Made by a program: the position numbers and the translations under genes. From Bdellovibrionales bacterium RIFOXYD12_FULL_39_22 (lineage in GTDB: Bacteria > Bdellovibrionota > Bacteriovoracia > Bacteriovoracales > Bacteriovoracaceae): a DNA stretch of 44,665 nt. Under the pieces are notes generated by a model that saw nothing but the letters and a program-made list of their open reading frames with translations, did not search any database and was not told the DNA's origin. Location of the stretch: contig MEQL01000041.1 in assembly GCA_001770205.1 (NCBI GenBank), positions 62,001-106,665 on the forward strand, written 5' to 3'. Positions 1 through 44,665 of the stretch are shown one piece after another; the first letter of the stretch is position 1, and each line of letters opens with the position of its first letter.

Positions 1-718
1 GAGAGACGTAGACTTGAAAGATGTCAGTTTGCCCGGGATCGGAAACACCATCATACGGATGGCGATATCTGGTAGTCAGATTGGCGATGGCCGGAGAGGT
101 ATCATCACTTACATATCCAAAGGCTGAATATGAAGTATTTCCATCATAGGAGTTGGCCTTAACACAATAAAGTGCAGAAAAATAATCGATTACAAATTTA
201 TCAGAGGCGGAAGTGCCACCAGTAAAAGAGGGCGAATGGGCAGTGGCCAAGCTAGATCCATTAAAATCGGCGCAAGCATTAGATGGCCCAGGTCCGGCCG
301 AATACATTTCGGCATGATAGATTAATCCAATTAAGGTGGTGCTGGTTAATTTATACTTGTTGAATACATCGGTACCATCACCAATACCTCCTGCGGAAAG
401 TGCGGCATCCAGCTCGGCACGTACATCAGCTGGGCAATGTCCAGAGTAATCAGTTTCATCATTATTTGGCATGTAGCATTCTTGTTTGATGAAAGAATTT
501 ATGTAGGCAACTCCGGCAATATTTCCAGTCCCTTTTAGTTGCTTGCCAGCGGCCACTTCTATCTGAGGAAGAGAATTGGCGGCATCGGCGGTAAATGCCA
601 GGTCGGAAGATAGTCCAATGTCGTCGGTGTTATCACCTCCACCATCATCATCAGATCCACATCCTGCAAACGCCAATAAGAATAAGGCCAATAGAAATTT
701 TAAGAGTGAAAACTTCAT
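1..718 (-). CDS. Lipoprotein of unknown function (partial, runs off the window start)
   Basis: Not in the ORF track. ATG at 718 with GGAGG RBS upstream. Translates MKFSLLKFLLALFLLAFAGCGSDDDGGGDNTDD..., a signal peptide with lipobox FAGC. Frame stays open to the window edge. Confidence 0.8.
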   Translation of the reverse strand, partial: MKFSLLKFLLALFLLAFAGCGSDDDGGGDNTDDIGLSSDLAFTADAANSLPQIEVAAGKQLKGTGNIAGVAYINSFIKQECYMPNNDETDYSGHCPADVRAELDAALSAGGIGDGTDVFNKYKLTSTTLIGLIYHAEMYSAGPGPSNACADFNGSSLATAHSPSFTGGTSASDKFVIDYFSALYCVKANSYDGNTSYSAFGYVSDDTSPAIANLTTRYRHPYDGVSDPGQTDIFQVYVS

Positions 719-805
719 ACAGAATCCTCCTTGAATTGCATTAAGTTATTTTATTTGGATTAATATTATTTCTTTTTATCTGTCGGTGCAAGCGCTTCAA
801 GGATT

Positions 806-3052
806 TTATTGAATATTCTTTTTAAAGAAATCTAACATAAGAATAGATGGTAGTAGTAACATATCGGCCATTAGTCCAACCAAAAGAGATAATAAAATTA
901 GTACACCTACTTGAATAAAAAGGCGCAGGTCGGCCAGCAAAAAACAGGGGAAGCAGAGTAAAAATACTAACGTCGTGCCGACTAGTGCGCGAAAAGATTC
1001 TTCCAAAGAAAAGAAAATGGCATCTTCCATTGATTGCTTTTGTTGCAGGTGGCGACGCAGTTCGAAGAGAAAATGAATGGTGTCATCTACGGCAATGCCT
1101 AAGGTGATGCAGGCCAAGATAACTAAGTTGGACTCCCAAGTTATTTTAAATAATCCCATTAGACCACTGATAAAGATTAGTGGATATAAATTGGGAATCA
1201 TTGCTAAAATAGACCATCGGAGAGAGCGATATAAAAAAAGAAAGACAAAAAAGATCAGAAGTAGATCGGTTAGAAATGATTGAAGAAAGCTGCGGATTAC
1301 AGAGTTGTTTATGTAACTACGGATAGCGGAAAAACCGCCGGTTTTTATCTCCAAAGAATGATACTCTTTTTTACGAGCTATTTTTTTTATATCTTTGATA
1401 GTTTGCTCTAATTTTTCAGAATTAAGAGTATTTAAAAATACTATTGTCCTGGCCTGATTATCGGGACGAAAAAGAAAGTTACCTAGAGCGCGATAGTTGT
1501 ACAGTAGGTTATATAAAGCATCGGAAAGGGATTGGGTTTTTATATCTACAAGATCATTTTGCGGCAGCTTGCTTTTAATCTCATTTTGTAAATGAGAAAA
1601 AAGTAGTGCCAATGATTTTAGGTGTGAGACTGCCGGAAGAGATTCTATTTCCTTTTCAAACAAGGCCGCAAGTTTTTGATTTTTTTCATTGGTTATTTCA
1701 CCCTGTTTGGCAGAGATTAAGATATCAATGGAACCAACGTAGTTATACTTTTCAGAAAAAGCATCTACGGATTTGGTAAGTGGATGATCATCGACAAATT
1801 TGCGATAGAGATTATCATCTACATGCAAGGTGGTGGAGTAATAAGTAAAGATGGCCGCGGCCAAGACAAAGGCTGCAATAATAGTTTTTTTAAAGCGAGT
1901 AATAAATCGCTTGAGAGGTGTGACATCAGTGAAAAATTCGGTGGTGGTGGGAAAGCTAAAGTTAAAAGTTTTTAAAATAAATGGAAGGAGGGTAAAGGAG
2001 TAGATGTAACAGATAAAGGTTCCTGTAGCACAGTAGATGCCAAAATAGCGAATGGGAATGTTGTTGTCGGCCACTAACGATAAAAAACCAATAGCGGTAG
2101 TGGTGGTGGTTAGCAAACATGGTTTATAAGCGGCCTTAACTGCCTGGGCAATGCGAAGGTTGTGATCCGGAACGTTCATTTGTCCTAATTTCGTGAATAG
2201 ATGAATCATGTCAGAAGTGGAAGTAATTAAAACAAAAAAAAGAGCAAAGGAGCTATAAGGGCCAATTCCACCTTCATTGAGAACAATTACAATTATAGTA
2301 GTGGCATAACTCGCAATAAGCGTAAAGAGAGACCAGAAAACGACTTGGAGTGAGCGAAACATAATGAAAAAGAAAAGGCCAATTAGGGCCAAAATTAGTG
2401 GCGTGATGATAGTTTGATTCCGCACCATCTCTCGAGTGAAGTGATAATTGGCCACTTCTGTTCCAAGATAATGTACTTCTAAATTGGCCCACTGCTTTTG
2501 AAGAGGGGCCAGTCTCTTCATAAGGTTGGCCACAAAAGGAACTTTTTCTTTAGGAGAGAGGGTGCTCTTGATCATCAAAGAAATAACGAAGGATTGATGG
2601 GCCTCATCGATTAGAGTTTTGCTCCAAAATTTACTTTCTAGTTGAGCTTGTCCTTCGGCGGTTATCCCTATATTATCCAAAAAGGAATTCATCTCAAAGC
2701 GTTGATAATGTGAATTATAGATAACATATTTAGCGTTGTATAAGGATTGATCACCAACGGCGTTGGCAGTGAATTTAATTTTTTTGCCAAATTCTTTGAC
2801 GGTGGCCAAAAGCTCCGATGAGGAGAAGGGGCCATTGGACTTTTTTACGAGGATATAGATTTGGTTTTCATCATTAAATTTTTTACTATAATCCTCATAT
2901 TGTAAGCGGACAGGATGATTTTTTGGTAGCAGATTTTGGATTTGGAAGGGATTTATTTTAGAAAGTAAGATAGCGGTGGTGGAAATAATGGCCAGCCCGA
3001 TGGCGAAAATTACCATCTTCGCAACAAGTTTGGATTTAACTTTCGAAGTCAT
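806..3052 (-). CDS. MMPL/RND-family transporter
   Basis: 748 aa with two repeats of TM + periplasmic domain + TM bundle. Motifs SDMIH and GIAVDDTIH. Confidence 0.85.
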   Translation of the reverse strand: MTSKVKSKLVAKMVIFAIGLAIISTTAILLSKINPFQIQNLLPKNHPVRLQYEDYSKKFNDENQIYILVKKSNGPFSSSELLATVKEFGKKIKFTANAVGDQSLYNAKYVIYNSHYQRFEMNSFLDNIGITAEGQAQLESKFWSKTLIDEAHQSFVISLMIKSTLSPKEKVPFVANLMKRLAPLQKQWANLEVHYLGTEVANYHFTREMVRNQTIITPLILALIGLFFFIMFRSLQVVFWSLFTLIASYATTIIVIVLNEGGIGPYSSFALFFVLITSTSDMIHLFTKLGQMNVPDHNLRIAQAVKAAYKPCLLTTTTTAIGFLSLVADNNIPIRYFGIYCATGTFICYIYSFTLLPFILKTFNFSFPTTTEFFTDVTPLKRFITRFKKTIIAAFVLAAAIFTYYSTTLHVDDNLYRKFVDDHPLTKSVDAFSEKYNYVGSIDILISAKQGEITNEKNQKLAALFEKEIESLPAVSHLKSLALLFSHLQNEIKSKLPQNDLVDIKTQSLSDALYNLLYNYRALGNFLFRPDNQARTIVFLNTLNSEKLEQTIKDIKKIARKKEYHSLEIKTGGFSAIRSYINNSVIRSFLQSFLTDLLLIFFVFLFLYRSLRWSILAMIPNLYPLIFISGLMGLFKITWESNLVILACITLGIAVDDTIHFLFELRRHLQQKQSMEDAIFFSLEESFRALVGTTLVFLLCFPCFLLADLRLFIQVGVLILLSLLVGLMADMLLLPSILMLDFFKKNIQ

Positions 3053-3494
3053 CTTCAGGTTTTCTGATAATTTTTAAAATATGATCGATTTTACTTTGGT
3101 TGATTTCTGTTCGCTCTGTAAAGCCGTTAGTGGTGATGGAGCGTTCTTCCCAGAATTTATCAAAAAACTGTTTTTGGGAGATAATTACAAAAAGTTGAGA
3201 GCCAAATTTAATTTCGTCGGAGGGGGATAATTTAATCTCTTCTTGTGGCTTGATTATTTGGCCATTAACTCGCGTACCGTTTGTTGAACCCAAGTCCTTA
3301 ATAAAGACGTTATTTTTTCGTAATTCAATTGCAAAGTGCAGGCGACTTACTTTTTTATCATTAGGAAAGTTTACATCCCCACCCTCTCGCCCAATTACCA
3401 GTGATTTGGTGATATCAACGCAGCTGCGCTTATTTATATCAATTAGGTACCAAGTTTTATATTTTTTTGCCCCGATGGTGGAATTTGTGCTCAT
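3036..3494 (-). CDS. FHA domain protein
   Basis: IGR...VSRLH...DLGSTNGTRVNG FHA signature. Confidence 0.9.
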   Translation of the reverse strand: MSTNSTIGAKKYKTWYLIDINKRSCVDITKSLVIGREGGDVNFPNDKKVSRLHFAIELRKNNVFIKDLGSTNGTRVNGQIIKPQEEIKLSPSDEIKFGSQLFVIISQKQFFDKFWEERSITTNGFTERTEINQSKIDHILKIIRKPEDDFES

Positions 3495-3913
3495 AGTCCT
3501 ACTTTTTTAGAGGGGACAACAACTGTCTTTTCTGCAAAACCTAAACGATCCCGGCCATCTTCTTCGGAAAAATTATCAAAAGCTTGATGGTTATCGATAA
3601 AAATAAATTCTTGCTTACCTATTTTTATTTTGTCATTAATTTGCAAAATAGTGGTAGTGCTAACAGGGATAGGCAGATCATTTATAAGAGTGCCATTTGT
3701 AGATCCGAGGTCAATAATAGAAACACCAAATTCATTGATGGAGATGCGGCAGTGAATTCGACTAATCTCTTTATCTCCCGGAAAATTCAAAGTAGCAGAT
3801 TCTCGGCCAATAGACATATCGTCTGTCAAATCGAGGTAGCTTCGCGCTTGTAGACTAAAAAAATACCAACCAGTATGATGTTCAGATTTCTTGGTAGTGT
3901 GATTATGTTCCAT
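3491..3913 (-). CDS. FHA domain protein (paralog of neighbour)
   Basis: IGR...ISRIH...DLGSTNGTLIN. ATGA overlap with the next gene. Confidence 0.9.
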   Translation of the reverse strand: MEHNHTTKKSEHHTGWYFFSLQARSYLDLTDDMSIGRESATLNFPGDKEISRIHCRISINEFGVSIIDLGSTNGTLINDLPIPVSTTTILQINDKIKIGKQEFIFIDNHQAFDNFSEEDGRDRLGFAEKTVVVPSKKVGL

Positions 3914-4039
3914 ATAGTATATTCTTACGCTAAGTACATATTTAAGTTTAGTGGAAAATATTAGGATGTAAATGTTGATAATTTGCCTATCAACCTAGCA
4001 ATAAAGAAGATTGAAAGAAACATAGTGGAGTTAAATGAT

Positions 4040-4612
4040 ATGAATAATTTTCAAGAACTAGTAAAAAAAAATCGTAGTTATCGCCGTTTTTGGCAAGAGG
4101 TTGCCATCTCTAAAAAAAAATTAGAGGAGCTTGTTGATTGTGCTCGCCTGGTTGCTTCTGGCCGCAATATTCAACCGCTAAAATATTATCTCTCATATAC
4201 ACCAGAGATGAATGCCAAAATTTTTCCTCACCTAAAATGGGCCGGACACCTTAAAAATTGGGCCGGGCCAGAAGAAGGAGAAAGGCCCTCTGCCTATATC
4301 GTGGTATTGCTGGATCGTCAGATTGCAGAGAATGCTTACATTGATCATGGGATTGCAATGCAGACACTTTTGTTGGCGGCCGTGGAAAGTGGATTAGGGG
4401 GGTGTATGATTGCTTCTATAAATAAGGAAAAATTGCGCACGCTTTTGGCCATAGAAGAAAATCGTTATGATATTTTGGCAGTGGTGGCGTTGGGAAAACC
4501 AAAGGAGATAGTCAGATTGGTTGATATGCAAGGCGATGAGTATAAATATTGGCGCAACGAAAAAGATGAACACTTTGTACCAAAGCGATTGCTAAAAGAT
4601 ATCATAATCTAA
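4040..4612 (+). CDS. Nitroreductase family protein
   Basis: NRSYRRF, ASGRNIQP, DHGIAMQTLLLAAVESGLGGC, KR near C-terminus. Start moved to ATG 4040 after GGAG. Confidence 0.88.
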   Translation: MNNFQELVKKNRSYRRFWQEVAISKKKLEELVDCARLVASGRNIQPLKYYLSYTPEMNAKIFPHLKWAGHLKNWAGPEEGERPSAYIVVLLDRQIAENAYIDHGIAMQTLLLAAVESGLGGCMIASINKEKLRTLLAIEENRYDILAVVALGKPKEIVRLVDMQGDEYKYWRNEKDEHFVPKRLLKDIII

Positions 4613-6044
4613 CATTTTGTTCATCATACTGCTGAGGTGCTTCCTTACGACAATCGGATGAATTCTCCCAGGCCCCAATTAAAGAGGCATCTCCATCTTG
4701 TTCTCCGGCAATCGTCTCGGCAAAAACGAGATTGCTAATAGCGTTTTTTGAAGAGCGGCGATATTTATATCTATTGGGAAATCTCCATTCTTGGTAGTTC
4801 TTCTCTAGCATCATGCGAAATAAGAAGAGTTTTCGATGCGCCCAATTGTCTGGGTCGAAATTGGTTTGATACTTTCTATTGAAGGAGACAAGATCATTGT
4901 AGGCCTGAAAGACATATCCCTCTCCTCCGTTGTAGGCGGCCAAGGCCTTGCGCCAGAGATTACGTTTATTGGGATCTAGCGACTTCCACTCAATCTCGTT
5001 ATCACTGGCCCGTGGATAGAAATCATTTACTCGTTTATATTTGGCCACCAAGATTTTAATGGCCTCTTTTAAATTAGTGATAGGGTGAGTAAGACAGGAC
5101 GGATTGGCCTTGTTGGTGCAGTATCTCTTATTATAAGTTTTGGTGTTTATTTGAAATAATCCTAAACTTTTGCTACCGGAGTCCTCATCATTAGTCGCCC
5201 CACAGCGGCCAACGGACTCTTTTGTCATCATGGCCAGCAAAAGATTTGCTGGAATTCCATTGAATTTTGCCTCTTCGTGCAGGGATTGTAGAAACTTCTC
5301 AAAAGGAGGAGGTGCGCAAGTGCTGTTATAGTTATTTGCTACTAGACAAATTTCTTTATAGTTTCTAATAGTGGCCATTTTTGTTCTTTCGACATTTTTT
5401 TGCGCCAGAATTTCTGCAACATCACGGGCCAATTTTTCAGAAGCAGCATTGGGAATAAATTCAACAGGACAAATAGGAAGAGGGTCTGCCACTGAGAGTT
5501 GAGCGAGTGGAGTAGAAGGTGTGATTGCATCCATCCGTTGGGGAGGTGTTGTGGGATAGAGAAGGGTCTCTTCCGTGGCCAGCAGTTGCAGATCTCTCTC
5601 TCGTGCTAGGGCCCCGACATTGACTTCGCCAATAGTCCCAGGGGGAAGTCGATTATCCGGTGTGCTTACCACAGTTACGGGGACAAAATAGTCTCGCTTT
5701 ATTTTACCATCTTCGTGAGGGAAGCGTTTGAGCTTATGGTGATTGGCCAGCCAGAAGTTAAGAGCATGCTCTGAAGCTCCTTTTAATTCTTTAGGAAAAT
5801 ATTTATCGGGAATAGTGAGAATGGTTCCTCGCGGGAGGGTGGCGATTTTATCTAAAAGTACTTCATCCGTTGCGGGAGTATCGGCCCGCAGATTTAAATC
5901 GTTATCTAACTTAATCTCGATGGCGCTAGAGGAAAGGGAGAGCAGCAGCAGCGCGGCCCAAAAGGCCGAGATTATTTTCTCTTTTTTATGAAAAAAACTT
6001 TTAATGTATGCTCCCGACTGTTTTGTTTTAAACACTCCGTCCAA
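4602..6044 (-). CDS. Secreted lytic transglycosylase (SLT domain) with SH3b-like N-terminal segment
   Basis: SLT motifs MTKES, GLFQI, ALAAYNGGEG. Hydrophobic signal segment and LNLRA...IATLPRGT. Start codon uncertain. Confidence 0.8.
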   Translation of the reverse strand: MDGVFKTKQSGAYIKSFFHKKEKIISAFWAALLLLSLSSSAIEIKLDNDLNLRADTPATDEVLLDKIATLPRGTILTIPDKYFPKELKGASEHALNFWLANHHKLKRFPHEDGKIKRDYFVPVTVVSTPDNRLPPGTIGEVNVGALARERDLQLLATEETLLYPTTPPQRMDAITPSTPLAQLSVADPLPICPVEFIPNAASEKLARDVAEILAQKNVERTKMATIRNYKEICLVANNYNSTCAPPPFEKFLQSLHEEAKFNGIPANLLLAMMTKESVGRCGATNDEDSGSKSLGLFQINTKTYNKRYCTNKANPSCLTHPITNLKEAIKILVAKYKRVNDFYPRASDNEIEWKSLDPNKRNLWRKALAAYNGGEGYVFQAYNDLVSFNRKYQTNFDPDNWAHRKLFLFRMMLEKNYQEWRFPNRYKYRRSSKNAISNLVFAETIAGEQDGDASLIGAWENSSDCRKEAPQQYDEQNVRL

Positions 6045-6119
6045 TAATATTATTGTAGTCTCTTGTCGGAGCGTTATAAACGGAGAAAAAAATACCGAAA
6101 AGATGTGTAGTTGATTTTT

Positions 6120-6497
6120 TTAGTCAACCTGCAGTTCAATCTTCATATTGTATTGTTGTCCTAAATCATGAAGTATTTTGTTAACAGTGCTTTTGGGGAT
6201 TAGTATGTCAATAACAGAGAATTTGGTGCGTAAATCAATAGCGCACTTATCTTCGCAGACAAAATCGCTACTAGAAATCTGAACGAATTTAATGGGATCT
6301 TGATTTTTGAAGGTTGAATACCATTTAAAAAAATCGATAAGTTTATCGGTTAAATTATCAATAATCTCTTGCTTGGATTCTTTATCTGCGTTGTAGAGGA
6401 AGCGTCCAGTGTCCATCTGTTTGCCATTAATTGTGATATTCACAATTCCGTGAGAGGCCAACGCTAGCGTGTTATTTAAACATTTTGGACAATACAT
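6120..6497 (-). CDS. Hypothetical protein, possible zinc-binding
   Basis: MYCPKC at the N-terminus and CEDKC later. Confidence 0.65.
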   Translation of the reverse strand: MYCPKCLNNTLALASHGIVNITINGKQMDTGRFLYNADKESKQEIIDNLTDKLIDFFKWYSTFKNQDPIKFVQISSSDFVCEDKCAIDLRTKFSVIDILIPKSTVNKILHDLGQQYNMKIELQVD

Positions 6498-6618
6498 AGC
6501 GAAATCGTTTTTTTTAGCTGTTTTAGGTTAGTTTAATTATGTTATAATTTTTTTTTATAAGCAAGCAGTTTATCGCCTGTGTTATTGGCCTGGCCTATTT
6601 TTGCCCGGGAGGCATAGC

Positions 6619-7482
6619 ATGATTCATGAAACGAAACAGATTAAAATGATCGATGGAATTTCTCTGCATGCACAGATTCGAGAAATTGGATCGCCTTATT
6701 GGATCGTGGCCGTGCATGGAATTGCGGAGCACCTAGGTCGGCATAAATATATTGCGGAATTATTGGGAGCAGATTTTAATATTCTACAGTTTGATTTACG
6801 TGGCCATGGAAAGAGTGAGGGACGGCGGGCGCACGTGGATAATTTTAAGCAATATTATCAAGATTTGTCCGAAGTGATAAATTTTTTAAAAGTGGAATTT
6901 CGGCCAGAAAAATATGCCTTAATGGGCCATTCCATGGGGGCATTAATTATTTGCGGGTATTTGGCGGATTATGTGCGCGATGATTTTTATCCATCACTAT
7001 GCTTTATCACCGCACCTCCAATTGTATTATCGGGAGCACTAGGATCAATTTTTAATTACTCTCCGCTATCTTTGGTGCAATGGTTGGCCTCGATTTCTGC
7101 GAGCGTCGAATTAGCGGGGTTGGTGGATTTAAGTTATCTTTCACATGACGCTAGAGTGCGAGAGCAATATATTCATGATGATTTAAATGCATTAAAACTT
7201 CATACCAAATTGGCCTTGGAGTTGGTGAAGAGCGCTAAAGAGGTTTATCGAAAACCGCTTAGAGTAAAATGTCCGGCGGTTTGCGCGATTGGTTCTGCGG
7301 ATCGAGTCGTTAGTGTCAATGCCGTTCGTGATTATTTTGGACAGGTGGAAAAGGGCTTCCTTTTGAAGATTTTTGATGGTGCCTATCATGAGTTACATAA
7401 TGAGGTTGGCAAATATCGTGAGCCCTATTTTGCCTTTCTGAAAGAGATCTTTCGCGATGTTTTTTATCCTCGCAATGATTGA
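6619..7482 (+). CDS. Alpha/beta hydrolase, lysophospholipase/monoacylglycerol lipase (Hydrolase_4) type
   Basis: VHGIAEHLGRH, DLRGHGKSEG, GHSMG, D...YHELHNE. ATG 6619 after GGAGG. Confidence 0.9.
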   Translation: MIHETKQIKMIDGISLHAQIREIGSPYWIVAVHGIAEHLGRHKYIAELLGADFNILQFDLRGHGKSEGRRAHVDNFKQYYQDLSEVINFLKVEFRPEKYALMGHSMGALIICGYLADYVRDDFYPSLCFITAPPIVLSGALGSIFNYSPLSLVQWLASISASVELAGLVDLSYLSHDARVREQYIHDDLNALKLHTKLALELVKSAKEVYRKPLRVKCPAVCAIGSADRVVSVNAVRDYFGQVEKGFLLKIFDGAYHELHNEVGKYREPYFAFLKEIFRDVFYPRND

Positions 7483-7484
7483 TG
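7449..7484 (+). repeat. 36-bp direct repeat, left copy (3' end of the hydrolase gene)
   Basis: ctttcgcgatgttttttatcctcgcaatgattgatg is identical to 18010-18045. Confidence 0.95.
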
Positions 7485-7621
7485 AAGACGCATTACTTCG
7501 ATGGTAATTTCGCCTATCAACCTGACTTTCCGTCTGTAAGTTTTACTTAAGATCACTACTTTTTCACATCAGTTCCCATTTTTATGGTAAATGTGATGGG
7601 CCTAACTACAAGGATCATCAC

Positions 7622-9226
7622 ATGGATTTTAAATATATGATTTTTAAAGTAGTTGTTGTCTGTTTGTGGATTCTCACTCTTCCATCTGTCGGGTATTCTA
7701 TCACCTCCCAAGATATTACATATGAAATCGAAAACTTTCAATTTGAGGCAAGCGAGATAGAACAAACAGTAGCTTCCTATCAACAAATTCAGAAGTCATA
7801 TGTACAGCTTCATCGGGAACGCTCGAATCATTCAGAGCTCATGTTCCTCAAATATAAAATGGAAATATTCAATTATTGGTTTTCTCAAAAATTGATCAAA
7901 AATGTTGAAAAATTGGCCAGAAGCAGGGAGCAAGTTGAAGAAATTTTTGATTTACTGCCATTCATCTTAAAAGATGATTTTGCTCGCAAAATTGGAATTA
8001 AATCTTCAAAAAATTCCCCTGAAAAATTTTTGGAGGTCAAAACGCTAGAAAGAACCTTGTGGTCTCTTTTTGATAACTGGAAAAACCTATCGCTGGCAAC
8101 GAGTTATCCAATTGAAGGCGAGAGCGCCTATTTTCATGGAATTACATTTCAGACCGGGGACCTCATTGTTGGAGATACAAACACCTATAGTTATGAGTTG
8201 ACTACCGCAACTAGAGACACCGAAGAAACCGGGAATCACTCCGCAATTTTTGTGTTGATGCATGTTAATGGACGATCGGTTCCAACTGTTTTTGATATGC
8301 ATGCTGATGGCGTGAGGGCCACGCCACTTTCGCATTATCTAAATGGAAGAATAAATACTTATCTTGAAGTGTATCGCCTAGATGAAAAGGAAAGGAGATT
8401 GTTGGATAAAGATTGGCAGAGTAAAATTCGTGCCTATTTTGAAAAAGTGGTATTGAAACAGAGATCATACAAATTTGATTTCACCGCCAGGGTCGAAAAT
8501 AATGATCGAAATATGTTAACCTGTACTGAGCTAGTGGAAGAGGCGATGAGAGCTGGCGGCATTGCGCCAGTTACTGAGTTAACGACCACTTTACCAGTGG
8601 CCTATGAAGTCATCACTAAATTTGGTACTTTAAGTCGAGAATATTTGACTCCGGCAGATTTTGTTTTTGATGGGCGATTTAAGATGGTTGGGTATGTCGA
8701 TATGCTCAACATTAAAACAAACATTCTCGTCAAGCTGGAGAGTAACGTCTTTAGCAGGGTGCTCAAAGAGCAGAGTATCAACACAAACAAAGTATTAAAA
8801 GAAATTAATAGAAAGGCAAAATCTATTGCCAAGATTAGACAACCACGCTCCCTCTTGGGCAAAATCATAAGAAGTGTTTCGGACCTTACTATTTTATCAT
8901 TCCCAACAGGGGAACCAAATCTTATTGCCTTTAACTTACTTTTTAATGAAGAGACGGAGAACGCAGTAAAGTTATGTTCTGGGGAGAAAAAGGTTATAGT
9001 GGGATACAGGACGACAAATAAAGAAAGGGGAATCCCCATGCGAGAACCAATCAAGGGCAACGATCAATGTTATGACTATTTTTCACCATTGTTGGAAAAT
9101 CTTGATCCGACGTTTGATGTAAGAAACTTCTTAACAAATGAAGAAAATTTTCAAGTAATGAGTCGCGCGATGAAATCACTGTTAGTATATTTCAATTCAG
9201 CAGACGAGGACACCAGTGAAGAATAA
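7622..9226 (+). CDS. Exported permuted NlpC/P60 (YiiX/YebB-like) amidase or acyltransferase
   Basis: Signal-like N-terminus. Ordered motifs TGDLIV, NHSAIF, YKFDF, LTCTELV, LTPADF, with His before Cys (permuted order). Confidence 0.7.
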   Translation: MDFKYMIFKVVVVCLWILTLPSVGYSITSQDITYEIENFQFEASEIEQTVASYQQIQKSYVQLHRERSNHSELMFLKYKMEIFNYWFSQKLIKNVEKLARSREQVEEIFDLLPFILKDDFARKIGIKSSKNSPEKFLEVKTLERTLWSLFDNWKNLSLATSYPIEGESAYFHGITFQTGDLIVGDTNTYSYELTTATRDTEETGNHSAIFVLMHVNGRSVPTVFDMHADGVRATPLSHYLNGRINTYLEVYRLDEKERRLLDKDWQSKIRAYFEKVVLKQRSYKFDFTARVENNDRNMLTCTELVEEAMRAGGIAPVTELTTTLPVAYEVITKFGTLSREYLTPADFVFDGRFKMVGYVDMLNIKTNILVKLESNVFSRVLKEQSINTNKVLKEINRKAKSIAKIRQPRSLLGKIIRSVSDLTILSFPTGEPNLIAFNLLFNEETENAVKLCSGEKKVIVGYRTTNKERGIPMREPIKGNDQCYDYFSPLLENLDPTFDVRNFLTNEENFQVMSRAMKSLLVYFNSADEDTSEE

Positions 9227-10730
9227 AAATAAAATTATTCCTAACGTTTTATCTTCAGAGTTAGAACGTGCACTATCTAGTTTTGCGGATAAAATTCTTT
9301 TAAGTGACGATTCTCTGAAGTTATCTGGAGCCGATATTTCAACATTAATTGCGCCAATCGTCCGAAGCATTAAGGCCTCTACAAGTAGTGGAGACGTAAT
9401 AGGGTTAGCTCTTCCGCATGGTGTTTTACAGGCGTTAACAACGATAGCGATAATTTTAAGTAATCGGGTGCCCATTGTTTTTAAAGAAAAAGATACATTT
9501 GAAATGATCAGTACAAAGGAAATGAGCTTACTAATTACTTCGTCTCATGATGAGCGATTTGTCTCTGTTTGCGAGAGTGATATCAACTACGGGGTATTAA
9601 AACGGATTTCAGAGACAAGCATTACCCTTGAGTTTAAAATTATAAATAATCATGAAACTCATAGTAAACTCCCGCCAGATGTAGGCATGATACTTTACAC
9701 CTCAGGATCAACAGGCCAAGCTTGTGGAATTATGATTCCGGCCGAGGGAACAGTTTTTTTGGCCCAGAGTTTGCGGGCCGAGTTTTTGCTTAACTCGAAT
9801 ACAACTTCCACAATCATACTTCCGCTTTCGCACACCATGTGTATTAATACACACTTTTTCCCTACCATTTTATCAGGCGGAAACGCATACTTTGCTCCTT
9901 CGCTTTCTAATCTAGGTACTGTCTATCGGAATATACTGGAAAGCAAGGGCGATAATTTAGCATTAATCTGTGATTTGCTCCCATATTTACACCAAGAAAG
10001 AAATTTGCGAGGCCTTCCTGCGGCAGCACATGTTAAAACGCTCTCATTATCTGGTGGAATGATTTCTGATTCTGATATTGAAGTGGCAAGTTCACTTTTC
10101 CCGAATGCAAGGATCTACAAAGGCTATGGCCTTACAGAGGCCACACGCATTGCCTTATCATGTATCAAAGATGGAGAGCGGTTGTTTGATGGCAACAATG
10201 GTTATAGTTTACTTGAAGGTGTTCAAATCCAAATTAGGGACGAGGAGAATAAACTCTGTAAGGCAGGGGTGGAGGGGGCCATTTTTATTAAGGCCAAAAC
10301 TCTCATGAAAGGCCATTACAATGAGGAAACTAATGTAATTGATTCGCAGGGATATTTTAAGTCGGGTGACATTGGAATGTTGTCACAGGAAGGAAGACTT
10401 TTTATCCATGGCCGCGCAGATGGCATAATTAAAATCAACGGCGAAAGAATTTCTGCTGCTCATATTGAAGAGACGGTCATGAGTTGCGAAGAAATTAAAA
10501 AGTATTATCAAGATGCGGTTTGTCTGCCGATTAAAACTGGTAATCGACATAAGGCGTATTTGTTTTTGGAGTCAATTGCCAACTCAATTCCAACCTCAGA
10601 TTGGGTGACAAAAAAGCTAAAGCAAGATTTAAAAAGAAGATTTAAAGTTCCCATCGAAGTGGTAGAAAAAAAATGTTTCCCAAGATCCAACACGGGAAAG
10701 GTTTTGTTAAAAGAGCTTTGCATTCTTTAG
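9216..10730 (+). CDS. Adenylate-forming (AMP-binding) acyl-CoA/acyl-ACP ligase
   Basis: YTSGSTG, GYGLTEA, SGDIG, GRADGIIKINGERI, PRSNTGK. Confidence 0.88.
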   Translation: MKNKNKIIPNVLSSELERALSSFADKILLSDDSLKLSGADISTLIAPIVRSIKASTSSGDVIGLALPHGVLQALTTIAIILSNRVPIVFKEKDTFEMISTKEMSLLITSSHDERFVSVCESDINYGVLKRISETSITLEFKIINNHETHSKLPPDVGMILYTSGSTGQACGIMIPAEGTVFLAQSLRAEFLLNSNTTSTIILPLSHTMCINTHFFPTILSGGNAYFAPSLSNLGTVYRNILESKGDNLALICDLLPYLHQERNLRGLPAAAHVKTLSLSGGMISDSDIEVASSLFPNARIYKGYGLTEATRIALSCIKDGERLFDGNNGYSLLEGVQIQIRDEENKLCKAGVEGAIFIKAKTLMKGHYNEETNVIDSQGYFKSGDIGMLSQEGRLFIHGRADGIIKINGERISAAHIEETVMSCEEIKKYYQDAVCLPIKTGNRHKAYLFLESIANSIPTSDWVTKKLKQDLKRRFKVPIEVVEKKCFPRSNTGKVLLKELCIL

Positions 10731-11467
10731 GCCAGCAAACTTTTCCCACCATCGAGATAAAACGTTTGTCCGGTGAATTGATTGTGCTCAACCGATAAAA
10801 TGTAGCTCACAAACTGCGCTACATCCTCCACAGAGGTTAATCTGCCTGATGGCGTTAGTGACCTGGCACCATTTACCCTTTCCTCTCGGTTTGGAAAACT
10901 ACTAATGGCATCTGTTTCCACCATCCCTGGACAAATTAACGAAACTCCGATATCTCGGGGCGCAAGTTCAACCGCATAGTGACGAAATAGGGAATTGAGT
11001 GCCCCCTTACTGCTTCCAACCGCGGCATATTGCTGCAAGTATCTATCGCTCCCTGCAGAAGTTAACCCAATTACTTTTGAGTTCTTTGTAAGTATGGGTA
11101 ATAGTCCAAGCAGCAGTTCATGAAATGAAAAGACATTTGTCTCAAACGTCCATCTAAGATGTTTGGTTTTTAACTGATCTACTGGACGGTGGACTCCACT
11201 GGCCGCACAGTGAATAAGCCCTTGTATTGCGCCTGCGGAATTTAAAATTTGTTGGAGAATTTGTTCGAGGTTATCTTCTTTTGTTAAATCACCTCGAAGA
11301 CAAATTAACTGGCCTGGAAAATTTTTTGCCAACTCTATCAGCTTGTTTGCTTCATCCGTATTTCGAGCATACAAGGCAAAGACCTTGTGGCCTTTTGCGA
11401 GTAACTCTAGACTAATGCCTCTGCCAATTCCTCTTGTTCCCCCAGTTATTACGTAGGTGTTTGTCAT
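10727..11467 (-). CDS. SDR, FabL-type enoyl-ACP reductase
   Basis: TGGTRGIG, AASGVHRP and Y-x6-K (YAAVGSSK), as in FabL-class enzymes. Confidence 0.75.
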   Translation of the reverse strand: MTNTYVITGGTRGIGRGISLELLAKGHKVFALYARNTDEANKLIELAKNFPGQLICLRGDLTKEDNLEQILQQILNSAGAIQGLIHCAASGVHRPVDQLKTKHLRWTFETNVFSFHELLLGLLPILTKNSKVIGLTSAGSDRYLQQYAAVGSSKGALNSLFRHYAVELAPRDIGVSLICPGMVETDAISSFPNREERVNGARSLTPSGRLTSVEDVAQFVSYILSVEHNQFTGQTFYLDGGKSLLA

Positions 11468-12225
11468 ACCGAATTATCTCCTAAAGAGCGGCCACCATCT
11501 ATTGTGATTACACTACCAGTTATATAGCTTGCATTTTCTGAGCATAAAAATAAGGCCAATTCTCCTACTTCTTCTGGCCGGCCAGCTCGACCAATAGGAA
11601 TTTTTTTTCTTAGTGATTTTTCTTCTCGTAGTTCATCTACCATTTTTTGCGTCATAGGCGTTTCGATAAGGCCTGGGGCCAATGCGTTTATTGTAATTCC
11701 ACGATGAGCAACCTCCATGGCCAAACACTTAGTAAAACCCTCTATTCCTGATTTAACGCAGGCATATCCGACTTGCCCCTTTTTAAAATAGTTTGCGCTC
11801 ACGGAAGAGAAGTTAATAATTCTTCCGAATTTTTCTTTATACATGTTTTTAAGACACAAATAAGAAAGCGCCATGGTTGTCAGGAGATGCTCTTGCACCA
11901 TTTCTTCCTGAACTGAAAAGTCCATATTTAAAAACAGGCCATCTCTTAATCGACCGGCACTATTGATAAGAATGGCCGGAGAGTTGGTAAATTGTTCACC
12001 AACCCGAGAATATAATTCCTGTGCTGTTTTGTGGCCATTTAATTCCCCCTTAAATAGCTCCACACGGCATTCGGGAAAATTGGCCTGAATTTGCGACTTT
12101 GCAAGAATGGCCTTTTCCTCATTGCTACCATATGCTAACGCAAGGTCGTAGTGTTGTGCTAGTTTGGTCGCACATGCATATCCAAGACCGGAAGTTCCAC
12201 CCGTAATTAATGCCAATTTTTTCAA
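11464..12225 (-). CDS. fabG: 3-oxoacyl-ACP reductase (FabG-like)
   Basis: TGGTSGLG, NSAGRLRDG, GQVGYACVK, PGLIETPMT, IPIGRAGRPEE. Confidence 0.85.
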   Translation of the reverse strand: MKKLALITGGTSGLGYACATKLAQHYDLALAYGSNEEKAILAKSQIQANFPECRVELFKGELNGHKTAQELYSRVGEQFTNSPAILINSAGRLRDGLFLNMDFSVQEEMVQEHLLTTMALSYLCLKNMYKEKFGRIINFSSVSANYFKKGQVGYACVKSGIEGFTKCLAMEVAHRGITINALAPGLIETPMTQKMVDELREEKSLRKKIPIGRAGRPEEVGELALFLCSENASYITGSVITIDGGRSLGDNSV

Positions 12226-12235
12226 GGTAATACCC

Positions 12236-13498
12236 TCACGCTTTTTTCAATACAACACAAATATTTTGTCCACCAAACCCAATATTATTGTTCAAAATAT
12301 ATTCTACCTTGCTATCCCTCGCTACAAGCGGAACATAATCTAAATCACAGAGAGGATCCTTCGTTTGTAAGTTTATAGTGGGGGCAAGTTTTTGATGTCG
12401 AAGCATTTGAACGCAGGCAATACTTTCTAAGATGCCTGCCGCAACAGTGGAGTGTCCAATCTGAGATTTTAATGAACTCACGGCCAACTTATAGGCATGC
12501 TCACCAAATAGTTCTTTTATGGCGAAAGTTTCTATTTTATCATTCAATAGCGTTGATGTCCCGTGTGCGTTGATATAATCGATTTGTTCTTTCTCAATAC
12601 CTGCATCACTAATGGCATTTGCCATCGCCTTTTGTAGACATAGTCCATCTTCTCGTGGATCGGTAAGTCGAAATGCGTCGGAAGTGTTTCCATAACCAAC
12701 GATTTCCGCCAGAATTGGATTTTTAGATTTTTTTTGTGAATCCTCCGATTCTAAGAGCAATACTCCGGCCGCTTCTCCTCTTACAAAGCCACATCTGGTT
12801 AAATCAAATGGCCGACTGGCAGTACTTGGTTCAACTTCCGCAGTAGATAACGCCATCAGCATGTGAAAATTCATCATATTTGCTAGTGTGCATCTGGTAT
12901 CTACGCCGGCAACGAGGACTCGATCCCATTGGCCGGCACGGATTCTTTGTAGTCCCATGCCTAATGCTTGATTCCCGGTCGCACAAGCTGCGTTAATAGA
13001 GTAAATTTTCTCTCGTTTAAGTTCAACTCCATAATATGATCTAATGCTATCAATTAAAAATTGATGACAACCATCCCCACTTAAAAGCTTAAAGTCAAAA
13101 TCCACACTGTTTTTCTTTTTATAGGCATCTTCCACTACTTCGTATCCAGTTCCATCTGGAGTGCCATATACAAATGCGTCAATTGATTCGACGCTTTTAA
13201 TCTGGCCAAAAATTTGTTCCAGCGCCAGTAAAGTACAGCGCCACGATCGGGCCAGCTCCCCAGTTTTTTCCAAACTGTCTATGATGTGTTGAGGAGTATA
13301 TTTAAAATGATTAAGGGAATCTTCAATGATACCAGCGTAGGGGATTGGAAAATCCTCTGAAAATTCTCCACTGCCTCTGATGTTTTTCACTCCGGATTTG
13401 CCAGCAAACATATTCTGGGTAAATGATTCAACGTTACATCCCATGGAAGAAATTACGCCACAAGATGTTATATATACCTTCCTTCGTAAAGTTGTCAT
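12236..13498 (-). CDS. Beta-ketoacyl-ACP synthase (FabF-like / type II PKS KS)
   Basis: Cys-His-His triad in NAACATG, NAHGTST, KSQIGH. Also SRPFD and GFGG. Confidence 0.92.
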   Translation of the reverse strand: MTTLRRKVYITSCGVISSMGCNVESFTQNMFAGKSGVKNIRGSGEFSEDFPIPYAGIIEDSLNHFKYTPQHIIDSLEKTGELARSWRCTLLALEQIFGQIKSVESIDAFVYGTPDGTGYEVVEDAYKKKNSVDFDFKLLSGDGCHQFLIDSIRSYYGVELKREKIYSINAACATGNQALGMGLQRIRAGQWDRVLVAGVDTRCTLANMMNFHMLMALSTAEVEPSTASRPFDLTRCGFVRGEAAGVLLLESEDSQKKSKNPILAEIVGYGNTSDAFRLTDPREDGLCLQKAMANAISDAGIEKEQIDYINAHGTSTLLNDKIETFAIKELFGEHAYKLAVSSLKSQIGHSTVAAGILESIACVQMLRHQKLAPTINLQTKDPLCDLDYVPLVARDSKVEYILNNNIGFGGQNICVVLKKA

Positions 13499-13500
13499 AG

Positions 13501-13755
13501 CTATAAACTTTTTAAAAATTTAACTAAATCGCCAACAACCATCGCTTTATCAGTAGGTAATAATGCGCGAAGTTTTGCCAAATCAACTTCTTTGTTAATA
13601 ATTTTTTCCAATTCAGATGCTATGTCCAACATGTCGATACTCTCGGCGCCTAAATCACTCAGGATCTTGCTTTCCATTTGTATTTCATCAGTATCGATAT
13701 CTAAAACGTCTGCAATAGCTTCTTGAATTTTCACAAATAGTTCTTTGTCGTTCAT
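13501..13755 (-). CDS. Acyl carrier protein
   Basis: 84 aa, acidic. DLGAESIDMLDI phosphopantetheine serine motif. Confidence 0.9.
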   Translation of the reverse strand: MNDKELFVKIQEAIADVLDIDTDEIQMESKILSDLGAESIDMLDIASELEKIINKEVDLAKLRALLPTDKAMVVGDLVKFLKSL

Positions 13756-13757
13756 TT

Positions 13758-14495
13758 TTATTCCTCCTTGAAATTAAACCTGGATATTAATTGATTTGTC
13801 ATTCCATAATTATAATCACGTTTTTGGGAAGTCATTGTTTCTGATTTTTCGCTTCCAGTCCCTAATAAAAGTACCACTGCACTTTCTGAGAGCGGGAGGT
13901 CTTGGAGCTGTTTATGTTTTAATAAATTGAGTGGGTCTTCATCACTAAACGCACATATCACCAAAGCAAAGTCAATTTGAGATTGAGCTAAATCAAACTC
14001 CGCTTGCTCTAGCGCATGAATTGCTCCGAGCTGAGGATGAGTGAAGACGTAGGTTGGGCCATTGATCTCGTAGGATATTCCAATTTGGGCCGCGGCCAAA
14101 TTGGGAAGCTGCTTTAAATACATTTTAGGGTTTCTTTCTCGTTTGTAGTTTTGGTGAAATTCCTCACGCTTTCCTTCAAGTACTTTTTCAACTATTTCAT
14201 AGTCGACACTCCCATTTTCTACTGCACAATAAATCCCCACGCGAAAGGAATCGTCCCGTATTAACTTTAAATGTTCTGCCGAGATGTTTGCGCAAGCAAA
14301 ATGCATTAAACAACAGGCCCTAGAACATGATCTTGTTGCCTGACTAAATTCCCCCAGCAATTGTTTGTTACTATAACTAAAACTCCTTACCTTCTCGATA
14401 ATCTTCTCAGGGGAGATGCATCGAATATGCACTGTTTTTTCTCCCAGGTTATTACCGTGTGGATAAACAAAATGCTTCCATAGTACTTTTGACAT
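13758..14495 (-). CDS. Truncated, catalytically inactive ketosynthase N-terminal-domain protein (chain-length-factor-like)
   Basis: YLKQLPNLAAAQIGISYEINGP KS segment. No Cys at the expected site (THPQLGAIHAL) and no C-terminal His domain. Start set at ATG 14495 after GAGGG; TTG 14540 is an alternative. Confidence 0.7.
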   Translation of the reverse strand: MSKVLWKHFVYPHGNNLGEKTVHIRCISPEKIIEKVRSFSYSNKQLLGEFSQATRSCSRACCLMHFACANISAEHLKLIRDDSFRVGIYCAVENGSVDYEIVEKVLEGKREEFHQNYKRERNPKMYLKQLPNLAAAQIGISYEINGPTYVFTHPQLGAIHALEQAEFDLAQSQIDFALVICAFSDEDPLNLLKHKQLQDLPLSESAVVLLLGTGSEKSETMTSQKRDYNYGMTNQLISRFNFKEE

Positions 14496-14704
14496 TATAC
14501 CCTCGATTTTTTTCGTTAATTTTATCACTGATGTTTTCAAAAGGGTATCAAGGAATTATTTTCCAGGAGCTTTTCTAATAGAAAAAAAATAGAATCATGA
14601 AATAATTTTATAATGCTAAAAGAATTCACTTATCAAACGATTGTCAGGAAGGAAGATATTGACGCCTCCAAATAGGTTAAAGTTTTTAATTAAGGAGAAT
14701 TAAA

Positions 14705-15160
14705 ATGCTATGGTATTTACTCGATAGAATTACAGAGTGTGATCCTGGGAAAACAATTACGGCCACAAAGTGTTTTACGCGATCAGAAGAGATCTTCCAA
14801 CATCATTTTGTAAATTACCCCATCGTTCCTGGAGTTTTACAAATTGAGATGATCGCGCAAGCGGGAGGAAAATGCATAAAGGTTTATGATGGCCAACTTG
14901 CGCCGGCCCTTGCAAGCGTAAAGAAAGCAAAATTTTACCAGAGCATTTTCCCTGGTGATAAATGCGAAGTGAAGGCCCAGGTTATCCAATTAACTAGTCA
15001 GTACGCGCTATGTACCGGAACAATTACTGTGGATGGGAAAAAAAAGGCAAGCGCAGAGATTTTATACTCATTTTTAGATCCAAAAGTCTCCTCCAAATTA
15101 GTTCCAGACGAGATTGTAGAAGAGTGGAAAGCAAAACAAAAGGCCCTAGGAAAAGAATAG
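14705..15160 (+). CDS. fabZ: 3-hydroxyacyl-ACP dehydratase (FabZ-like)
   Basis: LLDRI, FQHHFVNYPIVPGVLQIEMIAQ, FPGD. AAGGAG RBS. Confidence 0.88.
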   Translation: MLWYLLDRITECDPGKTITATKCFTRSEEIFQHHFVNYPIVPGVLQIEMIAQAGGKCIKVYDGQLAPALASVKKAKFYQSIFPGDKCEVKAQVIQLTSQYALCTGTITVDGKKKASAEILYSFLDPKVSSKLVPDEIVEEWKAKQKALGKE

Positions 15161-15161
15161 T

Positions 15162-17135
15162 ATGTGTGGGATTTGGGGAGAGTTTGGCCCGCAAGTTAAT
15201 TTTGATCGGTCCAAATTGCAAAGAACAGTTACTTCACTTTTTCACCGGGGCCCCGATGGTTTTGGTTATTATTCAACTGATAATTGCGCTCTTGTCCATA
15301 CGCGACTAAGTATTATTGATTTTGCAACTGGAGGTCAGCCGCTTGTTTCATATGATAAGAATGTAATTGGGATAGTGAACGGGGAGATCTACGACTATCA
15401 AAAAATCAAAAAGGAGTTACAGTCAGAAGGCGTATATTTTAATACCAATTCGGATAGCGAAGTATTGCTCAATCTTTTTGTGAAGAAGGGAATTTCCGCT
15501 TTAAAAAACATTCATGGGGAATATGCCTATATATTTTATGATTTGGCCAAAAAGCGAGTTTACTTTGGGAGAGATCCATTTGGAGTAAAACCGCTTTATA
15601 TCTTGAAAAAAAATAATTCGATAGTTTTGGCCAGCGAGATAAAGGCCATTCTTGCAAACGAAACGTATGAGATTAACACTAATTATCTGATCAATTATAT
15701 CTGCAGCTTCATCCCGCCTATGGAAACTTTATTTCAAAACATTCAGCACGTGTATCCTGATAGATCATACGAATACGACATTACAAAAAATCGTTTTATC
15801 GAAACGGCCCTGGAATCGCTTAAATTTGATCAGACGAGAATCAAACACACCACCAAAGAGGAGGCCACTTACAAATTAGAACTTGCACTAAAAAACAGTG
15901 TGAAAAGAAGGTTGGTGGCGGATGTGGAGGTTGGATCATATTTAAGTGGAGGAATCGATAGTGCTCTAATGCTGGGCCTCATGTGTGAACAGGGGGCCAG
16001 ACCCAAGGCATTTACGGTAAGCTTTGAAGATAAACAATATGATGAATCTCACAAGGCAATGGCGGTGGCCAAGCATTTGGGAGTTAAGCATGAGATAGTT
16101 GTATTAAGTCAGCAAAATTTTTTTGATCATTTAGGGCAATCGATTGTTGCGTTTGAATCTCCGATAATTAATCCACATGGGGCGGCGAAAAATCTTCTAA
16201 GCAGTCTTGCTTCTAAGCATTTAAAGGTTGTATTATCCGGAGAGGGGGCGGATGAACTTTTTGCCGGTTATGCTCACCATCGTTTGAATAAACTAGATCG
16301 ATTTTTGGCCAGACATCCACTTTTTGCGGCCGAAAAGGTGATAAATAGTTTTATAGAGAAGAGGGCCGGGACCGGCAGTAAATATTTATGTGGGAAGGAT
16401 TATCCATTTGAGGCAGAAATAAAAGCGATTTTTGATGGGGAGTATCCAGGCCAATTTAAACGTTTAATCAATGAGAAAAATGCCCGATATCTTTTTGGTA
16501 AAGAGATTAAAAACTTGATTGCAAGTAGCACCCAAAAGATAAAATATCTGGCAGAGATGGATAATATCACTGAATGCAAAAATCAACTTAGCTATCAACT
16601 CTGGTTGGATATTAGGTTAGATCTTCTGCATTATATTCTAGCAAATCTTGGAGATAGACAAGAAATGTCAAATTCCATTGAAGGCAGAACTCCATTTTTG
16701 GATCTGGAGGTGGCAAATTTGGCGATGTCTTACCCGGCCAATTTTCTTATCAGTGGACTAACGGAAAAATATCTCTTAAAAGAGATTTCTAAAAAGTATC
16801 TGCCTTTAAAAAATGCCAATGAATCGAAACATGCTTTTTTTGCGCCAGAAGATTATTTCAAATCAAAAACAGGAGAAGTTTTTTTAAATAGCTATCTGTC
16901 GGACGCAAAGGGATTACTTAAATTTTTAAATTGGAGCAAAATTGACAGATTATTTCAGTACACTGCCGGCGAGGGCGATACCAAAAATAGTGAAACGAAT
17001 ACATTAAAACTTTTATTAGCGTCGACGTCATATTTGTTACAGGAAATAAAGAAAGCAACGAAGTCTAGTCAAAAGTTACAAAACAGTTTTTCCGATGCAA
17101 TTATCAAAGGAGAACCACATGTCGTTATATTATGA
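15162..17135 (+). CDS. asnB: Asparagine synthetase B-like glutamine-dependent amidotransferase
   Basis: MCGI, HTRLSIID, NGEIY, YLSGGIDS, SGEGADELFAGY, EGRTPFLD. Confidence 0.9.
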   Translation: MCGIWGEFGPQVNFDRSKLQRTVTSLFHRGPDGFGYYSTDNCALVHTRLSIIDFATGGQPLVSYDKNVIGIVNGEIYDYQKIKKELQSEGVYFNTNSDSEVLLNLFVKKGISALKNIHGEYAYIFYDLAKKRVYFGRDPFGVKPLYILKKNNSIVLASEIKAILANETYEINTNYLINYICSFIPPMETLFQNIQHVYPDRSYEYDITKNRFIETALESLKFDQTRIKHTTKEEATYKLELALKNSVKRRLVADVEVGSYLSGGIDSALMLGLMCEQGARPKAFTVSFEDKQYDESHKAMAVAKHLGVKHEIVVLSQQNFFDHLGQSIVAFESPIINPHGAAKNLLSSLASKHLKVVLSGEGADELFAGYAHHRLNKLDRFLARHPLFAAEKVINSFIEKRAGTGSKYLCGKDYPFEAEIKAIFDGEYPGQFKRLINEKNARYLFGKEIKNLIASSTQKIKYLAEMDNITECKNQLSYQLWLDIRLDLLHYILANLGDRQEMSNSIEGRTPFLDLEVANLAMSYPANFLISGLTEKYLLKEISKKYLPLKNANESKHAFFAPEDYFKSKTGEVFLNSYLSDAKGLLKFLNWSKIDRLFQYTAGEGDTKNSETNTLKLLLASTSYLLQEIKKATKSSQKLQNSFSDAIIKGEPHVVIL

Positions 17136-17925
17136 AACTGTTGGAGCTAAAACTTTGCCCTTACTGGTTGCAGTGCATGGACTTATGGGAGGAGTGGAGG
17201 AGCTCAAGTTTTTGGAATCTTTGCACAATCACTTTCATGTGATTTTTGTTGATTTTAATTATGAGCTGAAAAAGAAAAGTATTGCTGATCGTGACTTAAA
17301 AACGATTGATTATGATCACGGTTCAGACATGATTGCAAATATGCTTGAAACAAAGTTTGGTGGAAAGGGGGCTTACTTTTTTGGCTCTAGCTATGGAGGT
17401 AAAATCATTTTTGATTTCATGGCAAAGTTTCCGCGGCTTTATCTTGGGGGAGTGTTTGGCGATATTTCGCCTGCTCCAATTGAAGATACCGAGTTTTATA
17501 AGTTAACCTACAACGTTGTTCCTCAACTTAACATGAATCAAGATTGGAAGAGTTTAAAAAAACAGATTAAAGAACTGGTTCCAGATAGAAACGCATATTC
17601 TTTGTTAGCAAGTCAAGTGTATTACCCAACGGTTGATGGGCCGGCGATTTGGCGAACAGGGGTGCACAAACTAAATGAGGTAATGTCTTGTCTAAAAATT
17701 AATAATCAGTGGCATATTTTTGAGAAGATGAATGACATTAAAGATAAAAAAAGTATTATTTTGGTGGCAGAAAATTTAAGTTCCATTTCAGAAGGGTCAC
17801 TGGCCAGATTGAAGTCCACACCTCTTTTTGAACTTATCTCTGTCCCCGATGCTTCGCATTTTATCAACATCACTCATCATCAAGTGATAATCGACAAGTT
17901 ATTGAGTATGATTCAATCTCGCTAA
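17119..17925 (+). CDS. Alpha/beta hydrolase (possible thioesterase)
   Basis: VHGLMGG, GSSYGG nucleophile elbow, C-terminal SHF. ATG 17119 after AGGAG. Confidence 0.8.
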   Translation: MSLYYETVGAKTLPLLVAVHGLMGGVEELKFLESLHNHFHVIFVDFNYELKKKSIADRDLKTIDYDHGSDMIANMLETKFGGKGAYFFGSSYGGKIIFDFMAKFPRLYLGGVFGDISPAPIEDTEFYKLTYNVVPQLNMNQDWKSLKKQIKELVPDRNAYSLLASQVYYPTVDGPAIWRTGVHKLNEVMSCLKINNQWHIFEKMNDIKDKKSIILVAENLSSISEGSLARLKSTPLFELISVPDASHFINITHHQVIIDKLLSMIQSR

Positions 17926-17983
17926 AATTACTTATGCACACAAGTGCGTTGACAATTGCAACCAAATCTTTTCTAATTTTCTC

Positions 17984-18002
17984 AAGCCGAATATCGGTTT
18001 TT
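17984..18002 (+). terminator. Weak hairpin followed by a short T-run at the island right end
   Basis: aagccga-ata-tcggttt then tt. Confidence 0.3.
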
Positions 18003-18009
18003 GGCAGAC

Positions 18010-18045
18010 CTTTCGCGATGTTTTTTATCCTCGCAATGATTGATG
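18010..18045 (+). repeat. 36-bp direct repeat, right copy
   Basis: Identical to 7449-7484. Extends to 39/40 including the upstream AGA. Confidence 0.95.
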
Positions 18046-18064
18046 TCTTGAGACTTGAGCTGTT

Positions 18065-19135
18065 ATGATAAAATTAAAACTCTCTGCTTTGTTGACGATA
18101 ATTTTTTTTCTTTCGTTTTTTGCTCAGGCAGAAACTGGAGCGCATTTTTTTAGTGAAGGAGGGGAGCCTCTTTTGCAATACGAGACCAAGTATCAGGAGA
18201 TGTTGAAATTTTATCCAACGAGTATGCCGGAGAAGATTTTGGTTGTTTTTACCGACAAAGATGTTTCGAAGTTTAATACCAGGACAAATACAATTTACTT
18301 ATCACGCAATAGGTTTGCTAAAATGTCAACGTATCTCATTGCCCACGAAACGTCACATCTTGCCCTTTGGAAATATACTGCAGGGGCCAGTTTGGATGGC
18401 AAGTTTCGTTTTTTTGATGAGGGATATGCTTGTATTGTGGGAAATATACTTGCAAATAGGCTGGAAGAATATAAGCATGAAGAAGCACTTCCTATTTCTG
18501 CCACTCAATATAAAAAACAAAACGTCTCCTTTGAGAAAGTTGCAGATTGGAAAAATTATTTTGGCAATCCAAATACTGCTGATTGGAATTTTTATGCCTA
18601 TCATGTTGGGGCCAGTTTTAATTTTTTTATTTTAGATACCTATGGCCAGCAGGAACTAAATCACTTTTTTTTAAGTGTTGGCCAAACGCGTGACTTGGAA
18701 AGTAGTTTCCAAAAAGTTTTTTTTAAATCAAAAGTTGAAATTGAAGCTGGTTGGTTAAACTATCTATCGAAGATTGATCTGTCCATGGCCCAAAATCCGT
18801 ATGTTCTAACTACGGCCCCTTTAAATAATTCAAAAAGTGTTTCAATAAATCTTTCGGAAATTTCTGTGACATTTAATACCCCCATGCTGGAAAACGTCAT
18901 TTTCACCTCCAATCGTTGCCAAGAACTTTGTTACAATAATGCCAAATGGAAAGATTCTAAAACCTTAGTGGTTACTATAACTGGCAAATTAAAAGCAAAT
19001 ACATCGTATTATCTAACTCTTGGCAGCGATAAGTATAAACGATATCTAGTCAGTAAGACTGGAATTGATATGCCCACCTATATTTGGAAATTTACCACAG
19101 CGCCAGCACCGATGAATATAGATCCATCACAGTAG
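18065..19135 (+). CDS. Secreted HExxH zinc metallopeptidase (MA/gluzincin-like) with C-terminal Ig-like domain
   Basis: Signal peptide, IAHETSH, FFDEGYA. C-terminal TAPLNN...ISVTFNTPM...WKFTT resembles Big_5/SbsA Ig. Confidence 0.75.
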   Translation: MIKLKLSALLTIIFFLSFFAQAETGAHFFSEGGEPLLQYETKYQEMLKFYPTSMPEKILVVFTDKDVSKFNTRTNTIYLSRNRFAKMSTYLIAHETSHLALWKYTAGASLDGKFRFFDEGYACIVGNILANRLEEYKHEEALPISATQYKKQNVSFEKVADWKNYFGNPNTADWNFYAYHVGASFNFFILDTYGQQELNHFFLSVGQTRDLESSFQKVFFKSKVEIEAGWLNYLSKIDLSMAQNPYVLTTAPLNNSKSVSINLSEISVTFNTPMLENVIFTSNRCQELCYNNAKWKDSKTLVVTITGKLKANTSYYLTLGSDKYKRYLVSKTGIDMPTYIWKFTTAPAPMNIDPSQ

Positions 19136-19180
19136 ATCTTTAAAATTTCTGTTGCAGATTTTTTAGCAAGACATTACTAA

Positions 19181-20038
19181 CTATCCAGATGCCAGCGTAA
19201 TCTGGCCAAAGATATTTTCTCTTCTTTGATATGTTGTTGAGCCGTTATATGCCATGTGGGTGCAATGGCGCACTTGTCGACCAACCGTTGCTAACAAATT
19301 ACTTCCTGTTACGTTTTTTTCTGGAATAATAACGGTTGGTGTTCCAGAAAATGACAATACACTGGCCTTTTGCAGAAGTTGCTGCGCAGAAGCAATATCT
19401 ATTGCGACAAATGGCCCCAACGCGTTCCATTGAGCAATAAAGTACCCGGTTATTTGCTGTTTTCGATTGATGGAGACAAATGCGCGGTCTGAAAATAGTT
19501 TTAGAAAATGTTCAATTATTGGAAAGCGCTCAGTGCCAAATATTTTTTGATCCAATACTCGAATTTCTATTAGGTGATGAATGCGCATTTCTTCGATGGT
19601 AATTTCGCTGTCTGGGCAATTCTGCAATATGCCAAGTCGATCAAGTGAAAATATAAAGGCCCTATCAACGATTTTAAAGCCAATTTTTTCGTAGAGCGAA
19701 AATCCTTTTACGCTGGCATCTAGCAAAATATTCTTTTTGCTAGCATATTTTTCAATAATCGATTCCATCAATAATTTGCCAAGGCCTTGCCGTTGATGTG
19801 ATGGTAAAACAACCATGTATCCAACGTATATGAAGTCAGGGTAATCCATGACGGCCACTAAGGCCGCTGGGTTGTGGTTAACGAGTAGCATTGTCCAATT
19901 ATCTGGAGATGCATAAAAAAGTTCTGTAAAAACCTTTTGAGGAACGCTTTGAAGATGGCCACTAATTCCAAATGCCTGTGCAGAAATATTGAATGCCTCA
20001 TCAAGGTTTTGAGCGGAAATAGGAGATAAAACAATCAT
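19181..20038 (-). CDS. GNAT N-acetyltransferase (two-domain, YitH-like)
   Basis: MVVLPSHQRQGLGK, LDAS, LYEKIGF, LGPFVA. Confidence 0.85.
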   Translation of the reverse strand: MIVLSPISAQNLDEAFNISAQAFGISGHLQSVPQKVFTELFYASPDNWTMLLVNHNPAALVAVMDYPDFIYVGYMVVLPSHQRQGLGKLLMESIIEKYASKKNILLDASVKGFSLYEKIGFKIVDRAFIFSLDRLGILQNCPDSEITIEEMRIHHLIEIRVLDQKIFGTERFPIIEHFLKLFSDRAFVSINRKQQITGYFIAQWNALGPFVAIDIASAQQLLQKASVLSFSGTPTVIIPEKNVTGSNLLATVGRQVRHCTHMAYNGSTTYQRRENIFGQITLASG

Positions 20039-20077
20039 AAATTTATAACTCCTGAATTCAAGTTCGGAAGTAGCATA

Positions 20078-20611
20078 TTATTCTTTTAATAAATCCGCAA
20101 GATCGGTTGGCGTGTTGAGTCGGATAGTTTTTACGTGCGCATACTTTTCATCTATTAAAAGCTTGGGATAAATTTTCTTTTTACGTGGATGATCGGTAAT
20201 GGCCCAAAGAAGTATTGAGCTTTTACTAAAAAAAGTTTTCCTTAGAGTTTCCCGATTGCCATTCCAGAGGACTTCATTTTTTAAAGATCGTCTTATCGTT
20301 CGCATGAACAGCTGAAAAAAAATTCTAACAAAAGAGTAGTCAAGCCATATAATTGCTTGTGCGCGCGGCCAAACAATGTCGCGAATAATTCCGTAGTTCC
20401 CATCTACAATCCACTTATTTTGAGAGGTAAGTTCGTCGACCTTTTTGATAAAAATATCGTCCGGCGTTTCTACCCAATTTGGCCCTTGCTTAAGGCCATC
20501 AAGTTCGATGAAAGGAAGATTGAGTTTGGCAGAAAGATTTTTTCCCAATGTGGTTTTTCCAACACCGGTTGTGCCAATGATAACAATTCTGTCTGTATCA
20601 GAAAGTTTCAT
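20078..20611 (-). CDS. Adenylate kinase-like P-loop protein (FlaR/topology modulation family)
   Basis: GTTGVGKTT, IELD, WIVDGNY, IIWLD. Confidence 0.82.
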   Translation of the reverse strand: MKLSDTDRIVIIGTTGVGKTTLGKNLSAKLNLPFIELDGLKQGPNWVETPDDIFIKKVDELTSQNKWIVDGNYGIIRDIVWPRAQAIIWLDYSFVRIFFQLFMRTIRRSLKNEVLWNGNRETLRKTFFSKSSILLWAITDHPRKKKIYPKLLIDEKYAHVKTIRLNTPTDLADLLKE

Positions 20612-20626
20612 TTAATAAAGTCATTA

Positions 20627-21070
20627 TCACTCTTTTTGTTCAGCAAAGATGCGATAAATTTTGTCTTTTAGGATATTCGGAGAGAAGGGTTTAACGATGT
20701 AGTTACTAACTCCTAATTGCACGGCCTTCATTACGGTATAAGTTTGATCTTCTACCGTAATAATCAAGAAAGGAGTTCGCTTAGTCTGTGGATCATTGCG
20801 TACTTTTTCCAATAGCTCTAATCCATTTACTTTTGGCATATTGATATCAGAGACGATTAGTTCATAGGGGACATTATCTTTTATAGCATTTTTAATTTCT
20901 ATCCAGGCCTGATCCCCATCATCCACTTCTGAGGCGTTAGCAAGGCCAATCTCTTTTAACATGTGAATAATTACTTTGCGCATGGTTGGCATGTCATCCA
21001 CGACTAATATTTTAAGCTTATTGGAGATAGTAACTTTTTTTGCGGCCGGAGCAGTATTTGGTGCGCTCAT
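20627..21070 (-). CDS. Single-domain CheY-like response regulator
   Basis: LVVDD, SDINMPKVNG, IIT, YIVKPF. Confidence 0.9.
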   Translation of the reverse strand: MSAPNTAPAAKKVTISNKLKILVVDDMPTMRKVIIHMLKEIGLANASEVDDGDQAWIEIKNAIKDNVPYELIVSDINMPKVNGLELLEKVRNDPQTKRTPFLIITVEDQTYTVMKAVQLGVSNYIVKPFSPNILKDKIYRIFAEQKE

Positions 21071-21286
21071 AGTCTTTTCCTAAGTGTGTATAAGATTACC
21101 ACTTAGTATAAGCGGATAATTTTTTTTGAAAAGGGCCTCGGAAGAAGAATTTTTTTTGCTACAGTTGTTGATTGGAATAGTCGGATAGTGATTTTTATAA
21201 AAATTCTGGAAGAAAGATGAAAATCTTACTACAATTATATGATTGCTCGCTAATATCGATGCTTCACTTTTTTTGAGGATGAGGGG

Positions 21287-21727
21287 ATGACTAAAAAAAG
21301 CATTTTTGATCAGCTTAAGGGGCCTTATTCCGTTGTCGTGTTGGATGATGAGGAGGGAGTTGCCGAAGTCATCGAGATGTATTTGGATGACCATTTTGGT
21401 GATGAGCTTATAATTAAGGCCTTCAGTGATTCAGAGACAGCATTTGAATTCATTAAAGAACATCGGCCGCATATTTTGGTCACGGATGTCAGAATGCCAA
21501 AAATATCGGGAGATTCTTTAGTGCACTATTGTCTTGACCTTTTTCCCAATATGCAAATTGTGGTTACCACCGGAGATCCTTCATTGACGGTCAAAACTAA
21601 CTGTTACCTAGATGGAGCAGCTGGACTTATTTTTAAACCCATAGGGCCAGACGCCATAGTGGCAATGGTGCAAGTTTGTATAGACTATTTTAAGCGATGG
21701 GAAAAAATTATTTTAAATAAAAAATAG
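21287..21727 (+). CDS. Single-domain response regulator
   Basis: VLDDE, TDVRMP, TTG, FKP. Confidence 0.85.
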   Translation: MTKKSIFDQLKGPYSVVVLDDEEGVAEVIEMYLDDHFGDELIIKAFSDSETAFEFIKEHRPHILVTDVRMPKISGDSLVHYCLDLFPNMQIVVTTGDPSLTVKTNCYLDGAAGLIFKPIGPDAIVAMVQVCIDYFKRWEKIILNKK

Positions 21728-21738
21728 GCAAAATAGAA

Positions 21739-22956
21739 ATGGGAAATTTTTTTAAAGATGCTCCAAAGTCCGATTTGCATGTTCATCTTGATGGGTCGCT
21801 TCGTTTAGATACTTTGATTGATTTGGCAAAATCTGGCAAAATTAAACTACCATCTACCACGGTAGATGGGTTGAATGAGCTGCTATTTAAAGATAATTAC
21901 AAAGATTTAGGGGAGTATCTCACTTGCTTTGGTTACACTGTTCCAGTGATGCAAACCAGAGATAATTTAGAACGTGTGGCCTATGAGTTTGCACTAGATA
22001 ATTTGGCGGAGAATGTTTTCTATGTGGAAGTACGCTTTGCTCCGCAGCTGCATATGAATGACGAGATGGATTTAGAGGCGGTATTAGTTAGCGTCAACAA
22101 TGGGCTGGCCCGAGCGCAGTCGGAGTTTAATAATTCAGCGGCGGTCAAAAATGGCCAAAAACCGCGCTTTATTTACGGAATCATTGCTTGCGCGATGCGC
22201 TCCTTTGGTAAATTTTCCAATTACTATGCCAAGTTTTTGGATGCCCATCCTTTCTCTTCTAAAACGCGAGTGGCCCCGCTTGCTTCTTACGAATTGGCCC
22301 AGGGGGTTATTCATATTCGCGACAAGCTCGCTATTCCCATCGTGGGTTTTGATTTGGCCGGCCAAGAAGATGGATTCCCGGCAAAAAATCATTGGAAGGC
22401 CTACCAATTTGTGCATGAAAATTTTATGCACAAGACTGTGCATGCGGGAGAGGCCTATGGGGCTGAGTCGATTTTTCAGGCCATAACAGAACTGCATGCC
22501 GATCGTATTGGCCACGGTTACTACTTGTTTGATAAAAATAGGATTATTGCCCCAGAGATTTTAGATAAAGATAAATACATTAATGCGCTAACAAAATATA
22601 TTGCGGAGAATCGAATTACTATAGAAGTCTGCCTAACCAGTAATATGCAAACTAATCCATCAATTGGGAAACTAGAAAATCATCAATTCGCACAGATGCG
22701 TCAGGCCCGACTTTGTACAACTTTTTGTACGGATAATCGAGCGGTAAGCAAAACTACCGTTACTAATGAGATCGAAAAGGCCGTGAAGGCATTTAAAATT
22801 GGGCCAGCAGAGTATCACTATCTATTTTTTGATGGTTTTGAACATAGCTTCTACCCAGGTTCTTATATTCAAAAGTTGGAATATGTCGATTCGGTAAAAA
22901 ACTACTATCAAAAAGTGGCGGCCAAATATCTGCAATCGCCCGTAGAGAATCGTTGA
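21739..22956 (+). CDS. add: Adenosine deaminase family protein
   Basis: DLHVHLDGS, GFDLAG, VHAGE, RIGHG, EVCLTSN, TDN. Confidence 0.9.
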   Translation: MGNFFKDAPKSDLHVHLDGSLRLDTLIDLAKSGKIKLPSTTVDGLNELLFKDNYKDLGEYLTCFGYTVPVMQTRDNLERVAYEFALDNLAENVFYVEVRFAPQLHMNDEMDLEAVLVSVNNGLARAQSEFNNSAAVKNGQKPRFIYGIIACAMRSFGKFSNYYAKFLDAHPFSSKTRVAPLASYELAQGVIHIRDKLAIPIVGFDLAGQEDGFPAKNHWKAYQFVHENFMHKTVHAGEAYGAESIFQAITELHADRIGHGYYLFDKNRIIAPEILDKDKYINALTKYIAENRITIEVCLTSNMQTNPSIGKLENHQFAQMRQARLCTTFCTDNRAVSKTTVTNEIEKAVKAFKIGPAEYHYLFFDGFEHSFYPGSYIQKLEYVDSVKNYYQKVAAKYLQSPVENR

Positions 22957-22981
22957 CTTCAACTTGGCCCCTCGCTATGAT
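22953..22981 (+). promoter_or_regulatory. Putative sigma70 promoter for the aminotransferase
   Basis: TTGACT-N17-TATGAT ending about 30 bp before the ATG at 23011. Confidence 0.55.
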
Positions 22982-23010
22982 TTTCGCACAAATAATTTGG
23001 GAGGCCTTCA

Positions 23011-24237
23011 ATGATTGATCTTATCAAGAACTATTCAATAACATCTAGACGAGTAAAAGGTAGCGCCATTCGCGAGTTATTAAAACTTACTAATAAACCG
23101 GATATGATCTCTTTTGCTGGAGGACTTCCTTCCCCCGAGAGTTTTCCAACTGAGAGTATTGCCGAGATTGCGGCCAAAGTTTTAAAAGATAAAGCACACA
23201 TCGCTCTCCAGTATACAGAGACAGAGGGCCTAATAGAGTTAAGAGAACAGGTGGCCATTTTGATGAAAAAAGATGGCATACACGTGGGGGCAGAAAATAT
23301 TTTAATAACCGCTTCCTCTCAGCAGGCACTAGATTTAGTTGGCCGAGTATTTATTGATCCCACTGATCCGCTTTTGGTGGAATTGCCAACTTATCTTGGG
23401 GGATTACAGGCCTTTACCGCTTATGGTGCACGTTTTATTGGCGTGGCCTCGGATAATCAGGGCATGATTATGGAGGATCTAGAGTCTAAGTTGCGCAAGC
23501 TGCAATTAAGCGAAGAGCACTACAAATTTATCTATACGGTGCCAGATTTCCAAAATCCCTCTGGCGTAACTTGGACTAACGAGCGCCGCCAAAAGGCCGT
23601 GGAGTTGTCCAATCGCTACAATGTTTTGTTAATCGATGATTCTCCTTATAGGGAGTTACGTTTTGAAGGAAAACGGCCAGATGCTCTTCACGCTATTGAT
23701 AAGGAAGGAAATGTAATTACTTGTCGAACTTTTTCTAAAATTTTTGCTCCTGGCCTACGTCTGGGGTGGATTGTTGGGCATAAAAATATTATTGCCAAAC
23801 TTTCCGTGGCCAAACAGTCCGTGGATCTTTGTACTTCGGGGTTTAATCAATTGATTGCAGCAGAATTTTTAAAACAAAACCTTTTAGATAATCATGTAAA
23901 AAAGATCATAGATATTTATCGAGTTAAACGTGATGCTATGGATCGGGCCTTAGAAAAATATATGCCAAAAGGCGAAGGCATCTCTTGGATGAAACCGGAA
24001 GGAGGATTATTTCTTTTTTTGAAGTTGCCAGAATTGTTAGATGCTGATGACATGTTTCACGAGGCCATTGAGAAAAAGGTTGCGTACGTTATAGGTAGTG
24101 TTTTTCACTGTGATGGCAAAGGGCAAAATACGATGAGACTAAACTTCTCTTATCCGACGCTAGAGCAGATTGACATCGGTATTTCACGGTTGGCAGATAC
24201 TATTAAAGAGAGAATTGTAAAGCTAAAGCGACGCTAA
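23011..24237 (+). CDS. PLP-dependent class I aminotransferase (LysN/2-aminoadipate-type)
   Basis: SAIRELLK, ISFAGGLP, FQNPSG, DDSPY, TFSKIFAPGLRLGW. Confidence 0.9.
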   Translation: MIDLIKNYSITSRRVKGSAIRELLKLTNKPDMISFAGGLPSPESFPTESIAEIAAKVLKDKAHIALQYTETEGLIELREQVAILMKKDGIHVGAENILITASSQQALDLVGRVFIDPTDPLLVELPTYLGGLQAFTAYGARFIGVASDNQGMIMEDLESKLRKLQLSEEHYKFIYTVPDFQNPSGVTWTNERRQKAVELSNRYNVLLIDDSPYRELRFEGKRPDALHAIDKEGNVITCRTFSKIFAPGLRLGWIVGHKNIIAKLSVAKQSVDLCTSGFNQLIAAEFLKQNLLDNHVKKIIDIYRVKRDAMDRALEKYMPKGEGISWMKPEGGLFLFLKLPELLDADDMFHEAIEKKVAYVIGSVFHCDGKGQNTMRLNFSYPTLEQIDIGISRLADTIKERIVKLKRR

Positions 24238-24240
24238 AAG

Positions 24241-25215
24241 TTAGATAAAAATAGTCACTCCAATGGAGTACTCATTTAGCAAATAGTAGTTGTAAAAAAT
24301 TCCTACGAGTAAGTATTTATGCAGGCCATATTGAGCACCTAAGAAGGTGTTCACCTTTTCTTCTTCATAGCTCCAAATATCGCTAGATAGATCATAGGTG
24401 GCCCGTTCAGAAAGTTCAGTGCGCTTGCTATAGGTAAAAATCCAAGACTTATAGTATATCCCGACGGTGAAAATTGTTACGGTAAATTCATGATCAGGAA
24501 CTTTATTCACCAGCTTAGTATAATCCATGGCCAGAAAGGGAAGTTTTAATCCCCAAGAGGTGGAGAGTATGGGGTATTTTACGGGATCACCAATCTCTTG
24601 TTCTGGTAGATAAATATCGTAGTGCTGCCAATAATCTGAGAGGGTGGCCATACCAAAGGAAATAGGGCCTAATGAAACAGAGCCACCACCCCCGAAGGTG
24701 CTCTTTTTTGTATCTTTATTGTAAACCACCATTGTTCCCGCATTGAGATTGAAGACGGAATTTTGTTTTTTCCCATAGAGATTCATTGCTCCGGCCAAAT
24801 TGTATTTTTTTGATTGGAATTTTTCTCCATCTTCTATACGCGTGGCGTAATCGATAGGGTTTTCTGAGGTAGTATTACCAAAAAAGGTATTTTCCGGCAT
24901 AGAGGTGGTGATTCCCGCTCCAACTCTTCCAGTTCCAGAGACTGCTGAAAAATCAAAAGTTCCTCCAGCGGCCAATAATTCTAGGCCAAATCCTTTATCC
25001 ATTGAGAGTGCGGAAGGATTTGAGTTAAAGGCCGAAGAGGAGGTTGGCATAGATGCCCCTACCGAGCGGTTATAACCTCGGCCGGTATTGGAGGGACATT
25101 CATAGATCTCTAAAAGATCGCAAAGTCGTTTTGGTTCTTCGGCCCAAATATGGAGGATAATTAAATTAAGTAAAAAAATTGCCGGGAGATGATGGGGTTT
25201 TTTAGAATTTCTCAT
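24241..25215 (-). CDS. Hypothetical exported protein, possible outer-membrane beta-barrel
   Basis: Signal peptide, NPSAL motif, amphipathic strands, C-terminus YSIGVTIFI. Confidence 0.55.
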   Translation of the reverse strand: MRNSKKPHHLPAIFLLNLIILHIWAEEPKRLCDLLEIYECPSNTGRGYNRSVGASMPTSSSAFNSNPSALSMDKGFGLELLAAGGTFDFSAVSGTGRVGAGITTSMPENTFFGNTTSENPIDYATRIEDGEKFQSKKYNLAGAMNLYGKKQNSVFNLNAGTMVVYNKDTKKSTFGGGGSVSLGPISFGMATLSDYWQHYDIYLPEQEIGDPVKYPILSTSWGLKLPFLAMDYTKLVNKVPDHEFTVTIFTVGIYYKSWIFTYSKRTELSERATYDLSSDIWSYEEEKVNTFLGAQYGLHKYLLVGIFYNYYLLNEYSIGVTIFI

Positions 25216-25362
25216 AGGATAAATTATAGCAAGAACTAAAAATGAGGCGATGGATTTTTAGGCGGCAAAATGTTGTACATTGTCAGATAACTTTATTGGA
25301 CGAATTATAGTTTATCGGTATAGCATTTTTGCCTATTTCACTCAACATTGGATGTGTGACAG

Positions 25363-26277
25363 ATGAAAAAATTTATATATATTTTTAGCTTGCTACCTTT
25401 GAGTTTCAATCTCTGGGCCGGAACAACTAATATGTATCAGACACAAAGTATTTACGGAATAGATGACCGAGTAGATGTTTATAATAGTTCGATTCCTAAG
25501 TATCGGGAGTGGGCCAAGTCAGTTGCCGCACTTATTCCAGATTATTGGTTAACGGAAGTTCGTGATGGGAGTGGGGATTTAAAGTTTGACGGGATGCCTT
25601 CGCCGCTTAATCTTTGTAGCAATCAACGTTTCATTGGACAAATTGCTATTTCAGAATGCTCGGCCTTTTTAGTGGGAGAGGATCTCATTTTAACTGCTGG
25701 ACATTGCGTGGAGATGATTTCTAACAGTTGTGAATGGTATTATTGGATTTTTGATTTTGTGATAAATCAAGATGGAAGTAATCCCTCGCGCTTTAGTCGC
25801 CAGCAAATCTATCGCTGCAAAGAAGTTGTGGCCGATAGTATGGGGCCGCTGGACTACATGGATTATGCCCTTATTCGATTGGATCGAAAAGTGGAAGGCC
25901 GTGCAGCACTTCCGTTGAGAAAATCTGGCATAATACCAGATAATGCTACCGTGGTGGCGGTGGGGACTCCTTCTGGCCTGCCCACTAAAATTGCTGAGCA
26001 TGGAGAGATTATTAACAATTTAAATGAAATTTACTTTACTACTACGTTGGATACCTTTACTGGAAACTCAGGATCTCCGGTTATTAATGCGGAAAGCGGA
26101 GAAGTGGAAGGGATGTTAGTTAGTGGATTGTTTGACTATAAATATAACTACGAAAAGAAATGTTACGAAACCATCGAGTATCAAGTTCCCTATTGCCGTG
26201 GTGAAACTGCCCTTAGAATTTCGGCAATAGTTGACGGATTGGCCCGTATTGGACATCGAGATCTGATTTTTCCATAG
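25363..26277 (+). CDS. Secreted trypsin-like (S1) serine protease
   Basis: LTAGHC, DYALIRLD, GNSGSP; signal peptide. Confidence 0.92.
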   Translation: MKKFIYIFSLLPLSFNLWAGTTNMYQTQSIYGIDDRVDVYNSSIPKYREWAKSVAALIPDYWLTEVRDGSGDLKFDGMPSPLNLCSNQRFIGQIAISECSAFLVGEDLILTAGHCVEMISNSCEWYYWIFDFVINQDGSNPSRFSRQQIYRCKEVVADSMGPLDYMDYALIRLDRKVEGRAALPLRKSGIIPDNATVVAVGTPSGLPTKIAEHGEIINNLNEIYFTTTLDTFTGNSGSPVINAESGEVEGMLVSGLFDYKYNYEKKCYETIEYQVPYCRGETALRISAIVDGLARIGHRDLIFP

Positions 26278-26441
26278 CACTGACCCCCAAAACGTGTATA
26301 TCTTTTGATAGCTCATAGATTATATTCGGCCTTTTTGCTCAATTTTTATAATTCTCGCTATAAAACGCTACAAATCACTAAATAATTCACCAAAATTGTC
26401 GATAGGTTGGGCGACATAGTGGAATTGCCGGGAGTGGTTTC

Positions 26442-27170
26442 ATGAAAAAACAAAGATTTTTAATAATTGCAAAGCTTGTGGCCTTACTGTTGGCCATTGG
26501 GCCGCTCAGCGGTTGTAACTACGTTGATTGGGAACATATCAAGGAGCGGGCGGCCAACATTAATCGTTACGAAAAGGTGGCATTACAGCTTTCAAAAGAA
26601 AATCGGGCGCTCAAAATTGATATCACGAAATTGCAAACAGAGATTGCACGCTTGCAGGACGAAAACAAATTTTTGTCCACGCAGTTAGGGGAGAAAAGAG
26701 GTGGCAGTAGGGGTATCGCCAGTATTCAACAAGTAGAGACTAAAAATGATCTAGTGCGCTTTAATACTTATCGCTGGACGCCAACTCAAATGTTGGCAGT
26801 GGCCAATGCCGAATTTAAAAAAGGAAATTATGAGAAGGCGGCCCAGTTTTTTCGTACCTTCATTCTTAATTTTGAAAATCATGAACTGTTAAATGATCAG
26901 GTACTTTTTAAGGCCGGGATGGCCGCCTTTGAAACTGGTAAGCATAATGACTGGACGTTAGACAATTTTAATCGCTTGATTCGTGGACATCCTACTTCTA
27001 AATTTTATCGAGGAGCAAAATTGTGGTCGGCCCTGGCCATGCTCAAACAGGGGGATAAAAAGGCATTTTTCAACACAGTGGAAGAGTTTAGAAAAAAATA
27101 TCGGAATACGGATGAATGGAAAATTTTGAGTGCGCACTATGAAAAAATATTACAAAACTATAAAGAGTAA
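26442..27170 (+). CDS. Coiled-coil plus TPR lipoprotein (CpoB/YbgF-like)
   Basis: Lipobox LSGC, heptad region, TPR-like GNYEKAAQFF. Confidence 0.7.
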   Translation: MKKQRFLIIAKLVALLLAIGPLSGCNYVDWEHIKERAANINRYEKVALQLSKENRALKIDITKLQTEIARLQDENKFLSTQLGEKRGGSRGIASIQQVETKNDLVRFNTYRWTPTQMLAVANAEFKKGNYEKAAQFFRTFILNFENHELLNDQVLFKAGMAAFETGKHNDWTLDNFNRLIRGHPTSKFYRGAKLWSALAMLKQGDKKAFFNTVEEFRKKYRNTDEWKILSAHYEKILQNYKE

Positions 27171-28326
27171 GCTGGTATTGGTGGTCTGCGCCTGCTTGTT
27201 GGCCAGTTCACTACATGCCAAATATGTCGGGATGGTTGATGCTGTTAGTGGAACGGCCTTTCTCTCTTACGAAGAGCGTATTAGTAATTTGCAACCTGGT
27301 GTTTTGATCAATGATTTTTCCGAGTTGATAACGGAGGAGGGGGCCCAGATTACGTTCTCTGATTATGATGGCCATCGTTTTTTTCTTTCTGGTTCTGGCC
27401 ATATGAAAATATTAAATAGATTAATTGAGTTAAAAAAGGGTTACTTGTGGATACAGTCGCTTAATAAAAAAGAGGCATACTCTATTCAGACGGTAAACGC
27501 CAACATAACTTTTTTGGCGGGAGAGGGAGTTGTCTCTTTTGATAATTATGTAGGGAAAACTCAACTATTGTCTATTAATGGTAACTTCGATATTAGCAAC
27601 TTGCTGACTCCCAATTTGGCAACTACTGTTTCAGATGGGAAGTTTTCCTTTGTTAGTGCCGATTATGAGGAAGGTGCGCCTAGAAATCCAACCTCAATAG
27701 GTAATAAATCCTTCCAGCAAATTGCCTCACTTTTTGATGGCTTTAGCAGTGGTCCAGTGAGTGATCACAAACAGCAAATTGAGAAGCCTTTGTCTACCGC
27801 AGCGGCCAAAGAGGTGGTAGCACCGGCCAAAAAAAATAAAAGCAGAGCGCCAGCGTCATTAGACGATCGTACACCTAACGCCAAACATCCTGGAGAAACT
27901 ATCTTGGTAAAACGTGTTTCGGAAAAAAAGATAAATCCTGATTTGGATTTGGATAAATATTATGCAGAGAAATTGCATGTTTTAGCGCAAGAAAAGGAGA
28001 AGCGAACTTTTAAAATAAGTTATCAAAAGCGCTCAAATGTTAAATTAAGAGTCTTTGGTAACACCTCTTTGGCGCCGTCACCGTCAACTTCTACTCGCAT
28101 TACTCCGGCAGCGACCTCAGGGCGATCGCCTTCTTCGATACCAGCTTCTCCAACCTCACTCTCTGATTTTTCCAGCGGCCCAGCGGCGGCCATGCCGGCC
28201 ACCAATGATGTATTTGAGCAATCGCTCATGAATAAATATAAACAACAGATGCGTCATAGCAGCGAAAAAAATGGCCTAATTGACGACTTACGTAATTATC
28301 GTCAGGATTTTGACAAAAGTTACTAA
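27139..28326 (+). CDS. Exported FecR-like domain protein with Pro/Ser-rich tail
   Basis: Signal peptide, VSGTAF...ITEEGAQITF...IQTVNA FecR-like pattern. Confidence 0.55.
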   Translation: MKKYYKTIKSKLVLVVCACLLASSLHAKYVGMVDAVSGTAFLSYEERISNLQPGVLINDFSELITEEGAQITFSDYDGHRFFLSGSGHMKILNRLIELKKGYLWIQSLNKKEAYSIQTVNANITFLAGEGVVSFDNYVGKTQLLSINGNFDISNLLTPNLATTVSDGKFSFVSADYEEGAPRNPTSIGNKSFQQIASLFDGFSSGPVSDHKQQIEKPLSTAAAKEVVAPAKKNKSRAPASLDDRTPNAKHPGETILVKRVSEKKINPDLDLDKYYAEKLHVLAQEKEKRTFKISYQKRSNVKLRVFGNTSLAPSPSTSTRITPAATSGRSPSSIPASPTSLSDFSSGPAAAMPATNDVFEQSLMNKYKQQMRHSSEKNGLIDDLRNYRQDFDKSY

Positions 28327-28425
28327 GATTTACTCCTCAAAATTTGCATAAGGCCATGACTTTTTCTGGCAAGAATGATAGAAATTATCCGTTTATAAGG
28401 TACTATTTTTGAGGAAAGAGATTCC

Positions 28426-31400
28426 ATGGCCGCGGATGGTTTTGTTCATTTACATTTGCATACACAATACTCCTTACTGGATGGGGCCATTCGCCTCCAA
28501 GATCTTTTTGAAAAGGCAAAAGAATTTGGCATGACGGCCGTGGCGCAGACTGATCATGGGAATATGTTTGGGGCCATTGATTTTTACACTACTGCTAAAA
28601 AATATGGCATTAAGCCTATATTAGGTTGTGAAGTATATTTTACTCCCGGTTCTCGCTTTGATAAGTCTAATCAAGAACGCGCAGCAACTGCCGCCTCAGT
28701 GGATGATGAGGAGACCTCACATAAGATTAACCATTTGGTGCTTTTGTGTAAAAATAATCAAGGCTACCAAAATCTCTGCAAATTAGTTTCCTTGGGATAT
28801 CTAGAAGGTTTTTACTACAAACCACGAGTGGACTTGGAGCTGCTTTCCAAATATAGCGAAGGATTGATTGCTACCACGGCCTGTCTAGCAGGCTGGCCTG
28901 CCCAAAACTATTTAACTGGCCAAACAAAGAAGGCCGAGCAGGCCATTGAACGATTGCGAGATATTTTTAAAGAAGATCTATATTTGGAAATTCAAGTTAA
29001 TGGATTAAAGGAGCAAGAAGTAGTAAACGAAAAAATTATTGCTTATGCTCGCGGACACAATATTCCCTTAGTAGCAACAAATGATTGTCATTATCTTAAT
29101 CGTGAAGATGCCTTGGCCCAGGAGGTTTTGCTTTGTATTCAGACAAGCAAAAATTTTTCTGATGAAAAGCGCATGAAGATGTCTTCTGATGAATTTTATT
29201 TTAAGTCGGCAGCAGAGATGCGCGAGGCCTTTTTGCAATATCCCGATGCTTGCGACAATACCTTGAAAATTGCCGAGCAGTGTAATGTTTCCCTTAAATG
29301 GACTGATGCTAATAACAATCAGATTTATCACTTACCGAACTTTCCCATTTCTACCGGCGAAAGTACTGATGCCTATTTTGCTAGACTAGCGCAAGAAGGA
29401 TTAGAGAAGAGATTTAATGGCCCGCACTTTAGTGTTTTGGCCGGCCAGAGTAATTGGGTGGAAGAAAAACAAATCTATTATAAGCGGCTTGAAGATGAAT
29501 TGCGCATGATTTGCAAAATGGGTTTTGCCGGTTATTTTTTAATTGTGGCCGACTTTATAAATTGGTCTAAAGGCCATAACATTCCAGTGGGGCCCGGCCG
29601 TGGTTCAGGAGCAGGTTCTCTCGTGGCCTATGCTCTCGGAATAACCAACGTTAACCCACTTCCGTACAACCTTCTATTTGAAAGATTTATAAATCCAGAA
29701 CGAATCAGCATGCCTGACTTTGATGTCGATTTTTGTCAAACAGGCCGCCAGCATGTCATCGAATATGTTACCAACAAATATGGCCAGGAACGAGTTGGCC
29801 AAATCATCACCTTTGGAAAGTTGATGGCCAAGTTAGTTATTCGGGATGTGTGTCGGGTATTTGAAGTGCCATACGATGAAGCAAACATGATTGCTAAGTT
29901 GGTACCGGAAGAATTGGGGATTACTATTGATAAGGCCGTAGAACTGGAACCAAAGCTTAAGGAGATTATTGATCACGATCCAAAAATTCGTCAGATTTTT
30001 AGTATTTCTAAACGCCTAGAAGGACTCTACCGTCATGCTGGAATTCATGCTGCCGGAGTTATTATTACCAGCGAACCACTCGTTAACTATTGTCCTCTCT
30101 ATAAGGGCAAAGAGGGGGAGCAGGTTTGTCAATATGACAAAAACTTTGCAGAAAAAATTGGCCTAGTGAAGTTTGACTTTTTAGGATTAAAAACTTTAAC
30201 AGTTATCGATACGGCCTCTGAATTTGTACGTCGAGATATGGATTCATCGTTTGATATTGAATCGATTCCAGTTGATGATCAGAAGGTTTTTGATTTTATC
30301 TCTCAAGGAGAAACGGTGGGAGTGTTTCAGCTTGAATCGTCGGGGATGATAGATCTTTGCAAGCGAATAAGGCCCAGCTCCATTGAAGATATTACGGCCA
30401 TAAACGCGCTCTATCGGCCAGGCCCGATGGAGTCTGGAATGTTGGAAGATTACATTGATATAAAAAATGGACTCAAAAATACTACCTATCCATTTCCGCA
30501 ATTGGAGAGTGTGCTAAAAGATACATATGGCGTAATTGTTTACCAAGAGCAGGTTATGAAAATTGCTCAAGTAGTGGCCGGTTACTCATTAGGTCAAGCG
30601 GATATGTTGCGAAAGGCCATGGGTAAAAAAGATGTAAAAGTTATGGAGGCCCATCGCGAAACTTTTTTGAATGGCGCCGCCTCTCGCAATTTTGATGTCG
30701 AAAAGGCGCGAGAGTTATATGAATTAATGGCCAACTTTGCGGCCTATGGTTTTAATAAGTCCCATGCAGTTGCTTATTCCATTATCTCCTATCAGACTGC
30801 GTACTTGAAATATTATTATCCGGCGTCTTTTTATGCGGCCTTGCTTACCACTGAAATTTCTAATTTGGACAAAGTTACTGCCTACATCAATGATGCGAAG
30901 AAATTCGATATAAATGTTTTGGCCCCAGATATTAATCAGTCACTATGGCAATTTAATGTGGTAGAGGGAAACATTCGCTTTGGGATGGGGGCAGTAAAAA
31001 ATGTTGGCGAAAATGCCGTGCGCGATATTATCAAAGAGCGTGAGGAGCATGGGCCATATTTGGGATTTGTCGATTTTTGCGAGCGAGCAAATTTTAAATC
31101 AATTAATCGGCGCATGTTGGAATATTTAATTAAAGTAGGGGCCTTCGATAGTTGTGATAATCACAACCGGAAAACGCTTTTAGAAAATTTAGATACAGTT
31201 ATTTCCTATGCCCAAAAAAAACAGGAAGAGGCCAGTGTTGGCCAAATTAGTCTGTTTGATATGTTAGATGAAAGTGGAGGAACAGATAATCCATTTAAAT
31301 TCAAAGTGGAACTAAATGTGGTGGCAGAGTTTTCTATTCAGGAAAAATTAAGTTATGAGGCAGAATTTTTAGGGATCTATGTTTCTGGCCATCCGCTGGA

Positions 31401-32079
31401 TGCGTATCAAAATTTGATGAATCAACTAACCTCCATGCCTATAAATCAGGTGCAGGCGATTGTGCAAAGGCCCTCTTTAAATGGAGGGAACACGGGATTT
31501 GGTAATTTCAATCGACGAGATACTTCTGATAATCGTGATTTAGTTTTGGCCGGAATGTTGGCGGAGATGAAAACCATTATCACCAAAAAAGGTGACAAAA
31601 TGTGTTTTGCGACGCTGGAAGATTTAAGTGGAAAGATTGAGGCGGTTATTTTTAACAAGGTATTTCTAGAGTATGAAAAATTGTTAGTGGCCAATACACC
31701 GCTGGTACTGGAGGGATATACTAAACTTTCGGAAAGTCCTCGAAAAATATTTCCTAACAAAATAAAACTGTTGAAGGAGGAGACCGAGGATCGAGTGAGT
31801 GCGGTTAGAATTAACCTTCCAGTACAAGAGTTAAATCAAAAAAAATTGGCACTCTTCAAACAGATAATTATTAATCACCGCGGGGCAATTCCGCTACACA
31901 TTATTTTTGAACACACCAAAGGCAAGGCCCGTTTACCGTTGGGAGATAACTTTATGGTTAATCCATCTCCCAATATGGCCGCACAGATCAATGAACTATT
32001 TTCCGGTAATGTCGTGCAATACATCGTTGATGGAAAAGTAACCAGTGCTAGCTCACTTATTGATGTATTGGCAAATTAG
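28426..32079 (+). CDS. dnaE: DNA polymerase III alpha subunit
   Basis: FVHLHLHTQYSLLDGA, GPGRGSGAGS, PDFDVDF, KFDFLGL, YGFNKSH. Confidence 0.98.
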   Translation: MAADGFVHLHLHTQYSLLDGAIRLQDLFEKAKEFGMTAVAQTDHGNMFGAIDFYTTAKKYGIKPILGCEVYFTPGSRFDKSNQERAATAASVDDEETSHKINHLVLLCKNNQGYQNLCKLVSLGYLEGFYYKPRVDLELLSKYSEGLIATTACLAGWPAQNYLTGQTKKAEQAIERLRDIFKEDLYLEIQVNGLKEQEVVNEKIIAYARGHNIPLVATNDCHYLNREDALAQEVLLCIQTSKNFSDEKRMKMSSDEFYFKSAAEMREAFLQYPDACDNTLKIAEQCNVSLKWTDANNNQIYHLPNFPISTGESTDAYFARLAQEGLEKRFNGPHFSVLAGQSNWVEEKQIYYKRLEDELRMICKMGFAGYFLIVADFINWSKGHNIPVGPGRGSGAGSLVAYALGITNVNPLPYNLLFERFINPERISMPDFDVDFCQTGRQHVIEYVTNKYGQERVGQIITFGKLMAKLVIRDVCRVFEVPYDEANMIAKLVPEELGITIDKAVELEPKLKEIIDHDPKIRQIFSISKRLEGLYRHAGIHAAGVIITSEPLVNYCPLYKGKEGEQVCQYDKNFAEKIGLVKFDFLGLKTLTVIDTASEFVRRDMDSSFDIESIPVDDQKVFDFISQGETVGVFQLESSGMIDLCKRIRPSSIEDITAINALYRPGPMESGMLEDYIDIKNGLKNTTYPFPQLESVLKDTYGVIVYQEQVMKIAQVVAGYSLGQADMLRKAMGKKDVKVMEAHRETFLNGAASRNFDVEKARELYELMANFAAYGFNKSHAVAYSIISYQTAYLKYYYPASFYAALLTTEISNLDKVTAYINDAKKFDINVLAPDINQSLWQFNVVEGNIRFGMGAVKNVGENAVRDIIKEREEHGPYLGFVDFCERANFKSINRRMLEYLIKVGAFDSCDNHNRKTLLENLDTVISYAQKKQEEASVGQISLFDMLDESGGTDNPFKFKVELNVVAEFSIQEKLSYEAEFLGIYVSGHPLDAYQNLMNQLTSMPINQVQAIVQRPSLNGGNTGFGNFNRRDTSDNRDLVLAGMLAEMKTIITKKGDKMCFATLEDLSGKIEAVIFNKVFLEYEKLLVANTPLVLEGYTKLSESPRKIFPNKIKLLKEETEDRVSAVRINLPVQELNQKKLALFKQIIINHRGAIPLHIIFEHTKGKARLPLGDNFMVNPSPNMAAQINELFSGNVVQYIVDGKVTSASSLIDVLAN

Positions 32080-32127
32080 GGTATAATCTTTTAAAGATAG
32101 ATATGTTTGCTTACTTTGGAGCTTTTG

Positions 32128-33522
32128 ATGGATCAGTTATTAAAACGTTTTTTCCTTTTTAGCTGTCTTATATTTTTCACTAATTGGGCCTATGCCCAGG
32201 CCGGATCGAATGGTTACATAACTGGCGAGGGACAGTTTTATTCACAGGAAGATGACTCCCAAGATTTTGTTAAACGACAACTTCTTTTTAATGCCTTCAA
32301 AGATGTTATTTCTAAAGAGCTGGCAAGTATGGGATTAGATGAGAAACTTTTTTGGGATAAGTTTGATACCAAATTCGAAAACTATTTTGTGGGTATAAAA
32401 GAGGAAGAAGAAAAACGCGCCAAAAAGGACGCAAATAAGGCCACTGCCGATGCGGTTACTTTGGCCAAAGAGAGCAGAGTAAAGCGATACAATCTAAAAG
32501 TAAAATATGGAAATATTACTCGCGCCATCTCTTCTTACTCTATTAAAACGATGAGTCGCTCTCCCAAAGTTCCTAGCTCTCGCTACATGGCAGTTTCGGC
32601 CAAAGTAGATCGTAAGATTTTGGCCGATATCTATTCTAATTACGTAAGAGATGGAGATGTCTGTCATGTACAAAATCTATACGTCGCTCTAGATTTTGGC
32701 CTAGAAAACCTTACATGGATGGATATTGGAATTGTTGCAGAAGGAGATTTGGTGGCCGTGCTTCAGCGCTACTGGAAGCAGTGGTTGGAAAAGGAACTAA
32801 AAATTTATGTCGACAATGTCGTTTTTGTAGATGCCTCATTGCGAGAAAAAATAAGTGATCATCTTAGACTTTCTTCTCCCAATTCTTCTTCTCAAGCAGC
32901 TACCGATTCTGCGAAAACTAAAATTGATGGAGAGGTGGGCGGCATAGAAGTTGGAGAGAATTTTTTTAATTCGTTTTATTTGAAAATGAATAACGTAATT
33001 AGCAAAATTTCCGAAGATAAGGGATTAAAAAAGCGAAAGCTTTATTTCGATGGAGATTTTGTGATAGTTGATATGCGAGTTAATCAAGTTATTTATAGTT
33101 ATGATTTTAACAAAGAGGAAAAAACTTTTTCTTATGCTAACAACAACGTTTTAAGTTCGGCAGTGGCCAGTTTAGTTTATCAACGGCCGCTGTCACAATT
33201 AGGTAGTTTTGTTAAATTTTTAAAAAATTATCCGGACATGGTGAGGACTTTGGATTTATCAGTGGTAGGAGTGAAGGATGTTAGCGAGTTGTTGGCGGTA
33301 AAAGCACTATTGTCTAAATTTGGCCAAAATCTATTTTTTAACCCCTTTTTAAAACAATACGATGGTGCCAACGGAACCCTGACACTTTTTTACCACGGTG
33401 AAGAGGGCAAGATAACTTCCCTTATTGCTTCGCTGGTAAATCAAAAAGTTAATATCGCCAACGATGTGATCTATTTAAAAGATGAGAAAGATCCATTTAC
33501 GCTGTCAATAAGAAGGCAATGA
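32128..33522 (+). CDS. Hypothetical exported protein
   Basis: Long ORF with signal peptide (AYA-QA). ATG 32128 after GGAG. Confidence 0.7.
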   Translation: MDQLLKRFFLFSCLIFFTNWAYAQAGSNGYITGEGQFYSQEDDSQDFVKRQLLFNAFKDVISKELASMGLDEKLFWDKFDTKFENYFVGIKEEEEKRAKKDANKATADAVTLAKESRVKRYNLKVKYGNITRAISSYSIKTMSRSPKVPSSRYMAVSAKVDRKILADIYSNYVRDGDVCHVQNLYVALDFGLENLTWMDIGIVAEGDLVAVLQRYWKQWLEKELKIYVDNVVFVDASLREKISDHLRLSSPNSSSQAATDSAKTKIDGEVGGIEVGENFFNSFYLKMNNVISKISEDKGLKKRKLYFDGDFVIVDMRVNQVIYSYDFNKEEKTFSYANNNVLSSAVASLVYQRPLSQLGSFVKFLKNYPDMVRTLDLSVVGVKDVSELLAVKALLSKFGQNLFFNPFLKQYDGANGTLTLFYHGEEGKITSLIASLVNQKVNIANDVIYLKDEKDPFTLSIRRQ

Positions 33523-33535
33523 GAGGAGTTGAGGG

Positions 33536-34453
33536 ATGAAGTTTTTAGCTAGTTTATGCCTACTTGTTCTGTTCTTTTCATGTGCAGAGAATGTAGTGAA
33601 AAGAAATAATGAAGGGGAAACTCCTCGCGAAGCGCCGCGCAAATATTTTTCTGGCGTAAAAAAGAAAATTGTAATTTTATCTTTTTATAATGAGGCACCC
33701 TATGGCGGAGATGATTTAGGAATTGTGGCAACGGAAGAGCTACGCAATGAATTAGCGCGGGCCGAACAATTTCTTATTGATCCTATGGCCGAGAAGATTT
33801 TTGGTAGCTCTAAAGAGATCTATGCCGGAGGCGGGGTTAAATTGGTTCAACTTTCTCGTAAGGCAAAAACCGCCGATATAAATTTTGTAGTGTTTGGACG
33901 CATCATTGATGCTCGAATTAGAGAAAAAAGCGATGAGATTGGATTGGTTCGTGAAACAAAATCCTATACAGAGTCAAAGCTGGAGTTGAGAATTTTTGAT
34001 GTTAATTCAAATAAAGAAATTTATGCCCAAACGTTGGAGGGTTATGCTGATGATAGTACCTACCGCTTATTTAACTCTGATCGCGAAGAGTTTTTGACTT
34101 ATCGGCGTAACCTTTTGCGCTTTGCGGTTCAACTATCAGTGCGTAAGGCCATTCCGGAAATTTTAGATATTTCTGAAAAGTTAGATTGGGTTGGACGAGT
34201 GGCAAAGATCATTGGGAGCAAGATTTACATTAATGCTGGCCGTAAAAGTGGCCTCAATATTGGTGATATTTTGAAGGTCATAACCGAAGGACAAGAGATT
34301 TATGATCCTGAGACCGGGGCCCTTTTGGGCGTCTCCAAGGGAGATGTTAAAGGGAATATTGAGATCATTGATTATTTCGGAGAAGATGGCTCCATTGCTA
34401 TATTACATTCCGGTGGGGCCGTTTTGGAAAATGATTATGTCCAACTTTACTAG
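33536..34453 (+). CDS. Lipoprotein, CsgG/TolB-N-like fold with FlgT-C-like domain
   Basis: Lipobox FFSC. C-terminal IYINAGRKSGLNIGD...IYDPETGALLG. Confidence 0.65.
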   Translation: MKFLASLCLLVLFFSCAENVVKRNNEGETPREAPRKYFSGVKKKIVILSFYNEAPYGGDDLGIVATEELRNELARAEQFLIDPMAEKIFGSSKEIYAGGGVKLVQLSRKAKTADINFVVFGRIIDARIREKSDEIGLVRETKSYTESKLELRIFDVNSNKEIYAQTLEGYADDSTYRLFNSDREEFLTYRRNLLRFAVQLSVRKAIPEILDISEKLDWVGRVAKIIGSKIYINAGRKSGLNIGDILKVITEGQEIYDPETGALLGVSKGDVKGNIEIIDYFGEDGSIAILHSGGAVLENDYVQLY

Positions 34454-34507
34454 CTTGTAGGATTTTGTTACCATCTTTTTTTTGTTTCCCTTTAAAGGAT
34501 TGTTTGC

Positions 34508-34846
34508 GTGCGTTTTTTTGAGTTTATTAAACATGCTATTGTTCTATACCTTATCTTGTTTTTTACACAGGCCGGGAATGTCTTGTCTGCCAATGAGCGG
34601 TATGATTTCGGTAGCAATTGCTCTCAAAAACTAATTCCTCCTTATTGCCAAGGCCTGCTTTCTATTGCGAGTGTTGTTCAAGAAAGGGAATCTATTGGGG
34701 AGTTTAAGATTCGCCCCTTTGATTTTAAGATAAGAGCTGTTATTCTTTTCAAATTGGCCGCATATTTCTTACAAGATCATAAGCGGTCTAATCTTTATGA
34801 TTACGTTAATCACGCAGGCCCTGCTCCTCCATTGCTTTTTTTCTAG
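34508..34846 (+). CDS. Small signal-peptide-bearing protein; candidate regulatory leader (arrest) peptide
   Basis: GTG start after AAGGA, hydrophobic N-terminus, ends HAGPAPPLLFF 50 bp before ppdK. Confidence 0.5.
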   Translation: MRFFEFIKHAIVLYLILFFTQAGNVLSANERYDFGSNCSQKLIPPYCQGLLSIASVVQERESIGEFKIRPFDFKIRAVILFKLAAYFLQDHKRSNLYDYVNHAGPAPPLLFF

Positions 34847-34896
34847 ATCTGCTAAAACGAAGACTTAAATTTTTACAACAGGAAAGAGGCAAATAT

Positions 34897-37599
34897 ATGT
34901 CAAAGCATGTTTATTTTTTTGGAGCTGGAAAGGCAGAGGGAAAGTCTGCCATGAAGAACTTGTTAGGAGGAAAAGGGGCAAATTTGGCAGAGATGACCAA
35001 TATTGGAATTAATGTTCCGGCCGGTTTTACAATAACAACAGAAGTATGCACCCTTTATTATAAAAATAAGAGGCAATATCCTAAGGAGTTGCGAGCGCAA
35101 GTTGATTTAGCACTTAAAAAAGTTGAAAAAATTATGGGTAAAAAATTTGGAGATGAAGAAAATCCCCTTCTTTTATCGGTACGTTCCGGGGCGCGCAGCT
35201 CTATGCCAGGTATGATGGAGACGGTTTTAAATATTGGATTAACCTCCAAAACTATTCCGGCCTTGGCAAAAAAAACAAATAATGAACGCTTTGTCTTTGA
35301 TGCCTATCGACGATTGTTGATGATGTATTCGGATGTGGTAATGGAAAAGGCCGCAGGAATAGAACCGGCCGATGGAGAAGGAATTAGGCCCAAGCTTGAG
35401 CAGGCGATGGATAGACTTAAAAAGTCCAAGGGATATAAAAGTGATGGAGAGATGACGGCCTCCGATTTGAAAAAACTATGTGAAGAGTTTAAAAAAATTA
35501 TTAGCGCCACATTAGGAAAGGATTTTCCAGATGATGCTTCTGCTCAGTTGTGGGGAGGGATTAGCGCAGTATTTCAATCATGGATGGGAAAACGGGCCGT
35601 TTCTTATCGAAAAATTGAGAAAATTCCACAGGAGTGGGGGACGGCCGTAAACGTACAGTCCATGGTTTTTGGAAATACTGGCGAAAATTCTGCAACAGGA
35701 GTTGCCTTTACCAGAAATCCAGCGACAGGTGAGAATAAATTTTTTGGGGAATGGTTGGCCAATGCTCAAGGGGAAGATGTTGTGGCCGGTATACGAACTC
35801 CCAACCCAATAAATAAAACAGGCAAGACGGCAGATACGGGCCATCTACTTTCTTTGGAAGAGGCCATGCCGAAAATATATAAGGAGCTTTTCACGATTCA
35901 ACGCAAATTGGAAGGGCATTACAAAGATATGCAAGACATTGAGTTTACCATTGAAGAAGGAAAACTTTGGATGTTGCAAACACGAGTTGGAAAACGTAAT
36001 GGACATGCCGCAGTACGAATGGCCGTAGAGATGGCCAAGGCCGGACTGATTACTAAAAAAATTGCTTTGTCTCGGGTTCGGCCAGAACAAATAGATGAAC
36101 TATTGCATCCTAGTGTCGCACCAGAAGCAGAGAAGAAGGCAAGCGAGTTGGCCAAGGGACTTCCCGCTGGCCCAGGTGGAGCAATGGGACGAGTAGTTTT
36201 TACTTCGGAAGATGCCGAAAATTGGGCCAAGCGTGGCGAAAAAGTAGTTTTGGTACGAGAGGAGACTTCGCCAGAGGATGTGCACGGGATGCATGTGGCG
36301 GAAGCAATTTTGACCGCTAAAGGCGGTATGACGAGTCATGCAGCGTTAGTGGCCAGAGGGTGGGGGAAATGTTGCATTATTGGTTGCTCTGCCTTGCATA
36401 TCAATGCTCGCAATAAGGAGATTTTGATTAATGGAAAAGTTTTGCATGAAGGAGATTGGCTTACTTTAAATGGAACCACTGGCCATGTATATGAAGGACA
36501 GTTGGATCTACTACCAGCTGATCCCGATAGCAATAAGAGGTATAAGGAGTTAATGAAGTGGGCCGATCAGACCCGTTCATTAAGAGTACGCACGAACGCC
36601 GATACTCCTGCTGATGCGGCCTTGGCGCGCAAGTTTGGTGCAGAGGGAATTGGCCTTTGTCGAACAGAGCATATGTTCTTTGGGCCAGAACGCATTCGTG
36701 CAGTTCGAGAGATGATTTTATCGGATTCTTTAGATGGCAGGAAACGGGCCTTGGCCAAGTTGCTCCCCTTTCAGAAAGCAGATTTTTTGGGAATTTTTAA
36801 GGCCATGGCCGGATTTCCTGTGAACATTAGATTACTAGATCCGCCATTGCATGAATTCCTTCCCTATACAGAAGCAGAACTTAGAGAACTTTCTCGCGAA
36901 ATGGGAGTAAGTTATGAAAGATTAGAGGCAAAAAATAAATCGCTACATGAATTTAATCCGATGCTTGGCCATAGAGGATGTCGTTTGGGAGTAACCTATC
37001 CAGAAATGTATGAGATGCAGGTTCAGGCAATTATGGAGGCCGCATGTGAACTGGCCGTTAAAAAGGTAAAAGTTATTCCCGAGATCATGATTCCTTTGGT
37101 GGGGAATGCTAATGAATTAGCACGCATGAGAGAGTTGGTTATTGCTATCGCTGAACAGGTGCAAAAGAAGTATAAGAAAAAAGTTGCTTACACTGTTGGA
37201 ACAATGATTGAGCTTCCTCGCGCTTGCATGGTTGCTGATGAGATTGCCAAGTTTGCAGATTTTTATTCATTTGGAACTAATGATCTGACGCAAACAGTCC
37301 ATGGCCTATCTCGTGATGATGCGGGGAAATTTCTTTCCTTCTATCTGGAAAATGGTGTTTTAAAAGATGACCCCTTTATTACCATTGATCAGGAGGGAGT
37401 AGGTGGGTTCATGAAAATGGCCGCAGAGAAGGGCCGCAAGGTTAAGAAAGATATGAAAATGGGAATTTGCGGCGAACATGGAGGAGAGCCTCGTTCAATC
37501 GAATTTTGCCATAATCTAGGATTGAACTATGTTAGCTGCTCACCTTTTCGTGTGCCGATTGCTCGATTAGCGGCCGCACAGGCCGTTAAAAAAGGTTAG
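34897..37599 (+). CDS. ppdK: Pyruvate, phosphate dikinase
   Basis: LLGGKGANLAEM, SVRSGA, GGMTSHAA, CRTEHMF, GICGEHGG. Confidence 0.98.
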   Translation: MSKHVYFFGAGKAEGKSAMKNLLGGKGANLAEMTNIGINVPAGFTITTEVCTLYYKNKRQYPKELRAQVDLALKKVEKIMGKKFGDEENPLLLSVRSGARSSMPGMMETVLNIGLTSKTIPALAKKTNNERFVFDAYRRLLMMYSDVVMEKAAGIEPADGEGIRPKLEQAMDRLKKSKGYKSDGEMTASDLKKLCEEFKKIISATLGKDFPDDASAQLWGGISAVFQSWMGKRAVSYRKIEKIPQEWGTAVNVQSMVFGNTGENSATGVAFTRNPATGENKFFGEWLANAQGEDVVAGIRTPNPINKTGKTADTGHLLSLEEAMPKIYKELFTIQRKLEGHYKDMQDIEFTIEEGKLWMLQTRVGKRNGHAAVRMAVEMAKAGLITKKIALSRVRPEQIDELLHPSVAPEAEKKASELAKGLPAGPGGAMGRVVFTSEDAENWAKRGEKVVLVREETSPEDVHGMHVAEAILTAKGGMTSHAALVARGWGKCCIIGCSALHINARNKEILINGKVLHEGDWLTLNGTTGHVYEGQLDLLPADPDSNKRYKELMKWADQTRSLRVRTNADTPADAALARKFGAEGIGLCRTEHMFFGPERIRAVREMILSDSLDGRKRALAKLLPFQKADFLGIFKAMAGFPVNIRLLDPPLHEFLPYTEAELRELSREMGVSYERLEAKNKSLHEFNPMLGHRGCRLGVTYPEMYEMQVQAIMEAACELAVKKVKVIPEIMIPLVGNANELARMRELVIAIAEQVQKKYKKKVAYTVGTMIELPRACMVADEIAKFADFYSFGTNDLTQTVHGLSRDDAGKFLSFYLENGVLKDDPFITIDQEGVGGFMKMAAEKGRKVKKDMKMGICGEHGGEPRSIEFCHNLGLNYVSCSPFRVPIARLAAAQAVKKG

Positions 37600-38310
37600 C
37601 TATGTGTAATTTGGGCGCTGCTTGTATGGAATGGGATCTTCAAGATGCGCCCTGGCAAAACCGCGGAGGCGAAGCGCACAGGAGTCACAAATTCCACACG
37701 CCTCATCTTCATTAGCATAACAAGACCAACTAGCATGCAGTGGAGCTTTTAGTTCCACTGCTTTTTTTACAATCTCTTCTTTTTTCATATAAATTACTGG
37801 AGTGATGATCTCAATATTTTGCGCTTTGGTACCTTCGCGAATGAGTTGATTGTATGCTTGGTAGTAAGATGGACGACAATCAGGATAACCAGAAGAGTCT
37901 TCATATACGGCCCCGATATATATTTTAGTCGCGCCAATTATTTCACTCCAGGAGACGGCCATGGCAATAATATGAGTGTTGCGAAAAGGGACATAGCTAT
38001 CAGGGATTTCTTTTGATTCTCCCTTATACTCTTTTACGGCTATTTTATCATCAGTAAGTGAACTACCTCCAATTTGGCGCAAGAAAGAGACATCAATTAC
38101 TTCTCGAAACTCTGTTGGGACATTATAAAAATCAGCAATTTTATGAAAAGATTGTAGCTCTTTTTTTTCCGTCTTTTGGCCATAGTTTAAATGCAAGAAT
38201 GCCAGGCGGTGATGTAGTTGGTGAGCAATAGCGGCCGTCACCAGTGAATCCATCCCGCCACTGACTAAAATGACTGCTAATTCATTGCTTTTGTTTTTAT
38301 TCATTTTCAT
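37600..38310 (-). CDS. queC: 7-cyano-7-deazaguanine synthase
   Basis: SGGMDS, YGQK, YVPFRN, GYPDCR, SWSCY...CGICDSC. Start ATG 38310 or 38304. Confidence 0.95.
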   Translation of the reverse strand: MKMNKNKSNELAVILVSGGMDSLVTAAIAHQLHHRLAFLHLNYGQKTEKKELQSFHKIADFYNVPTEFREVIDVSFLRQIGGSSLTDDKIAVKEYKGESKEIPDSYVPFRNTHIIAMAVSWSEIIGATKIYIGAVYEDSSGYPDCRPSYYQAYNQLIREGTKAQNIEIITPVIYMKKEEIVKKAVELKAPLHASWSCYANEDEACGICDSCALRLRGFARAHLEDPIPYKQRPNYT

Positions 38311-38361
38311 TTTGTCCGACAAATTTTTAAAACTTCAAATTTAAATTTTTAATTTTTAATT

Positions 38362-40119
38362 TTAAATTTTTTCGCATTCAGTTTTGATGAAACTCATCAT
38401 GTTTTTAGATTTCTCTTTTGCCTTAATTTTATTTTCTTGTAAGCTACCGCTTTTTTCTGCGAGTAATAGATAGAATTTTATTTTTGGCTCTGTTCCTGAG
38501 GGCCGAAGGTAGAGTTTGGATCCATTTTCAAAGACAAAACCTAGAACGTTACTTTGTGGTAAATTAATAGTTGTAACTTTTCCACTCTTTAGATTTTTTA
38601 TTTTGCTACTTTGATAATCTTCTGTTTCAATAATTTTTTCTCCACTTAGGGAGTCAAGTTCAAAGGCGCGGAAGTGATCCATGATGCGAACAATTTTTGC
38701 GGCACCTTCTGCTCCAAGATAATTTAAATTTAAAAGGGTTTCGTCATGAAAACCAAATTTTTCATAAAGAGAGTCTAGCGCATCGATAAGGGTCATCCCT
38801 TTTAACTTGTAAAACAGCGCCATCTCTGCCAGCAATGCCACCGGGGCAACTCCATCTTTGTCACGTACTTGATCATGATTTAGATAACCAAAAGATTCTT
38901 CGGTGCCGAAAATAAAATTACTGCCATCTTTTTTATTTTCGATTTCTCCCACAACACCACAAATCCACTTGAAGCCAGTCAAGGTGTTTTCAATTTTTAC
39001 TTTATAGTGCTCAGCTATTTTTGTCTGCAGATTGGTTGTAACAATAGTTTTAACACAATATGGTTTTGTGGGAAGTTCAGATCTCTCTGCTAGATTTGAG
39101 ACAATATAATGCAACATGAGAGATCCAATCTGATTACCACTGAGATAGTGAACTTCATTTTTGTGTAGCAACGCTACACCTACGCGATCAGCGTCGGGAT
39201 CAGTTCCAAAGGCAATTTCTCCGCCCGACTTTCTCATAAGTTCTACTGCCAAGGCCAAGGCCTCAGCATTTTCGGGATTGGGGGATTTTACGGTAGGAAA
39301 GCGTCCATCGGGTTTTGCTTGTGCTTCTACTACTAAAAAGTTAGTTAGTCCTAAATTTTTTAGGGCAGCAGTGCAGGGAACTAGGCCCGTGCCATGTAGA
39401 GGAGTGTAGATAAACTTGAGTTTACTTCCTTGTTCTTTGCACATTTTAGGATTGATGGCCTTCGTTTTAATAAATTCTAGATATTTTTCTACGACATCTT
39501 CTTCTACCCAGTGGATATATCCTTTTTTTTCGGCGGCCGAAAAATCCATAAGTTTGATGGCAGAAAAATCAGAAATATCGTTGTACCATTTGATAATATT
39601 TTCATCATTGGGTGGAGTTACCTGACGGCCATCGTTCCAGTAAACTTTATAGCCGTTATACTCTGGGGGATTATGACTGGCCGTGATCATTACTCCTGCT
39701 TGTGCTTTATGGTATCGAACGGAGTAGGATAGGAGGCAGACTGGATTTAAGTTTTTAAAAAGGTAGGCATGAATATCGTTTGCTGCTAGCACCGATGCGG
39801 TGATTTTAGAAAATTCTGTAGAAAAATGGCGCGAATCAAATCCAATGGACACTGCAATTTTTCCTTTAAAAGATCTTTTTAGTTCTATGGCAAGGGCCTG
39901 AGTTGCCTTCATTATGGTATATTTGTTAATGCGATTTATTCCCTGGCCAATTATACCTCTGATTCCTCCGGTTCCAAACTCTAGATCCCGATAAAAACGA
40001 TCTATAATTTCCTTGCTGTTTTTTTCCTCAATTAGCTTCTGAATCTCTTTTCGAGAATTATCATCAAAAAATTTGTTGTTGGCCCAGGCCACCGCTTTTT
40101 CCATTGATTTTTCTTGCAT
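38362..40119 (-). CDS. pgm: Phosphoglucomutase/phosphomannomutase
   Basis: FGTGGIRG, ITASHNP, DPDADR, RPSGTEPKIK. Confidence 0.92.
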   Translation of the reverse strand: MQEKSMEKAVAWANNKFFDDNSRKEIQKLIEEKNSKEIIDRFYRDLEFGTGGIRGIIGQGINRINKYTIMKATQALAIELKRSFKGKIAVSIGFDSRHFSTEFSKITASVLAANDIHAYLFKNLNPVCLLSYSVRYHKAQAGVMITASHNPPEYNGYKVYWNDGRQVTPPNDENIIKWYNDISDFSAIKLMDFSAAEKKGYIHWVEEDVVEKYLEFIKTKAINPKMCKEQGSKLKFIYTPLHGTGLVPCTAALKNLGLTNFLVVEAQAKPDGRFPTVKSPNPENAEALALAVELMRKSGGEIAFGTDPDADRVGVALLHKNEVHYLSGNQIGSLMLHYIVSNLAERSELPTKPYCVKTIVTTNLQTKIAEHYKVKIENTLTGFKWICGVVGEIENKKDGSNFIFGTEESFGYLNHDQVRDKDGVAPVALLAEMALFYKLKGMTLIDALDSLYEKFGFHDETLLNLNYLGAEGAAKIVRIMDHFRAFELDSLSGEKIIETEDYQSSKIKNLKSGKVTTINLPQSNVLGFVFENGSKLYLRPSGTEPKIKFYLLLAEKSGSLQENKIKAKEKSKNMMSFIKTECEKI

Positions 40120-40269
40120 GCAATGTCCGTTTGTTAGCGATCGAATATGATCGAAATTATCTATGAGTAGATTTTAAATATTCTATTGAATTTTCTCAGA
40201 ATAATTGCATTATAGCAAATTAGAAATTACTATGTTTGGACTTAGTTTTAACCAACGCAAGGAGATTTT

Positions 40270-40518
40270 ATGGCCAATCCAAAAGCAAAAAATGCAAAAA
40301 ATGTTGAGGGGAGCTGGTTTTGTACTTCCCCAGATGATGATGGAGGTGAAGGATGTATTGCATGTAATGTTTGCTACTCAAATGCACCAGATTTTTTTGC
40401 AGAAGATGGTGATGGGAACGCTTACGTTCATAAGCAGCCGGAGAGTGCTGCCGATATTCAAGCATGCCAAGAGCAGATGGATGCTTGCCCGGTTTCTTCT
40501 ATTGGTAATGACGGCTAG
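40270..40518 (+). CDS. Single-cluster ferredoxin
   Basis: CIACNVC...CPVSSI. AAGGAG RBS. Confidence 0.9.
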   Translation: MANPKAKNAKNVEGSWFCTSPDDDGGEGCIACNVCYSNAPDFFAEDGDGNAYVHKQPESAADIQACQEQMDACPVSSIGNDG

Positions 40519-40628
40519 TTTATAGCGGCACTCTTGAAATTTTCAAATTGTATTCTTAAGCGTTTAGAGTAGAATCTATTCTAGTTGTTTATTATTAATT
40601 TTATCAATTTTATCTTGAGAGGTTAAGG

Positions 40629-41942
40629 ATGGATCCAACACCATTACAGATCATTGGAACAACATTGTTTGCTATTGCAGTATTACATACCTTTGTGGTT
40701 AATTATTTTCAAAAATTGGCCCACAAATATCCTGAGGGATCAATAATGGAAAACATTTTCCATTTCCTTGGAGAGGTCGAGGCAGTTTTTGGCATGTGGG
40801 CAGTGGTTTTTTTAGGTTTTTATACTTTCTATGAAGGATTTATGGTTACCGATGAAGCACATAATCTCATCGGCGGTGCTGTTCATTACATCAATTCCCA
40901 AAATTACACTGAGCCGGCCTTTGTATTTGTGATTATGTGTATGGCCGGAACGCGGCCAATTATATTTTTGGCCGGTAGGGCCATCTTTTTTGTGGCAAAA
41001 ATATTGCCGGTTCCTCCTCGCATGGCATTTTATATTTCCACTCTTATATTGGGCCCGTTACTTGGTTCCTTTATAACTGAGCCAGCGGCCATGACGGTTA
41101 CCGCATTAATTCTGTTAGAAAATTTTTATGAAAAAAATATGTCTAGCAAATTTAAGTATGCCACCATTGGCGCGCTCTTTGTAAACGTCTCTATTGGTGG
41201 AACACTTAGTCACTTTGCCGCCCCGCCAGTGTTAATGGTGGCCGGAAAGTGGCACTGGGGCATGGCGCATATGTTTGGTAACTTTGGCTATAAAGCGGCA
41301 GTGTCAGTAATGGTGACAACGGTGTTAACTGCTATCGCCTTTAGAAAAGAGTTGGCCGGAGAGTTTATTTCTAAAAAGGCCGATAGTGGACAGATGACTC
41401 CAACTTGGTGGATAATTTTAGTACATGTTCTCTTTTTAGTTATGGTCGTTTATACCGTGCACTATATGTCTTTTTTCTTAGGACTCTTTTTATTTTTTCT
41501 TGGGTTTACAAAAATCACTAGTGAATATCAAGACAAGATGAAAATTAGGGACTCTCTGATGGTTGGATTTTTTCTAGGTGGGTTAGTGACGCTGGGATCG
41601 ATGCAATCGTGGTGGCTGCAGATAGTTTTAACTCAAATGGGAGATTTTGTCCTGTTTTTGGGAGCGACGGCCCTTACCGCAATAACAGACAATGCGGCAT
41701 TAACCTACTTGGGCTCATTGGTTGAATTAACTGATAGTGCCAAGTTTAATCTAGTCGCAGGGGCAGTGGCCGGAGGGGGATTGACTGTTATTGCTAATGC
41801 GCCTAATCCCGCTGGTTATGGAATTTTAAAAGGTTCTTTTGGAAAAGAAGGTATTCATCCGGGTAAATTATTTTTAGGTGCCTTTATCCCCACCATCATC
41901 GATATGATTTGCCTACAGGTTCTCCCACATATTCATTTTTAA
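40629..41942 (+). CDS. Putative Na+/H+ antiporter (DUF1504-like) membrane protein
   Basis: Multi-TM; GEVE, ITEPAAMT, TDNAALTY, GGGLTVIANAPNPAG. Confidence 0.75.
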   Translation: MDPTPLQIIGTTLFAIAVLHTFVVNYFQKLAHKYPEGSIMENIFHFLGEVEAVFGMWAVVFLGFYTFYEGFMVTDEAHNLIGGAVHYINSQNYTEPAFVFVIMCMAGTRPIIFLAGRAIFFVAKILPVPPRMAFYISTLILGPLLGSFITEPAAMTVTALILLENFYEKNMSSKFKYATIGALFVNVSIGGTLSHFAAPPVLMVAGKWHWGMAHMFGNFGYKAAVSVMVTTVLTAIAFRKELAGEFISKKADSGQMTPTWWIILVHVLFLVMVVYTVHYMSFFLGLFLFFLGFTKITSEYQDKMKIRDSLMVGFFLGGLVTLGSMQSWWLQIVLTQMGDFVLFLGATALTAITDNAALTYLGSLVELTDSAKFNLVAGAVAGGGLTVIANAPNPAGYGILKGSFGKEGIHPGKLFLGAFIPTIIDMICLQVLPHIHF

Positions 41943-41978
41943 AAGTGACAATCAGCAGATAGCGATGTGTAGATATTG

Positions 41979-42000
41979 GCGTGACAAATCAAAGTCACGC
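41979..42000. promoter_or_regulatory. Inverted repeat upstream of tRNA-Pro
   Basis: gcgtgac-N8-gtcacgc; function unknown. Confidence 0.3.
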
Positions 42001-42031
42001 TAGTACTATTTTCCAAAACATTTCATCATGT

Positions 42032-42108
42032 CGGGCCGTAGCGCAGTCTGGTAGCGCACACGTCTGGGGGGCGTGTGGTCGCTGGTTCGAATCCAGTCGG
42101 CCCGACCA
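42032..42108 (+). tRNA. tRNA-Pro(GGG)
   Basis: Acceptor stem cgggccg/cggcccg, anticodon arm cacgt-ctGGGgg-gcgtg, T-loop GGTTCGAATCC, encoded CCA. Confidence 0.97.
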
Positions 42109-42147
42109 TTTTCGCACCCCTAAAATTACCAAAAAATTTTTTTATCA

Positions 42148-42171
42148 GAGATTACAAACACCTGTAATCTC
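42148..42171 (+). terminator. Perfect 9-bp hairpin after the tRNA
   Basis: gagattaca-aacacc-tgtaatctc followed by atttt. Confidence 0.45.
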
Positions 42172-42175
42172 ATTT

Positions 42176-42188
42176 TATCAACATGTTA
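42176..42188 (+). promoter_or_regulatory. IHF consensus site
   Basis: TATCAACATGTTA matches WATCAANNNNTTR exactly, with an A/T tract upstream. Confidence 0.55.
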
Positions 42189-42231
42189 CTTAAGTCGAAT
42201 ATTTCAGAAAATTTCAATCTATTTCCCGTCT

Positions 42232-42261
42232 TGGTGTCCAGATGGTGTCCGTTTGGTGTCC
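42232..42261 (+). repeat. Three TGGTGTCC direct repeats at 11-bp period (integrase arm-type-like)
   Basis: Copies start at 42232, 42243 and 42254. Confidence 0.75.
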
Positions 42262-42379
42262 GCGATTTAGTATAAAAATCACTCTCAAAAAGCGAACCGT
42301 GAAGCCCAACGTGTTCAACGCCATTGCTTTCTATCACTTTAAGGTTCAAAATATATCACAAATAGTTTGGAGGTTTTTA

Positions 42380-43234
42380 ATGCGCCTTTTTGTTATATTT
42401 TCTCTACCATTATTGTTGTTTATATTATCATCAAATTCCAGTGAAGCAAACGTTGTCAATCTACGGGAGCAAATGCCCAATATAAAGGGCCAAGGGAACA
42501 GAGGAACATGCAGCGTTTTTGCGGCAACATCAATAATGGAATTCTTGGTACAGCAATATGAGGGACGATACATTAATCTTTCTGAAGAATATAATTATTG
42601 GGTAGCAAAAAAGTACACACTAATAAACCCATTGCTGGAAACGTATAAAGGTGTTGATGCTTTAGCTGGTTATCTAGCGATGGAAGGATATACTTATGGA
42701 AGTGTCTCAGAGTTAGATTTTCCATATCATTATCAAAATCGATTCCAGAGCAATGATCCACTTTGTATAAAAGCAGAAGATAGTTACGTTAACGAATGCT
42801 TCACTTTTGAACCACCAGAAAATATCCCACTACTGCCTTATAAGCTCAAAATTCAGTATATTTCACGCGAAGAAATAGGCAATTTCATTCTCGCTCAAAA
42901 AAGGCCGGCGCTAATTAATATTAAATGGTGTTATGACGCTGTTGATAAAGTTACTGGCATAATTAGAATGCCAACTGAGGCCGATTTAAAAAATTGTGGC
43001 GGACATGTAATTACTTTGGTTGGGTTTGACAGCGAGAAGAAAGAATTCATTTTCAGAAATTCTTGGGGTGAAGAGTGGGGTGATCATGGATATGGTTATA
43101 TTCCTGAACAATATATTATTGATTATTGTGAAACTTGCTCTCGCATTAGACATTTGAATGACTATAGTGAAAATGAGCAAGAACTTTATCTTAAGGCCAG
43201 TAAAGGAATTTCGGGAGAATTGATCAGAGAATGA
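42380..43234 (+). CDS. Secreted papain-family (C1A) cysteine protease
   Basis: QGNRGTCSVFA, GGHVITLVG, FRNSWG. ATG 42380 after GGAGG. Confidence 0.9.
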   Translation: MRLFVIFSLPLLLFILSSNSSEANVVNLREQMPNIKGQGNRGTCSVFAATSIMEFLVQQYEGRYINLSEEYNYWVAKKYTLINPLLETYKGVDALAGYLAMEGYTYGSVSELDFPYHYQNRFQSNDPLCIKAEDSYVNECFTFEPPENIPLLPYKLKIQYISREEIGNFILAQKRPALINIKWCYDAVDKVTGIIRMPTEADLKNCGGHVITLVGFDSEKKEFIFRNSWGEEWGDHGYGYIPEQYIIDYCETCSRIRHLNDYSENEQELYLKASKGISGELIRE

Positions 43235-43247
43235 GAAAACAAACCAA

Positions 43248-43988
43248 GTGAGATATTTAACATTTAAAAAAAAAGATGTCATTTTCAAAAGAAATCTGAA
43301 GCAGATTACCACCGATCTTTATAGTATGGTGCAGGCCATAGAAGTGAAAAATGAGTTTTTGGCAACTATTATAACAACTGACAACTGGATTTTAACGAAA
43401 GTGCTGTTACAAAATTGCCACTATCAGTTTTACGTTGATGATTCTCTGGTTGTTGTTTCTGATCGAGAATTTTTACTATTCATTCCATCATTTTCCGTAG
43501 TGCAGTTTTTGATCAGTCCCGGCATGTCATTTACATTTGGGTATTCTTCACCGCTGCCTGGGTTGGCCTCGCATCCTCTTGTTGCGACTGGTGTAAAATT
43601 AAAAGCCGTTGTGGAGAGTGGATTTAAACCCGAATTATTAAAAAATGCTAAAGTCATTTCCGTAACTCGATGTTCAAAACCATCGGCACTTGGCCTTGCT
43701 GCAAAAAAGCTGATTGATTCATCCCTACTTGCTTCAATTTCTTTAGGAATGGTGGCACATCGACTGAATACTAGTCCTGAGGTTCTTAGCCGAACATTCC
43801 GTCGAGATTTTGGACTCACACCTATCGAGTATAGATCACGTGTCCGAATTAACTCGGCGATAAATCTTCTGGTTAATGGCGCAAACATTTTAGAAACTGC
43901 TTTTGATGTCGGTTTCAATGATCTATCGCGCTTTTATAAGCAGTTTCAAAAAATCACGGCCCTCTCTCCAGGCAAATATAAATTGTAA
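43248..43988 (+). CDS. AraC-family transcriptional regulator
   Basis: LSRTFRRDFGLTP...AFDVGFNDLSRFYKQFQKITALSPGKY. Confidence 0.9.
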   Translation: MRYLTFKKKDVIFKRNLKQITTDLYSMVQAIEVKNEFLATIITTDNWILTKVLLQNCHYQFYVDDSLVVVSDREFLLFIPSFSVVQFLISPGMSFTFGYSSPLPGLASHPLVATGVKLKAVVESGFKPELLKNAKVISVTRCSKPSALGLAAKKLIDSSLLASISLGMVAHRLNTSPEVLSRTFRRDFGLTPIEYRSRVRINSAINLLVNGANILETAFDVGFNDLSRFYKQFQKITALSPGKYKL

Positions 43989-44065
43989 AAGATCAAAAAA
44001 CGCCAAGACATGATCTGGGAGGGCTGATAATTTTGCATTATAACCAAACCTTAAGGAGGTTTTTA

Positions 44066-44491
44066 ATGCGAAATTTTTTATTAATTAGTTTGATACTTAT
44101 TGGAATTACTTCTGCTTTTGCCGACGATCAAGAAGTGGTGTACTCACAAATGATACAGACTTTTGATCAGATCGAGTCCGTTCAATTTGATGATTGTAGC
44201 GTCACTTACTATAAAGACAAAATGATTTCACTCTCTGATGGAGAAATTTCTAACAGCATAACATTGGAGATACCTAATCGTGATCTAAACCATAAAGCTA
44301 TCAACTATTCGACCTACTCTGATCTAGAAGGAAGGCATGAGATTTACAAGTATACGTTTTATAATTACACCCCCACCGAACTTATTGTAGAAGTGCTAAA
44401 TGGTCACTTGGGCCAACTCCAAATTGACCAATATGTTCCACATTTTCCGTTCCCAGTGGAGTCGGTACAATGTTACACCTCCGAAAAATGA
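44066..44491 (+). CDS. Hypothetical secreted protein
   Basis: AAGGAGG RBS; signal peptide ending SAFA. Confidence 0.75.
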   Translation: MRNFLLISLILIGITSAFADDQEVVYSQMIQTFDQIESVQFDDCSVTYYKDKMISLSDGEISNSITLEIPNRDLNHKAINYSTYSDLEGRHEIYKYTFYNYTPTELIVEVLNGHLGQLQIDQYVPHFPFPVESVQCYTSEK

Positions 44492-44648
44492 TAAAAAAAA
44501 TGCACGGAGAATAATGTTTATGAATAATTCAAAAAATGATAAAAAAAATATATCTGCAGGAATCTGGGCATACCCCCTATGTCAGGGAACATTGCAGTCT
44601 GAAGTTGGAGATAAAAACTTTTCTCAACCATGTGATTTTTACATGGAT

Positions 44649-44663
44649 TGGCATAAAACTAGC
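44649..44663 (+). promoter_or_regulatory. Possible sigma54 -24/-12 promoter for a gene beyond the window
   Basis: TGGCATAAAACTAGC, GG-N10-GC spacing. Confidence 0.35.
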
Positions 44664-44665
44664 TT

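Follow-up and report, generated by a model that had tools for sequence, protein, structure and literature searches.

An accessory, fatty acid synthase-like ten-gene cluster with a putative half-size ketosynthase partner in a Bdellovibrionota genome

The window, i.e., the whole analyzed stretch of 44,665 nucleotides from Bdellovibrionales bacterium RIFOXYD12_FULL_39_22, harbors ten genes between positions 7622 and 17925. All of them (10/10) were confirmed as open reading frames (ORFs) at the positions given by the initial annotation and were assigned to families by means of Pfam and NCBIfam, which bore out its gene inventory:

7622..9226, plus strand: secreted Peptidase_C92 protein (YaeF/YiiX-type, permuted papain-like) with helical N- and C-terminal extensions; Pfam PF05708
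9216..10730, plus strand: adenylate-forming ligase; Pfam AMP-binding, 95.5 bits
10727..11467, minus strand: FabL-like enoyl-ACP reductase (SDR); NCBIfam FabL NF005975, 202 bits
11464..12225, minus strand: FabG-like 3-oxoacyl-ACP reductase; TIGR01830, 195.9 bits
12236..13498, minus strand: FabF-like ketosynthase (KS, beta-ketoacyl-ACP synthase) of a cassette-specific clade; TIGR03150 fabF, 322 bits
13501..13755, minus strand: dedicated ACP; Pfam PP-binding
13758..14495 (ORF to 14540), minus strand: half-size Cys-less KS partner (CLF-like), 245 aa; weak ketoacyl-synt N-terminal match only
14705..15160, plus strand: FabZ-like 3-hydroxyacyl-ACP dehydratase; NF000582 FabZ, 89.9 bits
15162..17135, plus strand: AsnB-like glutamine-dependent amidotransferase; TIGR01536, 380 bits
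17119..17925 (ORF from 17095), plus strand: cytoplasmic alpha/beta hydrolase (ABH2); weak Pfam Abhydrolase_6 match

The genes of C92 and the ligase share 11 bases. Judging from the homologues, the KS partner probably starts at the Met at 14495, which gives 245 aa, and the alpha/beta hydrolase probably at the common start at 17119. Genes for FabD, FabH, a transporter or a regulator were said to be missing, and none was found by Pfam and NCBIfam within 7622-17925. The proposed division into three transcription units fits the gene orientation, but a scan for promoter-like sites (37 vs. 31.5 expected) and terminator-like sites (7 vs. 10.5 expected) did not rise above chance. The arrangement of the genes itself is far beyond chance, and the block is found again in other genomes: two MAGs of related Bdellovibrionota (L008/L060 and L009) contain all of it between unrelated flanks, and thus the boundaries 7622-17925 hold.

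As had been claimed, the cluster is accessory, the housekeeping enzymes of fatty acid synthesis (FAS) being encoded on other contigs, i.e., FabF (578 bits) and FabD on contig C37 and FabH on contig C39, all over the curated cut-offs. The core proteins of the cluster all have FAS enzymes as their best family match, which would also be the case for ordinary housekeeping FAS genes located beside an unrelated AsnB, ligase and hydrolase; the initial annotation had itself named a cluster forming the only FAS copies of the host as the case that would speak against it. This explanation is rejected with hardly any doubt. Besides the copies found elsewhere, the KS, FabG, FabZ and FabL-like proteins of the cluster are all below the NCBIfam equivalog cut-offs (493.75 bits for fabF TIGR03150, 297.75 for TIGR01830, 113 for NF000582 FabZ and 328 for FabL NF005975), only 15 of the 401 genomes from the phylum have the partner gene and its cassette, and the linkage of ligase, hydrolase and AsnB to the cassette was kept through rearrangements in many loci. 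A Bdellovibrio-like bacterium features a second FAS gene set which is rare and self-contained.

This fully reducing, type II FAS-like cluster is built on a conserved six-gene cassette encoding FabZ (dehydratase), the half-size Cys-less KS partner, ACP, KS, FabG (ketoreductase) and the FabL-type reductase (enoyl reductase). With the partner profile, 41 loci were fetched from Bdellovibrionota, Chlorobiota, Nitrospirota and Acidobacteriota. The six genes are complete and in one order in 33 of these; the remaining eight comprise six loci cut by contig ends, one without ACP and one without FabL (L028). The inferred predatory lineage is supported insofar as the nearest loci belong to Bdellovibrionota MAGs, but the gene set is not unique to it, with the core cassette spanning several phyla. 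Ligase, alpha/beta hydrolase and AsnB, on the other hand, are lineage-specific add-ons.

Among 28 cassette KS, the catalytic residues Cys172, His312, His349 and Lys344 are invariant, by which the KS is putatively active. In a phylogeny, which had been proposed as a check, the cassette KS form a clade of their own (100/100 support) outside the branches of the genome's own FabF, of E. coli ApeO and of ApeR. The partner, for which neither Pfam nor NCBIfam holds a family-specific model, is without the C-terminal half which bears the two His in the KS; its family has no invariant Cys, and in the profile alignment Pro154 stands opposite Cys172 of the KS. Structure comparison of its AF2 model (pLDDT 91.8) revealed a KS-like fold, the best VIA matches including 6qsp (Z 19.4) and the ishigamide CLF (Z 19.1). 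Together, partner and KS are predicted to form a heterodimer with ipSAE values of 0.97, 0.96 and 0.97 (best control 0.00), a partner pLDDT of 91 and at least 98% of contacts in agreement between runs; of the solved complexes, 116 of 157 come up to the same mark, compared with 2 of 215 mismatched pairs, and as solved KS/CLF complexes exist, this pass may reflect likeness to them. At the level of models, fold and pairing agree with the KS/CLF logic suggested initially, and the partner may represent a new, half-size helper of the chain-extending KS.

The other core proteins likewise keep their catalytic motifs. At least 90% of 30 ACP orthologues keep Ser39 of the E-S-I-D motif, and His34 and Glu48 are conserved in 32 orthologues of the FabZ-like protein, while YxxxK is found in all FabG-like members of the cassette and Y-x6-K (YAAVGSSK here) in every FabL-like member, which is of the FabI/FabL type. 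As this enoyl reductase belongs to the core and is nearly always present (35 of 41 loci), a saturated chain is to be expected rather than a polyene. The "polyene amide" offered by the initial annotation is accordingly unlikely, and we regard an aryl-polyene-like or other highly reducing type II PKS producing an unsaturated pigment or polyene amide as very improbable. In its favor, the principle of a half-size CLF is known from ApeO/ApeC (PMC8358021), the partner model resembles 6qsp and the ishigamide CLF, and FabG matches the flexirubin FlxB reductase model (179 bits, below the cut-off of 340). Apart from the enoyl reductase, it is contradicted by the 100/100 branch separating the cassette KS from ApeO and ApeR, by an hhalign probability of 0.3% for the partner profile against ApeC of E. 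coli CFT073, and by the absence of the second dehydratase, methyltransferase, LolA/MMPL pair and lysophospholipid acyltransferase of the CFT073 cluster.

Across 21 orthologues, the ligase keeps its adenylation motifs, the C-terminal Lys495 among them, and the enzyme is proposed to load a starter acid on the cluster ACP. Its orthologues at other loci match best to long-chain-fatty-acid--CoA ligase (150-154 bits) and to Aas-type acyl-ACP ligase domains. The copy in the window scores against o-succinylbenzoate, oxalate and amino-acid activating enzymes about as high as against fatty-acid ligases, with o-succinylbenzoate-CoA ligase as best NCBIfam match (121 bits) and oxalyl-CoA synthetase among the best PDB matches (78.7 bits). 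The alpha/beta hydrolase features a G97-x-S99-x-G101 motif and His255, both conserved in 20 orthologues, no visible signal sequence and no close solved relative (best PDB match 23.5 bits); it is proposed as a putative thioesterase or acyl-transferase releasing the chain.

The AsnB-like protein exceeds the TIGR01536 cut-off of 267 bits, and all 13 cluster AsnBs carry Met-Cys-Gly at the N-terminus as well as the SGGxDS PP-loop; a second AsnB is encoded on contig C7. In the PDB, 7ylz (137 bits), a solved homologue amidating a free polyketide acid, comes close behind E. coli AsnB 1ct9 (149 bits), and a role as carboxamide-forming tailoring enzyme is proposed. The amidation assumed initially is plausible, but no fixed part of the system. 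Full-length AsnB occurs in 13 of the 41 loci, adjoined by the hydrolase in 12, and seven of the 20 loci with hydrolase are without it. In the nearest relative (L008/L060), AsnB is an in-frame deletion remnant of about 205 aa which lost the synthetase domain, with the other nine genes intact. This patchy occurrence, together with the remnant, fits a terminal, optional amidation better than amidation of the starter. In the latter case, the ACP would be charged by the ligase with a dicarboxylate (malonate, succinate or a longer one), the omega-carboxyl group of which AsnB would amidate for acceptance by the KS, and the cassette would produce an omega-carbamoyl fatty acid whose amide may be cleaved off at a later stage by ABH2 or by the exported C92 "amidase". 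OxyD, an AsnB-type enzyme forming carboxamides, would be a parallel, as would MgsD, GbnC and the cryptic amide of gladiolin; GbnA, GbnB, GbnC and GbnM are an ACP, a loader, an AsnB homologue whose substrate is succinyl-ACP, and an amidase for a later step. The ligase matches to o-succinylbenzoate-CoA ligase and oxalyl-CoA synthetase would suit such a route, as would the annotation of C92 as a permuted papain-like amidase. Nevertheless, it is considered unlikely: if priming depended on AsnB, its loss should not be tolerated, yet AsnB decayed in L008/L060 beside intact ligase, C92 and ABH2 genes. Moreover, AsnB is absent in 9 of 22 ligase-bearing loci even with remnants and fragments counted as present, ABH2 was kept in the seven loci mentioned, a malonamidase-type amidase is not present, and the ligase orthologues elsewhere are closest to long-chain fatty-acid ligases.

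The C92 protein (PF05708, 29.4 bits vs. a cut-off of 27) has only six homologues among 5.8 billion proteins, in all of which His201, His222, Cys296 and the pair Cys447/Cys478 are invariant. Its AF2 model (pLDDT 75.7) matches YiiX 2if6 (E 1.4e-4, TMt 0.66) and the Cys peptidase 3kw0. Its hydrophobic, signal-like N-terminal segment means that cytoplasmic intermediates bound to the ACP cannot be its substrates. This slot adjoining the ligase is filled in most of the other Bdellovibrionota versions by a patatin-like protein, also with an N-terminal signal-like sequence. Such lipase-like partners would be in line with an envelope-lipid pathway, in which the cassette makes a very long or special fatty acid for an outer-membrane lipid or lipid A, the exported C92 or patatin-like protein transfers or trims periplasmic acyl chains, and AsnB amidates the head group instead of the acyl chain. 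The rhizobial accessory FAS, with its own ACP, dehydratase and two KS genes for the C28 acyl chain of lipid A in the accessible part of the source (PMC11901934), is consistent with this, as are the MacB/FtsX-type ABC parts, LolA-like proteins, glycosyltransferases, PlsC-like acyltransferase and sulfotransferase accompanying Chlorobiota and Nitrospirota versions and the cassette at L039 adjoining bamA, skp and a second fabZ. Still, we judge this pathway to be improbable. The cluster contains no exporter or acceptor-specific acyltransferase; an LpxXL-type or other such acyltransferase, a flippase and a Lol-like exporter are missing from 7622-17925 as well as from the two closest loci, relatives show no synteny for the MMPL gene at 806-3052, and the rarity of the cassette in the phylum argues against a core envelope function.

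We lean towards an accessory FAS that is primed by the ligase and yields a special saturated acyl chain, whereas a primary fatty amide as end product here is a tentative proposal. With gene set, catalytic residues, cassette conservation and accessory status read directly from the DNA, the pathway might proceed as follows. The substrate adenylated by the ligase would be a carboxylic acid, most probably a fatty acid, which the enzyme would load on the dedicated ACP, with malonyl units supplied by the housekeeping FabD. The active KS, in its predicted KS/CLF-like heterodimer with the Cys-less 245-aa partner, would extend the chain, the length of which is presumably set by the partner, and FabG, FabZ and the FabL-type reductase would fully reduce each unit, resulting in a saturated chain to be released or transferred by the cytoplasmic alpha/beta hydrolase. 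The optional AsnB homologue may then adenylate the free carboxylate and form the primary amide with glutamine-derived ammonia. The exported C92 protein (patatin-like elsewhere) would act on a lipid outside the cytoplasm, either by freeing the starter fatty acid or by processing the product.

In agreement with the initial annotation, no characterized cluster with the same gene set was found in the open-access literature, and the closest known systems each share a part of it. The TsnB9-like hydroxyamidotransferase 7ylz and GbnC/MgsD are, like the window AsnB, class II glutamine amidotransferases with a PP-loop domain encoded in acyl or polyketide clusters; the window enzyme is no closer to 7ylz than to E. 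coli AsnB. GbnC, according to the available description, amidates an ACP-bound succinyl starter with glutamine nitrogen, and in contrast to the gladiolin system as described there, the window has neither an AT-type loader nor a malonamidase-type amidase. The rhizobial cluster acpXL-fabZXL-fabF2XL-fabF1XL-adhA2XL-lpxXL is likewise an accessory type II FAS with its own ACP, dehydratase and two KS-family genes, extending ordinary acyl chains for a special lipid. However, in the accessible text both KS genes are full length (fabF2XL 1197 bp), the LpxXL acyltransferase, which has no counterpart in the window cluster, sets the fate of the product, and ligase, AsnB and FabL-type reductase do not appear (PMC11901934). 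ApeO/ApeC (E. coli CFT073, Xenorhabdus, Acinetobacter; PDB 6qsp) combine an active FabF-like KS with a partner of about half its size, a single thiolase-fold domain without the catalytic Cys (PMC8358021). The window cluster shares this principle, with the partner model aligning to 6qsp, and both clusters have a dedicated ACP, ketoreductase, dehydratase and adenylating enzyme. They differ in that no relation between the partner family and E. coli ApeC is detectable in sequence, the KS branches separately from ApeO and ApeR, the enoyl reductase lets a saturated product be expected, and LolA/MMPL, glycosyltransferase, methyltransferase and acyltransferase genes are missing from the window cluster. 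In the "ladderane cluster" of anammox bacteria, the inactive FabF homologue amxFabFmut is encoded just upstream of the active amxFabF2, and both form a KS/CLF-like heterodimer (bioRxiv 10.64898/2026.05.19.726425). There, amxFabFmut is full length (about 392 aligned C-alpha atoms) compared with 245 aa here, whereas the window cluster has no radical SAM genes and places the ACP gene between partner and KS. Both systems are nevertheless accessory and FAS-like and pair, here by prediction, an inactive FabF homologue with an active one in a KS/CLF-like manner, and the profile of the window partner matches a 294-aa partner in a radical-SAM FAS-like cluster of the window's own genome (hhalign 94.6%).

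All ten ORFs of the accessory type II FAS/PKS cluster proposed in the initial annotation were found, and their products were assigned to families by Pfam and NCBIfam.

Genes of the cluster and of its upstream flank (window coordinates, strand and product; bit scores with the cut-off of the respective family model)
806-3052 (-), 3036-3913 (-): MMPL-family transporter and two tandem FHA-domain proteins, 4.6 kb upstream of the cluster
6601-7482 (+): Hydrolase_4 alpha/beta hydrolase (lysophospholipase/monoglyceride-lipase type), 140 bases upstream of the C92 gene
7622-9226 (+): Peptidase_C92 protein (C92; YaeF/YiiX, permuted NlpC/P60-like), 29.4 bits, cut-off 27 (Pfam)
9216-10730 (+): adenylate-forming ligase (Pfam/NCBIfam)
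10727-11467 (-): SDR with FabL as best NCBIfam match, 202 bits, cut-off 328 (NF005975)
11464-12225 (-): FabG-like reductase (Pfam/NCBIfam)
12236-13498 (-): FabF-like ketosynthase (KS), 322 bits, cut-off 493.75 (TIGR03150)
13501-13755 (-): ACP (Pfam/NCBIfam)
13758-14540 (-, ORF): KS partner, marginal ketoacyl-synt N-terminal match only
14705-15160 (+): FabZ-like dehydratase (Pfam/NCBIfam)
15162-17135 (+): AsnB-like amidotransferase, 380 bits, cut-off 267 (TIGR01536)
17095-17925 (+, ORF): alpha/beta hydrolase ABH2 (Pfam/NCBIfam)

Comparison with homologues places the start of the KS partner at the Met at 14495, giving a protein of 245 aa, and that of ABH2 at 17119. The absence of FabD, FabH, a transporter and a regulator within 7622-17925 was likewise confirmed by Pfam and NCBIfam. 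The three transcription units claimed for the cluster are those read from gene orientation; consensus scans for promoters and terminators gave matches not above the shuffled expectation. The same arrangement of the ten-gene block recurs in two related Bdellovibrionota MAG lineages (loci L008/L060 and locus L009) with identities of 50% to 85%, and none of the window's flank genes, including the Hydrolase_4 gene, is found beside it there. Since the block recurs without these genes, the limits 7622-17925 given in the initial annotation are those of a syntenic block. MMPL proteins export lipids in other systems, and the transporter at 806-3052 was considered as the exporter of the cluster and rejected for want of synteny with it in relatives. 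The Hydrolase_4 protein showed a weak match to the phospholipase BipL (Pfam/NCBIfam). A contig of metagenome origin, L061, matches the window at 100% identity. DNA nearly identical to window positions 9000-17900 occurs in eight metagenome runs on groundwater and soil, drawn from five studies, and the assembly may derive from some of these runs; none of the runs matching this stretch was of RNA.

Housekeeping fatty acid synthesis is encoded elsewhere in the genome to which the window belongs (3.95 Mb in 62 contigs, completeness 94.6%), which bears out the accessory status of the cluster. A FabF above the equivalog cut-off (578 bits) is encoded on contig C37 adjoining FabD, and FabH lies on contig C39; the window KS remains below the TIGR03150 cut-off and is not the main FabF of this genome. 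Two further accessory FAS-like clusters were observed in the same genome, on contig C12 at about 128800-137100 (L054:10845-19113) and on contig C35 at about 127000-135100 (L055:971-9075). In each, enzymes of the B12-binding radical SAM type are grouped with a FabZ-like gene, an active KS, SDRs, an ACP and a KS partner without Pfam match (360 and 294 aa, respectively), a layout reminiscent of the anammox 'ladderane' cluster (bioRxiv 10.64898/2026.05.19.726425).

In the KS of the cluster, Cys172, His312, His349 and Lys344 are invariant among 28 cassette members. The KS phylogeny proposed in the initial annotation, a maximum-likelihood tree of 40 rows, united 34 cassette KS in a clade (support 100/100, branch 1.58) apart from the FabF of the genome and three of its other accessory KS as well as from ApeO and ApeR, the outgroups being few and on long branches, with one ApeO and one ApeR sequence (E. 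coli CFT073). The partner is modeled with a KS-type thiolase fold (pLDDT 91.8), its matches by VIA including the 6qsp entry (Z 19.4), the ishigamide CLF (Z 19.1) and 6smp_I of the AntDE:AntF entry (Z 19.0), and its best Foldseek match being the FabF 4ddo (E 4.8e-9). Conserved cysteines are absent from the partner family, the profile alignment placing Pro154 of the partner at KS Cys172, and the protein is devoid of the half bearing both KS histidines. Thus, a Cys-less partner of KS fold is encoded beside an active KS with invariant triad, as is characteristic of the KS/CLF type. Complex prediction with both alignments yielded ipSAE values of 0.97, 0.96 and 0.97 for KS and partner versus 0.00 for the best control, the mark being reached by 116 of 157 solved complexes versus 2 of 215 mismatched pairs. 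In the predicted complex the partner has a pLDDT of 91, at least 98% of the contacts are common between runs, and the interface takes in KS residues 165-171 adjoining the active Cys. Nevertheless, the high predicted values may stem from likeness to solved KS/CLF complexes and not from true binding.

As far as the searches show, the partner family is undescribed. An atlas look-up named it no further than 'beta-ketoacyl synthase N-terminal-like', and its profile gave only marginal KS matches among PDB sequences (E at least 0.036). About 200 relatives of similar length were found in a set of 5.8 billion proteins, and when 1.84 billion representatives were searched exhaustively with its profile, 275 matched at E <= 1e-3, of which 66 reached E <= 1e-30; almost all have 190-280 aa, and no full-length KS is among the strong matches. 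The 294-aa partner from the radical-SAM cluster on contig C35 is related to the family, the profile reaching 94.6% against it in hhalign.

A locus scan with one genome per species gave 41 loci, in which gene presence was counted from a tblastn map. The order FabZ, partner, ACP, KS, FabG and FabL-like reductase is complete in 33 of them, and six of the eight incomplete loci (L016, L022, L036, L037, L043, L048) end at contig ends. The other two are L014, without ACP and with the KS only as a fragment, and L028 from Bdellovibrionales, in which the FabL-like reductase is missing and AsnB directly follows FabG; here, the product may be an unsaturated variant or the reductase may be encoded elsewhere. 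The loci are labeled as Bdellovibrionota, Chlorobiaceae (12), Nitrospirota/Thermodesulfovibrionales, Acidobacteriota (2) and a few 'Pseudomonadota' MAGs. Of 401 genomes sampled from the phylum of the window, 15 contained the partner gene at E <= 1e-10 (11 of these, including the genome of the window, at E <= 1e-50), as did 6 of 100 further genomes from its own family, so that the cassette is rare and patchy.

The companions of the six core genes vary considerably. The ligase occurs in 22 of the 41 loci, ABH2 in 20, full-length AsnB in 13 (adjoining ABH2 in 12 of these, in either order) and C92 in two. Cassettes of Chlorobiota and Thermodesulfovibrionales are devoid of ligase, ABH2, AsnB and C92 or patatin-like genes; their flanks (L019, L024 and L012 from Chlorobiaceae and Thermodesulfovibrionales) instead carry a PPTase, a type III PKS-like protein with weak matches to DpgA and the chalcone synthase C-terminus, MacB/FtsX-type ABC parts, a LolA-like protein, glycosyltransferases and, in one locus, a sulfotransferase. 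These cassettes may serve an exported alkyl-phenolic or glycolipid pathway, and no literature on such a pathway was found among open-access papers and bioRxiv. Because the companion genes differ by lineage, the core is best described as a chain-building unit that is reused in different lipid pathways.

Every FabG-like member carries YxxxK, the His and Glu of FabZ and the Ser of the ACP are conserved, and every FabL-like member features Y-x6-K (YAAVGSSK in the window protein), a spacing which marks enoyl reductases of the FabI/FabL type; the window protein itself remains under the FabL equivalog cut-off. With such a reductase belonging to the core, the polyene product considered in the initial annotation is unlikely. 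The adenylation motifs of the ligase are conserved as well. In NCBIfam and PDB sequence matches the window ligase is equidistant from many adenylating families. For its orthologues in loci of more typical make-up, the highest scores are to long-chain fatty-acid ligases and the ligase domains of Aas-type acyl-ACP enzymes.

With regard to amidation, the AsnB-like protein exceeds the TIGR01536 cut-off and has the N-terminal Cys nucleophile and PP-loop of its family; among solved structures it comes closest to E. coli AsnB (149 bits), followed by the hydroxyamidotransferase 7ylz (137 bits). Contig C7 of the genome carries another AsnB-like gene (363 bits). A Met-Cys-Gly start and SGGxDS (SGGIDS in the window protein) are present in all 13 cluster AsnBs, which on these motifs are glutamine-dependent, ATP-using amidotransferases. 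ABH2, with conserved GxSxG and C-terminal His and a single match among PDB sequences (23.5 bits), occurs without full-length AsnB in seven loci. In L008/L060, the nearest relative, AsnB (L008:1322-1930; L060 about 17831-18400) has moreover lost its synthetase domain through an in-frame deletion; the remnant, of about 205 aa, consists of the N-terminal glutaminase part fused to the final ~58 residues, and all nine other cluster genes are intact. Enzymes of the 7ylz type offer a precedent for amidating a released acid. Amidation of an ACP-bound dicarboxyl starter has its own precedent in GbnC, and a corresponding role of AsnB at the start of the chain (GbnA/B/C/M, MgsC/D type) would fit the presence of ACP, AsnB homologue and ligase, compared by gene types, yet hardly the dispensability of AsnB in relatives. 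Amidation of the released acid is therefore favored over starter amidation, since AsnB is optional, ABH2 persists without its full-length form and L008/L060 retain only the remnant. The acyl amide claimed for the cluster is plausible, but for only part of the family.

The protein beside the ligase differs among relatives. In 13 loci of the Bdellovibrionota type, the ligase has as its neighbor a patatin-like protein of some 415 aa, whose N-terminus is signal-like; in the window, L008 and L009, this slot is taken by C92, likewise with a signal-like N-terminus. C92 exceeds the Pfam gathering cut-off by a small margin and has no match among PDB sequences, but its central domain matches YiiX (top Foldseek match 2if6, E 1.4e-4, TMt 0.66); its homologues, which number only six, all share His201, His222, Cys296 and a pair of Cys residues. 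Three of the six agree with partner homologues in the length of the longest contig. That C92 is a diverged patatin-like protein was rejected for lack of sequence likeness (BLASTP E 0.22), and judged by sequence the one is a non-homologous replacement of the other. The usual nucleophile motif of patatins is Gly-x-Ser-x-Gly. At this position the patatin-like proteins beside the ligase (L039:7987-9243 and 12 other loci) have a conserved Thr-Cys-Gly. A Cys nucleophile in these proteins would parallel the Cys enzyme C92, which replaces them in the window. The putatively exported enzyme of either kind must act outside the cytoplasm, be it upstream by freeing fatty acids or downstream by processing the lipid product.

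Taken together, the cluster most likely works by ligase priming, complete reduction of the chain and release by ABH2, with chain length, starter and end product as we infer them. The ligase would prime the private ACP, and the KS/partner pair would extend the chain with malonyl units supplied by the housekeeping FabD. Complete reduction in each cycle would lead to a saturated chain, which ABH2 would release or transfer and which, in lineages having AsnB, could be amidated as the released acid in the manner of 7ylz. A more novel reading, to which we assign a low probability, would be that the cassette, including the half-KS partner that no family model covers, is an undescribed multi-phylum chain-building module, coupled in Bdellovibrionota to a fatty-acid ligase and to a lipase-like enzyme that is exported (patatin-like or, in the window, C92). 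Foreign lipids, possibly those of prey, would then yield fatty acids which the private ACP captures for elongation to a long saturated chain of defined length; after its release, AsnB would in some lineages turn this chain into a primary fatty amide acting as signal or membrane-active agent.

Orphan FAS- and PKS-like clusters are common. No characterized or published cluster with this gene set was found among open-access papers and bioRxiv, and the cluster is a real, conserved and uncharacterized accessory FAS-like cluster, in which nothing points to an unprecedented mechanism yet. As all but one of the 41 loci carry a MAG label, we know of no product chemistry. Knowing the product would define a class of lipids or fatty amides common to Bdellovibrionota, green sulfur bacteria, Nitrospirota and Acidobacteriota and would reveal how chain length is set by a partner of half size when reduction is complete. 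The wiring of exported lipase, ligase and AsnB in Bdellovibrionota suggests a connection, open to testing, of lipid scavenging with specialized lipid synthesis. Among known systems, the cassette would work in the manner of the KS/CLF pair ApeO/ApeC, whose partner is also of half size (PMC8358021). Still, membership in the aryl polyenes was rejected, as the partner is not ApeC (hhalign probability 0.3% for its profile against E. coli CFT073 ApeC; no match to the ApeC family PF13723 in the Pfam scan of the cluster), the KS falls outside ApeO/ApeR and an enoyl reductase belongs to the core. Moreover, the LolA/MMPL export and acyl/glycosyl-transferase genes of the CFT073 cluster have no counterpart in 7622-17925. 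The anammox amxFabF2/amxFabFmut system is also FAS-like with an inactive partner which is of full length, unlike that of the cassette (bioRxiv 10.64898/2026.05.19.726425). The rhizobial acpXL cluster (PMC11901934) is alike in purpose, but it includes an LpxXL-type lipid A acyltransferase, and no acyltransferase family was matched in 7622-17925 or its flanks. From the known accessory FAS/PKS-like clusters with inactive KS partners considered here, namely aryl polyenes, the ishigamide system, the anammox cluster and the rhizobial VLCFA genes, the cassette differs by its distinct partner family of ~245 aa, its own KS clade and its fixed full reducing loop.
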